From positions 1,634,101 to 1,698,100 of the forward strand of contig NC_092677.1 of NCBI RefSeq assembly GCF_964355755.1: 64,000 nt of DNA, read 5' to 3'. Origin of the DNA: Antedon mediterranea (Eukaryota; Animalia; Echinodermata). Position numbers and translations under genes: made by a program. The notes under the pieces were generated by a model that ran no database searches, had not been told where the DNA came from, and saw nothing but the letters and a program-made list of their open reading frames with translations. Positions 1-64,000 of this stretch are shown here, one piece after another (positions within the stretch are counted from its first letter, which is position 1; every line of letters starts with the position of its first letter).

Positions 1-3000
1 TGATGACCCACCAGTGGATGATGATACTGTGACATTAAATGTGATATGTACGTATACGGTTAAATTCAAATATTTGTATATAGATAGAGAGCTTGATTCT
101 TCTTCTGTTATTACGTTATTATATACTTCATTATATAGTCATTGGTATATTTTTTAATTGTTTATAATACAGTTTTAAAATATTTTTGGAATGGAAAAAC
201 ATTGTTTAGGCCTATCGCTAGACCGGTACCCAATATATTTCCTGTATTATTTCAGTGCAGAATGACTGTATAAATCACGCTTGTTCTAATGGAGGTTTTT
301 GTACCCAGTCTTCTAGTTCTATAGGATACACGTGTTCCTGTCCAATGTGTTTCTTTGGACAATTGTGTGAAACTCGTGAGTTTTTTTATTTTCTATTATT
401 GGAAAGTACTGTACATTACAAGCCAAATTATTCCTTTAAATCTTTTTAATTAAATAATTAAGAAAGTATATCAAATCTAGAAATGATCTTGGCGGGGTAG
501 GTTATCCGCACAAGCGCGGTTTACACGTTGTACGTTAGAATATTCGCCCACAAATTGATAATGCTGAAATAAATATTATCTTTTTGTTTGCATAATTTCT
601 ATTTTTGTGCCATATGATCCATATCCAGTACATATTTTATAACTACATACAGTGTAGCATAGAGGAAATTACCGGACCTACCTACATAGATGAAATTACC
701 AGTTTTGTCTGCAAAAGTCGGTCCGGGAGGCGATTTTTTTTTTCGTACATAAGTTGGGGACCCCCCTCATGAAACGTCACAAAATAAACATGAATAATTC
801 ATCAGTTAAATTTGTTGTTCCGTGTGCACCCAAGCGTATAGGAACAAGAAGCGATTACACAACTGCGATACGATACTTTCTAGGCCTAGGATTCTAAGTC
901 AATTCACGCGATTGCCTTCGCGCACTCTTCTTCACACAAAATGTGTCGAGTCGAGGCTAATCGACAGCTAGGCAAGACATTAAACTAAGTAGTAATTCAT
1001 TGGACATAGCCCAAAGAAAGCTTAGACCCACAAGAATAAAGAATGTGTATAATTTGTGTACTGTATTTTTTTTAATTCTGCTATTTTATTATCAAACAAT
1101 GCATGTACTCAAAGGAACTTTAAAAATGCGCGTATATGAACACATGAGATGGGAAGATTAGACCCACGAGAATAAAAAATGTATTTTTGTGTAATGTTTA
1201 TTGTTTAATTTTGCTGACTTATTACTCGGATTGTGTCATACCTATAACACACACACACACACGCTCTACTAGAATAGACATATGTTTAGAGACTAATAAT
1301 TAGGCCTAGGCCTAATAGTATTAATAGAAACTATAATTTTAACACGTAATTCTTTAGTAATAAATTATATTAAAAACACTATCATAAACTAAAGGCTGAT
1401 TATTTAGACAATCCACACAAAACGCCGCTATTCTTCTATGAAATCGCTCGCCGCAACAACAGCGCGGAGATAGGCCTAGAATCGTACCGCACTTGTGTAA
1501 TCACTTCTTGTTGCTATACGCTTGGGTGCACACGGAACAAGAACATTTAACTGATGAATTATTCATGTTTATTTTGTGACGTTTCATGAGGGGGTCCCCA
1601 ACTTATGTACGAAAAAAAAAATCGCGTCCGGGAGACCATTTAATGGCTTCAAAATCGGTCCGGCCGAACACATTTTTGCCGCAAAAAGCTGGTCCGGCCT
1701 GGATAAAATCGGTCCAGGCAGTAGGACATTTTGGCTACCAAAAGTGGTACCGTCTTAAAAATATATGGTGCTATAATGTATATATCATTCAAAAAAGGCC
1801 ATAGGCCAGAGATGTCAGGGTAATGTATACCAGGAGGAATTTTATAAAAAATGATATTAGTAAAAATGTTATTACATATTAATCGTCTAATAGTTGCAGA
1901 TACGTTTCAATTCCGTTCAATTTAATGTTGATGCTTTTAACCTCATCTTCCAGTAAGGAATAGTTAGTGTTAAACTGCTTCAGTTCAGTGTTGTGTGTGA
2001 CACAGTCATTTTGAAATGTGGCTGTTACCATGGTTACGGATGTCGTAAAAATGTGTTATCTAACATTTTGGTAACAACAGCAGCAACAGCAACAACAATA
2101 ACAACAACAATAACAATAACAATAATCTATATATAAATTTACGTAAGGGCAAAATTCGGTAAATCGCGCCTTACTTTTAGAATTTTTACTCGATGGTATA
2201 TAAAGTTGGTTCGTACTTTCGGTACTGGTTTTAACCACCTGATGTAACCCTGTTTACTAATTAAATTAAGTTAGATAATTAGTTATTGACGATTAAAACG
2301 AATTTAGGTTCAACGATTTGCCCCAAATAGGGGTGTTTTCCGATCGTGGTACACTGTCTAATGGATGTCAATCTTGAAAAATACCCGCCACAAAAATTTG
2401 AGGAGGCTTCGCATTTTCCTATCTCCTCCTACGATAATTGTTTTTAATAGCTGAAAACCGGTTGAACAGCTCGAGTACAGTATCATGATGTTGAAGACAG
2501 GCCGATTTTCTTAAAAAAATACTATTTTGATAGATTTAATATACGTTTATACAAATGTATTGATTTGCGATGAATGGAACATTCCAATCTCTGTGTCGTT
2601 CCACAAGTCTCTATTCCCTCAGGCGTCGTAAAGGAAAGTACTGTATACTCATAACAGAAATTCGATCCATTTTTTTTTCAATCTGTGCTGCAGAGGTTGG
2701 ATATAATTTTTTATAAACGGATAATGAGCTGGTGCTAGCGTTTTCAGTCGCCGTATGTTATGTACAAATCTTTATTATTGCAGTTAAACCACCCATATCA
2801 TCACCCTTCCCTCACTGGCATGAGTAGCGTTAAAAGCCATAGTAGAGCCTGATAGGCCTACGGTGCATCATATGCCCTAAACGCAAAACAACTTTGGTGG
2901 GTAGGGTAGGAACCAACTTAAGTATGAATTGGCTCTAAGAAACAATTGAAAACCATTACCACTACTAATTAAGTTGAGTTAGATAATTTAATATTTATTG

Positions 3001-6000
3001 ACGATTAAATCGAATTTATGATTTTCCCCCGAATAGAGGTGGTTTTCACAAATTGTTTTACATTATATAAACATACACGTCGTAGTTATGTATCGTTACA
3101 TGTACTGCTATTTCAATCTACTAGGACGGTGATACTGATAGTTTCAACAAAGTATTACATCGCAATGTTTTACTGTGTTTAGTGGTATATTATTTGTAAA
3201 ACATGAAAACAATTAATATTTTGTTACTAAATGTATAAAGAATATATTTAAAAATTGTTCCTCTTTGCACCCATCCTCTTCCCCATCCCTCAACCCTAAT
3301 GTTACATACAAAACACAAATTAAGTTTGTTTAAATTTGACTTAAACAATTGGTCTCATTTTGTGACAAGTTTCTCTTTCGGAAGTAATTCCCATGGTGCT
3401 AATTTTAGTTGAGTACATAAATCAGTGTCTGTTTATTCGTTTCTGTAAACGACATGTATTATTGTACGTACAGTTGAAATCGTCAGTTTTTTAACGCTGA
3501 AATTATTATGTATTCGAGAACCATCTGTGGGCACGACCTAGATGGTACGCGAGCGAAGCGAGCGTACCATCTAGTAATAACAATAATATTAATAATAAGT
3601 GGAAACAAAACTGCATTAGCGCCTAAATGAGTTACTCCAACAACCTTTGCCAGAATCAAGCTCGGCTTGTGACCATTCTCTTGTGGTTCTTGATCTTGTA
3701 AAATATTACAGCCTGTACATCATGCTATACTGGACAGTAAATGTCTTTGTACTGTGATTTGAAGGTGCTATTGTAAGTTTTTAATGTCTTTTATGAATGT
3801 TTTTAATCATTTGCTAAAAAATCAGGACCATTTATCCTGTCCAAATAATGTTATAAATAAATTAAATATGTTTTAAATAAATTAAATGAATAAATAAATG
3901 CATGGTAAGCTCTAATGTGTGTCTGCTTGTTTTTTTTCCATATCCCAGTTCAAATTACAGTGTATTAAAACATGCAATTTGAACATTCATTTATTATTAT
4001 CAGTACTGAATGCATGCTCCAACAATGCTTGTCAGAATGGAGGTGGTTGTGTCCAGGTTTCTGGTTCGTGCACAGCATACACGTGTACCTGTCCAGACTG
4101 TTATACTGGACAATTCTGTGAGACTCGTAAGTTCTATGTTTTCCTGTTTGTTTTTATTTACAATTCAAATACAAATTTGATTCATGTATTTTACAGTAAA
4201 AAGCATGTTTGTTACTCAAATAAATTTATTTATTATTATTATTATCAGTATTGAATGCATGCTCCAACCATGCTTGTCAGAATGGAGGTGGTTGTGTCCA
4301 GGTTTCTGGTTCCTGTACAGCATACACATGTGCCTGTCCATCATGTTTTACTGGAACATTCTGTGAAACTGGTAAGTTCTATGTTTTTTCTGCTTGTCTT
4401 TATCAGAATTCAAATATGTATTTTACAGTCTATAGTTTTCTGAAACTGTAATTTTTTCTTTTGTATAATATTCACTACCAGCGTCTGATGCTTGGGACGC
4501 AAGTTCTATGTTTGTCTGCTTGTCAGCCCGTGCCGACTGAATCTTCCCTATAATATTCCAGTATAAATGTAACTAGAATGCATTCATTTTTTATTATCAG
4601 GAAATGCTTGCACTGGCAACATTTGTCAGAATGGAGCTGCTTGTTTCCCGGTTTCAGGTTCGTGCACAGCATACACATGTACCTGTCCAGACTGTTATAC
4701 TGGACAATTCTGTGAGACTTGTAAGTTCTATGTTTTTCTGTTTGTTTTCAGTCGCGTGGAAGCGACTCTATAGTTCACTATGTCGGTCGGTTGGTCGGTC
4801 TGTCTGTCTGTCGGTCTGTCTGTCGGTCTGTCTGTCTGTCTGTTGGTCCGGTATCACTATGCGTTTTATCGCTTTCTGACCTTATCTTGATATCAGTTTA
4901 ATCTAGCTAAGTCAATTGTTCACAGAATATTCCTTATGGCCAGGAATCGATGTGGTTATGTTTTCACGGTGCGCAATAAAAAATTACGTGGTCTGCGCAC
5001 GATTTAACGAAATCACGTTTCTAATCATATCTTCACAACCATGAATCACAATTAAATAAAATTTGGTACTCATAAATTTCAGGGCATAAATCATCATATG
5101 GCAATACAATTACGTGCGTAGCGTATGTAACGCATGCGTACGCGCGCTTAAAATTTTCAAAATTTATTTTCGATGAAATAAGAGTACGTTTCAGGCAATT
5201 TTAAGCGTTTACAAAATTTCTATGAGTGCGCATATTTTTGCGTGCGCACTGCGCGTTAAATGTTATTGCGAACTCTTTTTGCCCGATTTCTGTTTTCTTG
5301 ACTTACTTTTCAACGCGAAATTACGTTATACGAGCACGTCAAAAGTGACAGGCTACGCACGTGTAAATTAAAAAAATATAAATGTTTTTAAACATTTCAA
5401 CATTTTTAAACATGTTCAGTAATTTCGGTCAGTATAGTTCACTATGTCGGTCGGTCGGTCTGTCTGTCGGTCTGTCGGTCTGTCTGTCGGTCCGGTATCA
5501 CTATGCATTGTAGCACGCGACTTAATGGCTGTTGGCCTTGTTATTTACAGTCGAAATACAAATTTAATTCATGTATTTTACAGTAAAAAGCATGTTTGTT
5601 ACTCAAATACATTTATTTATTATTATTATTATCAGTATTGAATGCTTGTGATAACAGTGCTTGTCAGAATGGAGCTGCTTGTGTCCAGGTTTCTGGTTCG
5701 TGCACAGCATACACGTGTACCTGTCCAGACTGTTATACTGGAACATTCTGTGAGACTTGTAAGTTCTATGTTTTTCTGTTTGCTTTATTTACAGTTCAAA
5801 TACAAATTTGATTCATGTATTTTACAGTATAAAGCATGTTTGTTACTCAAATACATTTATTTATTATTATTATTATCAGTATTGAATGCATGCTCCAACA
5901 ATGCTTGTCAGAATGGAGGTGGTTGTGTCCAGGTTTCTGGTTCGTGCACAGCATACACGTGTACCTGTCCAGACTGTTATACTGGACAATTCTGTGAGAC

Positions 6001-9000
6001 TCGTAAGTTCTATGTTTTCCTGTTTGTTTTTATTTACAATTCAAATACAAATTTGATTCATGTATTTTACAGTAAAAAGCATGTTTGTTACTCAAATAAA
6101 TTTATTTATTATTATTATTATCAGTATTGAATGCATGCTCCAACCATGCTTGTCAGAATGGAGGTGGTTGTGTCCAGGTTTCTGGTTCCTGTACAGCATA
6201 CACATGTGCCTGTCCATCATGTTTTACTGGAACATTCTGTGAAACTGGTAAGTTCTATGTTTTTTCTGCTTGTCTTTATCAGAATTCAAATATGTATTTT
6301 ACAGTCTATAGTTTTCTGAAACTGTAATTTTTTCTTTTGTATAATATTCACTACCAGCGTCTGATGCTTGGGACGCAAGTTCTATGTTTGTCTGCTTGTC
6401 AGCCCGTGCCGACTGAATCTTCCCTATAATATTCCAGTATAAATGTAACTAGAATGCATTCATTTTTTATTATCAGGAAATGCTTGCACTGGCAACATTT
6501 GTCAGAATGGAGCTGCTTGTTTCCCGGTTTCAGGTTCGTGCACAGCATACACATGTACCTGTCCAGACTGTTATACTGGACAATTCTGTGAGACTTGTAA
6601 GTTCTATGTTTTTCTGTTTGTTTTCAGTCGCGTGGAAGCGACTCTATAGTTCACTATGTCGGTCGGTTGGTCGGTCTGTCTGTCTGTCGGTCTGTCTGTC
6701 GGTCTGTCTGTCTGTCTGTTGGTCCGGTATCACTATGCGTTTTATCGCTTTCTGACCTTATCTTGATATCAGTTTAATCTAGCTAAGTCAATTGTTCACA
6801 GAATATTCCTTATGGCCAGGAATCGATGTGGTTATGTTTTCACGGTGCGCAATAAAAAATTACGTGGTCTGCGCACGATTTAACGAAATCACGTTTCTAA
6901 TCATATCTTCACAACCATGAATCACAATTAAATAAAATTTGGTACTCATAAATTTCAGGGCATAAATCATCATATGGCAATACAATTACGTGCGTAGCGT
7001 ATGTAACGCATGCGTACGCGCGCTTAAAATTTTCAAAATTTATTTTCGATGAAATAAGAGTACGTTTCAGGCAATTTTAAGCGTTTACAAAATTTCTATG
7101 AGTGCGCATATTTTTGCGTGCGCACTGCGCGTTAAATGTTATTGCGAACTCTTTTTGCCCGATTTCTGTTTTCTTGACTTACTTTTCAACGCGAAATTAC
7201 GTTATACGAGCACGTCAAAAGTGACAGGCTACGCACGTGTAAATTAAAAAAATATAAATGTTTTTAAACATTTCAACATTTTTAAACATGTTCAGTAATT
7301 TCGGTCAGTATAGTTCACTATGTCGGTCGGTCGGTCTGTCTGTCGGTCTGTCGGTCTGTCTGTCGGTCCGGTATCACTATGCATTGTAGCACGCGACTTA
7401 ATGGCTGTTGGCCTTGTTATTTACAGTCGAAATACAAATTTAATTCATGTATTTTACAGTAAAAAGCATGTTTGTTACTCAAATACATTTATTTATTATT
7501 ATTATTATCAGTATTGAATGCTTGTGATAACAGTGCTTGTCAGAATGGAGCTGCTTGTGTCCAGGTTTCTGGTTCGTGCACAGCATACACGTGTACCTGT
7601 CCAGACTGTTATACTGGAACATTCTGTGAGACTTGTAAGTTCTATGTTTTTCTGTTTGCTTTATTTACAGTTCAAATACAAATTTGATTCATGTATTTTA
7701 CAGTATAAAGCATGTTTGTTACTCAAATACATTTATTTATTATTATTATCAGTATTGAATGCATGCTCCAACAATGCTTGTCAGAATGGAGGTGGTTGTG
7801 TCCAGGTTTCTGGTTCCTGTACAGCATACACATGTACCTGTCCAGACTGTTATACTGGACAATTCTGTGAGACTTGTAAGTTCTATGTTTTCCTGTTTGT
7901 TTTTATTTACAGTTCAAATACAAATTTAATTCATGTATTTTACAGTAAAAAGCATGTTTGTTACTCAAATACATTTATTTATTATTATTATTATCAGTAT
8001 TGAATGCTTGTGATAACAGTGCTTGTCAGAATGGAGCTGCTTGTGTCCAGGTTTCTGGTTCCTGTACAGCATACACATGTGCCTGTCCATCATGTTTTAC
8101 TGGAACATTCTGTGAAACTGGTAAGTTCTATGTTTTTTCTGCTTGTCTTTATCAGAATTCAAATATGTATTTTACAGTCTATAGTTTTCTGAAACTGTAA
8201 TTTTTTCTTTTGTATAATAATCACTATCAGCGTCTGATGCTTGGGACGCAAGTTCAATATTTGTCTGCTTGTCAGCCCGTGCCGACTGAATCTTCCCTAT
8301 AATATTCCAGTATAAATGTAACTAGAATGCATTCATTTTTTATTATCAGGAAATGCTTGCACTGGCAACATTTGTCAGAATGGAGCTGCTTGTTTCCCGG
8401 TTTCAGGTTCGTGCACAGCATACACGTGTACCTGTCCAGACTGTTATACTGGACAATTCTGTGTGACTTGTAAGTTCTATGTTTTTCTGTTTGTTTTATT
8501 TACAGTTCAAATACAAATTTAATTCATGTATTTTACAGTATAAAGCATGTTTGTTACTCAAATACATTTATTTATTTATTATTGTCAGTATTGAATGCAT
8601 GCTCCAACAATGCTTGTCAGAATGGAGATGGTTGTGTCCAGGTTTCTGGTTCCTGTACATTATACACGTGTTCCTGTCCATCATGTTATACTGGACAATT
8701 CTGTGAGACTTGTAAGTTCTATGTTTTTTTGGTTTTTTTTTATTTACAGTTCAAATACAAATGTGATTCATGTATTATGAATCAAATTATGTATAATGCA
8801 TGTTTGTTACTCAAATATTTTTATTTATTATTATTATCAGTGTTAAATGCTTGTAACAACAATGCTTGTCAGAATGGAGCTGCTTGTATCCAGGTTTCTG
8901 GTTCCTGTACATTATACACGTGTTCCTGTCCATCATGTTATACTGGACAATTCTGTGAGACTTGTAAGTTTTATGGGTTTTTTTTTGGTTTTTTTTATTT

Positions 9001-10944
9001 ACAGTTCAAATACAAATGTGATTCATGTATTATGAATCAAATTATGTATAATGCATGTTTGTTACTCAAATACATTATTTATTATTATTATCAGCATTGA
9101 ATGCATGCTCCAACAACTCATGTCAGAATGGAGGTGCATGTGTCCAGGTTTCTGGTTCCTGTACAGCATACACGTGTACCTGTCCATCATGTTTTAGTGG
9201 AACATTATGTGAAACTGGTAAGTTCTGTGTGTGTCTCTTGTCTTTATCACAGTTCAAATACAAATTCATGTATTTTACAGAAAAAAAAGCATTTTAGTAA
9301 CTCGAATACTGTACATTCATTACTATTATCAGGATCAAATTCTTGCTCCAGTCATAGTTGTCTAAATGGAGGTTCATGTAAAACTGTTACGGGTTCCTGT
9401 TCAGAATACACATGTACCTGTTCATCATGTTTTAATGGAACGTTCTGTGGAAATGGTAAGCTTTGTGTCTGTTTGTCTTTTTTCTTTTCATAGTTTAAAT
9501 ACAAATTCAATTCTTATGTTTTACCGTATATTAATTAACTCGAATACATTCATTTTTAAAAACAGCGTCAAATGGTTGCTCCAACAACCTTTGTCAGAAT
9601 GGAGGTACATGTAACACTGTTGTTGGTTCCTGTACAGCATACACGTGTACCTGTCCATCATGTTATACTGGAACCTTCTGTCAAACATGTAAGTTCTATG
9701 TTTGTCTGCTTGTCACTACCAAATGTCAGGTATAATTGGTAAATATTACAGTCTATTATGCTTACGATTGACGCCATATTTACCTGTTTATCATGCATAT
9801 TGGACAATTACAGTTATTTATTTTTCAAAAACTACTTTATGTAATCTCAATATTTTCTTTCTATTTAATACCAGTGTTGAATGCTTGTTCCAGCCACGTT
9901 TGTCAGAATGACGCTACTTGCAACCAGCATTCCTGTACAGTATACACATGCACCTGTCCTACTTACTACATTGGAACGTTCTGTGAAACTTGTAAGTTCT
10001 TAGTTTGTCTTCTTCTGTCAAACAATTTTTTAATACGCAAATGCGTCTATGGTTTTAGATTAAGATTTGTTAATAGTGAAAATGATTAGGTAGGTGTACT
10101 ACAAACTATCTGTTGCGATATTCACCCTCTTCACTAAGTGGAAAAATCATATTTTAGTGTGATTTTCCGTTTTGTATTAATTTCTGTTGTATAATATGGA
10201 ATATTTATTTGAAATGAAAAGTTAACGACATTTTTTTAAACATAAACACAGATTTAGGTTTGACTTCAGAGACTTCAGATGACTCAACGAGTCTTGCTGT
10301 CATATTCGTGTTTGTTGGAACAGTCATTGGCATTATTTTCACACTTTTAATATTTTGTTTGATCAGAAAAATGATAATGCCAAGTCCACAACAGGTAAGA
10401 TGCATTAAAAAATAAAATAAGTTATCCTAGGTCGTATTGAGATGAATGCATTTGGATATCATATTTAAACTCAATACAGTACTGTATTATTGTGTCATTA
10501 AATCAACGAATCGCAAATGCTACACTATAAACTAATAATATTTAATTGGGTTTTTTTTTCATGTTTTTTAAGGTAACGGAATCGGAAAATGACAATCAAA
10601 CAGGGGTAATTAAATAACTATTTGAATATTACTTTTCAGCAACATCACCTTCATAATACATCATTTCTAATTCTTAACTAAATAATTTTAAATCATAATG
10701 ACAACCAAAATTGACACACCATTGTAAACAAACCCAGTTTCTACCGACATTTATTTGAACAATTAGAAACTTTAAGCTTTTAACATGTTGCTAATTACAA
10801 TATAATTTCTAAATTGCTTTTTAGATACCTTCTTCTATTGATGAAATAAATCCGGACAGCAATCGTGTTTACGATGAGATACAAACAACCGATATAAGGA
10901 ACACAGTTGTATATGCGAATCAGATGTTCGAAACAGAAACTTAA
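1..10944 (+). CDS. 5'-partial type I membrane protein: Ig-domain end, 18 tandem EGF-like modules, TM, short Tyr-containing tail
   Basis: Exons: 1-47 (DDPPVDDDTVTLNVI, Ig G-strand-like). EGF exons, all phase 1-1: 256-375, 4004-4126, 4249-4371, 4601-4720, 5636-5758, 5880-6002, 6125-6247, 6477-6596, 7512-7634, 7753-7875, 7998-8120, 8350-8469, 8589-8711, 8841-8963, 9095-9217, 9333-9455, 9566-9688, 9875-9991. TM exon 10252-10394 (LAVIFVFVGTVIGIIFTLLIFCLIRK); 10573-10605; last exon 10825-10944 (IPSSIDEINPDSNRVYDEIQTTDIRNTVVYANQMFETET*). All junctions are AG/GT and in frame. Confidence 0.88.
720..1640. mobile_element. Non-autonomous DNA transposon / foldback-like element with long inverted repeats
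   Basis: About 165 bp at 725-888 (gcgattttttttttcgtacataagttggggacccc...taggccta) is the reverse complement of 1471-1635. Flanked by ggacc..ggtcc short repeats. Confidence 0.7.
2075..2125. repeat. (CAA/CAG)n microsatellite
   Basis: caacagcagcaacagcaacaacaataacaacaac... Confidence 0.8.
3538..3575 (+). mobile_element. Hairpin ending in CTAG/T, Helitron-like 3' terminus
   Basis: ctagatggtacgc-gagcgaagcga-gcgtaccatctag then t: a perfect 13-bp stem ending in CTAG followed by T. Confidence 0.45.
4748..5542 (+). mobile_element. Helentron-associated non-autonomous element (HINE / DINE-1-like), copy 1
   Basis: Subterminal inverted repeats agtcgcgtg...cacgcgact, GTCG/GTCT microsatellite, and a 3' small stem-loop ggctgttggcc then ttgtt. 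Inserted in a T run with no TSD; the empty site is visible at 8485-8505. Confidence 0.72.
6624..7418 (+). mobile_element. HINE / DINE-1-like element, copy 2 (from the tandem duplication)
   Basis: Same sequence as 4748-5542, offset by 1876. Confidence 0.72.
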
Positions 10945-11923
10945 TGTGTTGAAGGAGTAAACTGTATTTATATTTTATCTAATTATTTAAATGGACTCAA
11001 AAGTAAGTTTTGTAATGTGTTATGTGTTTTTCGAAACCGGACACTCGATGCAGTTCAAATAAATGTATGTAATTCTATATTAATTAGTTTAGTTTACAGT
11101 TATATTGTATTATAATGATAGTTCTGATATAATACATAGAATAACACAACATTAACACTATTGTTGAATCGACTATAAGTATTTTATCATTTTGTTTTAT
11201 ATTGACACTGTTGATTCGTCTATTTGTTATATAAATATTTTTATATAGTTTATTATATATCATTGTTGTTACTTTGGGAGTACGGAACCTGAACTCTTGT
11301 TATAGTGATTAGGTTCACTTTTAGGTTCCTGCCTACTCCCTTAGTTTCTGTGTTTTTATGTGTTTTTGTAACTGGTTTTTGGCAATAAATAATAATAACT
11401 ATACACAATCAATTTATAATTTTAAAAATACCAATCTAAATATATATAAATTTTAATAAATAATAATTATTATAATAACAACAACAGTAGTAATGACAAT
11501 AATTACTATAGTAAAAATAACAACAATTTTAAATGTAAATATGTATATGTTTGTATGATGTAGTATGTTTAAGCGGATATTAGCCCTTGATGGCATTTGC
11601 AGCAATAAAGAAATTGTATTGAATTGAATTGAAATTTTAGTTAAGGTATTTAGCTATGTATCACTGCTGCGTCTTTTTTGTTTGCTTTTGTGTTCTAGAT
11701 ATTATATTAAATATAATAATAAACTATTTACTAATTCCTGTATATTTGTTAATCAATTGATTCAATCAGTTGGAGATGGACAATACCGTATTGTACATAT
11801 AGCATAAGAGAAGTAAAAATAACAAAATCTTTCCAATATAAGTCTAAAAGGCAAAATAAACTAAAACAGGAACAAACTACATTTCAGCATACAATAAAGC
11901 TAGAGTTAATAGTGAAATTTGTA

Positions 11924-12197
11924 ATGAAGGCAGGCAAAGTATACCGGTTTGGTAATTCTGCTGATTGTTCAACTTTGCAACCGTAAGTAAAAATACTGAA
12001 ATTATTTATTTTTCCACAGAAATAATAATAATCAAAGATCAAGAAAATAATTAAATAATTAACTAATTTAATTTATCAATAATTTTTTTTTTTTTAATTT
12101 AGTTTCAGGTACAACTTCCCAAACACCAGTGAAAGCGAATTCTAGTAGAGTCAACGTTGGTGAAGGTGCAACAATTACATGTTATACATTTTGTTAA
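11924..12197 (+). pseudogene. Remnant of an Ig-superfamily gene: frameshifted signal-peptide exon and truncated V exon
   Basis: 11924-11982: the ATG is out of frame with RQAKYTGLVILLIVQLCN, followed by a gtaagt donor. 12103-12197 reads SGTTSQTPVKANSSRVNVGEGATITCYTFC* (Ig A'-B strand pattern, then stop). Confidence 0.55.
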
Positions 12198-13563
12198 AGG
12201 AGTCATTACCCGTGAGATTTGATTTACATAAAACATTTTTATGAGATTTTGTTTGTGTTTGTTGTTTATTTATATTAATAATTGTTTTAATGTATTACAT
12301 TTCTCACTAATTCTTTTTTAATTTATGATTTTTGTAAAAAAACTTACGTTTTCTGTCTGGCAATATATCCAGAGACAAACTAATAAGTCAATCCGATAGA
12401 TTTGTCAACAGGTTCAAATCTAAATAATATATCCATAGAAAAGTGATCCAAACAGAATAAATCAATGGAAAATTTTGTAGAACACGCCTCAATGCAAAAA
12501 CAAAACTCATTATTGTCGATAAACACAAATCTATAGCCACACAAAACTGGTTAATACATCCAAGAAAATCGTGGAATCTTGATCTCTTGTGTTTCAATTC
12601 CCATAGGCCTAGTATTAATCTTATATACTAAACAAGACGAAACAAACTACCGTATTGCTCTTTTTTACTACTACAGTACTTAGAAGAACAAAGTAAACCA
12701 AGCTCCTGTGGTGGACACCTGTTTATGAAAATTAGCGTAGTAATTCTATACTATACGGTATATATTCTGGCGTGTTCTGTAGATATTTTCTCAATGTGAT
12801 TCATTACACTCTTAATAATAAAATATTATAAAAATCTAACAATATAAAATATTTTGTTCAAAGTTATTTATTTGTTGGTGCTTCTTTTTTTTTTTTTAAT
12901 ATGGTTTTAAAAAATGTCGTCTCAAACTGTGGGATAGATTAATATTATAATTTGTAGTGTGTCGGACGGCGCCCCGTATCACAAAAGTATCTACACGTCA
13001 CAGAGACTAACTTAAACAAGAAATATTTCTTACAAAAAACGCCGCGTAACTTTTTGACTGGACAGTTGTAAGAACAGTCTTCATTAATCTAATATAATAG
13101 GTCGGCCAATCAAAACGCAAGTGAACAATTGGGACTTTACTAATTGTGATTTATGTCATTGGCCTGTCAGCACAGTCGTTTCTTTCTAGAATTAAACGCA
13201 CAAACTTGTATTGGGAATAATGTATGTGGTTATTACTATCGCATTTAGGTATTGATAATAATAATAATATGGCTTTTGAATATATAATTACTGTCTGTAG
13301 AATAACATTTATACATTTTCGGTTCGCGATGAAAAGTTATATGAATGGATTTGTAATAGGTATTTATAATAATAGTATATGGGTTGTATTATTGCTAAGC
13401 TATCACCAAATCGCGTTATAACATTATTTCTCAGGGTTTTTTGCACCATTGATCAATACCAAACGCGTATCGGTATTATAGTTTTTAATGAATCATCACA
13501 TTAATAAAAATACCCAATTAAATCAATCGCGTCAGTCCAATTCCGACTTATGTTTCGATCACA

Positions 13564-13720
13564 TAGTTCTCTGTCTACACTGTCCCAACTAGTTTAACAA
13601 AAAAAGTGTGATGTGCCCAAATATGGTAGTGATATGCCCGAATATCGTAGTGATATAACATCGTCATATCTATATAATATGGGCACATCATATTTAGTTT
13701 GATAGTATAGACAGAGCTTA
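13564..13720. mobile_element. Short MITE family (TIR agctctgtctacactatcaaa-like)
   Basis: tctctgtctacact...agtatagacagagct termini. The internal aaaagtgtgatgtgcccaaatatgg is shared with 21145-21328 and 21720-21856. Confidence 0.65.
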
Positions 13721-13744
13721 AGGATTATATTTAAAAAATGTTTT

Positions 13745-14010
13745 CTTACATTTTGAACGGAAGTATTTATTTGTTTATAAGCCCAATTTTCCAGTCTTAA
13801 TTTTACGTTTTGAAAAAAAGTATTTATTTGTTTATAAGCCCAATTTTCCAGTCTTAATTTTACATTTTGAAAAAAAAAGTATTTTATTTGTTGATAAGCC
13901 CAATTGTATTTTGAACGAAAGTATTTATTTGTTGATAAGCCCAATTTTGCATTCTTATTTTACATTTTAAATGAAAGTATTTATTTGTTGATAAGCCGAA
14001 TTTTCCAGTT
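13745..14010. repeat. Degenerate ~55-bp tandem repeat, with dispersed units to ~14810
   Basis: Repeated ttttgaa..aagtatttatttgtttataagcccaattttccagtcttaat. Confidence 0.7.
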
Positions 14011-15106
14011 TAATAATAATGACCCCTTCCACAGTGCTTATACCATATACATTTTACATGATATTGACCGTGGGTTCTTTACGCCTCTGATGCATTTGTT
14101 TTTATTGTACCTTTTTAATAAATTATTATATGTTTAGGCCTAATCACACCCAATTTAATGAAACGGTCAGATTCCGATTTCAATTGAACGAAAGTAGTAC
14201 TGTATTTATTATTCATTGATAAGCCAAGGGTCCCATGGCGTTAGCTGATATCTTGAGCATTTGACTCTTGTGTGAACCTGTAACACAAATCATTCTTCAA
14301 AATCTAAAGAAAGAACCTCACACGTCTTTTTTGTGATACACTATGGATATGCCCACGGAAATAATATGTGGACATTGCAAACAATCATAGGTCTACAGTA
14401 ACAAACATAGAATGGCTAATAAGCATAACATTCAGACTTGCTTGTTTTCTAGTGGATTTTTATTTACTTTAGCATGTAGAATAAAACTATTAACAGTGGC
14501 TATATTAATAATTATACTGATTATCCTTGATGTTATCGCGTCTAATAATAAAATATTTTGTTGTTGATAAGCCCAATTTTTCAGCCTTGATTTTACATAT
14601 TGAATGATATTGACCGAGGGTTTTTACGCCTCTATAGCCACTGATCAATACCATAATTAATGTACTTTTTTAAATGAATATTGAAATGTTTCAACATACC
14701 CAATTAAAAAAAACGGTCTGTTTTCGAGTTCATTCTTTTGATTAGAGAGGTTGGAGTTTCATTTTGAACGAAAGTATTTATTTGATTGATAAGCCAAATT
14801 TCTAGTCCTAATGATTTGAGATTCAACGGGTTTTGCTTTCAATTGTATAATAATATAATTATATATATATATATATATATATAAATATAATATTAAGTAT
14901 AATTATGAATTCACCAACACTTTCAGGCCCGGGCCCGAGTTTGTGTAGACCAGACTTCCATGCACAGCCACATGTTAAGGAATATGAATCTCTTTATGAT
15001 TTTAATATGGTTCGAAATGATATTACACAACAACAATTAGACAGCAACTGTGCAAGAGTCCAACTAATAAAATCGGAATGATCAATTAATTGAACATTTA
15101 CAGCAT

Positions 15107-15469
15107 AAGGCCCATACACTAGGACAATAACGATCGACGATAAATAGACAAATGTGCATTTTTAATACATAAACCAAAAGAAATATAAACAATTCCTTTG
15201 ATGAAAATTATATTTTCACACGTCCAATCAAATGACGTCATGATTAGTAAGACCAATAATATCGTGACAATACAGCGATTTTATTGTTTTTATTTATCAT
15301 GACGTCATTTGATTGGAATTTGAAAAACATTATTTTTATCAAAGACAGCATAAATGATTATCCTATAGGTCTAGAACGAAAACCTTTCTAATTTCTTTTG
15401 GTTTATGTAAAAGAAATGCATGCTTATATATTATCGTCCGTCGTTATCGTCATAGTGTAATTGGGCCTT
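15107..15469. mobile_element. Palindromic MITE (PIF/Harbinger-like ends)
   Basis: aaggcccatacactaggacaataacga at the left, tcgttatcgtcatagtgtaattgggcctt at the right; internal inverted caatcaaatgacgtcatgat / atcatgacgtcatttgattg. Confidence 0.65.
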
Positions 15470-18277
15470 TATACAAAAAAAAAATAAATTGATTACGAAG
15501 TTACATGCCATTTTCACCTATCACCAAAAAACTAACCTTTTCAACACTAATTAATTGTTACGAAGCCAATTTATATTATATATTTCATTAAAACTGAACT
15601 TTACGGTAAATGAAGAGTAAGTATCAGTTAATATGAATAATATAACTAGTAGGTCTATGAACTTGCGTCCAGACACAGAACTGTAACATTACTATCATAA
15701 ATGTTGAAACCACTTATAAAACCTTTTTTTAAAGAAAATATAATTGTGCTAGGAGAAGGCTAATAAACAAATAGATAATGTACAAACCTTTTTCTGGATT
15801 AATTAATGGAGCAGGCGTTCCTAATAATCTGCTGCTGCTACCTAGACTGATTGTTCACCTTCTGACGATAATTGATTGGACCTACCCCCCCCCCCCCCCA
15901 CGGCATCTGATAACCAAAAAAAAATTTACCAGGACTGTTTCAATGATTTAATATCTGACGGCGTATTATTATAACATTGGCCTAGATTGACAGTCATAAA
16001 AAAGAAAGTCATTGTAAATACTTCCCTTTATGTTGACAGAGCCAAAATAAAGTTTTGACCATTATCGAATGATTATTTGACAGTGACTTATTATAATACC
16101 GGCCTGGTTGACAGCAAAAACGAAGTTATTATTTATTAAACAAGATTTTACAGATTTCCGTCTACATCTCAATAATACTGTATTATCAGCAAAGGCTTTC
16201 ATGTAGACTCTCTTCTCCCAGACGTTTTTTGGGTCCAGCAGCTACCTATAAATTATAGTCGAGTTTCCAAATTCACAAAACTGTCAGCCTTAGATACTAA
16301 AGCTACCGCTATGAAACAGCTTATTAATGAATGTGTCCTCCTGGGACATAGCTGGCTAGAGCCGCGGCGCGAAAATTATAGTATATTATATTCAGAAGGT
16401 TCTAATATTATGTTATTATACATTTGATAGGTCTATTTGGAAATAGCAGCATTTCGTTAAAAGAACTATTGTCACGGTGACCTGATTTTGTAAATACGAC
16501 TTGAGATAGAAGAGGTGAGGGCGTTTCAACAAATGAATTGTTGATTTACTATAAAAGAAACAACACTATAATATTGAGAAAGTTTGAAAGTTGACGTCAA
16601 CGTGAACGTATTGAAGATGACGGTCTTTATAATGTTGATGATAAATCTGTCAACTCATTTATTGTAGTATAACAACGTAGGCCTATTGTACGTATATGTG
16701 TTCTGTGAATGGATTGACTAATTTTAATAGAATACACAATAAGAGATACAGTACATATTTTAAACATAACTAGACAATTTTGGTTATCAATTTATTTTGT
16801 GCAATTAAAAACATTTTTCAGCCTTGAATAAATACAACATGCAAATACACACCGATATAAAAATACTGTACAAAATCTATTCATACTAAAAACATTTCAA
16901 ATATAGTTTTTGCAATTGTAAAATACAGATTTCAATATAAACTTTCGAACAATTAAAAGCCGTTGTACGATATTGGAATGAGTTGGTGTGCCCAGTTAGC
17001 AAGGCTCAAGGTAATAATTGACGATATTGAAGCCTCGTGTACACAAATTCCTCTGGTAGCAAAGAATATAAAGCGCTATATAATCTTTGTGGTACTGTTA
17101 GCCTACTGGTTTGACCGCGTAATGGTGTTTACTGACGCGTACGGTGACGCTCTGTAAAAACCAAGCGTCATACGCAGGTTAGTCGTCATCATCGACTCCT
17201 CGGTGACTGGATGTCACTTTTATATATGTAAGAATATGAAATGTTTAATATTTATCCTAAATAATGTACGCTGTAATGTATGCTGTCTAGCAGATGTGAC
17301 GTGTCTACCTGTAATTCTAATTTTCTTAGTTCAGTTTTTCTAATTGTAATAAAGACTACATACGTAAAATACAGTTACCAAACAGTATTTGTATAGAATT
17401 ACAAGCTAACAAAAAGTACACATAAAATCGAGAATATTTGGTGCGTAACTAACTTATAATAAACTAGAAAAAAACTTACTGCAAATAAACCTACAAATAA
17501 CAATTATTATATTTTTTATGCATATTTACAATTATTTAAAAATGTAATGGAACATATTTCTGAATTCCATATTATGATGATGCATACTTAGTGTAAACAT
17601 GAGGTATATTGCTTATCTTTAAATTTACTACAAACTATTGTTAGCTTTGTTAATTGCATTATCAGTTTTTTTTTCTATATCTGAAACTTGTATTTAAAAA
17701 TGTAAATAAATATAATTGTATTCTTTACTAAAAGAGCTTTAAAGTAACAAAATAAATGCAATATATGATGAATTTTATGAAGTAATATGGCTACGATAAC
17801 TGAGATACCAAAGAGTATGGCAAGCACCTTGTATAAGAATATAAAAATATGCTATGGGCTTAAAAAAATAGATGTATAAATAGACGTAACTTGATATAGC
17901 CTGTCACAAGACAAGCACATGATGTACTAGAACCGCTTCATGAACAATAATAAAATAAAACCTCGTTTCTGTGTGGCAAACCTGAAAAAATATAATTATT
18001 TGCTAAATATATTTCTAAATAACTAAACCCTGCTTGTGGTTGTCACATGTTACACAGTATCAATTCAGCTAGGTAAACCTTTTAGTCACATGACAACCTT
18101 AATTACCAACTGCTACAAATAAACAATACATCATTTAAAAAGACATCATGAATGTAATGTTACACTGTAATTGCATACCAAATGCATTATGTGTCAACTA
18201 AGTAAAATAAGGAATTTGGTTGGTTGACTCAATTATTCTAATTTACATAAGGAAAGGAGATATTTGATTGGTAGTTC

Positions 18278-21200
18278 TCATATCATAACACCAACAGATT
18301 TGCCACCATCTTGCTTAAACTTGGCATCTTCTCTGGCATCAAACAACATTTCCTGTTAAAAAAAACATTTAGAATGTTAGTAAAGGTATTATTTAACCTA
18401 TAATAGATAACACATTTATTGGAACTACGCCTTCACATTGGTGGCATAAAAAGCATACAAAACCTATTCATTAAAAATGCACAGCAAATAAAGCTGGAAA
18501 GTCATACTACTATTACAAACTTTAAAAGATGAATTGTAAAATGATGGAGAAAAATATAAGTAAAAATGATATTGAATATAAATATGTTAACTTACATTAC
18601 TTTTCTGAAGATCTTTACTAATACCCAAACCTGATTTCTCATCACCGGTTTTCAAAGGTTGACGGGTTGCCTTACCACTCACCTCCACATCAGCAGGATG
18701 GCCAGTATAAGCAAGACTGTAAGATATATACATATCAAACTGAATTATACGATTCTTTTTGATTTTCTTATGTGTTTCTTTTTCTAAACTGCAATGGTTA
18801 TCAAATTTATTATATTATGTGAGGGCGTGTGGCGCAGTGGATTTCTGATCATGAGGTCGTGGTTCGGATCCAACTCTCGCTGCATTGCTTGTATCCTTAG
18901 GCAAGACACTTTACTTACAATTGCATCTCTCTACCCAGATGTATAAAATACCGGGTAGAAAAAGGCACAACTTTGCGCTGATTACTAGCTGCATTATTAT
19001 GGGAGTATGTTTCCATACATGGTTGACCCAAACATGACCTGGGTATTAACGTGCAGTGCATTGAAAGCTTGCTTATATGGGCTATATAAGAATCAACTAT
19101 TATTATTATTATAACCAGATAGTAAAAAGATAAATAAAACACAATTAGGCATTTTATACTTACTTTCCTGGTACCTTTTCCTTTCCTGTAATTTAAAAAA
19201 TGAAATAGCCAAAGTTAACAACCACAATACTGTGGTCTGTAGCATTGATGTGTAGAAGTGTTTTTAACATAGCTTTATGGAAAGTACTGAGGAGTTCAAC
19301 TCAAATAGGCTTCATCATACCTTACTTTTACTAATTTACCAATAACAATTAAAAGTGTTCAAAATTAAAGAGGGTTTTTAAGGAAGGAAAGCATACGATT
19401 GGCGTTTAACAATATTTAGTAAATTGGTTCCCAATTTTATAATTGAATGCACAGGCATGTGTTGTGTGTGATGCACAGGCATGTGTTGTGTGTGATGCAC
19501 AGGCATGTGTTGTGTGTGATGCACAGGCATGTGTTGTGTGTGATGCACAGGCATGTGTTGTGTGTGATGCACAGGCATGTGTTGTGTGTGATGCACAGGC
19601 ATGTGTTGTGTGTGATGCACAGGCATGTGTTGTGTGTGATGCACAGGCATGTGTTGTGTGTGATGCACAGGCATGTGTTGTGTGTGATGCACAGGCATAT
19701 GTTGTGTGTGATGCACAGGCATGTGTTGTGTGTGATGCACAGGCATGTGTTGTGTGTGATGCACAGGCATGTGTTGTGTGTGATGCACAGGCATGTGTTG
19801 TGTGTGATGCACAGGCATGTGTTGTGTGTGATGCACAGGCATGTGTTGTGTGTGATGCACAGGCATGTGTTGTGTGTGATGCACAGGCATGTGTTGTGTG
19901 TGATGCACAGGCATGTGTTGTGTGTGATGCACAGGCATGTGTTGTGTGTGATGCACAGGCATGTGTTGTGTGTGATGCACAGGCATGTGTTGTGTGTGAT
20001 GCACAGGCATATGTTGTGTGTGATGCACAGGCATGTGTTGTGTGTGATGCACAGGCATGTGTTGTGTGTGATGCACAGGCATGTGTTGTGTGTGATGCAC
20101 AGGCATGTGTTGTGTGTGATGCACAGGCATGTGTTGTGTGTGATGCACAGGCATGTGTTGTGTGTGATGCACAGGCATGTGTTGTGTGTGATGCACAGGC
20201 ATGTGTTGTGTGTGATGCACAGGCATGTGTTGTGTGTGATGCACAGGCATGTGTTGTGTGTGATGCACAGGCATGTGTTGTGTGTGATGCACAGGCATGT
20301 GTTGTGTGTGATGCACAGGCATATGTTGTGTGTGATGCACAGGCATGTGTTGTGTGTGATGCACAGGCATGTGTTGTGTGTGATGCACAGGCATGTGTTG
20401 TGTGTGATGCACAGGCATGTGTTGTGTGTGATGCACAGGCATGTGTTGTGTGTGATGCACAGGCATGTGTTGTGTGTGATGCACAGGCATGTGTTGTGTG
20501 TGATGCACAGGCATGTGTTGTGTGTGTGTTACCCTCCGTGTTTTATAGTGTGTAGTATAGCTTTCAATATGTATATATATTTATGTTGCTTTTCTTTTGT
20601 TTCCTTTCATTATTTTGCTCAATTGTTACATTGTTTTGTTTTGGATGCACCACTAACAACAGTGTGTGTCACTGATAGAAAAGTGATGACCAATAAATAA
20701 ATACCAATAAAATGATACTGGTACCAATAAACGTTGTACTTTATTCATTGATCCAAGCATTTATATTCCTCTGCATCTAATTACTGGCTATAAAACATAT
20801 TAATTAACTTACTTTTCCTGCAGTACAGCACAGCTACAACAATTACAACAATAACTACAATGACAGCAATGATCACTCCTGCAATCAGACCACCATTCGA
20901 TCCTTTTTCTAAATTAAAAAAAAGATCATAATTCATGTTTGTATTGTATTCTATCAATAAAGACGTTGTAATTAAAAGATAATGATCTAATAAATTATGT
21001 ATTTACAGCAGATGCTGTAATGGTATTACAAAATTAAAAGACTGAAACAGTTCTTGGGAAGAAAAACAGAAAATATAACGGAAATGTCTTTTGAGTGCTA
21101 CAATGGCTACACTAAGTCCCATGTATAAAGATAACCATGCAGAGAGTAAAGTTCTGTCTACATTATCAAATCTTATGTGACAAAAAAGTGTGATGTGCCC

Positions 21201-24200
21201 AAATATAGTAATATGTGCCCAAATATAGTAATATATGCCCAAATATGGTGAGGTTGAAATCATCATGTCCATATATGGGCACATCACATTTTTATGTCAC
21301 ATAAAGTTTGATAGTGTAGAAAGAGCTGTATAATAATAATAATAAAATATATAACATTGAAATATTTTTGTTGTTGCTTGATTGTCATCTTAAAAAAGAA
21401 CAACTTTCTCCACTTCTTATACCAGTGCTTCCTTTAATGTTAGTCCTATTTAAGTCTGCTGACCTGAGAATGACCTACCATGTGCATTTCCTCACCTTTA
21501 CACTCTTTTCAATTATATTTTATTACTCTAGTTGAATTTAAATTTGCAACACAACAACTGGCAAGTTGATCCAAGCAAAATGCTATCAATTTAAAATATC
21601 TATTTTATTTTTAAACCTTTCAAAATGTCCTGAAATGATCATATAAAAAGAAAAAGGTTTTTCACCAATAGGTTCCTATAGGATCCTATTGCCAAATAGC
21701 CTATAGGGCCATTTTTCTTAAGCTCTGTCTACACTATAAAACTAATTTGACAACAAAAGTGTGATGTGCCCAAATATGGTAGTATATACCAAAATATGGT
21801 AGAGGTATGACATCATCATGTCCATATAATTATGGGCATATCACATTTTTTTGTCACCATATTGCTAAAATGGCTCTAAATCGATTATCATTATTCACAT
21901 TTGATTATGGGTGTCAATGCATCTATTATTATTATATCAATATTTATTTATTATTACATCAATTTTTATAAAGCGTCAATTCAAAGACCGAGGTACAAAA
22001 TCAAAGGCGCTGGGCATGTTAGTGGTCGAAAAAAAATGAGTTTTGAGCAATTTTTTAAATAAGAGCAGTGTTTAATTTGTGGGGGGAGTGAATTCCAGAG
22101 TGTGGGTGCAGCAAAAGAAAACGATCTATGACCAAAGGTTTTAGTGGCTATGCGTGGAACAGAGAGTAAAAAATCATCAGATGATCTAAGATTCCGTCCA
22201 GGAGCATAAAGGGTGATTAATTGACGGATGTAAGCAGGTTGGTTGAAAAGAAGTGCTTTAAAAGTAAGGAGCAAGATTTTAAATTTGATTCGATTGTCAA
22301 TGGGGAGCCAGTGAAGTTCTCGAAGAACAGGTGAAATGAATGATAGAGGATGTGGAGCGTATCGAAAGAAAACGTTGAATGTGTGCAATATTGCGAAGAT
22401 AAAAGTTTACTGATTTAGTAATATAACTGATGTGTGCTTGCATGTTTAGAGATTCGTCAAGTTTTATACCAAGATTAGTAACTAATTGAGACGGATGTAT
22501 GAGTGATGAGCCAATAGTAATAAAATGGGGTGCTATTTTGGTACGAATATGATTAGTACAGAAAATGATGTATTCAGATTTATTATCATTTAATTTGAGG
22601 AGCCAGGTATGGATGTCTTTAAGGCAATTCTCAAGGCGTTCAATAACAATAAGTAGATTATGTGGATCAAAAGGAATATACAACTGAATATCATCAGCGT
22701 AGAAATGATAAGAGATGTTGTGACGTTTGATAATTTGGGATAAAGGAGATATATCTAGTCTACATACCTTGTTTACATGTAACACCTTCAAAGCCTGAGG
22801 TACATTCACAACTAAAACCATTATCATTAATCTCACAAGTCCCTTGATTATTACAAGGACTTGAAGAACATGCATCTTGAAATAAAAACAAACATGCATA
22901 GCAATATTAACATTAAGTCATAACATTGCAAGGTTATTAAGGGCTTAAAAGTGCTTATTAACACCGTGGACCTAATTTATAGGTCCGTGTTAACACATAA
23001 CATGCAAAGCCTGGGTAAAGCAACAAAGAGAAGTTACTACATTGGAACAGGTATACTGTATCAAGAGTGTAAAATAATACTACTGAGCATTTATAGTACA
23101 ACAGTCTAGTTGAACAAGTGAAGAAGAGACTTAATTTGCATTAAGGGCAGAAACTTTGTTGAATTTTGACAAATATTAAATGTACCCAGAGATAAGAGAT
23201 TTTAATTAAAGTTAGGAGTATTTTATACTGTGAAAACAAAATATCAAACAGCACAGAATTGTCAACTCACACCATGTGCTGGGACAAGTTATTTGGTCTT
23301 TACTTATACTATTCATAGGTAGCATTTAAGACAATGACAAATTCTACTTTTTGGAGAGATAACTGTACAGGTACAATAACAATAACTAAATATTTTGTCT
23401 TCACAATATGACATGATTAGATTAACATAGAGGTCAACTTACCATCACAAGATTCAAAGGTTTCTGTAACAGAAGGATTGACGTTATTGTCTATAACACA
23501 TGTTACGACTGATGTTGTATCGCATGAAACGTCAGCAGACACGGAACCAGTACCGGATTCAAGATCAGATTGATCGAGTTGAATGGTGACTCTTGGTGTG
23601 GGATTCCCCTCTGCCTCACATGTTACTTTTCCTCCAATCCATTCCATAGTTGTTAATGATACATCTGTAATACAATATAACAAATCTGGTAAAAATCAAA
23701 TTCATACCAAAGCACATATTCAAGCAAAATAACCATGTACACCACAAATGTTATTCTTTTCAGATTTTATCTAAAAAAATGAAACAAATTTCTTACAATT
23801 TACTGTTAAATCTAGAAAGAGACTGCTGTATCTTCCTTCACTACCAGAATATGCAGAATTCTCGGCTCGACAGCGATAAGATCCTTCATCAGTGGACATG
23901 ACATTACTAATGGTCAAGTTCTGGTTGTATAAAGAACCACTAAATCTTTCACTGTTATCAATATCAATTATATTATCAAATTTAAACCAGGAAAAAGTGA
24001 TTTCAGTTGGTATTCCATCTGGCAAGGTACATTCAAGTGTGGCTGTACTGTCACTTAGTACGGACATAGAGGACTCTTTCACTGATGGAGGATCAAGATC
24101 TGATGAAGAACAAATATATAGCAAATTGTTAATTGGTCAGATGTTTGCATCTAGTAAGTAATTGTCTCCAAGACATCTGACACACTTACTTACAAGAGTG

Positions 24201-25390
24201 GATTAATATATAGGAGATATTCTCCAAATTCCTTTGTGTGTTTTAGAGGTTTAGTGCTCATTCTGATTTTTACAAATTGAATACAGACACTAATTTGAAA
24301 TGAATTACAAATCTGCAAACTAACATTTCCTAACAAAGGTGAGGGTGAGGTTAAGTGTCTACCTCAATTAACATTAGTGCTCACATACAAACAGCAAATA
24401 CTATATGCCTTAAAATGCAGTCTGTAATTTTAATATTAATTTATTAATAAACATTCCTCTTAATTATTATTTATAACTTAAGGATTAATTCAGTGGACAG
24501 ATCTTCTGAAGCACTAACAGATTGTATGTATGGGCGAGTTCATCTACATGAGATTTGTTTGGGCAACCTAGGCACAATGTAGACTGTATATATCTCGTAT
24601 ATGTCATTCAATTTTAATACATACATTGAACGGTAAGATTGGTAACCTTGTTCCTTATAATACCGCCAGCAAACACCACGTTACACTCATAGTACCCTGC
24701 ATCAGCCTTGACAACATCTGAAATCCTAAGATCACCTCTATTTGTACCACTTATTAGAGAATAACGGCTATTTGGTGATGAAGTAGTATCAGAACTAACA
24801 AGTGGATTTCCTTCTTTTTCCCCTTGTTCGTCGGTACGGTACCAACTGATTAAGGTCAGGGCTGGGGGTGGATTTGTGTAGCCGCATTCTATCGTAGCTG
24901 TTTCGCTTTCTTTGACAACAGCTGGTGTAACAGTTACTACTTGCATTAAAACATCTAGAAAAAAGTCAGGGAGTCACTTACAGTACAGACCAAAAATACA
25001 TGTTATTCTGATGGTTGCTAATGATCAGCTTTGGCTGGATGGGCCACCCTCATGAAATAAATAAAGTACAATTACTTAATATGTTTAATAATAATAATAG
25101 TAGTAATAATAGTAATAATGGTAAGTAATAATAGTTCAGGCGGCTAACCTATCCCCATATTGACATTTTTTAACTTTTAATTGTTTTTCTAACTGAAAGA
25201 TAATATTTTAAACCATTAAGTGAATGTGATAATACAGAAATAGAAAATACTGTACAAACACAATTAGGATGAGACAATTTGGTATAATGTGTAGCGGCAA
25301 TCAATAACAGAGTGAGTGAACACTTTAATACTTACTTGATGGAAACACCAAAACAAGCAACAATTTAATAAGACTTTTCATATTCTTCAT
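18278..25390 (-). CDS. Type I Ig-superfamily membrane protein: signal peptide, IgV, IgC2, short Ig, EGF, TM, cytoplasmic tail ending GVMI
   Basis: Exons: 25336-25390 ([18 protein letters not shown]), 24625-24954 (IgV; C..WYRTD..DAGYYEC), 23797-24099 (IgC2; DEGSYRC), 23443-23664 ([13 protein letters not shown]), 22768-22875 (6-Cys [29 protein letters not shown]), 20813-20908 ([26 protein letters not shown]), 19164-19185, 18596-18716, 18278-18352. Phases are consistent. Confidence 0.87.
18820..19112 (+). mobile_element. tRNA-derived SINE with CORE-like domain
   Basis: A-box-like gtggcgcagtgg, B-box-like ggttcggatcc, CORE-like tgtatccttaggcaagacacttt, and a (tat)n tail. Confidence 0.6.
19447..20527. 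repeat. 24-bp intronic minisatellite (gatgcacaggcatgtgttgtgtgt), ~45 copies
   Basis: Perfect tandem array. The long ORFs on both strands are translations of the repeat. Confidence 0.97.
21145..21328. mobile_element. MITE, same family as 13564-13720; another partial copy at 21720-21856
   Basis: gttctgtctacattatcaaa...tttgatagtgtagaaagagct termini. Confidence 0.6.
21950..22755 (-). mobile_element. 5'-truncated L2-clade LINE (end of reverse transcriptase ORF2), frameshifted
   Basis: [12 protein letters not shown] motif, [34 protein letters not shown]. Confidence 0.9.
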
Positions 25391-27432
25391 TATTCACTTT
25401 GGTAATTTAGTAAAATAAATCTGGGAAAAAAGAAAAATATTTGTTGACACCTGTGTACAACCTGGATTGTTAAGTTATAATGTGTGACTGTATACAGAAC
25501 GATAGTTATGTGACACTTTGTAATTGTTTTTGTTAGTAAAATCTGGGGAAAAAAGAAAACTATTTGCTGACGTATACAGTTTATTCATTTCTTTATTTAT
25601 GTTTTCTTTAATTTAGTTGAAAAGTACAATAGTCATATTTAGAATATTTTGAATTTATTTATTGAGACGCACTCAGCAGTCTATATTAACAAATGCTTTG
25701 ACTTCTTTTTAAACAAACTTAATTAGGCATGAAGAGCAAAATGTATGCTTTAGTCATTCTTATCTCTAGCCATTATTGTTACTACACTTTATTTCTTGAT
25801 TTGGTACCTTCACTAATGTTCGTAATCATGGCATTTTAGGGATAACTAATTCTTGGTTCCAGAACTATGACCTAATTGACAGAACCCCACCCACTTTTAC
25901 AGAACAAGAAGATGAAAAATGAACATAAGAAAAAATCGAACACATTATTAATTAAATTACTTAATTTAATACAATGTGCCTTATAGATTAATTGTAATCA
26001 TGTACTGAACATCATAATACATTTCATAATAATATGGATGGTTAATCCTGTTACCAAAATAAGATATAGGGCGGCCAACTTCCTAAATGAAAAAGTTAGG
26101 CCAAATGTTGATCTAAATCGAGCCGACCTTAATTGCCAAATGCTGAACAGAAGAACAGAAGGGCGGGGACACTCGTTGGCGTTGGTATTAAGCTAGCCTA
26201 CTTATCCATGAGTATGTACGTGGTATACTAAGCACGATATGACAACACAATCACAAGTTTAAGTTGTCAAATCATTTCCTAAATATATAACCTACACATA
26301 CTCAATATTAAAACTAAACTATGTAAAATAAAATAGAATTTATGTGTTTTACCAACATACCAATTACCTGATGTTTGTCTCGCGCCGACTTCAATTGCAG
26401 TAAATAAAGGTGTGCAGATTGGTGGCGTGCTTCTGTCTTACTCATTTCCAAACAATGTTTACTCCGGTTCTATTGTTCCGGTGTTCGCTTGTTCAGGAAG
26501 TCTATTGTTCCGTTAGAGAATATTATTAACCATTAATGCCTGTAATCTGTAAATGTTCATATTTATTTTTATACCTATACAAAACAATAATTCTGATCCA
26601 TTAAGTAAGTAACACAGATGAATTATATGGTCTGATCACGTTGAACCTCTGAAATAATTTTTTTTAGTTTAATCACTCTATAAAATAATAAACAATCTAT
26701 GAAAATATTATGATGATGACATGACTTTAATGTGAAAAGTGGTGTTTACGCCACAAAGAGAAGAAAACAGATAGCTCCCCGTTTAGGCCCTGTGATATGG
26801 AGCTATATAGGCCTGCATTAATGTTCTAAACACCATGATGTGATGTAGTTATCATCTCTTCTAATCAATGCACTCACAAGACACAATATCATAGCAAACC
26901 GTCCGTTGTCGGTGCATTAACCACTTTAGGACTATCCCATCCCCGAATGATTCATCTTAGTACCGCACTCAGATATTCCCTCTATTCCTCACTATCCCAT
27001 CAGATGATATGCAGCCACCGAAACAATAAAAAATGACATAAGCAGTAGGCCTACAGTATAGGCCTACATATAGATTTTTATTTTATATATAGCTACATAT
27101 ATATTAACGACTAAAACTAAACCAACATCGAGTGTGGTGTTCTATTCTATTTGCACAATATAAATCAGTATCGAAAGTTAACCACACAAAAAAAACAACA
27201 AAAAAAAAACAATTGAAATGAACTAAAGAATTTTCGCATCTGGAATAGGTTTATTTATTTATTTATTTATTACCTTCTTAAACTGAGGGTAGCCTATCCA
27301 GTTTCTAATGGAACTGATCATTTAGGGCCCTCGATAAAACATACATACAGTAAAACACATAAAATATTGAATATTCAAATGACATAATATAGGCCTAAAA
27401 ATTTAATTTCATTTAATTTTTTTCAGAAAAAA

Positions 27433-27977
27433 GATGTATTGTCCCTTGAAACACAAAAAAATGAAGGTCAAAATATTCTAAATTTAAAGTGGCCATATCA
27501 AAGTAATATTAAAGTTATTCACTTTAAGTCGAAAATTTAAGCCAAAACAACAAGTTTACGTAAATAACAGGTAAATTAGTTTGATTACATTTCATCTGGA
27601 AAATCGTCACGAGCGAAAGTAAACAAAGATTTCAAACCATGAGTACGCATTATGCATATGATAAATTAGGATTGTTTACAACTCGTCACGGTTGAGAAGG
27701 TATTTTCACACAGATCATGAGGAAGTTTTATGATTATGCATACAGAGTAGCCAAACAAGTGCGTTGCATTATGGGATATGTTTTGATTGAAAACTTTGAC
27801 TGGAAGTCAAAGTTATTTTTTTAACAAAAAAACGTCTGTATTTCAGTTAAAATTTTTTTTTTTTCGAAAAATTTTTGGTGATAGTTAATAACTATTATGA
27901 TACTTCAAAATGACCCACCTTTTTTCGAAATCTTTTATTTTTTATTTTTTTGGAATTAGTCAAAGGGACAATACATC
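27433..27977. mobile_element. Non-autonomous DNA transposon with TIR gatgtattgtccctt
   Basis: gatgtattgtcccttga at the left, tcaaagggacaatacatc at the right. A related end (ttaaagatgtattgtccc) lies at ~42270. Confidence 0.6.
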
Positions 27978-28895
27978 AATACATCAAAACAAAAAAGAAA
28001 AGAGTTAAAAATTCAAACGACTGATTAACCAAAAACGAAATGAATTACTGTCACGGATTGAAAAGAGTAATACAATTATAATTAAAATACATTAAAACAA
28101 GAATATTTCTTACAAAAAACGCTGCTCGCTTATTGTTATTGCTAAGGTCAAGTCTGGGGGTCACGCCTAGATACTTCAAGTATCCTATTACAAACAAAAA
28201 CTTCAATGGACTGTTTTGATAATAATTCAATGATAATAATTCAATGATTATCTGACAGCGAATTATAGTAATATCATGGGACTCATAAATACCAGATATG
28301 CTTTGGGATTTGTCGTTAGACTTTTTTCCCAGACGTTTTTTGGATTCAACAGGTGGTACCAATAAATTATAGTCGAGAATCATTTTTCACAAAATTGTCA
28401 GTGTCTAGTACTATAACTGCTGCTTGCTTTGTATCTGAATGATTTATCTCTTGTGACGTAGCGGGCTAGAGCAGCAGCGTGAAAAAATAAATATACAATT
28501 TAAATCAATGAAATAATTATAATCTAAATATATGCCTTAAGCTATTATAAATAAATAAAACATTAAAAATCTAGGAATAAAAATGCAAATTTATATTTTA
28601 AAACTATACGCCTATATACGAACAAAATAGATATTAAATAAAAACGATTTACAACAGAAACAGTTAAAGAAGATACCATTTCTGTGTGTTTATAAAATAT
28701 TTATACTGTTAAGTGTTACCCAGTCCCTCTCACGTACATCACGTATAACTTACTCATGATATAATACAGAATGTGTTTCACAGAATAGGTAATTTTCCCA
28801 TTATAGCATGCAGTGCGATCATTGTTTTTCTCCACACAAATCTTGCATAACTGAGACAAACATTGAATTACTGTACAAATGAAATCATTTGCATC

Positions 28896-31800
28896 TCATT
28901 TAGTTGTCAGTGATTCTTTCAAAAAATCTAGTGAGAACACATGGTGTCTGATGCAGAGACCCCGATCTTGGTCATCTTCTTCAAAATTTGTTGTGTAAAT
29001 CATCAAAAACCATGATTTTCCATCATTCAGAAAAGGAACAATTTGTTCACATTTAACTTTACTTCTGTTTTGTAAAATGTCAATCGAGTTGAAATTGTCT
29101 CCACTTCTGACATGTATCGGCTTTAAACGGACAACATTATTGTCTGTTGTGTCTTGTAGAAAATGCCACAGACCTTCAAATTCGATCGCCTTCTTTTTCG
29201 CTTCTTCTTTTTTAGTTTTTCCCTTTTTATTAGATTTTTCCTGATTTGAAGATAGTTCTTCCTCAATAGCTTTACTTTCTTTTTTAGTTTTCTCTTTTGA
29301 TTTTCCCTTTATCAATTGTTTCGCAAAACCATGTCTCTTCTTTTCTTCTTCTCTAGTTTTTACATTTTTATCTAATTTTACTCCTTCTTGGTTTAAAGGG
29401 ACTTCCTCCTCTATTGATTCATTCTCTTTTTTAGTTTTCTCTTTTGATTTTCCCCTTTTGAATATCTTCTTAAAACCCCGTTTCTTTTCTTTTTCTTCTT
29501 CATCTTTTTCATGTACACATGGTGTTGACTCATCAGGTTCTTGTTGACTTATTCCTTGTATGTCTTCTTCATCTTCTTTGTTTACTTCTATTTCTTCTTT
29601 TACTACTGCTGCTACTGCTTCTTCTTTAGGAGTTTGATCGTTAGATTCGTCAATTGCGGGGACGCCCTTATAATCTGCTGACTGTTTTGTCTTGTTTTTA
29701 ATCGACGATAATGCTTTTGAAACTATACCAACTAAACCTGATTTCTTTGTTGTCTTGTCGGTTGGTTTTTCTTCCTCTGTTTCATTTGAACCCGCTTTTG
29801 TCACGTCATCGTCTGGATTAGCATCTTCCATTCCTTCCAAGTTCTGATTTAAACCTGCAAATGCACCTTGTTTTCTTTCGGTATCCAATGGTTCCTCATC
29901 TAGTTGTGTTACTTCTGTTTCTTCCCTTTCTTCTACTACTGCTGCTGCTTTATCTTCTTTCGGAGTTTCATTAGATCCTTCAGTTGTAGGCACGCTTTCA
30001 TAGTCTGAATCAGATGATTGTTTTGTCTTTCTTTTATTCGACAATAGGCCTAATGCTTTTGAAACTTTACCTTTTGCATTTCCAAATACACCGCGTTTCT
30101 TTGTTGTCTCGTCGGTTGTTTGTTCTTCTCTCACCTCCTTTGTACCTGTTGTTGGCACATCATTGTTTGGATTATCATCTTCCATTCCTTCCAAGTTTTG
30201 ATTTTCACTCTGCGATCCTTGATTTGTGACTGGCGCAAATAGCTTTTCGACGGAGTTTTTTAAACCTGCAAGCACACCTTGTTTTCTTTCGGTATCCAGT
30301 GGTTCTTCTGTTGCAGATTCTGTTGTCACTTTGTGGTTAGCATCTTCATCAGTTTTATTTATAGTTGGAGCACAAACAAACATTCCATCTGAAGAAAGCG
30401 TAACACTAAATACGGGCATACAAATAGTAGATATCTGAAAAAAAATACGAATGTATCGGTGAAGAAAGAATTTTGCGATAAAGAGATATCAATAATAATA
30501 AGCCTTCTTCTAAATAAAACAACATACCTGCTCTGCCTCTTTAAACGTTGTACAATTATCTTCACTGACCCCTTCGTATAGAAGCATACTGGACTGCGAC
30601 AATGAAATAAGCACACGCACTTTACTAATGTTTGTTTCGATTAACTGGAAGACAAGATTCGTTTAATGACAATGTGAAAAATGTCTAGTTCAATAATCTA
30701 GTGAAAAATGGTACTTATTAATAATAATTGTATAAAATAATATATTTGTAATGAATTAGTTCATTTGTTAATGATGGTCGTTATTGAAACGTAGGAGGGA
30801 ACTGGTATTTTTCATCAAAAAACTCTAATTGTCAGGGTCTATACTGGTTTTTGTAAATGTTACATTTCGATATTAGAACTAAAACCAAACCTGAATTCGC
30901 ATATTATCTTCAGCGTTGTTCATTTCCACATAAACTATATTCCAATCATTTTCATTATCTGTCCACATTATAAAAGGCTTGTAAACTACACAGAAATAGA
31001 TCAATGTGTTGTTAGACTTAATCACAGAATTTCGTCAGATTTATAATAGAGAACGACATGTTTGAAAAAAAAGAACACATTCACATTTTTATTTAAAAAA
31101 ATAGACCTAGTATAGGTTTAAAAAACATGTGTTCGCTCTGGCAGGAATTATTCACACTTGACTGTAAGACATGCTCTTCATAAAATGACCACTACTTAAT
31201 TTACAGTAAAGTATTAGCTAAGTCCTAAATTCATCTTTATTACACCAGCATTGTTTCACTATTTAGCTGGTAGCAGTCAATTCCACTCATAACAAACACC
31301 TTTCTCTCACACCTTTAGTGCTCTATATTTAAATTATATTGTATGTAGACCTATAATTGTGTGATTCTTACTGAAAGGCTGATCTTCGATATCCGTTTGC
31401 TTTTGGCTAGACAAAGGTAGATACTTGACCCTCAATTCGTGTATTCGACTACTAGACTTCTCCTCTGTTTTAACTGTAAAAATCAAACAAACCTCATAAA
31501 TAAACTAGATATAGGGTAGATACTATACTTTATTTCGGCATTAATTATGACCGAACAATACATTTGTGTGCACATTTGATAATAATATAATAACTCATCA
31601 TTCATGTATTTGTTTATAAGGAGGTAAGATACGTATTGAAAGTTTGTTTGGCGTTTGAATGAACCGTAACAATACTTTCTTTTTAGTCGCGTGGACACGA
31701 CTCTATAGTTCACTATGTCGGTCGGTCGGTCGGTCGGTCTGTCGGTCTGTCTGTCGGTCCGGTATCACTATGCGTTTTAGCATGCGACTTATGGCTGTTG

Positions 31801-34800
31801 GCCTTGTTGAACTTTCATTTCATTTTATTTCATTTTACTAATAACTTAAATAAAGTGAAGGAGCCCCCAATGTAAGTATAGCGTGTAGTGAATAGGCTTC
31901 TCAACTTAAACTCTACTAAACTAAAACGTATTTCAACTAATTTGTATTTTTTAATGTTACATTTTACAGACACTCTACCAAATAAAAATACTCGGACGAA
32001 AAAATTAAGTTTACCTTTACGTTTGACCCAACCACCAACAACAAGCCGTCCATTTGACAATCTTTTTCCGCTTAGATAATCTAGAAAGAACAATAATTAA
32101 CATATTTATAATTTTATTATTTATATCAATCTTTTAAAATGTATTTTTATCTCTATTTTCTTAACAAATAAAATTGAATGAATGATAGTGAGTTATTGTA
32201 TTTGATATGGTATTGTTTTCCAAAAATATCATGATACATAGCATAAATGGTTTAAAATTGCGTCCAACGTACCGAATTTTAAATCTACAACAGAACCATT
32301 TAACTCCAATGTTTTGATGACGTCATTCATTATTCTGAAGGCGGGATTTCTGTTACCAAAAACTGTAATCAACTTCCTTTTAATTCTTGACTTCGATTTA
32401 GATACATTAACAACCCCGATAACAATATAAGGAGAATTTATACCAGGTAACACGGCGTAACTCAATAACTGTCTAAAAACAAAGAAACATCTTGTCATTA
32501 ACATTTTTTACAGAAATGTTTCATACGTTTTCTTGTTTCCATACGTCCATGTCAACAAAATTTGGTAAGCCTCAACCTCACAACAACACATTTAGCTGCC
32601 AAAATAATTAATGATTATCGTAAATAATCTTACTCTGTTTGAAGTAAAATATTAGCTTTTGCTTTCCATTCAACGGTTGATGCTTGCGTCGTGCCAGGCA
32701 TTCCTTTACACATTATGTACTTATGCTTGTCATTCAGTAGTAAAAAGAACTGGTCATTATAAAGAAATACTCCACCAGCGCTATAAAATAAAAATCAGTA
32801 GACATCACTAAAAGTAAAATAAATGAAATCTTGTAAACTCACAATTTATATATTATTTTATTGCTATATCTACTAACATAAGGCAAACAACGCTTACCTA
32901 AAAATATTCTCTTTTGTATTTCTATGAATTACATCTGAAACGAATAATGACAAAATCAAAACATTTTTTTGGAAGATTATTCCGGATTTATTATTATTAT
33001 ATATTATTCCTGGGGCTTTTTGATTATTTATTGATTTTTATAGATTAAGGAACAATATCAATTATACATTACATATTTATTTATCTATTTATTTATTTTT
33101 CTCTGTTCTGGGTTGACCAACTAGCATGGGTGTGTAGCACCTGTTTGGTCTTTCTGTGCCTCCTTTTATAATTGTTTTGTCTTCTTATGTTTATGGCAGA
33201 AATTGAATAAAATAAAAATAAAATCAAATAAATACTGAATAACTGAAATGAAACATCGTATCGGTCATTATAAACGGAGCATGGTTACTATGAGGTATGT
33301 TACTGTTGAATCATAAATGGGTAAACAATTTTATTTTTTAAAAATACACATTTGTGAAAAAAGATTAGGAATTAAAACACACCGTGCGACTCCGTGACAT
33401 AAAGTAGGGCCTGCTTACCTTTTCTTAAATCTGCTTCTTGATCTTGAAGCTGTCGAATTAGATGAACTTGATTGGTTGTTGTTATGCTCATGATCTAAAA
33501 ACATAATTTTTTTCCCATTATTGTGAGAATCAATACTGACATTTGTGCTAGGCACAATTAAAAATTCCTTTTTTGAAAATGTCAAACCAATCGACGCACT
33601 GTGTTCTTACGTGTTAATTATATGTAGAAAAAAATAAAATATGAAAATACTTACATAACACATAATGCGACGGTTTTCAAGATTTTCATTATAGCTGATA
33701 CATATAGCATACCGGTGCCGGTACCGGTATGCTATAATGAGAATCACGGTTATGATGATAACTAAAATAACGACAGTTGCTGCAATTGCCCCTTTATTAC
33801 TAGATCTACTGCTTACTGGAGTCAATGTTGCCTCATCTGTAAAAACGATGTGTTACGCATTAATACATTTTTGCTGTTCTTAAAGTTTTTAAACTAGAAT
33901 TCATTTGTTGATTTGGGATTATATAATTTAAACAGTACAAATGGTGTTGTAATACATTTTTGTTGTTCTTAAACTTTTATAACTAGAATTCATTTGTTGA
34001 TTTGGGATTATATAATTTAAACAGTACAAATGGTGTTGTAATATAGACAGAGCAGCACTGCAAAACAAACTACTATACACCACCATCCTACCATCATTTT
34101 TGTTATCATCACGAGTCACTCTATTACTACCGCAATGTTCAATGAGTTTATTGAATTTTAGACTTGTATTGGTATAGATTATAGTACACTTTAGTAATTT
34201 TAAGCAATATTTGGAATTTAGCATGTAAACATTCATTCGTTTCTAATATTAAACCTCGCTAATCCAGAGAGAGATCTTTATTTTAGTATGTTATATTATA
34301 TGCAGAAGACACTAAAAATAACAACTAAATTACTTCTTGCGTGCGAGTTTTGTCTTATCTATATATTTAAGCTTCTTACAAGAAGATTATGATTGGTTTT
34401 GTTTGATTAGGGTCCCAGACTCCACTTGACTTATGACTTTATCAATTCTCTTAATCCACATGAAAGTAAATTGTACAATTCCTTTTCAAAACTCTGGAAA
34501 CGTACAACTTACCTTTGAGCTTCAATGTAATCGAGTTACTTGTTTTTCCATTTTGACCAAATAAGAATTCGTTTTCCACTTTGCAGCTGTACTGCCCTTC
34601 ATTCTTTTCCTCGAAACTTTCAATTTCTAGTGTAGGCCTATCCGTTTTAAATGTCAACATATTATTGTCATGGAACCATGTTCTTGTGATTGGTTTGGGA
34701 TAAGCTTCTGTCGAGTTGCAAGACATTGTAACGTTGCTTCCTCTTCCAACTTTAGAATCACCTAGTACTGACAGCGTTGGCTTATCCAAATCTGTCATTA

Positions 34801-36636
34801 AAGTAATGCAGATATAGATATAATTATTTTTGTGTTGCACAACAACTTATTGCAATGATATAAACCATCTTATATCCTGTGTGTTTTTAGTGCACGTGTA
34901 AATCGAAAGAATTTACCGCCGTCAGTTGTATACACAAAGAACACGGAAAACATAACATTAGCTTTGAATGTGGTATTGAAGGATAGTTCATACTAGATTT
35001 GAATGTTCATAATAGTTCAATGTGGTATTAAAGGAACGTATGAACGTGTATGGTTCAGAGTACACACTGAATACAGGCGATACCTCACTTACAACACAAC
35101 ACAAGTCACAAATCAGTTTATTTGATCTACATACATTGCATTCATACTGTAACACAGGATTGTTTAGAAGACTTGCATTATTATCATACTTACAATATAC
35201 AGTCAAGGTGCAGTTTTTCTGGAAGAGTATAGTAGCTCCAGTAGACTCGTCATTTACTCCACACGTGTACGAGTCTGTGTCCTGCCTGCTAACAGCATTG
35301 ATAGTCAAGCTAACATATCCTGCAGTACCATCCAATGTTGGATCACTCAGCGAGTATCTAGACGCAGGATTCAAATCTTTTCTGGCAATAACTTCATCGC
35401 CTTTTTTCCAGTAGTATTTGCCAATCACGGCGTCCGTTGGTGTGTAGTAACATGGTAATGTTGTCTCTTGTCCTTCAATCGCAACTTTTGATTGGACAGT
35501 GAGTTTGTCAATGCTTTGGCCCACTGAAAAAAAGGAATAACATTCAACACATTCAATGTATACTAAATCATTATCAACATCATCATTGCCATCATCATTA
35601 TCATCATCATTATCATTATTATGCCTATCTTAATGAAAAAAAAGCATTATCATCAATCAACATATCTTCATCATCATCATCACCATAATTCTTATTATCA
35701 GTGGAAAAATTATTTCCATTTTAATACTACATAGTGTACAATTATAGAACATTGTGTTGCTCACCTTGTAGTTTATTTAGTGTATAGTTTATCTTTATTA
35801 CAACTCTTTACATGCTTTATTTTTATATATTTTGTATATTATTGCATTTTTATGTGAGCGATTTTTTCTGTCATGAATTTCCACAAGAACCAAATAAATC
35901 TGAATATAAAAAGGTGCAAAGTACAATCTAGACAAAACAAACATAGTCTAGAAAAATAAGTAGTTATTGAGGGAATTGAACACACAACTTAATGACGAAC
36001 ATTAATTTTCTGTACGTGTGAAATTCATTATTCAATTTTGATAAAAATATATTTTAGGTTAGCCGTATAGTTATACAGTGTATTAAAGGGGGTACAGCCA
36101 GCCAGGGTACCAACGGTGCGTTTTTTTGGCCTATCCGCAAAGTCGTGTAGTAAATCACGAGATGTGGCCCACAATTCCCAAATGACCGAGTATAGGCCTC
36201 CTTTCTTTTAAATTTTAGGTGGCTAGAACTTCCGGGTGGTAGCTTACTTCTGTGCTGGTTTTAATAATATTAAAGTCCAAATTGAACCTCAATTATCAAC
36301 CATTAGTTTCCAACCGTCTTTGTTAAATAAATGTTTTAGATTAGAATAATAAACAATTTATTGTTTCAGAAAAAAATGTAACGATGTGTCAAGGTTTTCG
36401 AGTACCCAGTCAATTTAGTCAACGGATATGTGTATGATAAAATACAGTAGGGGCATGCACATCAACGGAACAACCATTAATAATCTGCCCTGAAACCGAA
36501 TACACTAAAATTGCACAGTAAATCATACTACAGTAGGCCTATAAACTTTTGATATTATTTACTTACCACTATATTTAACAAATGTAACAACCAGTATATA
36601 CATCCAAAGCCATGAATATGGTCTAGTTTTAGTCAT
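28896..36636 (-). CDS. Ig receptor A: signal peptide, IgV, IgC2, TM, cytoplasmic degenerate sialidase-like beta-propeller with a long acidic/Lys-rich insert
   Basis: Exons: 36567-36636 (MTKTRPYSWLWMYILVVTFVKYS), 35194-35523, 34513-34791, 33655-33836 (TM AIAATVVILVIIITVILIIAY), 33419-33494, 32898-32934, 32634-32780, 32273-32472, 32015-32080 (YLSGKRLSNGRLVVGGW), 31372-31473, 30891-30985, 30528-30644, 28896-30434. In frame throughout, and exon-for-exon paralogous to 38405-47806. Confidence 0.85.
31683..31808 (+). mobile_element. Short internally deleted HINE of the 4748-5542 family
   Basis: ttttagtcgcgtggacacgactctatagttcactatgtcggtcgg...gcatgcgacttatggctgttggccttgtt. Confidence 0.75.
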
Positions 36637-38129
36637 ATTCTTAGATTTCCGTGTAACCAACAATTTTTTCATCCATGGTCTATCGGAGATACATAATACA
36701 GTAGAATCTATTCAAAATCACATCGTATCACTAATTGGAATTTACAATAAGTTAATAATAGTATAACTGTGGATTCAAAGGTCGTGGGTCAACACATAAT
36801 TTGAATACATTACTATGAGCCGCTTCATAAATACAAAACTCTGATAACAAGACTAAATACTACAATGAGCCAAGTGTATTTGTTGCTATTCCCTTACTAT
36901 TATACCACAGGCAAATCCAAGAAAGGGGCGACCAGCCCTCTGATGATTCGCCATACAGAAAAGCACCGCACATTGCAGAGTATCTTGTCGTCGTCGTCGT
37001 CGTCGCTGTCACCACCAGGACCTGTAATTGCAAGTTAATAAGCACCACGAAATGATGTGATCTTATTCGTCATTATTCGTTATCTCACCATTTCTTCTAG
37101 TTCATTACAAAATGCACTACCAAAATATAACAATGTTCTTCATTGTCGTCCTTTCAATCAATCTGGTTTACTAAGATATCCAGCCAGGACAGATGTTTTA
37201 CTAGCACCCCTAAAAAATGATGTTATTCAATGTCGATTGTCTCTGTCTTAACATCACAATCCTATATGAATTGGCCATAGCATTACATCGATACTTTTAC
37301 CCGCCGGTAAACTTAATCTGAAAAAATTTGTGAAAAGTGAAAACAATCTGAGACAATAAACAGAAAGACATCGGACCACTAATACAATTAAGATATTTAC
37401 TTATTTTTAGATATTATACACTGACAAATAACAGGTGTAAGATAGATTTTGCCACGCGTCTAGGCCGTTTTACCGATATGCTCATTAGTAGTATAGTATG
37501 TGCACATTTCTAATTTCCGTAAAACTGGTAAATCACATTATTTACATTAATCCATGGAGTAAACGTGTCAATTTAAGAAAATAAAGATTAGCCCCACTAA
37601 TAACCTATTTCCCACATATATACATAGACATTATTATTACGTAATCCCAAGTGGTCAAACTTTATAATACGATAAGTTTGCTTTCTATAATTTAAACATT
37701 GATATATTAAATTTACAAATAGCATATGCATTACATTAAAAAAGGATGACGAAAGCACCACATGTCTACTTAACTTCCGTTAAATGAGTACCTCACTCAC
37801 ATCGTCCAACCCTTCGCATCAACGGTTATAATTACGAACAATACAAATATTATAACGAATATAGGCCTATTAAAAAGCATGTCACAGTATTACACAAGAT
37901 ATGGCTATAACACGTTAAAGAAGAAGTGTTCTATTATAGTACCAAAAGTATTTCGTTCATAATCGTTCTTAATGTAACCATTTTTGTTTTCGCCTTCTTG
38001 TTGTTTCTGTGTATTTTCAATTTATATTGTGTCTTTTATCATTGTCTGTTATTGGTCTTTGGCTGTTGGATGTGAATTTCACAAAGTAATTCAAAACTCT
38101 GTTTAAATTAGCTGTTAGTCCATTATTAG

Positions 38130-38161
<32 letters not shown>

Positions 38162-38404
38162 TGATACGATAAAAAAAATGTATACATACAAATTACAATG
38201 AAATATAAATGACTGTTAAAATATACAGTACATTTGTTTGATGCTACGGAACTATTATGTGATTGCTATCTATGTCACGATTCTATTGATTCTATAATTA
38301 TACTGACATACTCATACACTAATGATAAATAAGATGTAAATGTTGCGATCTAATCTAATCTAATTACTAAAACAAGAAAGGAAGTGTGAAGCCTGGTACA
38401 GTAA

Positions 38405-41400
38405 TTACTTTTTCAATGATTCTTTTATAAAATCTAATGACAACACGTGGTATCTGATGCAGTGACCAAGATCTTCATCTTCTTCAAAATTTGTTGTGTA
38501 AATCATCAAAAACCCTGATTTACCCTCACTCATAAAAGGAACAATTTGTTCACATTTAACTTTACTTCTGTTTTGTAAAATGTCAATCGGCTTGTAATCC
38601 TTTCCACTTCCGGCATGTATCGGCTTTAAACGAATAATTCTATTGTCAGTTGTGTCTTCTAAAAAATGCCACAAACCTTCAAATTTCAATTTCTCTCTTT
38701 CCTGATTTGTAGGGTCTTCTTCCTCTATTGTTTTACTCTCTTTTTTAGTTTTCTTTTTTGATTTTCCCTCCGTTTTGAATGGTTTCGTAATACCATGCTT
38801 TACATTGTCAATAAAACTCCGTCTCTTTTCTATTTCCTTTGATTCTTCTTCATGTACACAAGGTGTCGACTCATCAGGCTCTTGTTGACTTGTTCCTTGT
38901 ATGTCTTCTACTTGTTTTACTTCTGTTTCTTTTTCTTTTACTACTGCTCCTGCTTTTTCTTCCTTCGGAGTTTCATTAGATTCTTCATTTGTAGGAACGC
39001 TCTCATATTCTGCATCAGAAATGGGTTTTTTCTTGCTTTTAATTGACGATAATGTTTTTGAAACTTTACCAAGTACACCCCGTTTCCTTGTTGTCGCGTC
39101 GGTTGTTTTTTCTTCATCTGTTTCATTTGTACCCGCTTGTGGCACATCAGTGTTTGGATTATCATCTTTTGTTTCCCCCAAGTTCTGATTTTCATTTTGC
39201 GGTTGTTGATTTGTGACTGGCGCAACTAGATTTTTGACGGAGTTCTTTAAATCTGCAAGCACACCTTGTTTTCTTTCGGTATTTAATGGTTCTTTTGTTG
39301 CAGATGCCGATGTCTCTTTGTGATTAGATTTAGCATCATCGGTTTTATTTATAGCTGGAACACAAATAAACTTTCCATCTGAAGAAAGTGCAACACTTAC
39401 TACGGGCATATAAGTAGTTGAAGTCTGGAAAAAATATGTATTAGTCAAAACTAAGTTTCATTAGTTTAATTATGAATAATATACTGTACTTTGCACGAAT
39501 GTGCATTTTCAAGTACGGAAAGTATCGGTGAGAGGACAACTATATCAATAATAAACCATCCTCTGAATAAAACACCTTACCTGCTCTTTTTTCAAAAACG
39601 TTGTACAATTATCATTACTAACTCCTTCATACACAACCTTACAGGACTGTAACAATGAAACTATCGCACGTACTTTATCATTGTCTGTTTCGATTATCTG
39701 GGAAAAGGCAGATTCGTTAGATGCGATTAACAATACTATAAAAGTTGTTTAATAACAGTAAATGTTATTGTGTTAGTATAGTTCGTTGATTAAACTTTAC
39801 ACCATTAAGTCAAAAAAGGCCAAACCTGAATTCGCATATTATCCTCAGCATTTTCCATCTTCAAGTATACGATATTCCAATCAATTTCATTTTCTGTCCA
39901 CAATATAAAAGGCTGATAACCTACAGAGAAAGAAAACAGTGTTAGCCTTAAACACAGCATGCAAAATGTATATTATACTATTTAGACTTTTATAGATTAA
40001 GAACTAAAACTTAAGCCCATTGATGAAATATTTGACTTGGTGAATAGGGCTGCTTGTCAGTACAGTGAACATTAGTTCAGATAAAGGACTATTTGACTGA
40101 GTTTGATCGGTCCTAAATTTACATTTAGTAAACCTGTATTGTGTTAAAAATTAACTGACGAGAAACAGTATATCCTTTACACATAAACTTTCTAGATTTA
40201 AGCTTAATGTATATTGTATGTAAAATGTGTGATTCTTACTGAAAGACTGCTTTTCGACATCCGCTTGCTTTTGTGTAGATAACGGAAGATACTTGACCCT
40301 GAATTCGTTTGTTTGACCATGCCTACCATTTTCATTTGTTTTACCTGTAAAACGCAAAAAATATAAATAATAACTTTACGGATCAATAATCCAGTAATAA
40401 TAGGCCAGTAGCTTATTCTTGCCAACATAAATAAACAACTACAAAGTAAGTGGAAGGAAACACAAAAGAGAACTAAATCCCTATGTAGATAAAACATAGC
40501 CTTTTGTAAGATGGTGGGACCAAACCCTATTAGTCACACAGGCTATTCACCCCTTATTCTCCCCGATGCCTACTCAACTTGGAACACTACATTCCTGAGG
40601 TGGGTCTTCCAAGGAAAGTCAATCAGGATGTGGTTAGGGCGCCTTGAGCACTCTGGAGTGGTATGTGCACTATAAAAATCTCATTATTATTATTATTATT
40701 ATTACCATTTGATTAGTCATTCTTACTGTCCCCTTAATATAAATATATGTTTTGTAGTTAAGTTAGTTAGTTTGGGTATTGATTCTTGAAACTATAACAT
40801 CAATCAGAATCACTACAATTTCACATTGTTTGATCATCCTACTTTTGATTGAATAAATAGTATATTGTACATTACATTGAATAATTTTGTGCCATCGTTA
40901 TTGTCTTGGCCCTCGACACGACTACAAATCATTCATAAATATACAAACACGTCCAGCACCAAAGAGAACGTCCTTCCGTTGCGTCCTAGTGGGAATCAAG
41001 TATGATACGAACCGAAAGTTTGTTTGTGTACAAACACTAAACAAACATAATTATTCTTAACAATTTTACCTTTTCGTTTTACCCAACCACCAACAACCAG
41101 CCGTCCAGTGGATAACTTTTTACCGCTTAGATAATCTAGAATGATAAAAACCCGTTTTTAATATAAATGGAAAGAATGACAACTCAACCAGCCTATTGTA
41201 TGTCTAAATTATTGCTGATTTGGATTCCATATCGACAGTCATGTCATTAAGTGAGCGCACGCTAGTTTAACTTACCAAATTTTAAATCTTCAACAGAACC
41301 ATTTGACTCCAATATTTTGATGACGTCATTCATTATTCTGAACAATGGATTTTTGTTTGGCAAAACTACAATCAACTTCCTTTTAATTCTTGACTTAGAT

Positions 41401-44400
41401 TTTGATACATTAACAACCCCGATGAGAATATAAGGGGTATGTTTACCAGGTAACACGGCGTAACTCAGTAATTCCTTTCTGAAAACAAAGATACTACGAT
41501 GTATAATGTTGATATATACAATACAGAAGGAAGTATCAACTGTACGTTTGACCGGTTGTTTTCCACTAACTTGGTAATTCAACAAAAAAAGATGATTTAT
41601 TTGAAGAAAGCTTTATATAATAATTAGCATGCTAACGCTAATGTTGTTAATGGAGCAATTCCGAGAACATTCAACACTATATCTCAAACATAGCTCAATA
41701 ATTAACAATTAAGGTTACAAAATCTTACTCTGCCTGGATTAGCACGTTAGCTTCTTCGTCCCATGTAATACGGGTAGGGAATTCCTGCGTCATGTCAGGA
41801 ATTCCTCTACACATTATGTACTTATGGTGGTCATTCAAAAGCAAAAAAGCCCTGTTGTTAAGAACTACTCCACCAGAGCTGAAAAATAATACAAAATATA
41901 AGGTATTTATATACAATCTTTAAATAATGACCTCGTTACGAGCCGAGACCCATACATACATGGTTTATTAATATGGCAGTTAACACCACGATAACTTCTA
42001 TAGGCCTACTATTTGTTATTGTATGTATCAAAACTGGATATTTATTAAATTCTTTTAATACTAACATTATTAAACTGTCTCTTTCTTAAATACTGTTAAT
42101 ATTATTTCCCTATTTGCTATGTTCATCCTATAATTACGATACCACCTTTGCTATTTAACATTGTTTTCAATTAAACACAACAAACTACATACCTAAGCAA
42201 TCTTCCATCTGTATTTCTATGAACTGCATCTAAAAAAATTATTTAATTAAAAAGTTATCTTCCAATCTATTAAAGATGTATTGTCCCCCCAAAAACATGA
42301 TAAATGAAGATTATTCAAATCAGATTTTGAATAGGCCATTAGTAGTTTAAATCAAGTAAATCACTTCCGTATAAAAGAAACTAAAATTTAAAAAAATGTT
42401 AAATTCAACCAAAATCACATTAGTTGGACGCAAATTTGACTATTTTTCCTTTAAATCACATTTTTTCAGGTAAATATTTGTATAGTCAAAGTGAATGACT
42501 ATAATGAAACTTAGAAAATAGCATAACATATAGCACAATTTTATTGGGTGACGTATTGACAATACAACTGATTTGTTCAAACAAACCAGTTCAGATCAAT
42601 TATAATCATTTTTTTTCAATTTATGTCATATAATTCAATAGAATGGATGTAAAATGATGGATGTAAACATATTTCTCAGCTTTCCTTATCTCAATATGAC
42701 TTGATTAGGGTACTCTGGAAATTATAACATTAATAATATAGTCTACCTTGTTTTTATAATTAAATTGTCTCCCCATACTTACTTGTGAGTCTAATGCCTA
42801 ATTCACCACCAAATCTAAATCGTGTTGTTGGTTTAGCACCAGACTGTTTTGGTTCCTGTTTTACATTCACAAAGCATCCAAAACGCCCTTCATCGTCATC
42901 AGTCACAGAGCGGGATTCTAGAGATCCTTCCGCACCTTTCACACCTTTACTTATTTTAGACTTACAATTCAGAGATATATTTGGTTGGTAGATTTTTGTT
43001 TTATCTTGATTCTTCTTATTTGGTTTTAAGACAAAGTCAAAGTACGGTTCTTTGTATCCACTAATGGTTATGATATCCAATAGTTGGTCTGTGTAAGTTA
43101 ACTCAAATGGAGCTGCTACGTCAGATCCTCTTGGTACTACAATCTCACCAAATTTAAATGTTATTGGTTCATCTTTCACTAGATCTTTGTTCACCTTCAC
43201 TGGTTGAATATCATATTTCTCTTACAAAAATTAAAAAAGTGTTAGATATCATTTTATATAATAAATGCATTTTAATAACGTGCAAATATCATCAGTGGCT
43301 CAGAATAAATATAATGACGTACGTGCGCATACATAATCATATAATGTACATTTTGAGTATTCTTCCCTGAATTTATGTTTCTTAGGAACTTTATTCAACA
43401 AATTAGTCATAATAACCATAATAATAAAAATGTAGTACTGCAGGGATTATTTTTTTACATAATTTCATTTAAAAAAACATTTATTTTCCTCCATAGCAAT
43501 ACAATACAAAATAGTATACAGATGATAAGGTAAAATAATAATGATAAAGATGATTGTTGGATGGACAAAAGAAAAGAGGCTATGGAGGAAGGCATAATAA
43601 TAATGGAGTGGAGCTGTACTGGGGTGGAAGGTGTTGCGGAGGGGGTTTGGTTAACGCAATCCTGACCTAGTGCCAGGGTTGTAACTCACAACTCTTTCAA
43701 CTCCACTCCCTAAGCCTCAAATGAGAATTAATAAGCATGATAAATTATAAAATAGTTTATCCATCCTGTAATTTGCGAGTTGCACATAAGATACATCCGA
43801 AAACACAGGCATTCCACATTGTCACTTAATTATATCTTTAAAAAGTGATACCTTTCAAATCTCCTGGTGTATCTGTAAGATGTTGGATGAGTTTATGGCT
43901 TGCCTTGTTGTTTGTTATGGTCTCAATCTAAAAATAAATAATGATAATCATGATTCTAAGATCAAGCCCATCTATTATTATCAATTTTAATTAAAAATCC
44001 TAACAATCGTACATATTTATTATATAAATATTAATGTTATGACACATCACTGCGTGTCCCGTGCTGGTTCCATTGACTTTTTATAATACACATAGAGTAA
44101 CAAATAATATTTCAAGAATAAAATTGTGGTTAGGCCTAAATGGAATGTAATACAATTTATAGTTTTAAACAAACAATCTATTTTAATTGTTGTCCATTTT
44201 TACCTTGTTTGGTTGTATACTTACAATAGTATAAATGTCACGTTGTTCCTTCTTCCTGGAGTATATAACATACACAACACCCAGAATTACGATCACGACA
44301 ATTGCTAAAATAACAAAAGTTGCTATAATCGCCCCACTGCTACTAGTTGATGGAGGAGCTGTTACCTCATCTGTTAACATAAATCGTATAATGCATCAGT

Positions 44401-47400
44401 TCTGGTATTTTATTACAGTGCTTATATTTAACATAGTGGAGCTGTAGCTTGGTGGTTAATGCGCTTCCCTTCCAATCCCAGGTCCCGTGTTCAATCCTGA
44501 CCTTAACTCACGACTCTTTCAACTATATCACCTAAGCCTCAAATGAGAATAAGTTTATAAGCACGATAGCTTGTTAAATAGTTTAACCATTCTTTTCAAA
44601 ATCTTGATCAGTACATTGGTTGCCACCCACTGGTAACCAGGGACGCGCCAGCCAAGCCGAACCATTTTAAAAATTTATTTACAAATGAATGCGTATGAGA
44701 TTTACAAATTACTTTTTTCAAGTTTTTTTCTTTGTGATAACATTTGGTTTTTTCTAAAGGGTTTTACGACTACAGAAAATGATTTGTCTCTGTAAATATT
44801 TATATTGTTGAATAAATGTGAATTGAACTTTTGAGCAGTTTACAAATGGTCTGTATGCTACTATGGCTCATTCATTAACAGAGAAACGGGTCTTATGACG
44901 GGTTTTCCTGCGAACTGAATAATTCATGCGTGGGTGTTTGTTTCTTTCGTCACCCGGACTGTATAAATCATAAATTTACCTTTAAGCCTATATGTAATTG
45001 AGTTACTTGCTTTTTCATTTTTGCCAAGTTCAGATTCGTTTTCCACTTTACAGCTATAGTTTCCTTTATTACTTTCATCAAACGTTTCAATTTCCAATAT
45101 ATCATTTTTAAAGTTGATTTTTCCAGGGATCTCTTTCAAAATCTTATTTCCATGGAACCACGTCCTTGTGATTTGTTTTGGATAAGCATCTTTCAAGTTG
45201 CAAGACATTGAAACCTTGCTTCCTCTTACGGCTTCCAAGTCACCTAGGGCCATCAATGTCGGTGTATCCAAGTCTGTCAATCAAAGTATAATCATAAGGA
45301 TACTGCGGGTAAATATCATTTATTTGGTGCTACAATCTAAGTTCCCAAACTTAATTCAAATGAGATGGTGGGAATTAATTACACATTACACAGCTCAGGC
45401 AGCTGAAGACGATCTTACTTATACGCGTTCTGTTCACATACAGCCGAAACACAAGAGCATTGGGCATTGGAGGGCTGTGGGCAGTTATGTACAACACTTC
45501 TATTAGTTTTCGTTTAATATAACTTCTATAGGCTTACTTAAATAGGGCTCAAACCACTCGGGTCTACAAAATGTGTATAGCCATTTGAGGAAAAATAATC
45601 GCGGTGTGCACAATGTGCTGGAACTGATAGAGTTCATAACGTACAATATTTACAATTAGTTAACAGTTTCGTGGTGAGAAGACGGGACGTGGTTATGTGC
45701 TTGTGGTTCACATGGGTATAATACACTTACAATATACGGTTAAAGAACATTTCGTCTGGAAGAGTATAGTAGCTCCAGTAGACTCGTCATTTACTCCACA
45801 CGTGTACGAACCTTCATCTTGTCTGCTAACAGCATTGATAGTCAGGCTAACATATCCTGCAGTATCACCTTGCTTTGGATCACTCAGCGAGTATCTAGAC
45901 GCAGCATCGTCTTTTCTTGCAATAACCGTCTCGTTTTTCTTCCAGTAGTATTTGCCGATCACGGCGTTTGTTGGTATGAAGTAACATGGTAATGTAGTGG
46001 TCTCCTGCCCTTCAATGGCAAATTGTGACTCAGCAGTGAGTTTGGTAATGCTTTGACCAACTGAAAAAGAACATGATTCTCCAGTTTACAACAAACTAGA
46101 GGATTTAAGAGGGTTTATTTATTTATTTGGAATTACACCTTTAGATCGGTGGCACACTTAGCACAAAGGTGCATCCTTCACAATATAAAATATAACAATT
46201 AACAGAAAAGTAAAAAAAGGCAAAAGCAACTATCAACCCCTATCCTACCCCCCCCCCCCCCCAATTTACATCGATACATACAGTAGATCATTACTTTACA
46301 CAATGAATACAAAACAAGATATAGTAAAAGTGTATAAAATAAAATAAAATAAAATCAGCTGATAAACACAGCTTATTACGAAAAACCCCCAACTCCTCCC
46401 CCCAAACCCCCCCCCACCCTCCCCCCCCCCCCCACTTTTTTTTCAATTTACTTAATGTAGCAATGTAGATAACATAGTTATTGAGTCATGGAATTCAGTG
46501 AATCATTTCGAAATTGCCATGCTTGTTTTAGGTATCTTTTACAAAAACTATCCAAAATATTTTCACACTCTTCATCAATTAAATTATCTGAGTATCCCAA
46601 AATATATTTAAGTTTGTCATTTTCAGGAGAAGTATAAAAAGTATCAAACATATCTTTGCTGCCATTTCTATACATATCCACATATAAATTAAATAATTCC
46701 TGATTACGTATATTATTTAAAGCTGGACAATTAAGGATGAAATGATGGATGTCTTCGTCCGAATTTGTACCGCACAATTTACATTTTTTATTATTATCAA
46801 TATTCCAATTTGCAGTTTAACGATGACCTATACTGCTGACTGAAATATAGTCAAGCCACCGGGCTCCTGATTCGGTCGGTGACGTGCATTTGGACAAATA
46901 TTTTGTACCGTACAGATGCACATTCATTAGCCGGCTATGTTGGTTTGTGGTCTCGGTTTGTTTATACTGTACCATGAATAAAAAACCGTGCATTTGACTA
47001 GGGAGAATTTATAGGTGATTCTTTTCTTTCACCCATACAGGTAGGACTATTTATACGTAGGCCTACATCAGACAACAATTGTGAATATTATAAGCTGATC
47101 CCTGAATAGAATGTTTTATGTAATAACGATTTTTCTATTCATGTATGCTTTGAGTAACTGATTATGTACGGGTATAAAAACGGGCGTAATGAAAAATACC
47201 GAAAAACATATCTCTTGCACTATACGTTTATACTGTATTAGAATATAAATCACTCATGCATAACATTAACAATCATAATTTTAATAATAGTTTAAGGAGT
47301 ACTGGCTTGGAAAGTGTACTGAAGGCTCTGTGTTTCCTAACACGGCTTCAGCAGGTTCAAAGTACAGTACAGGAACAAGAACGAGGCGTGTGTTTCCAAT

Positions 47401-47806
47401 TTAAAATTAGAATAATTCCCATCAGACTAAGGTAAAGTTTATATTTAAATTCCTGTCATTGTGAAAACTTCACTACCTTAGTCGGTAGGTCCTTGTAAAA
47501 TAATTATCGCAATATGGAATTAAACCCAGAGTGTATAGGTAATCGTACGCCAAATCGCGATACGGTTTTTTATTTCTGCATAATATGCTCGTTTATATTA
47601 GCAATCACATGACACGGATTCATACAGCAAACATAAATTGCAATGTCGACTGCTCCAATGACGCCTGCTCGGTACATGTACAGATATCTTCTACATATAC
47701 ATATACACATACTACGTTTACTATATATCTTACCACTATATTCCAAAAATACTGTTAACATCAATGACCAAAAACTAAGCCATTCCCACGATCTTGTTAT
47801 CGTCAT
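38405..47806 (-). CDS. Ig receptor B (paralog of A): signal peptide, IgV, IgC2, TM, extra cytoplasmic Ig-like exon, degenerate sialidase-like propeller
   Basis: Exons: 47734-47806, 45731-46060, 44980-45273, 44225-44370 (TM AIIATFVILAIVVIVILGVVYVIY), 43852-43927, 42783-43220, 42193-42229, 41729-41878, 41276-41478, 41070-41135 (YLSGKKLSTGRLVVGGW), 40240-40344, 39826-39920, 39581-39697, 38405-39424. Phases are consistent. Confidence 0.85.
44438..44590 (+). mobile_element. tRNA-derived SINE fragment; related fragment at ~43690-43770
   Basis: ggagctgtagcttggtggttaatgcg...gtgttcaatcct has A/B-box-like motifs. Downstream cctaagcctcaaatgagaat is shared with ~43710. Confidence 0.5.
46440..46820 (-). 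mobile_element. 3' fragment of a non-LTR retrotransposon ORF2 (C-terminal CCHC zinc knuckle)
   Basis: CKLCGTNSDEDIHHFILNCPALNNIR (C-x2-C...E..HF...CP); lies in intron 1 of receptor B. Confidence 0.7.
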
Positions 47807-48861
47807 ATTTCCAAATTTCGTGAGTTATAACAAAGCACCAGCCATAAATCTATACATAACGGTTGATTACTTTAGAAAAAAAGGTTTACTCAACCTATAT
47901 ATAGACATATCGTAAAGTACAATGTGCTAATATAAGATACAATACAATGGATAGCAGATAATGAAACTCAACTAGCCTATTCCTGCAACGTATTGTTGGG
48001 AATTTCCGACTCCGCCGTTTACCGTCACGTGTTATTTTCATTAGAATATTATAATTACTTAATGTTTTTTTGTAGCCAATGATCTGTATGTACGCCGATT
48101 TGTTTCCGTTTAAAATTCTGTGATGACTTTTTTCAACAAAGACAATCTAACAACAACCTCTTGCTTCAAGCATACAATTACGATGATGTCTCATAGCCTG
48201 AATATTTGTTTTTCTCTTTTGTGGGCAAAACCCACATTTATTTTAACTTTCATTTTCATTTCAAGAACATTTATTAAATTTCAATAAGGGTAAAATAACA
48301 ATACATATGATATACTGTAATTAAATTGGGGATTCTGTAGTAAAAGAAAAGTTTCTTGTCAAATGAAGGATACAAAAGAGAAGAAACAACAAAGGGCAGC
48401 AAAAAACATTTCAGACAAATTTACTTACCACTTGGAAAAGTTTCATCGGATTTCAGTTCTCCCTTTTTACAAACAAGTTTTTAACATTAATGATCTTTCA
48501 ATGTGATTTTGAATAAGAAATATCTATATTTTTTCCAATAAAAAAAAGTAATATGATATTGCAACATATAATCGCCTCGTCCTCAAAATCATGCATGGCT
48601 ACTAATAAAAAATCAAAATATAGTTTATAATCAAATATATTATTTGTTACTCTATTAACAATTATTGTCTTTATATGTCTTCTAAAGTGTAAAATAAAGC
48701 TGTATATTTATATGTAACTAATTTGTTTTACCGATATTGCAGACATAGTACAGTACCTTTTAAATATCGAAAAGTGATGATACGTCACATATGTTACTAT
48801 TATTATTGGTTGTGCTTTTTCTGCGTATACATTGTGTTAATTAATGATAATTTAAAACACA

Positions 48862-51800
48862 TTAGTCACGCATCAGTAAGCTAAGTTTAAAAGTATTGAA
48901 CACGAGAGTAAGCCTATCTGTTCCGTCTTTTTCTGAGACACTCTCATACAAACAAGCGAACATCCTGACCACTTCGTCTGACCCAGGGTGAAGTCTTTCA
49001 AAATAAGCTAGGTCAGAACTACCGACCCGACCATCCTTCAAAATCAAGTTTTCTTTAGACCACGTGTTGAATCCATCTTTTGACAGTTGAACAGAGAATA
49101 TTGTATCTTTTGATGATCTCATTGAGCTTGAACGAATACCCCAGGAGGGTGAGTTTGTGTTGTCTTCCAATGATGCCTTGAAGCTCACCATACCAGCCTA
49201 AAATACCGTAACGAATATTAGGCCTACAACAAACTCGTAATCTAAAATCTACGTAGGTTAGACAATTTAAAGTAGGCCTATAGTATTTACGTTCATTTCA
49301 TGATGTTACAATTATATCAAGAATGGCTAGGATCTTGCGTTTGGAAGATGCATGAATTCTGACCCTTTTACATCAGACAAGACTAATAAAACACACATTT
49401 TAAAATAAAAATGTCATTATCATATCTAACACCAAGATTTATACTACAATGTCTTCATTATTATTGTTATTGTAATGCTGTTCGATTTATAAAGCACTCA
49501 TACAATCAAAAGATTGTCCCAAAGCGCTGAGAGAAAAAACAGAAAGAAATTACAAAGAAAAAAGATGTTTTTTTTTAAAACTATGATAGAGGATGCATTT
49601 TTAATAGGGTCTTGAAGATTGTTCCACAGTTTAGGAGCTGCAACTGCAAAAGCTAGATCACTGGGTGGAACAAAAAGTGCAGATGGATTTGGTCGACCTA
49701 AGAGATCTTTTTGGAAACTAAAGATCTACGTATTAAATTGGAGATATATAATGGTGATTTGTCGTGAAGAGATTTAAATGTAATTATTACCTGTCTACCC
49801 GGAGTTTGAAAGCTTTCAAAGTTTTTCGTGTCTTGATATTGTTTGTTGCCCGGATGTAGTGACGACGCGGCCCACTCGTCAATTTCATCAGTTGTCTCAA
49901 GAGGCTGAGGAAATGTTCCGCGTCCTGAACAAATAGGACGCCATTCCATTCCGTCCTTACCACCAGTTAGAATAACAGGCGTTAATACGTCTGAAAAGGG
50001 ACAACTTTCTATCAACCAATTTTTAAGTAGCCCGGTTTTCAATGAGAGGCAACTAGACAATCAATTTTGTATTAGGCCTACTGAAATACGTATTACAAGA
50101 ACATAGTTCAATCAGTTATTATTGTAAAGATTCCCAGGATTCTAAAATACGCCTACCAGAAGCCTACTACTTTACAGTGCTAAAAACAAAGGTAGGCTGG
50201 ATAGATCGTATTCAATAATTTGGTATTTGAGAGACCTACTGTAAAACTACCAGGATTATTAAACACCCCATGTTTGTTTTGTTATTATTATTGACTGATA
50301 TTTTGCAAGCATTTATAAAGGATCAAGAGTTTCTTGTTCATTTATGTTTGTTAAATTGTTCTTACTAGTTGATTCAGTCCGAGTCAGTCTCCTGTGAGCC
50401 GAGCTTTCCAACTTAGAAGCGAATCCATTTACTATTAATGTTCCTGTGGATAATTTAATTCCGTGGCCAGTATCTGATAAGAAAATAAAATACAGAAAAT
50501 TATATTCAGGCCATACCGAAACAGAAAATTCTCTTTAATTTCCTCAAAGAAAATTAGTTTAGATTCTTAGGTCGTGTCAATGAGTTGAAGGAATTTTGCT
50601 TATTTTCTGAAATCCAGTTTCCTTGTGAGGAGACAACGTCCCAAACTATGACACTGAAATAAAGTCACCCAAATCGAACTCGTATCTTACTTTTTAGCAA
50701 TATACATTGTAAGCACACGTTTTTCTTTCTGTTGAATTATTGAAATATATGTAGAAATATGTTTGTTATATGATTCGTGGAACATTCTGGCCATACTTCA
50801 TCATCACGAACGCTGAACGTCTGCGCACTTAACAAACTTTTCCAATCAGAGCGATTACTGGTGCATAGACGTATTTATTTAGTATCTGGCCATACTTACA
50901 TAATTCAAAATGGCGCGGTGGTGGGCGTGTCAAATTCTTTCCTTTCTTCCCATTATCGTTGCTCCATGGAAAATGCTGCTTAACCTTTGACCAGGTTCTT
51001 GCACCATTTGTACTATGAGCTGAGAATAACTGCCAATCTGGTGCCCGCTGGGACCTCGTCTCACCCCCCGACGTGAACTTGTTAAAAAGAACCACAATAT
51101 GGCCGAGTCGTTCATTGACCACGATGGGGACTGGATTCTCTGGCCTACAAAACAAATCTGATGTCAATCATCTATAGCTTATAATATATCGTCTGTGTAT
51201 TAACTATATATGTATGTAGGCCTATAATACTTTTATACTGTTCGCTTCCATTGCTTAAAGTAAATTGTAAATTATATTAATTATAAGTCTGTAGGCTATA
51301 CCTGAGAGAACAGTTGCGAATCAAGTATAAAATTATGATTGCGAAAGGAAAAATGATGGAAAATACTAACAACAAAAAAATGAGAAAAAATGATGGAAAT
51401 AGTATAAGATAAAAGAGAATGACTCAGTAACTGTTCAATCATTTGTACCATGTTATACGTTTACTTCCATTTTGGTTCGTCTTCAGGTCCCCCGTGTTTT
51501 CTTCTAGATACTGGAGGTTGATCTCCTCTGAGTACACAGGCACGTGTTGCTTCTCCCATTCTATCGTACGTGAACGCACTAACCCCCTCAACGATACAAT
51601 ACTTCTTGTTTCGCTGGTTGCCGTTCTACGACGCTTTTCACAAAATGCTATTATATGGTAGCGTTCTCCTTGAATAAATGATACCAGGGCTGGCCGCCTA
51701 CCAACAAAAAAATATATTACATTCTGGTTTAAACATTCTGTATAATAATAACAGGATTTTTATAGCGCACATACCATTCAAGAGTGCTCAAGGCGCATTT

Positions 51801-54800
51801 AAAAAAATAAAAAAAAAACAATCATACAAATTCCTGACAAATAAAATACAATTTCTGTTGAGGGTCTCCATCCGTTCTCGTTCTGTCGCGGTCCCGGATC
51901 CCTATCTAGGTTAAGAAACCTCATGATTTCCATATGCCTTAATGAATAAATGTGTTTTTAATCATTTTTAAAAAGTATCAACAGTTTTGCAAAATCGTAT
52001 AGAGCTCGGTAGAACATTCCATAGACGAGGAGCATCCTATGAATACATATAGACTTATGCATCACATGAATACACTAACTATCTGACTACTACTTGCTAA
52101 ATATGCAATTTAATTTGAAATAGTTGTGTCTACATAAAGTAAAGCTTGGTTCCCACTAGAACGTAACGCAAGGACGTAAACGCAACGCAAGCGTTTTAAC
52201 CAATGACAAGCGAAGTTATAGACAGTTAGCAATCACAAGCGAATAAGCCATCGCTTGTGATTGGTCAATTCACTTGCGTTGCGTTACGTCCTTGCGTTGC
52301 GTCGCTAGTGGGAACTACGCTTAAGAGAACGACAATTTAATTGACTGCTATAATACCGAGATAACGTACCTGTATGACGTCATATTAGCTGATGATTCTC
52401 GATGATATGGAAACAATCTCACTTTAAAAAGAATACAAATTTGATTACCGAAAGTTCAATTAATCAAGTTCAAAGTATACGAAAGTATAATCAAGTATCT
52501 AACAGAATTGATTACCTGGTAACGTGAGTACACTATCCCCAAACGAGGAAGTTCCGTTACTCTTTCTGATGACCTCGCATTCATAACAGCCCTCGTCACC
52601 AGAAACGGGATCTCTGATTCTTAGACGTCCTATTCCAGACGAATGTACTGCATAGAATCTGTCGCTACGACACGGCTTGTTACTGGAGACTAGAAAAACT
52701 TTAGTGCCCTGTGGAGTGATCTTGTGCCAGTTCATGTTGGAAACCGTTTCGTGTTTTGGGGTGTACCTACAGATGATATCAACACTTCTATCTTTGATTT
52801 CAAACGCGTTCACGTCGTCAACTGACACCACAATTTTTGCTGAAATGACCCGACAAAAAATCTTTAGAAACACCACGAAAACGCGCGCATAAATACTGAT
52901 ACATTTAGCACGCGTGCGCGCGCCAACTTTGTGTAGTATCATTTACTTTACAATTCTCACTCCTGAGGACGATCAAATCATATTGATCAAGACGTCGAGA
53001 AACTCAACAGTTCTTTTCAGAACTAACATACGTGGTGTACAACAAACATATCAACATTTGATTTCGCCATGCAAACCTTCAAACAATATATCATTACGAT
53101 TTCACATGACGATTTTGGACACGAACAAAAATCAAAATACTATACTTAAGCATTCATCATGAAGTGTGTTGCTAAATTATAGGACATATTGGGTTAAAGT
53201 TTCTGGTCACGTGAAACTTATTTGTAAACCTTTAATCTTAACGGTAGTCTAACTACAAACGACAAACTACTTACGAGCTACAGTAAATGTGGTGGACACC
53301 TTAGCCGTCACGAGTCCAGTCGTAAACACATAACATGTGTAGTTCCCCGAATCTTCTATTTTGACATTAGAAATGTTAAGACCACCAGATCCTTCGTTTA
53401 TAAAAGCTTTGTACTTTCCTTTAAAATAATACATATTATTCCTTCCATGCTAAACATTTCTACATTATCCTTTACGTTTTATTCCTTTTCAGCCTTATTC
53501 GATGATTACTCTAATTTATATTACTATCTAGTGTAGAGGTTAATTCGATTGAATCATGAATTAATTTGATTGTTAGGTCCTATATGTAGTTCTTACTCTA
53601 TTATTATACGAATCCAATTAACAAATCCCTTCTTCTCATTTTTATTAGAGCTCGACTTCAATGATTCTAGGCAGGTAAATGTCGAATCTTTGTCGAACCA
53701 CATACTAGTTATAACGTGTCATATTATGTGTCTACTGGTACAGTTGTGTATTTTTAACAGGCTGATTTAATATACAAAATTTAAAAACGTACCTTTATTT
53801 ATCTTCAGATTTTTAGTACAATCCAGATATCCGGGGGCTTTTCGCTTAAAAAGAGAGAGATGATAATTAAGTTGGTACAATGTGTAGGCTTAAGTATGTA
53901 TTAAGTGAGTAGGCCTATAGTAAGCATTGCAACTTTAAAAAGGAGCTAGTAACAGAAATAGTCTACTGTCGCCCAGCGGTTAGAATGATTCCACAAACAA
54001 ATATAAATACTACAAAGCATAAAATGAGGTTTTATGGTGACCAGTGGTGACCAGTGGTGACCAGTGGTGACCAGCGGTCATCAGTGGGGCAACAATGAAT
54101 GGGTTTCTTTGTCACCTTCTCTTTCTTCTCAACAGTAGCACATTTGTTAACTATGGTATAGACGGGCTCGTTGCTACTTGATGATGACGACGACGACGAC
54201 GCGGTGTTATTAGAGCACATTATCAGGCCGGTACCTCCACGTTTGAACTTCAGCGTGTTAATTTTCATCATCCGATCTTCTTTGTCATTCGTCGCCAAAC
54301 TTTCAATAAGAAATGACAAATTCATCGTGATAAGTGACACTTTTGTTTCATTCTTATACGACATAATAGTTATCGTTTTATCTGTATTTTTTTTAATCAA
54401 ATATACTCTTTTTTATTTTGTATTTATCCGGTTAAAACTTGTAGGCCTACGTGAACCTGATGAGGAACATGATCTATGTAAATACTAATGTCCAATACAT
54501 TAGGTTACTTCTGATAGGGTTGAGAGAACTAACATGAATGTATTCATGAGCATTTTATTACAGACAAATAAAAATACATTCATTGTGCTTTATATTCCAA
54601 ATAAACCATCATCACTAAATAAGTCAGGTTTCTAGTTAGTATGAGACTAATTTGTAAATAAGTAAATGATACTTTGACATTTTAAGGAATCGTTTTATCA
54701 AAAGTCAAACAAAGGAATCAGGATGCACAAAATGCGGAAATCAGAAGAAAATAACAAAACTGAAAGTCGCCAAATGGGAAAGCAAAACTTTGATTACAGT

Positions 54801-56471
54801 TTGTATATTACACGCGCCGAAAACGAATCAATGATACCCGCTAGAAAATGTTTACAAATATAATAAGGTAAGATAATATTCAGGGTAAAATATTCATTCC
54901 CCACTAGATTACAATTGAATTCATTAGTTTAAAGTAACTTTTCTTTTACGTCAACTATGAAAAATACTTACTCAGCGTCTTGTGACTTAACGGGTTCATC
55001 TACAAAATAAATATACAGTAGTAGCCTAACAGTACTATGATTTTACAATAATAACAAAGATGATGATGCTAACGATGATGATGGTCCCACCCTAGAATGA
55101 TGATAATGATTTGATGACAGTCAATACAATGATTATGATGATGGTGATGATTATTATGATAATGATGGTGATGATGTTATGATGATGATGACGATGATTA
55201 TGATTATGACGATGATGATGATAATGATGATAATGATGATGATGATTATGATAATGGTGTTGATGATATAAATGATGATGATAATGATGATTATGATGAT
55301 GGACATAGTGGTGAAGGATTTATCTGATGACGAGACGATGATAATGATGTCATAATCGCCTTACCGACTGAAGGACTAACATTCGCATAGGCTGCTTCAT
55401 CCTCGATAGGCCTGTAGGACATTCTGTTATCATTCGCATAGATTGCATTCTCTAAATCTACCTCATTTGTTCTGGAAATAAAATGTTAACAAATTGTAGT
55501 AAATACAGTATTATTCTAATTGAAACATAGAACATCGTGAGCATGTGATCGTGAGCATGTGATCGTACATTCTTTTTAAGATTAATGTTCTTACCTTCTG
55601 TTTTCCCTAGTTTCATTGATTTCTGTTTTGGAAAAAAAAATAAACTTTTTAACAGAATGCTATAAGGGTATTGGATTAAAAATTAAAAAGGACAATTATT
55701 AGGCCTATTACATTTTACTTTTCTATACTAAACGTCAACACTTGACAATATTACATTTTATTTTTCTTTAACAAAACATTACCATTATTTGAGTCGTTGA
55801 ATGGAATCTCCGCTAATATATCACCAATGGGCTTGCCGACGTCATCGGTTCGATACCACCGCATGTATGAGAAAACTTGGTTTGGTGGTGTTAACGTACA
55901 CTTGATGGTCGCATTGGAATCCTCCTCAGCTACGGTGCTTTCTAACACTAATGTGACGCCCGTATTCTTTACTTTGAATAAACCTACTCATAAAGTTGAA
56001 TTACAGAATGTGTATGAAGCGCAAGAAGGGACGAATAAGATGAAGAATGGAGGTAAAAGAGTGGATATAGAAATACAGAGTAGGCCTACTAATGTACAAA
56101 TGCGATTAGTATATTCATTGATAATGAAACGTAATTATTAGGCCTACAGATTCAAACAATTTTGTGCGACCTTAACTAATATAATAGTGTCTAGGTACTT
56201 GATTTTGTTTCTACTGACTAAAAGGCTAACAGACATATTTTTCTATAAAAAACAAAATACTACTGTACAATGTATTTTAACGCATATTTCAACAACCCAC
56301 TCACAAAGATCGAACGTAACGATACACACACCCTTTTTTCATGAGCGACAAATAAATAATTAAGTATGCATGCTTACCTTTTGTAGCGCACACTAATAAT
56401 GCAGATATAATGATGAACACGGATATGAAGACAAGAAGAACCGACGAGTAGATATCAGTACTGTAGTCCAT
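48862..56471 (-). CDS. Membrane-anchored protein: N-terminal TM, split IgV with Tyr-motif insert, IgV, GH33 sialidase-like (NEU2/3/4-type) domain predicted inactive
   Basis: Exons: 56378-56471 (MDYSTDIYSSVLLVFISVFIIISALLVCATK), 55783-55983, 55595-55622, 55365-55471, 54972-54999, 54116-54299, 53793-53844, 53275-53418, 52516-52839, 52370-52421, 51449-51697, 50900-51144, 50366-50473, 49791-49990, 48862-49197. Sialidase motifs: SYRRPALV, IAFCEKR, ENPVPIV, Asp-box-like STNGARTWS and SKDGFNTWS, GHGIKLSTGTLIV, GSSDLA, FACLYE. Confidence 0.82.
49480..49788 (-). mobile_element. L2-clade LINE 3' fragment
   Basis: ITFKSLHDKSPLYISNLI ... AFAVAAPKLWNNL, the same ORF2 C-terminal motifs as 21950-22755. Confidence 0.75.
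51745..52037 (-). mobile_element. L2-like LINE 3' remnant
   Basis: APRLWNVLPSSIR...FKTHLF on the - strand, plus an L2-type tail (gcgccttgagcac...gcgctataaaaat). Confidence 0.6.
52142..52323. mobile_element. Palindromic MITE
   Basis: aagcttggttcccactagaacgtaacgcaaggacgtaa at the left, ttacgtccttgcgttgcgtcgctagtgggaactacgctt at the right. Confidence 0.75.
55055..55350. repeat. (GAT)n degenerate intronic microsatellite
   Basis: Long gatgatgat tract. Confidence 0.85.
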
Positions 56472-57119
56472 TTTGTGTTGTCACAAGTAACATTTAGTTA
56501 CCAAACAGTTTTGCAAAACTTTCAAAACAAGTAGTTCATCAAATAATGGAAAAAGCAGCCAAACGCTTACAGATAAATTGTCACAGTACGAAATTGCGAT
56601 GCATACGGGAATAACTGAAATACTTGTTTCTGTTTGTAATCGACTGATACTTACATTAATAGACAAGATGAAAACAAAACCTGCCATGAAACTAAATTAG
56701 TTATGAATAATAATATAACAAACAAAACTAAACGGTTTATATCATATCACTATAATAATTTAAACAAAGGAAAAGTGAAAAATAATTTCTGTTGTCAATG
56801 TCCTTGTAAAAACCACTTTAAATGGATTTCGACCAAATATTCACCATAGATAGACCTTAGTCCACGGTAGAATCCATTAAATGTTGACCCCTGCCACAGT
56901 TTGCAACACTCGGATTGCACTTTTACTTTTATTTTTTACCATTTGTATGGTTTTACCAATTGTTTACGAGCAAACTAATTTGCATGGTGGTGTACCAAAA
57001 ATAACAATAACAATACATCTACTTCTATTTTATGTTTTATTTGACAATAACATTTATTTTGTCAATAGTTTAACACAGCTGTAATATTACATTTGAACTT
57101 AAAATCTGTTGATATGAAT

Positions 57120-57285
57120 GAGAGATAGGGTGGTCATCTCATGAGAGGTAGGTGTGGTCATCTCATGAGAGGTAGGCAGGGCCATCTCATGCGAGGTAGA
57201 GTGGCCATCTCATGAGAGATATGCGTGGCCATCTCATAATATAGGCATGGCTATCTCATGAGCAATAGAAATGGTCACCTCAGCA
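57120..57285. repeat. Degenerate ~23-bp minisatellite (gtggtcatctcatgagaggtagg)
   Basis: About 7 diverged copies downstream of MRPL40. Confidence 0.7.
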
Positions 57286-57533
57286 GACCACCTTAAAAAA
57301 TCTTTAACTACCTAACTTACAACCTGAAAATGAGGAATCACCATCCTGCTAGTAAATGAATACATCAACTATTGTAATTTCAGACACACTTTAAATGGTG
57401 AAAAATGATTCTCCACCAGGATGCATTTTGAAACAGTAGACAAAATGTTTTGAAAGAGTTAAAAATAGTGACTATGGTAATCTTGAAAATAAAGTGAATT
57501 ATACTATTTGCATTCTTGAAAATAAAGTGAATA

Positions 57534-59914
57534 TTACTTGTATTCTTTGGTAATATCCACATATTGTCCGTCTGGGCATTGGTGGTAATAATCAACTATA
57601 GGTGGCGTTTCCGTTGGGCCATACAAAACCAACGAGGACATCAGGTTATTATCTCTTTTTAAGGCAAGTTCATACAGTTCTTCAGATTCATATCTCAATT
57701 CTTCCAGTGCTTTTTGTTGCGATTTTCGCATAGAATCAATATATTTCATGTCTTCGCAGTGTTGTTCTAACTTGAACTTTGACCAGGCCTTTTGTAGCAA
57801 CGCACGTCTTTCATTCTCTTCGTACGTTATTTCTGGTAAATTTCTCTTCCTGAAATCAATATAATTTAGAGATTATACCAAAAATTATGATAATAATTTA
57901 ATGTTTAAACAAATGCAACAATCAGTTTTTAATAAACCCAAGATTGCCTAAACTACTAACATATAAAGTTAAGCTTTTTCTTAAAGAGTGCAATTGTTGA
58001 GCGATGTGATATGATAGACATATGAACACAAACAATTAACACCAAGCTTTAGTTGCGAATAACAGCTCTGTTCTGTTTGGGTTTTAAAATCCAATTAATT
58101 CTATTATAATATATTGTACCTTTTTTCTTGCGTTAGTTTTCGTTCTACGCTAAATTCTGCTATTGGTTTCAATTCAGCAGCTCCCATCTTGTTTTGAACT
58201 TTCTTTAATCTTTTTATCATACGCTGTTTTCTCATAATGTCCAACCTAGGATCAGCCCTCTTTTTTTTCTTTGGAGGTTCTGCACTATATATTCAAACAA
58301 ATTATTATTATTACTACATAAATTAAAAAACATCTGTTCAAATAAAATAATTTAATAATTATATTTTTATTTATTTAGCCCTATACTACTAATTGTCTAG
58401 AAAATATTCAGTTTTAAAAAATACAGTAAAAGTGAGGATTTATAATCTCAAAAATCTTTGTATAATTATAATGAAAAAAGTCCTATAATTCTATATATAT
58501 CCACTATACGACCCCCGGGAGAGGTGCGTCATGGGTGAGTCATTTAAAAATAATTGCTGACACAGGGGTGCGTTAAAAAACCTAGATGGTACGTCAAATC
58601 AATGACCAATGGTGTGTCAATGTCCGTCACTTTACCACTTAAAATATCATAAAAAATATGGTCACAGTGAGTCAAAATGGGTGCGTCATGGTCACCTAAA
58701 GGTAAGTCACATTATTGACGCATGGGTGCGTCATGGTATTCATAAGGTATGACGCACATCGGACAAATGACGCACCTCTCCCGGGGGTCGTATGGTGGGT
58801 CATACAATTCAATCAATCAATCAATCAAATAAACATTTATTTCTTTCATATTCATATTTGAGTAAAACATTATAATTTCTGATATTTTATATATAAATAT
58901 TTTTTTTTAGAGATACAGTATAATACAGTAAATCATAATGTATAAAAAAAGATGATTCAGTTATATAAAAAATGAAAGAGGCAAAAAAACCCAAGAAAGT
59001 ATCGATCTATTGGAAACAAAAATCCAATTAAAAACTTGTATGTTGGGAAGCCATGTAAGAAAATTATATACTTATTATATATATAATATAACTACACATA
59101 TTGACAAGTGCAATAGTCAGAACAACTATCTAGGGCCTACTACTTGCCTAGTACTACTAAAAAAGTATACTTACTTGAGAATTTGTGTAAAACGGAATGC
59201 TAAACCTCCTGTTTGTGTATGAAAATGGCTCCCAGAAAAACTTGGTAAACCATGTGCAACTCTAAATAAAACATTACGAAGTTTTTAAATTTTTGAATGG
59301 TTACGAAAATATAGATCGCCACTCCTTTTTTAAATTAGCATCTGAAGTTGGTCCAAATATCACTCGAGGCTCAACTTTTAAATTAAAGAAACCTAGATGG
59401 AACTCAACTAAACGGAATAATTTTTTTGATACTAGAGTAATTAACAACAAGTGGAACTCGCTGCCCGAATCTGTTGTCAATAATACTAAAATAGCAAGAG
59501 TGTAAATTCATTCAAAAACAAACTTGACAAATACACACACATATGAGAGAAGAGGCTCCCTACGAGTTTAAAAACTCATTGCCTCTTAACTTTACTAAAG
59601 GTAAGAATTGTTTTAATAAATTGGTTGTCGGGGGCCAATACTATCTTATTGGGACGAAACGACCTCATATTAATTGATATGATGATATGGTACATTTTCT
59701 TCCGCAAAATAGATACCGTATTGTAAATCGCCGCCTATTTACGCTAGGCCTGCCGATTGAGTATGTACTATTCTTCAATTTTACTTATCAAAACGTAATT
59801 GATTTTTATAAAATTACTTAGGTATCTTCACTTAAATAAATTCATTTGGTTGTATTTAACATTTCTACAATACCTAGCAGAATTTAGTAGGATCTTTGAA
59901 ATAAAAGATGCCAT
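57534..59914 (-). CDS. MRPL40: Mitochondrial large-subunit ribosomal protein mL40
   Basis: Exons: 59874-59914 (MASFISKILLNSAR, presequence-like), 59175-59261, 58120-58284 (AEPPKKKKRADP...ELKPIAEF), 57534-57849 (EENERRALLQKAW...QQKALEELRYESEELY...GPTETPPIVDY...PDGQYVDITK). These motifs match MRPL40. Confidence 0.93.
58501..58799. mobile_element. MITE with ~30-bp TIRs and internal gtgcgtca repeats
   Basis: ccactatacgacccccggggagaggtgcgtcat at the left, atgacgcacctctcccgggggtcgtatggtgg at the right. Confidence 0.8.
59278..59545 (+). mobile_element. CR1-clade LINE 3' fragment in MRPL40 intron 1
   Basis: VFKFLNGYENID..FF...TRGSTFKLKK...RNNFFDTRVIN.KWNSLPESVV. Confidence 0.85.
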
Positions 59915-60106
59915 GCTTTTAAGCCACAGGCGAAACCGGTCTCCTCTCTAGCCTCGATGAGTAGACTTTCTTACAGACGTAGTCGAGTCAAGCTAACCTC
60001 TTTGCCTACAAATTTGGTATATTTTTGTTGGCCCCAGCAACATTACGCTAAAACTTCTGTCTCTTCTCTGCGCCTGATGTATCTTGTTTTTTTGTGGCAA
60101 ATTTAG
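59915..60106. promoter_or_regulatory. Probable bidirectional promoter between MRPL40 and CCDC191
   Basis: The divergent start codons are only ~190 bp apart, and local GC/CpG content is higher. Confidence 0.6.
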
Positions 60107-63100
60107 ATGTCTAATCCGAATTCTGACGTTTACAAATGGAGGCGATGGTCCTCAAAACCTTCAATTGCTCATGTATGTAATATTCCAGACCTTGTTTTTA
60201 GTGTAGGATCTGGGAGTTAATTAATCGTGGATCCTAGCTAGCTACGCTAGCTGTCTATAGGCCTGGCCCTAGGCTAGTAGGCCTAGGCCTAGCTATGCCT
60301 AGGCTAGGCCTACTACTAGCCTAGAGGCTAGGCCTAGTAGGCCTAGCCTACTACCGTAGTAGGTAGGCCTGACTAGGCTAGCTAGGCCTGCTCTACTCAC
60401 TACGGGAATCCCTCACTACTAGGCCCAGCCTAGTAGTACTAAAGTCGCCCCATCGCAAAGTCGCCCCATACAAGGTCGCCCCATTGCAAAGTTGCCCCAA
60501 CGCAAAGTCGCCCCATCGCAAAGTTGCCCACGGTTGGTTTAATTACGGTATGAAGCGGCACCATTTTAATCATATCGGTTGCGTTTGATATCGATCGCGT
60601 TGTTACTTTGGTCATTATAATGTTTATCCTACATAATTTGTGTTTTAATTTTTATTTTACAGGTTTTAATGGAGTGATGTGCTTTTAAATATCATTAAAA
60701 AATAGTTCCTTGTTTGAAAGTTCTAAAAAGATTATCCCTCATTTATAGTTTCGAAAATGTTAATTTAATATGATTTTAAAATTAGTTACCAGAGCCACAA
60801 TTACGAATCTTTCTTCAACCTACAAGTCGATACCAGCTCAGCTCAACTGTACAAATTGTTCAAATTTCGCACAACAACCCACGCAAATCTAGCCCGAGCC
60901 TATATGTAAATTTAACAATAATAAAAGAAATTGGTTAGCTTTGAAATAGTCCTAGATAAATAATTTTTCATTTTGTAATTTTACTCCTTTTTTACTTCCA
61001 TGCAGACACAAGAGAAAAGAGAAGATGACATCCAACACTGGATAAAGGCAAGCCATTTAAAGGCGAGCCATTTAAAGGCGAGCCATTTAAAGGCGAGCCA
61101 TTTAAAGGCGAGCCATTTAAAGGCGAGCCATTTAAAGGCGAGCCATTTAAAGGCGAGCCATTTAAGGCGAGCCATTTAAAGGCGAGCCATTTAAAGGCGA
61201 GCCATTTAAAGGCGAGCCATTTAAAGGCGAGCCATTTAAAGGCAACAAGCCATTTAAAGGCGAGCCATTTAAAGGCGAGCCATTTAAAGGCGAGCCATTT
61301 AAAGGCGAGCCATTTAAAGGCGAGCCATTTAAAGGCGAGCCATTTAAAGGCGAGCCATTTAAAGGCGAGCCATTTAAAGGCGAGCCATTTAAAGGCGAGC
61401 CATTTAAAGGCAAGCCATTTAAAGGCAAGCCATTTAAAGGCAAGCCATTTAAAGGCAAGCCATTTAAATTAATTTTGCAAAATATATATAATGATCAGTC
61501 CATTTTATTTGGATAGATCATTAAGGTTTAAAAAAAACTTGAATGGTGTTCCATTATTTTAACAACTTTACCCTTTAATACATACAGCTTTTGCAACTTG
61601 TTAGTAATGATTTTTAACATTAATAACTTGTAACATTAATGTTTTGTAACATTGTGTTTTAGAAAGTAGAAGCAGCATCTGATCAAGCAGCTGCTATCAC
61701 ATTTGGACAATCACAAAAGTATCCAATAAAAAGTGGTCATGGGAATGCCATGGCAACAATTGCTGCTTTACAGGATAATAATGAGGCACAAACTGAAGGT
61801 AAGTAGCATTATCGTCTTGGTAGGTACTAGTATATTCACATTGTGAGGCAGTATGCTCATTGTAGTAGTATGCTCATCTTCGGAAGTAGTGTGTTCATTA
61901 AGTAGTATGTTCAGCTTGTGAGGTAGAATATTCATCGTGTTAATGTTAGGTACAGTAGCTTCAAAGTGTTGAAAGCAACTATATAAATTCAATTTTTTTT
62001 CTATTTTCAGTTTAATTAAATTTTTTTCTCTTTAAAATGACAGCACAGGATCTTTTAAACCAATGGATGGTAGAGAAGTTAAAAATCGATGACTCAGATT
62101 TAAGGTTTGATGATGAAGAGGAGGAGTTGTTGAAAGGATGTAATGGGATAAATGAACCAAAGAAAACAGACCTAGAAACAATACTGAATGTGGACTTCAG
62201 TGAATCTAGTTTGTTTGATCCGTACGATGGTCTAAAATCTGAAGGTACGTTTATCCTTAATACAAACGGGAGAATTTACTTTTTTGTTAAACCAAAAACA
62301 CAATATGCAGTCAATATGTAGAAATACCTACAAGACATTTCGTTGACATGATTCAACAAAAAAGTAAATATTCCAGTTTGTATTGAATTTGGAACCAGAT
62401 GAACTTATTCAATGATATGATTAATATTTATTTATTCCAATTCTAGAAAAAAAATAACAAAATATCATTGTGAAAACAGAAATCAATCAATAAAATGATG
62501 TGCACATATTTACATTGAATATTTTTTTTTATTTACTGTATAATTACTATTTTATGAGTTTCAGATATATTTAATGAAATTGACAGCAGAGATGAACATG
62601 AAACGGTTCAAGGAATCTTAGAAAGCATGTTAAACCAGGAGTTTGTTGAAAAATCATTTAAAAAGCAGAACCTTGGATTGGAAAAGAAACACAAAGATCC
62701 AAAAACAACAATGCAAGCACGACAAAATCAAGTAAGTCTTTACTTAGTGAGTTATTGAGTACATGTATATTCTAGACTAGTGGTTGTACAGTACCAGTAT
62801 TCACCGTTCAAACAGTTAACACTTAAAATTTACCAAATGTCCTATTCTAAATCCTCAAATATTTATTGATTTTAGTGGAATACAGTACTTAGTAGTTAAG
62901 GGAAACATCTTTCTTACTTAAGTATGTCCTTAAGTTTCTACAGTAAAATATTATTTTGAATTTTGAAGGTCAGAGCAAATAGATTGAAAAGACGGCAAGA
63001 AAAAGAGGAAAAGCAAAAAATACTTCAAGCCAAGAAATATGCACAGTTCCAGGCAAAACAAATTGTTTTAAAGGATGAACAAGAGAAGAAAATGAAGTCT

Positions 63101-64000
63101 AAAAAAGAAGAGAAACTCATCAAACAAGAGATGGCTAAAATCAGGAAAGAAATGTTAGAACAGAGACGTCTGGAAGAGGAGGCTAAACTAGAAAAGAAAC
63201 ATCTGGAAGAGGAGGCTAGAGTAAAGGATAGACTAGAAAAAGAAAGACAAATATCAGTTAGGGAAGAAGCAATAAAACAGCTTAAAAAGGAAGAAGAAGA
63301 AAACAAAAGAAGAATAGAAGAAGAAAGAATAGATTTATTGAAGAAAGTGCATGATCAGAAAGTTTCTAAACAAAAAGAAGAATTAAAGGTAATAACCAAT
63401 GTTTAGCCTGTTTGTAGCCATCACATTTACATAATCTATTTTTAGCCTGCAAAAATACATGTTTCTTTTATTCTATTTTTAGATTCTTAAACAACATTTC
63501 TCTGCCTGGTACAAACTAACACTAAATAATCGCTTAAAAATTGGTAAGGCACGTGCTGTAGCTGACTGGAGATGCATGCTGCGTGCCTGGAATGCATGGA
63601 GATCATACGTCTACGCAGCGACTGCAGAACGCGATTTGAAAGAAACAGAATGGCACGTTAAAGAATCTCAAAGGTTAGATTATCATTGTAAAATAAGAGG
63701 ACATTTTTAAAGAATTTTATTGTTGATATGAAGTTTGATATAGATATTATATTATATATATATTCTGTGAAGCTCTTACTCCCTGCATAAGTACATTCCT
63801 AGCAATCACTATCATCTATTTTTCCAAGTTAAGATCTTTTACTTATTTTACTTTCAATTGCTTTTTTTATTTTATTTATTTCATGGATTACTTTTATTTT
63901 TATGTGGAGCGCATAGAGGCTTTATGCATTATGCGCTTAAAGTCCAAATTTATTATTATTTACAGAAAGCTAACTTTAGCAGATAAGTTCAGTCGACACA
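60107..64000 (+). CDS. CCDC191: Coiled-coil domain-containing protein 191, 3'-partial
   Basis: Exons: 60107-60172 (VYKWRRW), 61006-61047 (DDIQHWIK, GC donor), 61663-61798 (KVEAASDQA), 62044-62244 (AQDLLNQWM), 62565-62731 (KDPKTTMQARQ), 62969-63388 (coiled coil), 63483-63673 (LKQHFSAWYKL...KARAVADWR..LRAWNAWR), 63966-64000. Confidence 0.85.
60233..60530. repeat. TAGGCCTA/CTAG low-complexity tract followed by 16-bp aaagtcgccccatcgc repeats (likely a transposon end)
   Basis: Seen directly in CCDC191 intron 1. Confidence 0.65.
61045..61468. repeat. 15-bp minisatellite (aaggcgagccattta), ~28 copies, starting at a splice donor
   Basis: Tandem array; the first unit overlaps the end of exon 61006-61047. 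Confidence 0.95.

What the first reader, a model, noticed from the sequence alone, without database searches (positions are those of the whole stretch)
256..9991. EGF stalk with a cysteine pattern predicting inter-domain disulfide staples
Seen: the 16 internal EGF exons each have 8 Cys, namely the canonical 6 plus one in the C3-C4 hairpin (VSGSC) and one between C5 and C6 (CPDC/CPSC). The first module (256-375) has only the PxC extra (hairpin is SSSSIG). The last module (9875-9991) has only the hairpin extra (HSC; PTYY replaces PxC). Known: in Notch/fibrillin EGF pairs the C5-C6 loop of module n packs on the hairpin tip of module n+1. Inference: PxC(n) bonds to GSC(n+1). This leaves no free Cys at either end and gives a covalently locked rod whose length scales with exon number.
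Basis: partly seen in the sequence, partly recalled or inferred. Interest (0 to 1): 0.82.

Follow-up and report, generated by a model that had tools for sequence, protein, structure and literature searches.

The report
Disulfide-stapled EGF rod of echinoderms
A cell-surface protein gene, likely from a feather star, has 18 EGF repeats whose two extra cysteines are placed so that each repeat is likely bonded to the next; the same arrangement recurs in sea urchin, sea star, sea cucumber and acorn worm proteins and would give a stiff rod that needs no calcium.

Summary
Observation confirmed: 18 phase-1 EGF exons with 7, 16x8 and 7 cysteines. A spliced contig shows a non-EGF exon joining exon 256, so that is the true first module. 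Downstream are a transmembrane exon and a short Tyr-motif tail.

The staple idea passes the homolog test. In 3,730 unique adjacent EGF pairs from 342 proteins, the loop Cys of module n (C5+3) and the hairpin Cys of module n+1 occur together 113 times, loop-only once and hairpin-only 7 times. Within one module they are often uncoupled: 104 both, 32 and 35 single. Arrays capped 7...7 have 3-8 modules and occur in all five echinoderm classes and acorn worms, including sea urchin hyalin. The loop Cys directly precedes the aromatic that packs on the next module's hairpin in Notch. None of 107 stapled modules has the calcium-binding consensus.

S-S distances could not be measured because no model coordinates were available. 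Several homolog array ends break the pattern. Ten literature searches found no description. Verdict: a likely intrachain disulfide chain and a new EGF variant; the bond itself is inferred.

The parts
1..47 (+). 3' end of the upstream non-EGF exon (phase-1 donor at 48); the rest of the gene's 5' part lies outside the window; looks like the last strand of an Ig-type domain (resemblance only)
   Evidence: translation; spliced joint 47->256 GT..AG in run X5
256..375 (+). EGF module 1, 7 Cys: loop Cys only (codon 348-350); N-terminal cap
   Evidence: Pfam EGF 23 bits, above the 21.5 cutoff
4004..4126 (+). EGF module 2, 8 Cys
4249..4371 (+). EGF module 3, 8 Cys
4601..4720 (+). EGF module 4, 8 Cys
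5636..5758 (+). EGF module 5, 8 Cys
5880..6002 (+). EGF module 6, 8 Cys
6125..6247 (+). EGF module 7, 8 Cys (DNA identical to module 3)
6477..6596 (+). EGF module 8, 8 Cys (DNA identical to module 4)
7512..7634 (+). EGF module 9, 8 Cys (DNA identical to module 5)
7753..7875 (+). EGF module 10, 8 Cys
7998..8120 (+). EGF module 11, 8 Cys
8350..8469 (+). EGF module 12, 8 Cys
8589..8711 (+). EGF module 13, 8 Cys
8841..8963 (+). EGF module 14, 8 Cys
9095..9217 (+). EGF module 15, 8 Cys
9333..9455 (+). EGF module 16, 8 Cys (VTGSC, CSSC)
9566..9688 (+). EGF module 17, 8 Cys (VVGSC)
9875..9991 (+). EGF module 18, 7 Cys: hairpin Cys only (9934-9936), Tyr at the loop position; C-terminal cap
10252..10394 (+). 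Predicted exon: Ser/Thr/Asp juxtamembrane stretch plus one transmembrane helix; alternative acceptor at 10258 gives a Cys junction codon
   Evidence: 21-residue Kyte-Doolittle mean 2.98; splice sites inferred from sequence
10573..10605 (+). Predicted cytoplasmic micro-exon (phase 0-0)
   Evidence: inferred
10825..10944 (+). Predicted last coding exon: tail with YDEI and YAN tyrosine motifs, stop codon
   Evidence: inferred
4004..7755 (+). Near-perfect tandem duplication of a 1,876-base, four-exon block
   Evidence: 1871 of 1876 identical

Best explanation
The gene has 18 EGF exons followed by a predicted single transmembrane segment, and the extra cysteine at C5+3 of each module likely forms a disulfide with the hairpin-tip cysteine of the next module in the same chain, which would give 17 staples and a stiff, calcium-independent spacer. 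Shown: the exon and cysteine pattern, the 47->256 splice, the coupling of the two positions across junctions in homologs, the absence of the calcium-binding consensus, and Notch EGF11-13-like head-to-tail packing in predicted models of two homologs. Inferred: the bond, that it is intrachain, the stiffening, and the role of holding the N-terminal (possibly Ig-type) part about 50 nm from the membrane (about 3 nm per module, recalled). Internal exons are phase 1-1 and each carries one donor and one acceptor cysteine, so they can be duplicated or lost between the two 7-Cys caps without leaving a free thiol.
For: Coupling across junctions: 113 both, 1 loop-only, 7 hairpin-only, 3,609 neither of 3,730 unique adjacent pairs; a stricter parser on 246 proteins gave 107, 1, 5 and 2,367 of 2,480. 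The reverse direction fits badly (70 both, 45 and 26 single), as does pairing within a module (104 both, 32 and 35 single of 4,683 unique modules). Shuffling module order in 58 runs (164 pairs, 35 proteins): 3 discordant pairs observed, shuffled mean 47.2, minimum 28, 0 of 10,000 as low. Capped arrays of 3, 4, 5, 6 and 8 modules. Geometry: 119 of 130 loop-Cys modules have F/Y/W at C5+4, the residue that packs on the next domain's major beta turn in Notch (PMC4826273, passages). AlphaFold2 models of two homologs have pLDDT 91.7 and 91.2; the hairpin Cys lies in the loop between the two major strands in most modules, and three modules superpose on Notch EGF11-13 (7alj: Z 9.2, rmsd 2.6 over 114; Z 10.0, rmsd 3.8 over 114). 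Repeated separate losses: window module 18 groups with crinoid internal modules when both positions are masked (support 0.845); long-hairpin first modules of P0152, P0183, P0200 and P0338 have Tyr, Thr, Leu or Phe in place of the hairpin Cys. 0 of 107 stapled acceptor modules have the calcium consensus, against 976 of 2,373 other pairs.
Against: No S-S distance was measured (model files not available). The modules are homologous, so the counts overstate independent events. Pair counts leave out junctions with non-EGF neighbours, and that is where the exceptions sit. P0211, P0181 and P0224 start with a hairpin Cys directly after a HYR-type domain. P0152 has a lone loop-Cys module before a non-EGF domain. 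P0039 and P0134 have a lone hairpin-Cys module after a basic cluster. P0040 ends on a loop-Cys module, with one non-EGF Cys seven residues later. P0001, the closest relative, ends on a 9-Cys module followed by a plain 6-Cys EGF. Only 29 of 47 parsed runs were capped at both ends (isoforms included); the other open ends I read as truncated gene models or parser misses. 3 of the 18 capped arrays checked have one further odd Cys. Gly is the usual residue at C5+3 (2,439 of 3,149 other modules), so the turn must differ from Notch's. pTM is only 0.52-0.53, so long-range straightness is not established. No splice joints between EGF exons appear among the rows shown.
Confidence: 0.85

Rival explanations
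1. The same two positions pair between two parallel chains, shifted by one module (loop Cys n of chain A with hairpin Cys n+1 of chain B), zipping a covalent dimer or fibre.
For: Covariation cannot tell intrachain from register-shifted interchain bonds. Teneurins dimerise through free EGF cysteines (PMC9058538, passages). The modules also occur in hyalin-type matrix proteins.
Against: In the known head-to-tail EGF packing both positions already lie at the same intrachain interface, and both single-chain models adopt that packing. The array sits in very different proteins (adhesion GPCRs, single-pass proteins, Kunitz-EGF proteins, hyalin), which fits a self-contained module.
Confidence: 0.07
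2. The two extra cysteines pair within one module as a fourth intradomain disulfide, as in other 8-Cys EGF variants, leaving one free cysteine at each end of the array.
For: 104 unique modules carry both cysteines. 8-Cys EGF variants with four internal bonds exist, such as integrin I-EGF (PMC12383024, passages).
Against: 67 unique modules carry only one of the two, and the loop-only ones are followed by a hairpin-Cys module in 23 of 25 cases (2 had no parsed neighbour). The two positions lie in the major hairpin loop and in the C-terminal minor sheet, which are at opposite ends of the EGF fold (recalled).
Confidence: 0.03
3. The paired cysteines meet at the interface but are not stably oxidised: they bind a metal, or form a labile redox-switched bond.
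For: Coupling shows proximity or co-dependence, not oxidation state. Some homologs tolerate an unmatched Cys. Labile interdomain bonds are described in integrin legs.
Against: The protein part is predicted to be extracellular, where Cys pairs are normally oxidised (general knowledge). No conserved third or fourth metal ligand stands out in alignment A2.
Confidence: 0.05

Closest known systems
Tandem calcium-binding EGF rods (Notch EGF11-13, fibrillin)
   Same: Six canonical Cys, six-residue linker in 83 of 107 stapled pairs, aromatic at C5+4, and head-to-tail packing in the models.
   Different: No calcium consensus (0 of 107). The hairpin is usually 11 rather than 8 residues and two extra Cys flank the interface. 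In Notch1, rigidity is tied to Ca2+, and pairs ending in a non-Ca2+ EGF were bent or flexible (PMC4826273, passages).
Integrin beta I-EGF modules
   Same: 8-Cys EGF variant; a review describes an EGF1-EGF2 interdomain bond and a PSI-EGF1 bond (PMC12383024, passages).
   Different: Pattern 1-5, 2-4, 3-6, 7-8, mostly intradomain. The inter-EGF bond joins the last Cys of one domain to the first of the next at a flexible hinge, once, not as a repeating chain.
Teneurin EGF2 and EGF5
   Same: Non-canonical EGF cysteines bond outside their own module (PMC9058538, passages).
   Different: Those bonds join two chains, at two of eight repeats. Here every junction has a complementary pair and all six canonical Cys are kept.
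Echinoderm hyalin and hyalin-like HYR proteins (e.g. XP_041472953.1, Lytechinus variegatus)
   Same: They carry the same module as a 7-8-8-8-8-7 cassette.
   Different: They are giant HYR-repeat proteins; the window gene ends in one predicted transmembrane helix and a short tail. I found no paper noting the cassette's cysteine pattern.
Crinoid adhesion GPCR G7-like proteins (P0001 Anneissia japonica, P0002 Antedon mediterranea; source names)
   Same: Modules 83-85% identical to window module 6. P0002 ends with a divergent hairpin-Cys-only cap.
   Different: They carry 7TM domains; the window has no match to those parts beyond base 10100.

Membership tests
EGF-like domain (Pfam PF00008) | Six cysteines in EGF spacing | tested here: met
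   All 18 exons. Pfam EGF is the best hit for 4 of 4 exons scanned; only exon 1 passes the curated cutoff (23 bits; the others 17.2, 14.2 and 19.4 against 21.5).
EGF-like domain (Pfam PF00008) | Major hairpin plus minor sheet fold | tested here: met
   Models of homologs P0050 and P0001; single modules superpose on solved EGFs at rmsd 1-2. The spliced window protein itself was not folded.
EGF-like domain (Pfam PF00008) | Disulfides C1-C3, C2-C4, C5-C6 | not testable with these tools
   No coordinates returned.
Calcium-binding EGF (Notch/fibrillin type) | D/N and E/Q/D before C1, D/N at C3+2 (consensus as I coded it from recall) | tested here: not met
   0 of 107 stapled acceptor modules in homologs; window modules have Ala, Gly, Ser or Asp before C1.
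Integrin I-EGF / laminin-type 8-Cys EGF | Eight cysteines that pair within the module in that family's spacing | tested here: not met
   The extras lie inside the C3-C4 hairpin and the C5-C6 loop and are uncoupled within modules. I-EGF pattern; laminin pattern recalled.
Teneurin-type interchain EGF | Free EGF cysteine forming an interchain disulfide | not testable with these tools
   Oxidation partners cannot be determined here.
Adhesion GPCR | GAIN/GPS and seven transmembrane helices after the ectodomain | tested here: not met
   tblastn of P0001 and P0002 gave no hit beyond base 10100 at E 0.01; the predicted gene ends after one helix with a stop at 10944.
Hyalin (HYR-repeat proteins) | HYR repeats | tested here: inconclusive
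   The 5' part of the gene is outside the window and no genome is held; only 15 upstream codons are visible.
Ambulacrarian stapled EGF array (defined in this report) | Cys at C5+3 followed in the next module by a hairpin Cys, usually at C4-5, with single-Cys caps | tested here: met
   17 of 17 junctions in the window; same offsets dominate in homologs (134 at C5+3, 124 at C4-5).

The most novel reading that the evidence does not exclude
An undescribed second way to build a rigid EGF rod: an unbroken chain of inter-module disulfides that replaces calcium. It arose before echinoderms and hemichordates split, was shuffled as a capped, length-tunable exon cassette into hyalin, adhesion GPCRs and single-pass receptors, and could be copied as a design for calcium-free protein rulers. 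If the staples are reducible, the rod could be switched from stiff to floppy.
Probability: 0.6. Interest if true: 0.75.

Novelty: new variant of a known kind. Interest (0 to 1): 0.64.

Why it matters
EGF arrays are among the commonest extracellular spacers, and the known way to stiffen them is calcium binding plus aromatic packing; odd cysteines in EGF repeats are mostly known as disease alleles (NOTCH3) or dimer links (teneurin). A repeating, directional inter-module disulfide would be a different solution. It makes a clear structural prediction for sea urchin hyalin and for crinoid adhesion GPCR stalks, can be tested on a 120-residue recombinant fragment, and explains how an exon array can grow or shrink without leaving free thiols.

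Tried and rejected
Measuring S-S distances: two AlphaFold2 models were made but coordinates are not delivered (checked after the first). A two-copy complex prediction of three modules of P0050 gave no answer (score 0.03) and is not used either way. No whole genome is held, so the 5' part of the gene and true orthologs could not be read. No listed RNA holder was on record; run X5, added by species label, proved to contain spliced contigs. Whether paralogous exon-1 copies that continue into non-EGF sequence have lost the loop Cys could not be read, because 3 difference rows were not shown. ESM Atlas returned only generic EGF clusters. PDB sequence searches and fold searches returned Notch-type and other EGF chains; in the alignments printed none had the two extra Cys, but I did not inspect every hit. 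A profile search with the cassette listed 120 of 3,401 hits, dominated by long plain EGF arrays, and added no new stapled protein. Earlier-findings look-ups were empty. Literature searches (open-access full text only) gave no description of this staple. Passages read and found off-topic: PMC13474241, bioRxiv 10.1101/2025.09.28.678708, PMC9382459, PMC10381214. Three hairpin-only rows (P0045, P0060, P0163) are Notch-like modules with a Cys at a different hairpin position; they were kept in the counts. The tree rests on modules of about 35 residues and does not place window module 1 reliably (support 0.70).
Full report
OBSERVATION. The window's first 10 kb hold 18 EGF exons on the + strand, all with AG/GT ends and phase 1-1 junctions; Cys counts are 7, sixteen times 8, and 7. 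Module 1 has the extra Cys three residues after C5 (the loop Cys) but Ser (TCT) where the others have a hairpin Cys five residues before C4. Module 18 has the hairpin Cys but Tyr at the loop position. Exons 16 and 17 deviate slightly from the motifs quoted (VTGSC and CSSC; VVGSC). Random placement of the two 7-Cys modules would give this order with p = 1/306. Bases 4004-5879 and 5880-7755 are identical at 1871 of 1876 positions, and a third partial copy matches at 719 of 741. Four modules are therefore a very recent duplicate or an assembly artefact; the laid contigs do not span the block.

GENE. A contig of run X5 joins base 47 to base 256 across a GT..AG intron, with 0 differences over 1-47 and 2 over 256-302. 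X5 is another sample and paralogous copies exist, so it may be an allele or paralog. The upstream 15 codons are not EGF and look like the last strand of an Ig domain (resemblance only). So 256-375 is the true first module. After module 18 come a predicted exon with one transmembrane helix (10252-10394) and two tail exons ending at a stop at 10944, with YDEI and YAN motifs. These splice sites are inferred from sequence. A second acceptor six bases further on would create a Cys right after module 18. The closest relatives (83-88% identity) are three crinoid proteins and one unnamed record, so the window is likely from a feather star. No genome is held.

HOMOLOG TEST. Three word-index searches and one full HMMER search listed 4 of 4, 120 of 1,453, 150 of 1,081 and 120 of 3,401 hits; with cluster members they gave 342 proteins. 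I parsed EGF modules and scored each adjacent pair (linker up to 10 residues). Of 3,730 unique pairs, 113 have loop Cys(n) and hairpin Cys(n+1), 1 only the first, 7 only the second, and 3,609 neither. The reverse direction gives 70, 45 and 26. Within 4,683 unique modules, 104 have both, 32 loop only and 35 hairpin only. A stricter parser on the first 246 proteins gave 107, 1, 5 and 2,367. Shuffling module order within 58 runs gave a mean of 47.2 discordant pairs, never fewer than 28 in 10,000 shuffles, against 3 observed. The modules share ancestry, so these numbers are not independent events.

DISTRIBUTION. 45 proteins (isoforms included) have a stapled pair; 44 carry echinoderm or hemichordate names and one is unnamed. 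They cover crinoids (Anneissia, Antedon), sea urchins (Lytechinus, Diadema), sea cucumbers (Holothuria, Apostichopus), a brittle star (Amphiura), sea stars (Asterias, Patiria) and acorn worms (Saccoglossus, Ptychodera, Glandiceps). The commonest form is a 7-8-8-8-8-7 cassette in hyalin and hyalin-like HYR proteins. I picked 18 non-redundant arrays that are capped at both ends; they have 3, 4, 5, 6 or 8 modules, 15 have exactly 8N-2 Cys and 3 have one more (chosen for being capped, so only the length range is informative). Host proteins include adhesion GPCRs, single-pass proteins with or without FN3, and Kunitz-EGF proteins. The other 297 proteins (Notch, Crumbs, SNED1, EYS and others) had no such pair, but only top hits were examined, so absence from other phyla is not established.

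SEPARATE LOSSES. With both positions masked, window module 18 groups with crinoid internal 8-Cys modules (FastTree support 0.845), not with hyalin end modules, which suggests it lost its loop Cys on becoming last (short alignment, weak). Long-hairpin first modules in P0152, P0183 and P0200 carry Tyr, Thr or Leu at the hairpin position. In Anneissia P0338 the hairpin Cys is Phe where the preceding segment has Ser at the loop position, whereas its cluster mate P0246 keeps the Cys (upstream unknown).

EXCEPTIONS. 18 of 47 parsed runs were open at one or both ends. By eye most are truncated gene models or parser misses, but some look real: P0211, P0181 and P0224 begin with a hairpin Cys after a HYR-type domain; P0152 has a lone loop-Cys module; P0039 and P0134 have a lone hairpin-Cys module after a basic cluster; P0040 ends on a loop Cys with one non-EGF Cys seven residues later; P0001 ends on a 9-Cys module followed by a plain EGF. 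All are automatic gene models.

GEOMETRY. [quoted passage not shown] The loop Cys sits directly before that aromatic, which is F, Y or W in 119 of 130 loop-Cys modules. AlphaFold2 models of the P0050 cassette (20-sequence alignment, pLDDT 91.7, pTM 0.52) and of P0001 residues 4-209 (12 sequences, pLDDT 91.2, pTM 0.53) put the hairpin Cys in the loop between the two major strands in most modules (at a strand start in module 3 of P0050). Three modules superpose on Drosophila Notch EGF11-13 (Z 9.2, rmsd 2.6 over 114 residues; Z 10.0, rmsd 3.8 over 114). Longer superpositions are poor (rmsd 7.7-8.3 on Notch1 EGF20-24), so overall straightness is open. Coordinates are not delivered, so no S-S distance was measured. 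None of 107 stapled acceptor modules has the calcium consensus, against 976 of 2,373 other pairs.

MECHANISM. Most likely (0.85) each loop Cys bonds to the next module's hairpin Cys in the same chain, locking the usual packing without calcium. Each internal exon brings one donor and one acceptor, so the array can change length between fixed caps. At about 3 nm per module (recalled) 18 modules, 732 residues, would span about 50 nm. Rivals: register-shifted interchain bonds (0.07), unoxidised or labile pairs (0.05), intramodule bonds (0.03). What the receptor binds is not known; the Tyr-motif tail and the neighbouring Ig genes suggest a recognition or adhesion receptor on a long stalk (inference).

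KNOWN SYSTEMS AND NOVELTY. It works like a Notch or fibrillin rod but fails the calcium-binding consensus. Integrin I-EGF modules have 8 Cys and one described inter-EGF bond in a different pattern (PMC12383024, passages); teneurin uses EGF cysteines for interchain links (PMC9058538, passages). Ten searches of open-access full text found no description of this repeating staple. Subscription papers, including the original hyalin papers, were not searchable, and no supplements were read. I rate it a new variant of a known kind, interest 0.64: well supported by comparison, widespread, easy to test, but the bond is not shown.

Noticed in passing
window 22763-24973, - strand: Neighbouring gene with V-set and I-set Ig exons and an ordinary 6-Cys EGF exon, the only other EGF-type exon found in the window.
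   Followed up: partly
window 34454-35629 and 44927-46085, - strand: Two similar IgV plus IgI exon pairs, each followed downstream by a long charged low-complexity frame (28899-30488, 38408-39457): looks like a tandemly duplicated Ig receptor gene. Another V-set exon lies at 52502-52942.
   Followed up: partly
window 10252 and 10258: Two possible splice acceptors six bases apart; the second makes the junction codon Cys, giving an unpaired membrane-proximal cysteine. The predicted helix also ends with a Cys before a basic cluster, a possible palmitoylation site.
   Followed up: partly
window 256-384: Contigs in the laid runs show several paralogous or allelic versions of exon 1; some leave the alignment right after C6 and continue in non-EGF sequence, suggesting family members with a single EGF.
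   Followed up: partly
window 19443-20552: Near-perfect 24-base tandem repeat, open in several frames.
   Followed up: no
window 61029-61513: 15-base tandem repeat, open in several frames.
   Followed up: no
window 21984-22917, - strand: Fragments that read like a reverse-transcriptase (LINE-type) remnant directly after the neighbour's EGF exon (resemblance from recall, not scanned).
   Followed up: no
window 376-4003 and the 915-base introns (4721-5635, 6597-7511): These introns are filled with high-copy repeats, judged by very high summed contig depth.
   Followed up: no
proteins P0237 and P0160 (unnamed records): EGF pairs with a Cys at C5+3 and a differently placed extra Cys in the next module; possibly a variant or an independent version of the staple, not counted by the parsers.
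   Followed up: no
proteins P0045, P0060, P0163: Notch-like modules with a seventh Cys in an 8-residue hairpin and no partner in the preceding module.
   Followed up: no

Follow-up and report, generated by a model that had tools for sequence, protein, structure and literature searches.

We find that a minus-strand gene of the crinoid Antedon mediterranea encodes a V-set immunoglobulin domain (V1) whose two halves are separated by a tyrosine-bearing insert, and the reading we favour, at a probability of roughly 60%, is that its product is a single-pass type III adaptor that lacks an ectodomain and displays a phosphotyrosine loop on a V domain in the cytoplasm. Crinoids are the earliest-branching living class of echinoderms. 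V-set domains usually serve as recognition modules outside the cell, and the tyrosine motifs of receptors normally lie in unstructured tails. A wider reading, which we hold at slightly less than even odds, is that this gene is the ectodomain-less adaptor of an expanded crinoid receptor family with V-set domains both outside and inside the cell, a cytoplasmic C'-D loop that takes up splice-tunable tyrosine exons, and a dead propeller at the end of the chain.

The gene and its interrupted V domain

The gene lies in the window, by which we mean the whole stretch of 64,000 nucleotides analysed, and its 15-exon model translates letter for letter to RefSeq XP_071958173.1, with the order N-terminal anchor, split V1, intact V2 and NEU2-like sialidase domain (Table 1). 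The first-pass annotation of this DNA had described V1 as split by a 133-aa cassette of five exons, with halves meeting in phase 1 so that skipping the cassette would leave an open frame, and our analysis agrees on both points: the motifs lie on the minus strand, all seven split-V exons are flanked by AG/GT, the independent RefSeq model links identical exons, and the computed frame is open with or without the insert. The insert totals 399 nt (28 + 107 + 28 + 184 + 52) and holds five tyrosines; the two 28-nt exons are not duplicates of each other, being alike at only 7 of 28 bases. The chain running through the insert is predicted as a join of the gene model. An X1 contig has the last intron of the gene spliced out, and the end of an X1 contig falls exactly at 52839. 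The X1 and X2 contigs were placed on 41000-54030, which covers the gene from insert exon 5 onwards; among the matches listed, most of them to repeats, none joins exons across the insert, which counts neither for nor against that join. The first-pass annotation did not include this gene's anchor, V2 or sialidase-like domain.

Table 1. Features of the split-V gene, with positions in the window
Feature	Position	Strand	Evidence or detail
Exon 1: ATG; acidic N-terminus of 10 aa; hydrophobic anchor of 19 aa with Cys28 as its last residue; basic flank	56378..56471	-	
V1 N-half, strands A-C' (Cys60, Trp74)	55783..55983	-	Pfam, AlphaFold2, conservation
Insert exon 1, 28 nt, phase 1-2	55595..55622	-	
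Insert exon 2, 107 nt: Y119 (YAND), Y127 (YRPI), Y136 (YANV)	55365..55471	-	
Insert exon 3, 28 nt	54972..54999	-	
Insert exon 4, 184 nt: Ser run, Y200 (EPVYTIVNK), basic stretch	54116..54299	-	No Pfam match
Insert exon 5, 52 nt: Y220 (GYLDC)	53793..53844	-	
V1 C-half, strands D-G (Cys260)	53275..53418	-	Pfam, AlphaFold2
V2, intact V-set domain, single exon	52516..52839	-	Pfam V-set, E 7.8e-8
Sialidase-like propeller, six exons (predicted inactive)	48862..52421	-	52421-52370, 51697-51449, 51144-50900, 50473-50366, 49990-49791, 49197-48862

The two halves of V1 match different parts of the Pfam V-set profile, the N-half at profile positions 5-38 (E 0.052, weak on its own) and the C-half at positions 68-108 (E 1.2e-5), and they carry the V-set hallmarks of a B-strand Cys60, a C-strand Trp74 and the F-strand DSGNYTC260. 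AlphaFold2 models both halves with confidence (pLDDT 79-90 for residues 51-90 and 81-89 for residues 231-280) and leaves the insert disordered (25-40). A Foldseek search with the whole model returned Ig proteins only. In another structure comparison, scFv chains in 5 of 50 rows align with model residues 39/40-387/388 over 190-203 residues, which requires both V1 halves in one V domain. When the halves were folded as two chains, the score was 0.39 against 0.01 for the best control [contacts agreeing to 82% or more, pLDDT of the partner 68 or higher]; this is weak support. Among solved pairs 51 of 78 reached the mark, among mismatched pairs 2 of 108; passes at or below 0.60 comprised only 5 of the 78 solved pairs and all 4 passing mismatches, and memory of the Ig fold may produce a pass. 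Orthologue conservation and AlphaFold2 support, and the two-chain fold weakly supports, the proposal that V1 is a single Ig fold into which a loop is inserted; the models predict that the V1 halves form one beta-sandwich with a disordered loop standing in for the C'' region.

The orthologue in Anneissia, from a second crinoid family, shows that both V1 halves and two YxN sites are conserved: identity is 31/54 (57%) in the N-half, 26/41 (63%) in the C-half and 65/108 (60%) in the intact V2, and the hallmark residues of V1 are all kept. The N-half is thus under constraint similar to that of folded domains. The first two insert exons are identical at 18 of 47 residues (38%), with Y119 (YVNE) and Y136 (YANI) retained and Y127 lost, and the exon 1 region at 17 of 31, with Cys28 conserved. 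The orthologue also begins at the same place, and a different gene ends roughly 1 kb upstream of the Antedon gene, which leaves no room for upstream ectodomain exons. In the Anneissia annotation the orthologue is broken inside the insert into two genes on one contig, the 5' locus terminating within the second insert exon or immediately behind it. This arrangement would suit two products made instead of, or besides, one, namely a small adaptor of LAT type, with anchor, half V and YxN tail, and a soluble product that starts at the D-G exon or close to it, the full-length model then being a minor or fused form; so would read-through of the second insert exon in Antedon, which meets a stop a few dozen codons on, and six family models (P0002, P0012, P0050, P0068, P0101 and P0109) that have their start within the insert or at the D-G half. 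We consider this unlikely, because a half domain that did not fold with a partner would hardly keep 57% identity together with its Cys and Trp, because the Antedon RefSeq model links all exons and nine other family models run through the insert, and because gene models commonly break at tiny low-complexity exons.

Membrane topology and the paralogous receptors

The protein has one hydrophobic segment, at residues 11-29, behind a short N-terminal part. Its hydropathy is 3.16, compared with 2.9-3.6 for the membrane helices of the family and 1.2-2.1 for its signal peptides (those of neighbouring genes being read by eye), and the flanking charge is -2 before and +3 after. The flanks in P0004 (-1/0) and P0018 (+2/+3) give no clear N-out signal. 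The anchor is like that of PAG, a type III protein with a Cys and basic residues following the helix (PMC2213442). The topology we infer is type III (N-out/C-in), and Cys28 may be palmitoylated.

The paralogues bear on which side of the membrane the V domains occupy. P0056, P0104-P0106, P0110-P0112 and P0027 have Ig ectodomains followed by one strong membrane helix and related V domains, and P0104-P0106 additionally carry a sialidase-like domain behind the helix. In these type I receptors, whose Ig ectodomains are probably glycosylated as judged from sequons, an interrupted first V also follows the helix. In seven such proteins N-glycan sequons number 55 before the helix (26.0 in shuffled sequences) and 45 after it (43.5), and the pair of Ig cysteines is intact in all 10 full ectodomain V matches and in 27 of 38 post-helix matches, the paralogues not being independent in either count. 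The post-helix tail of a neighbouring type I receptor in the window matches the sialidase-like profile at 25.3 bits, against 5.8 for the best of 500 shuffles. These V arrays and this sialidase-like domain lend indirect support to the earlier suggestion of an intracellular Ig fold, a position that is likely for the present protein.

These comparisons also weigh on the opposite topology, in which a type II anchor or a cleaved signal peptide would place the C-terminal part outside the cell, with disulphide-bonded V domains, a propeller acting as a sialic-acid lectin, and a loop that is tyrosine-sulfated or cleaved by proteases. All four Ig cysteines are kept in both Antedon and Anneissia, sequons are mildly in excess in the V1 halves and V2 (5 against 2.5 expected, p 0.076), a possible signal-peptidase site was seen by eye near residue 29, and the acidic residues upstream of Y119, Y136 and Y200 would suit sulfation as well, which such residues before a tyrosine favour. 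The best non-orthologous pairwise match to V1 is moreover an extracellular V domain of a neighbouring gene (score 131 vs 104). However, the whole post-anchor part has 10 sequons against 8.6 expected, the anchor is far more hydrophobic than the signal peptides of the family, and related V arrays and propellers lie, without sequon excess, behind the helix of receptors that do have signal peptides, so that we regard an extracellular position as improbable.

A tree of 32 V domains supports 8 of 29 inner branches and gives no usable grouping (the row for the V domain of window gene C, cut in the wrong frame, is to be disregarded), and with the best match of V1 being an ectodomain V, the split V domains of the subfamilies need not share one origin. 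In the P0103-P0112 group the N-half, taken by itself, fails to score as a V domain (hhalign probability 0.3; 2 of 6 pairwise tests under 0.05), and within the insert of these proteins lies a hydrophobic stretch rich in Cys (hydropathy 1.75-2.0), which might form a second membrane helix. Across the family, the V-fold loop tolerates inserts of 29-197 aa. A literature search of listings and abstracts, mostly outside subscription journals, found no published description of this family, which is apparently undescribed so far. With its paired forms, comprising ectodomain receptors, isoforms with ITIM-like motifs and a putative adaptor without an ectodomain, it is a candidate for a family of immune or adhesion receptors.

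Candidate SH2 sites and the splicing of the insert

Four of the five insert tyrosines match YxN or Yxx[VILM], compared with 1.35 in shuffles (p about 0.02, the pattern having been picked after looking). The ITIM consensus of inhibitory receptors is (I/V/L/S)xYxx(L/V), and in this protein only Y200 (PVYTIV) approaches it. The first-pass annotation had likened Y200 to the Csk-binding sites YSSVNK of PAG1 and EPIYAKVNK of CagA. That Csk binds PAG Y317 and EPIYA motifs is described in PMC2213442 and PMC4946704; the string YSSVNK has no occurrence in the former. The exon with the Csk-like site is absent from the Anneissia models, so conservation could be checked for the two YxN sites only. From their motifs, the insert tyrosines are candidate phosphorylated docks for Grb2 and Csk. 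In the adaptor that we favour, folded V1 would hold the loop close to the membrane, within reach of tyrosine kinases and SH2 proteins; kinases of the Src/Syk type would phosphorylate it, Grb2 might bind at Y119 and Y136, Y200 might recruit Csk or some other SH2 protein, and V2 with the dead propeller would act as spacer and docking surface. The adaptor may pair with ectodomain-bearing paralogues, as transmembrane adaptors pair with immune receptors.

A paralogue has annotated isoforms, P0110 and P0111, that differ by about 80 aa within the insert, including VTYADL and IKYVDL, and the spliced segment of P0111 has two matches to the ITIM consensus. This would fit the whole cassette being a regulated switch between a plain and a signalling V domain, in line with the earlier suggestion of switching by splicing, as would the frame, which stays open on skipping of the cassette and of sub-blocks 1-2, 2-3 and 3-5. 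Equal phases are, however, weak evidence, being expected if the insert grew within one intron; no insert exon can be skipped singly in frame, the shorter isoform of the paralogue retains an insert of 117 aa, and no isoform skipping the whole cassette was found among proteins with the A-C' exon, of which there was only one among 18 candidates. A whole-cassette switch is therefore very doubtful, and what is annotated in the paralogue is splicing of part of the insert.

Known systems and the sialidase-like propeller

The predicted protein shares with LAT, NTAL, PAG/Cbp, LAX and GAPT a short, putatively outer N-terminus, one helix, a juxtamembrane Cys with basic residues, YxN and Yxx-hydrophobic motifs and no predicted enzyme activity (PMC3342071, PMC2213442). 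CxxC, present in LAT, NTAL and PAG and absent in LAX, is optional in such proteins (PMC3342071), and here there is the single Cys28. The likeness is one of features, with no sequence homology claimed, and unlike in those adaptors the motifs sit in a loop of a V-set domain, with a second V and a sialidase-like propeller behind it. No tail of these adaptors is known to rest on folded Ig domains. The closest functional parallel is the kinase insert of PDGFR/KIT-type receptors, where a cytoplasmic domain is split by a variable disordered loop with phosphotyrosine docking sites, but the host there is an active kinase and here a V-set domain without a catalytic partner in the chain. V domains made from two half-domain exons, with an intron near the middle, occur in the CTX/JAM family and CD4, where the halves are joined directly and are extracellular, whereas here five coding exons lie between them. 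The integrin beta4 tail also combines Ig-like beta-sandwich domains with a tyrosine-phosphorylated connecting segment, but its domains are FnIII and not V-set, the segment connects separate domains instead of interrupting one, and a propeller is absent (PMC8060419). If correct, our reading would describe a new design of receptor tail, with V domains copied behind the helix, SH2-type motifs placed within the fold and a pseudo-sialidase as cap.

The model of V2 matches antibody V domains in structure (Z 14.6). For the propeller, AlphaFold2 gives a good model for about residues 400-545 only, and homology rests on the sequence profile, whose best match is human NEU2 (E 5.9e-13, NEU2 residues 19-359), a cytosolic enzyme and the best solved relative (PMC3431349). 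That paper mentions no Ig fusion, the word 'immunoglobulin' having no occurrence in it. The domain resembles the metazoan GH33 branch of NEU2/3/4/5 in its RIP-like motif, Asp boxes and SDL motif, and differs in being fused behind V domains and an anchor and in its lost Tyr and Asp. Within the GH33 catalytic set R21, D46, E218, R237, R304 and Y334 (PMC3431349), R21 is kept as Arg405, D46 aligns near Thr432 with no Asp there, and Y334 is replaced by Ser732 (Asn in Anneissia and Glu in 5 paralogues of alignment A7); the equivalents of E218, R237 and R304 were left uncalled in poorly aligned stretches. An active sialidase was rejected, and with the catalytic Tyr and Asp lost the domain is predicted to be inactive. 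BNR_2 matches were also obtained in P0103 and P0060, and weakly in P0002.

Gene model and predicted fold of the interrupted V domain

All ten motifs named in the first-pass annotation lie at their positions on the minus strand, and the five inner exons sum to 399 nt (133 aa), as it had claimed, with canonical AG/GT ends for all seven exons. The two halves of the V domain (V1) indeed join in phase 1, and the reading frame is open both with and without the five inner exons. Against the Pfam V-set profile, the first half covers positions 5-38 (E 0.052) and the other half positions 68-108 (E 1.2e-5). When the first half was used as a search query, the one protein retrieved from among 18 candidates was RefSeq XP_071958173.1 (783 aa, the crinoid Antedon mediterranea), a computed RefSeq model to which the translation of a 15-exon join from 56471 to 48862 (minus strand) is identical. 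The last intron is absent from one contig of sequencing run X1, and therefore the 3' end is spliced; among the contigs listed, none connects the insert exons. The insert can be skipped in frame as exon blocks 1-2, 2-3, 3-5 or 1-5 but at no individual exon, and it is quite improbable that the whole five-exon cassette serves as a splice switch. The intron after insert exon 2 holds a CAT microsatellite (55350-55070); an Anneissia isoform, also labelled X1, runs into an Ile-rich stretch at the equivalent place, which suggests that the repeat is shared.

Prediction supports the expectation that the halves form one Ig fold: in both AlphaFold2 runs, made from shallow alignments of 9 and 21 rows, the halves are confident and the insert is disordered. 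In a structural search with the first model, scFv chains occupied 5 of 50 rows; their alignments spanned residues 39/40-387/388 and comprised 190-203 residues, a count that requires both V1 halves within one V domain; the high rmsd is an effect of domain orientation. Folding the halves as two chains scored 0.39 against 0.01 for the best control, a range that without a prior is wrong more often than right, and this gives weak support for one domain, possibly reflecting recall of Ig folds by the predictor.

Sialidase catalysis involves six catalytic residues, including the first Arg, Asp46 and the nucleophile Tyr334 (PMC3431349). We called three of the six in the Antedon protein, where the first Arg is present, Tyr334 aligns with Ser732 and no Asp stands at Asp46. 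A profile of its C-terminal domain built from seven family sequences had human NEU2 as its top match (residues 19-359, E 5.9e-13), with fungal and bacterial sialidases next; the same profile reached 49 sequences at E <=0.01, Ig matches among them. We read this domain as a pseudo-sialidase, and the protein is not classed as a sialidase. The propeller protein of Anneissia (P0002) has a YENV motif at residues ~418-422, in a loop absent from the Antedon protein.

Features of the Antedon protein, its counterparts in Anneissia japonica and neighbouring genes
Feature	Source	Position	Strand	Content
Split V1	XP_071958173.1	residues 40-279
Intact V2	XP_071958173.1	residues 280-387
Sialidase-like domain	XP_071958173.1	C-terminal to V2		~395 aa
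LOC117121689	Anneissia japonica			anchor, A-C' half, insert start
LOC117121679	Anneissia japonica			D-G half, V2, propeller
Two paralogous type I receptors	window	~47810-38400 and ~36630-28900	minus	signal peptide, V, C-type Ig, membrane helix, long tails
Type I IgSF gene	window	~25390-18280	minus	V, I, C-like, EGF-like, membrane helix, short tail
Gene ending ~1 kb upstream of the XP_071958173.1 ATG	window	~60600-57535	minus

Conservation and a family of crinoid receptors

Anneissia japonica, which belongs to the same order as Antedon and a different family, carries both parts on one 1.9-Mb contig, annotated as two loci. Identity between the two genera is 17/31 in the anchor, 31/54 in the N-half, 26/41 in the C-half, 65/108 in V2, 222/393 in the propeller and 18/47 in insert exons 1-2. 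Judged from these comparisons, the V1 N-half is under the same constraint as a folded domain. Across insert exons 1-2, Y119 (YAN/YVN) and Y136 (AYAN[VI]SP) are conserved in Anneissia and Y127 is lost; YxN is a Grb2 motif (PMC3342071).

A protein library search gave 99 matches, chiefly generic Ig proteins, and a family profile search added 14 rows, 12 of them labelled Antedon; every family member with a named organism is a crinoid. Family proteins P0056, P0105, P0106, P0110/P0111 and P0112 start with a signal peptide (by eye), followed by 1-5 Ig ectodomains, a single strong membrane helix and then related V domains. The layout of P0104 and P0027 is similar, with incomplete N-termini, and P0104-P0106 have a sialidase-like domain at the C-terminal end. 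Ten models, cut by hand, have an insert of 29-197 aa at the C'-D position of the first V after the helix. Both cysteines of this interrupted V are lost in P0018, whose insert contains YSGP, YDEI and YDYI, and P0110 differs from P0111 solely by ~80 aa within the insert, a segment that carries VTYADL and IKYVDL. Among P0103-P0112, the N-half is so eroded that it does not score by itself as a V. The start of six family models falls within the insert or at the D-G half, perhaps through failed annotation, perhaps because shorter products are genuine; such starts would suit a locus that gives two products, an alternative we consider unlikely.

Our literature searches turned up no description of the family; subscription journals and genome-paper supplements could contain a mention. 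The feature is real and conserved, and belongs to a crinoid receptor family apparently undescribed so far.

In P0103-P0106 and P0110-P0112 the insert starts with a hydrophobic stretch that is conserved and rich in Cys (7-9 residues). This stretch is absent from P0056, P0027, P0018 and XP_071958173.1; it might be a palmitoylated membrane-hugging segment or a second membrane helix. One of the later V domains of P0103 (residues 574-640) also has its C'-D loop interrupted, here by tandem SPDPTSVQ repeats; the site has thus independently taken up an insertion a second time.

Topology and proposed working mode

Hydrophobic segments of XP_071958173.1 are confined to residues 11-29. This anchor (hydropathy 3.16, flanks -2/+3, Cys28) is like the membrane helices of the family and unlike its signal peptides, the upstream region is too short for ectodomain exons, and the anchor is comparable to that of PAG, whose layout is type III (PMC2213442). 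In seven receptors, N-glycan sequons number 55 versus 26.0 shuffled before the helix, and the Ig cysteine pair is present in 10/10 full ectodomain matches and 27/38 post-helix matches. An extracellular V/propeller part would agree with the four Ig cysteines, all present in the Antedon protein, and with 5 sequons versus 2.5 expected in its V parts (p 0.076; 10 versus 8.6 in the whole post-anchor part), but the post-helix parts of the seven receptors stay at the shuffled level (45 versus 43.5), and we doubt this placement.

The most likely reading, at a probability of about 0.6, is that XP_071958173.1 is an N-out membrane adaptor. V1 would fold around the loop and keep it close to the inner leaflet; beyond the fold we infer every step, in which kinases would phosphorylate the loop, SH2 proteins would then dock, V2 and the dead propeller would serve as spacer and binding surface, and the protein would probably act downstream of the ectodomain-bearing paralogues. 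By analogy, the protein would work in the manner of transmembrane adaptors, of which it is a candidate member, and of the kinase insert of PDGFR-type receptors. The closest known tail combining beta-sandwich domains with a phosphorylated segment is that of integrin beta4 (PMC8060419).

Neighbouring genes

After its orthologue, V1 scores best with an extracellular V within the window, and the V-domain tree has no resolved grouping; what links the protein to the receptors is therefore its architecture and the propeller they share, not orthology of the split domain. The nearest non-orthologous match of V1 is the single-exon V of the type I IgSF gene. The tail of the second type I receptor (~33.8-28.9 kb, in our own exon model) fits the sialidase-like profile at 25.3 bits versus 5.8 for the best of 500 shuffles, and given this match both type I receptors seem to be additional members of the family that lack V domains in the cytoplasm. 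The gene upstream of the ATG presumably resembles mitochondrial ribosomal protein L40. Long tandem arrays with short units of ~16 and ~21 bases (by eye) occupy 61430-61040 and 20520-19450.
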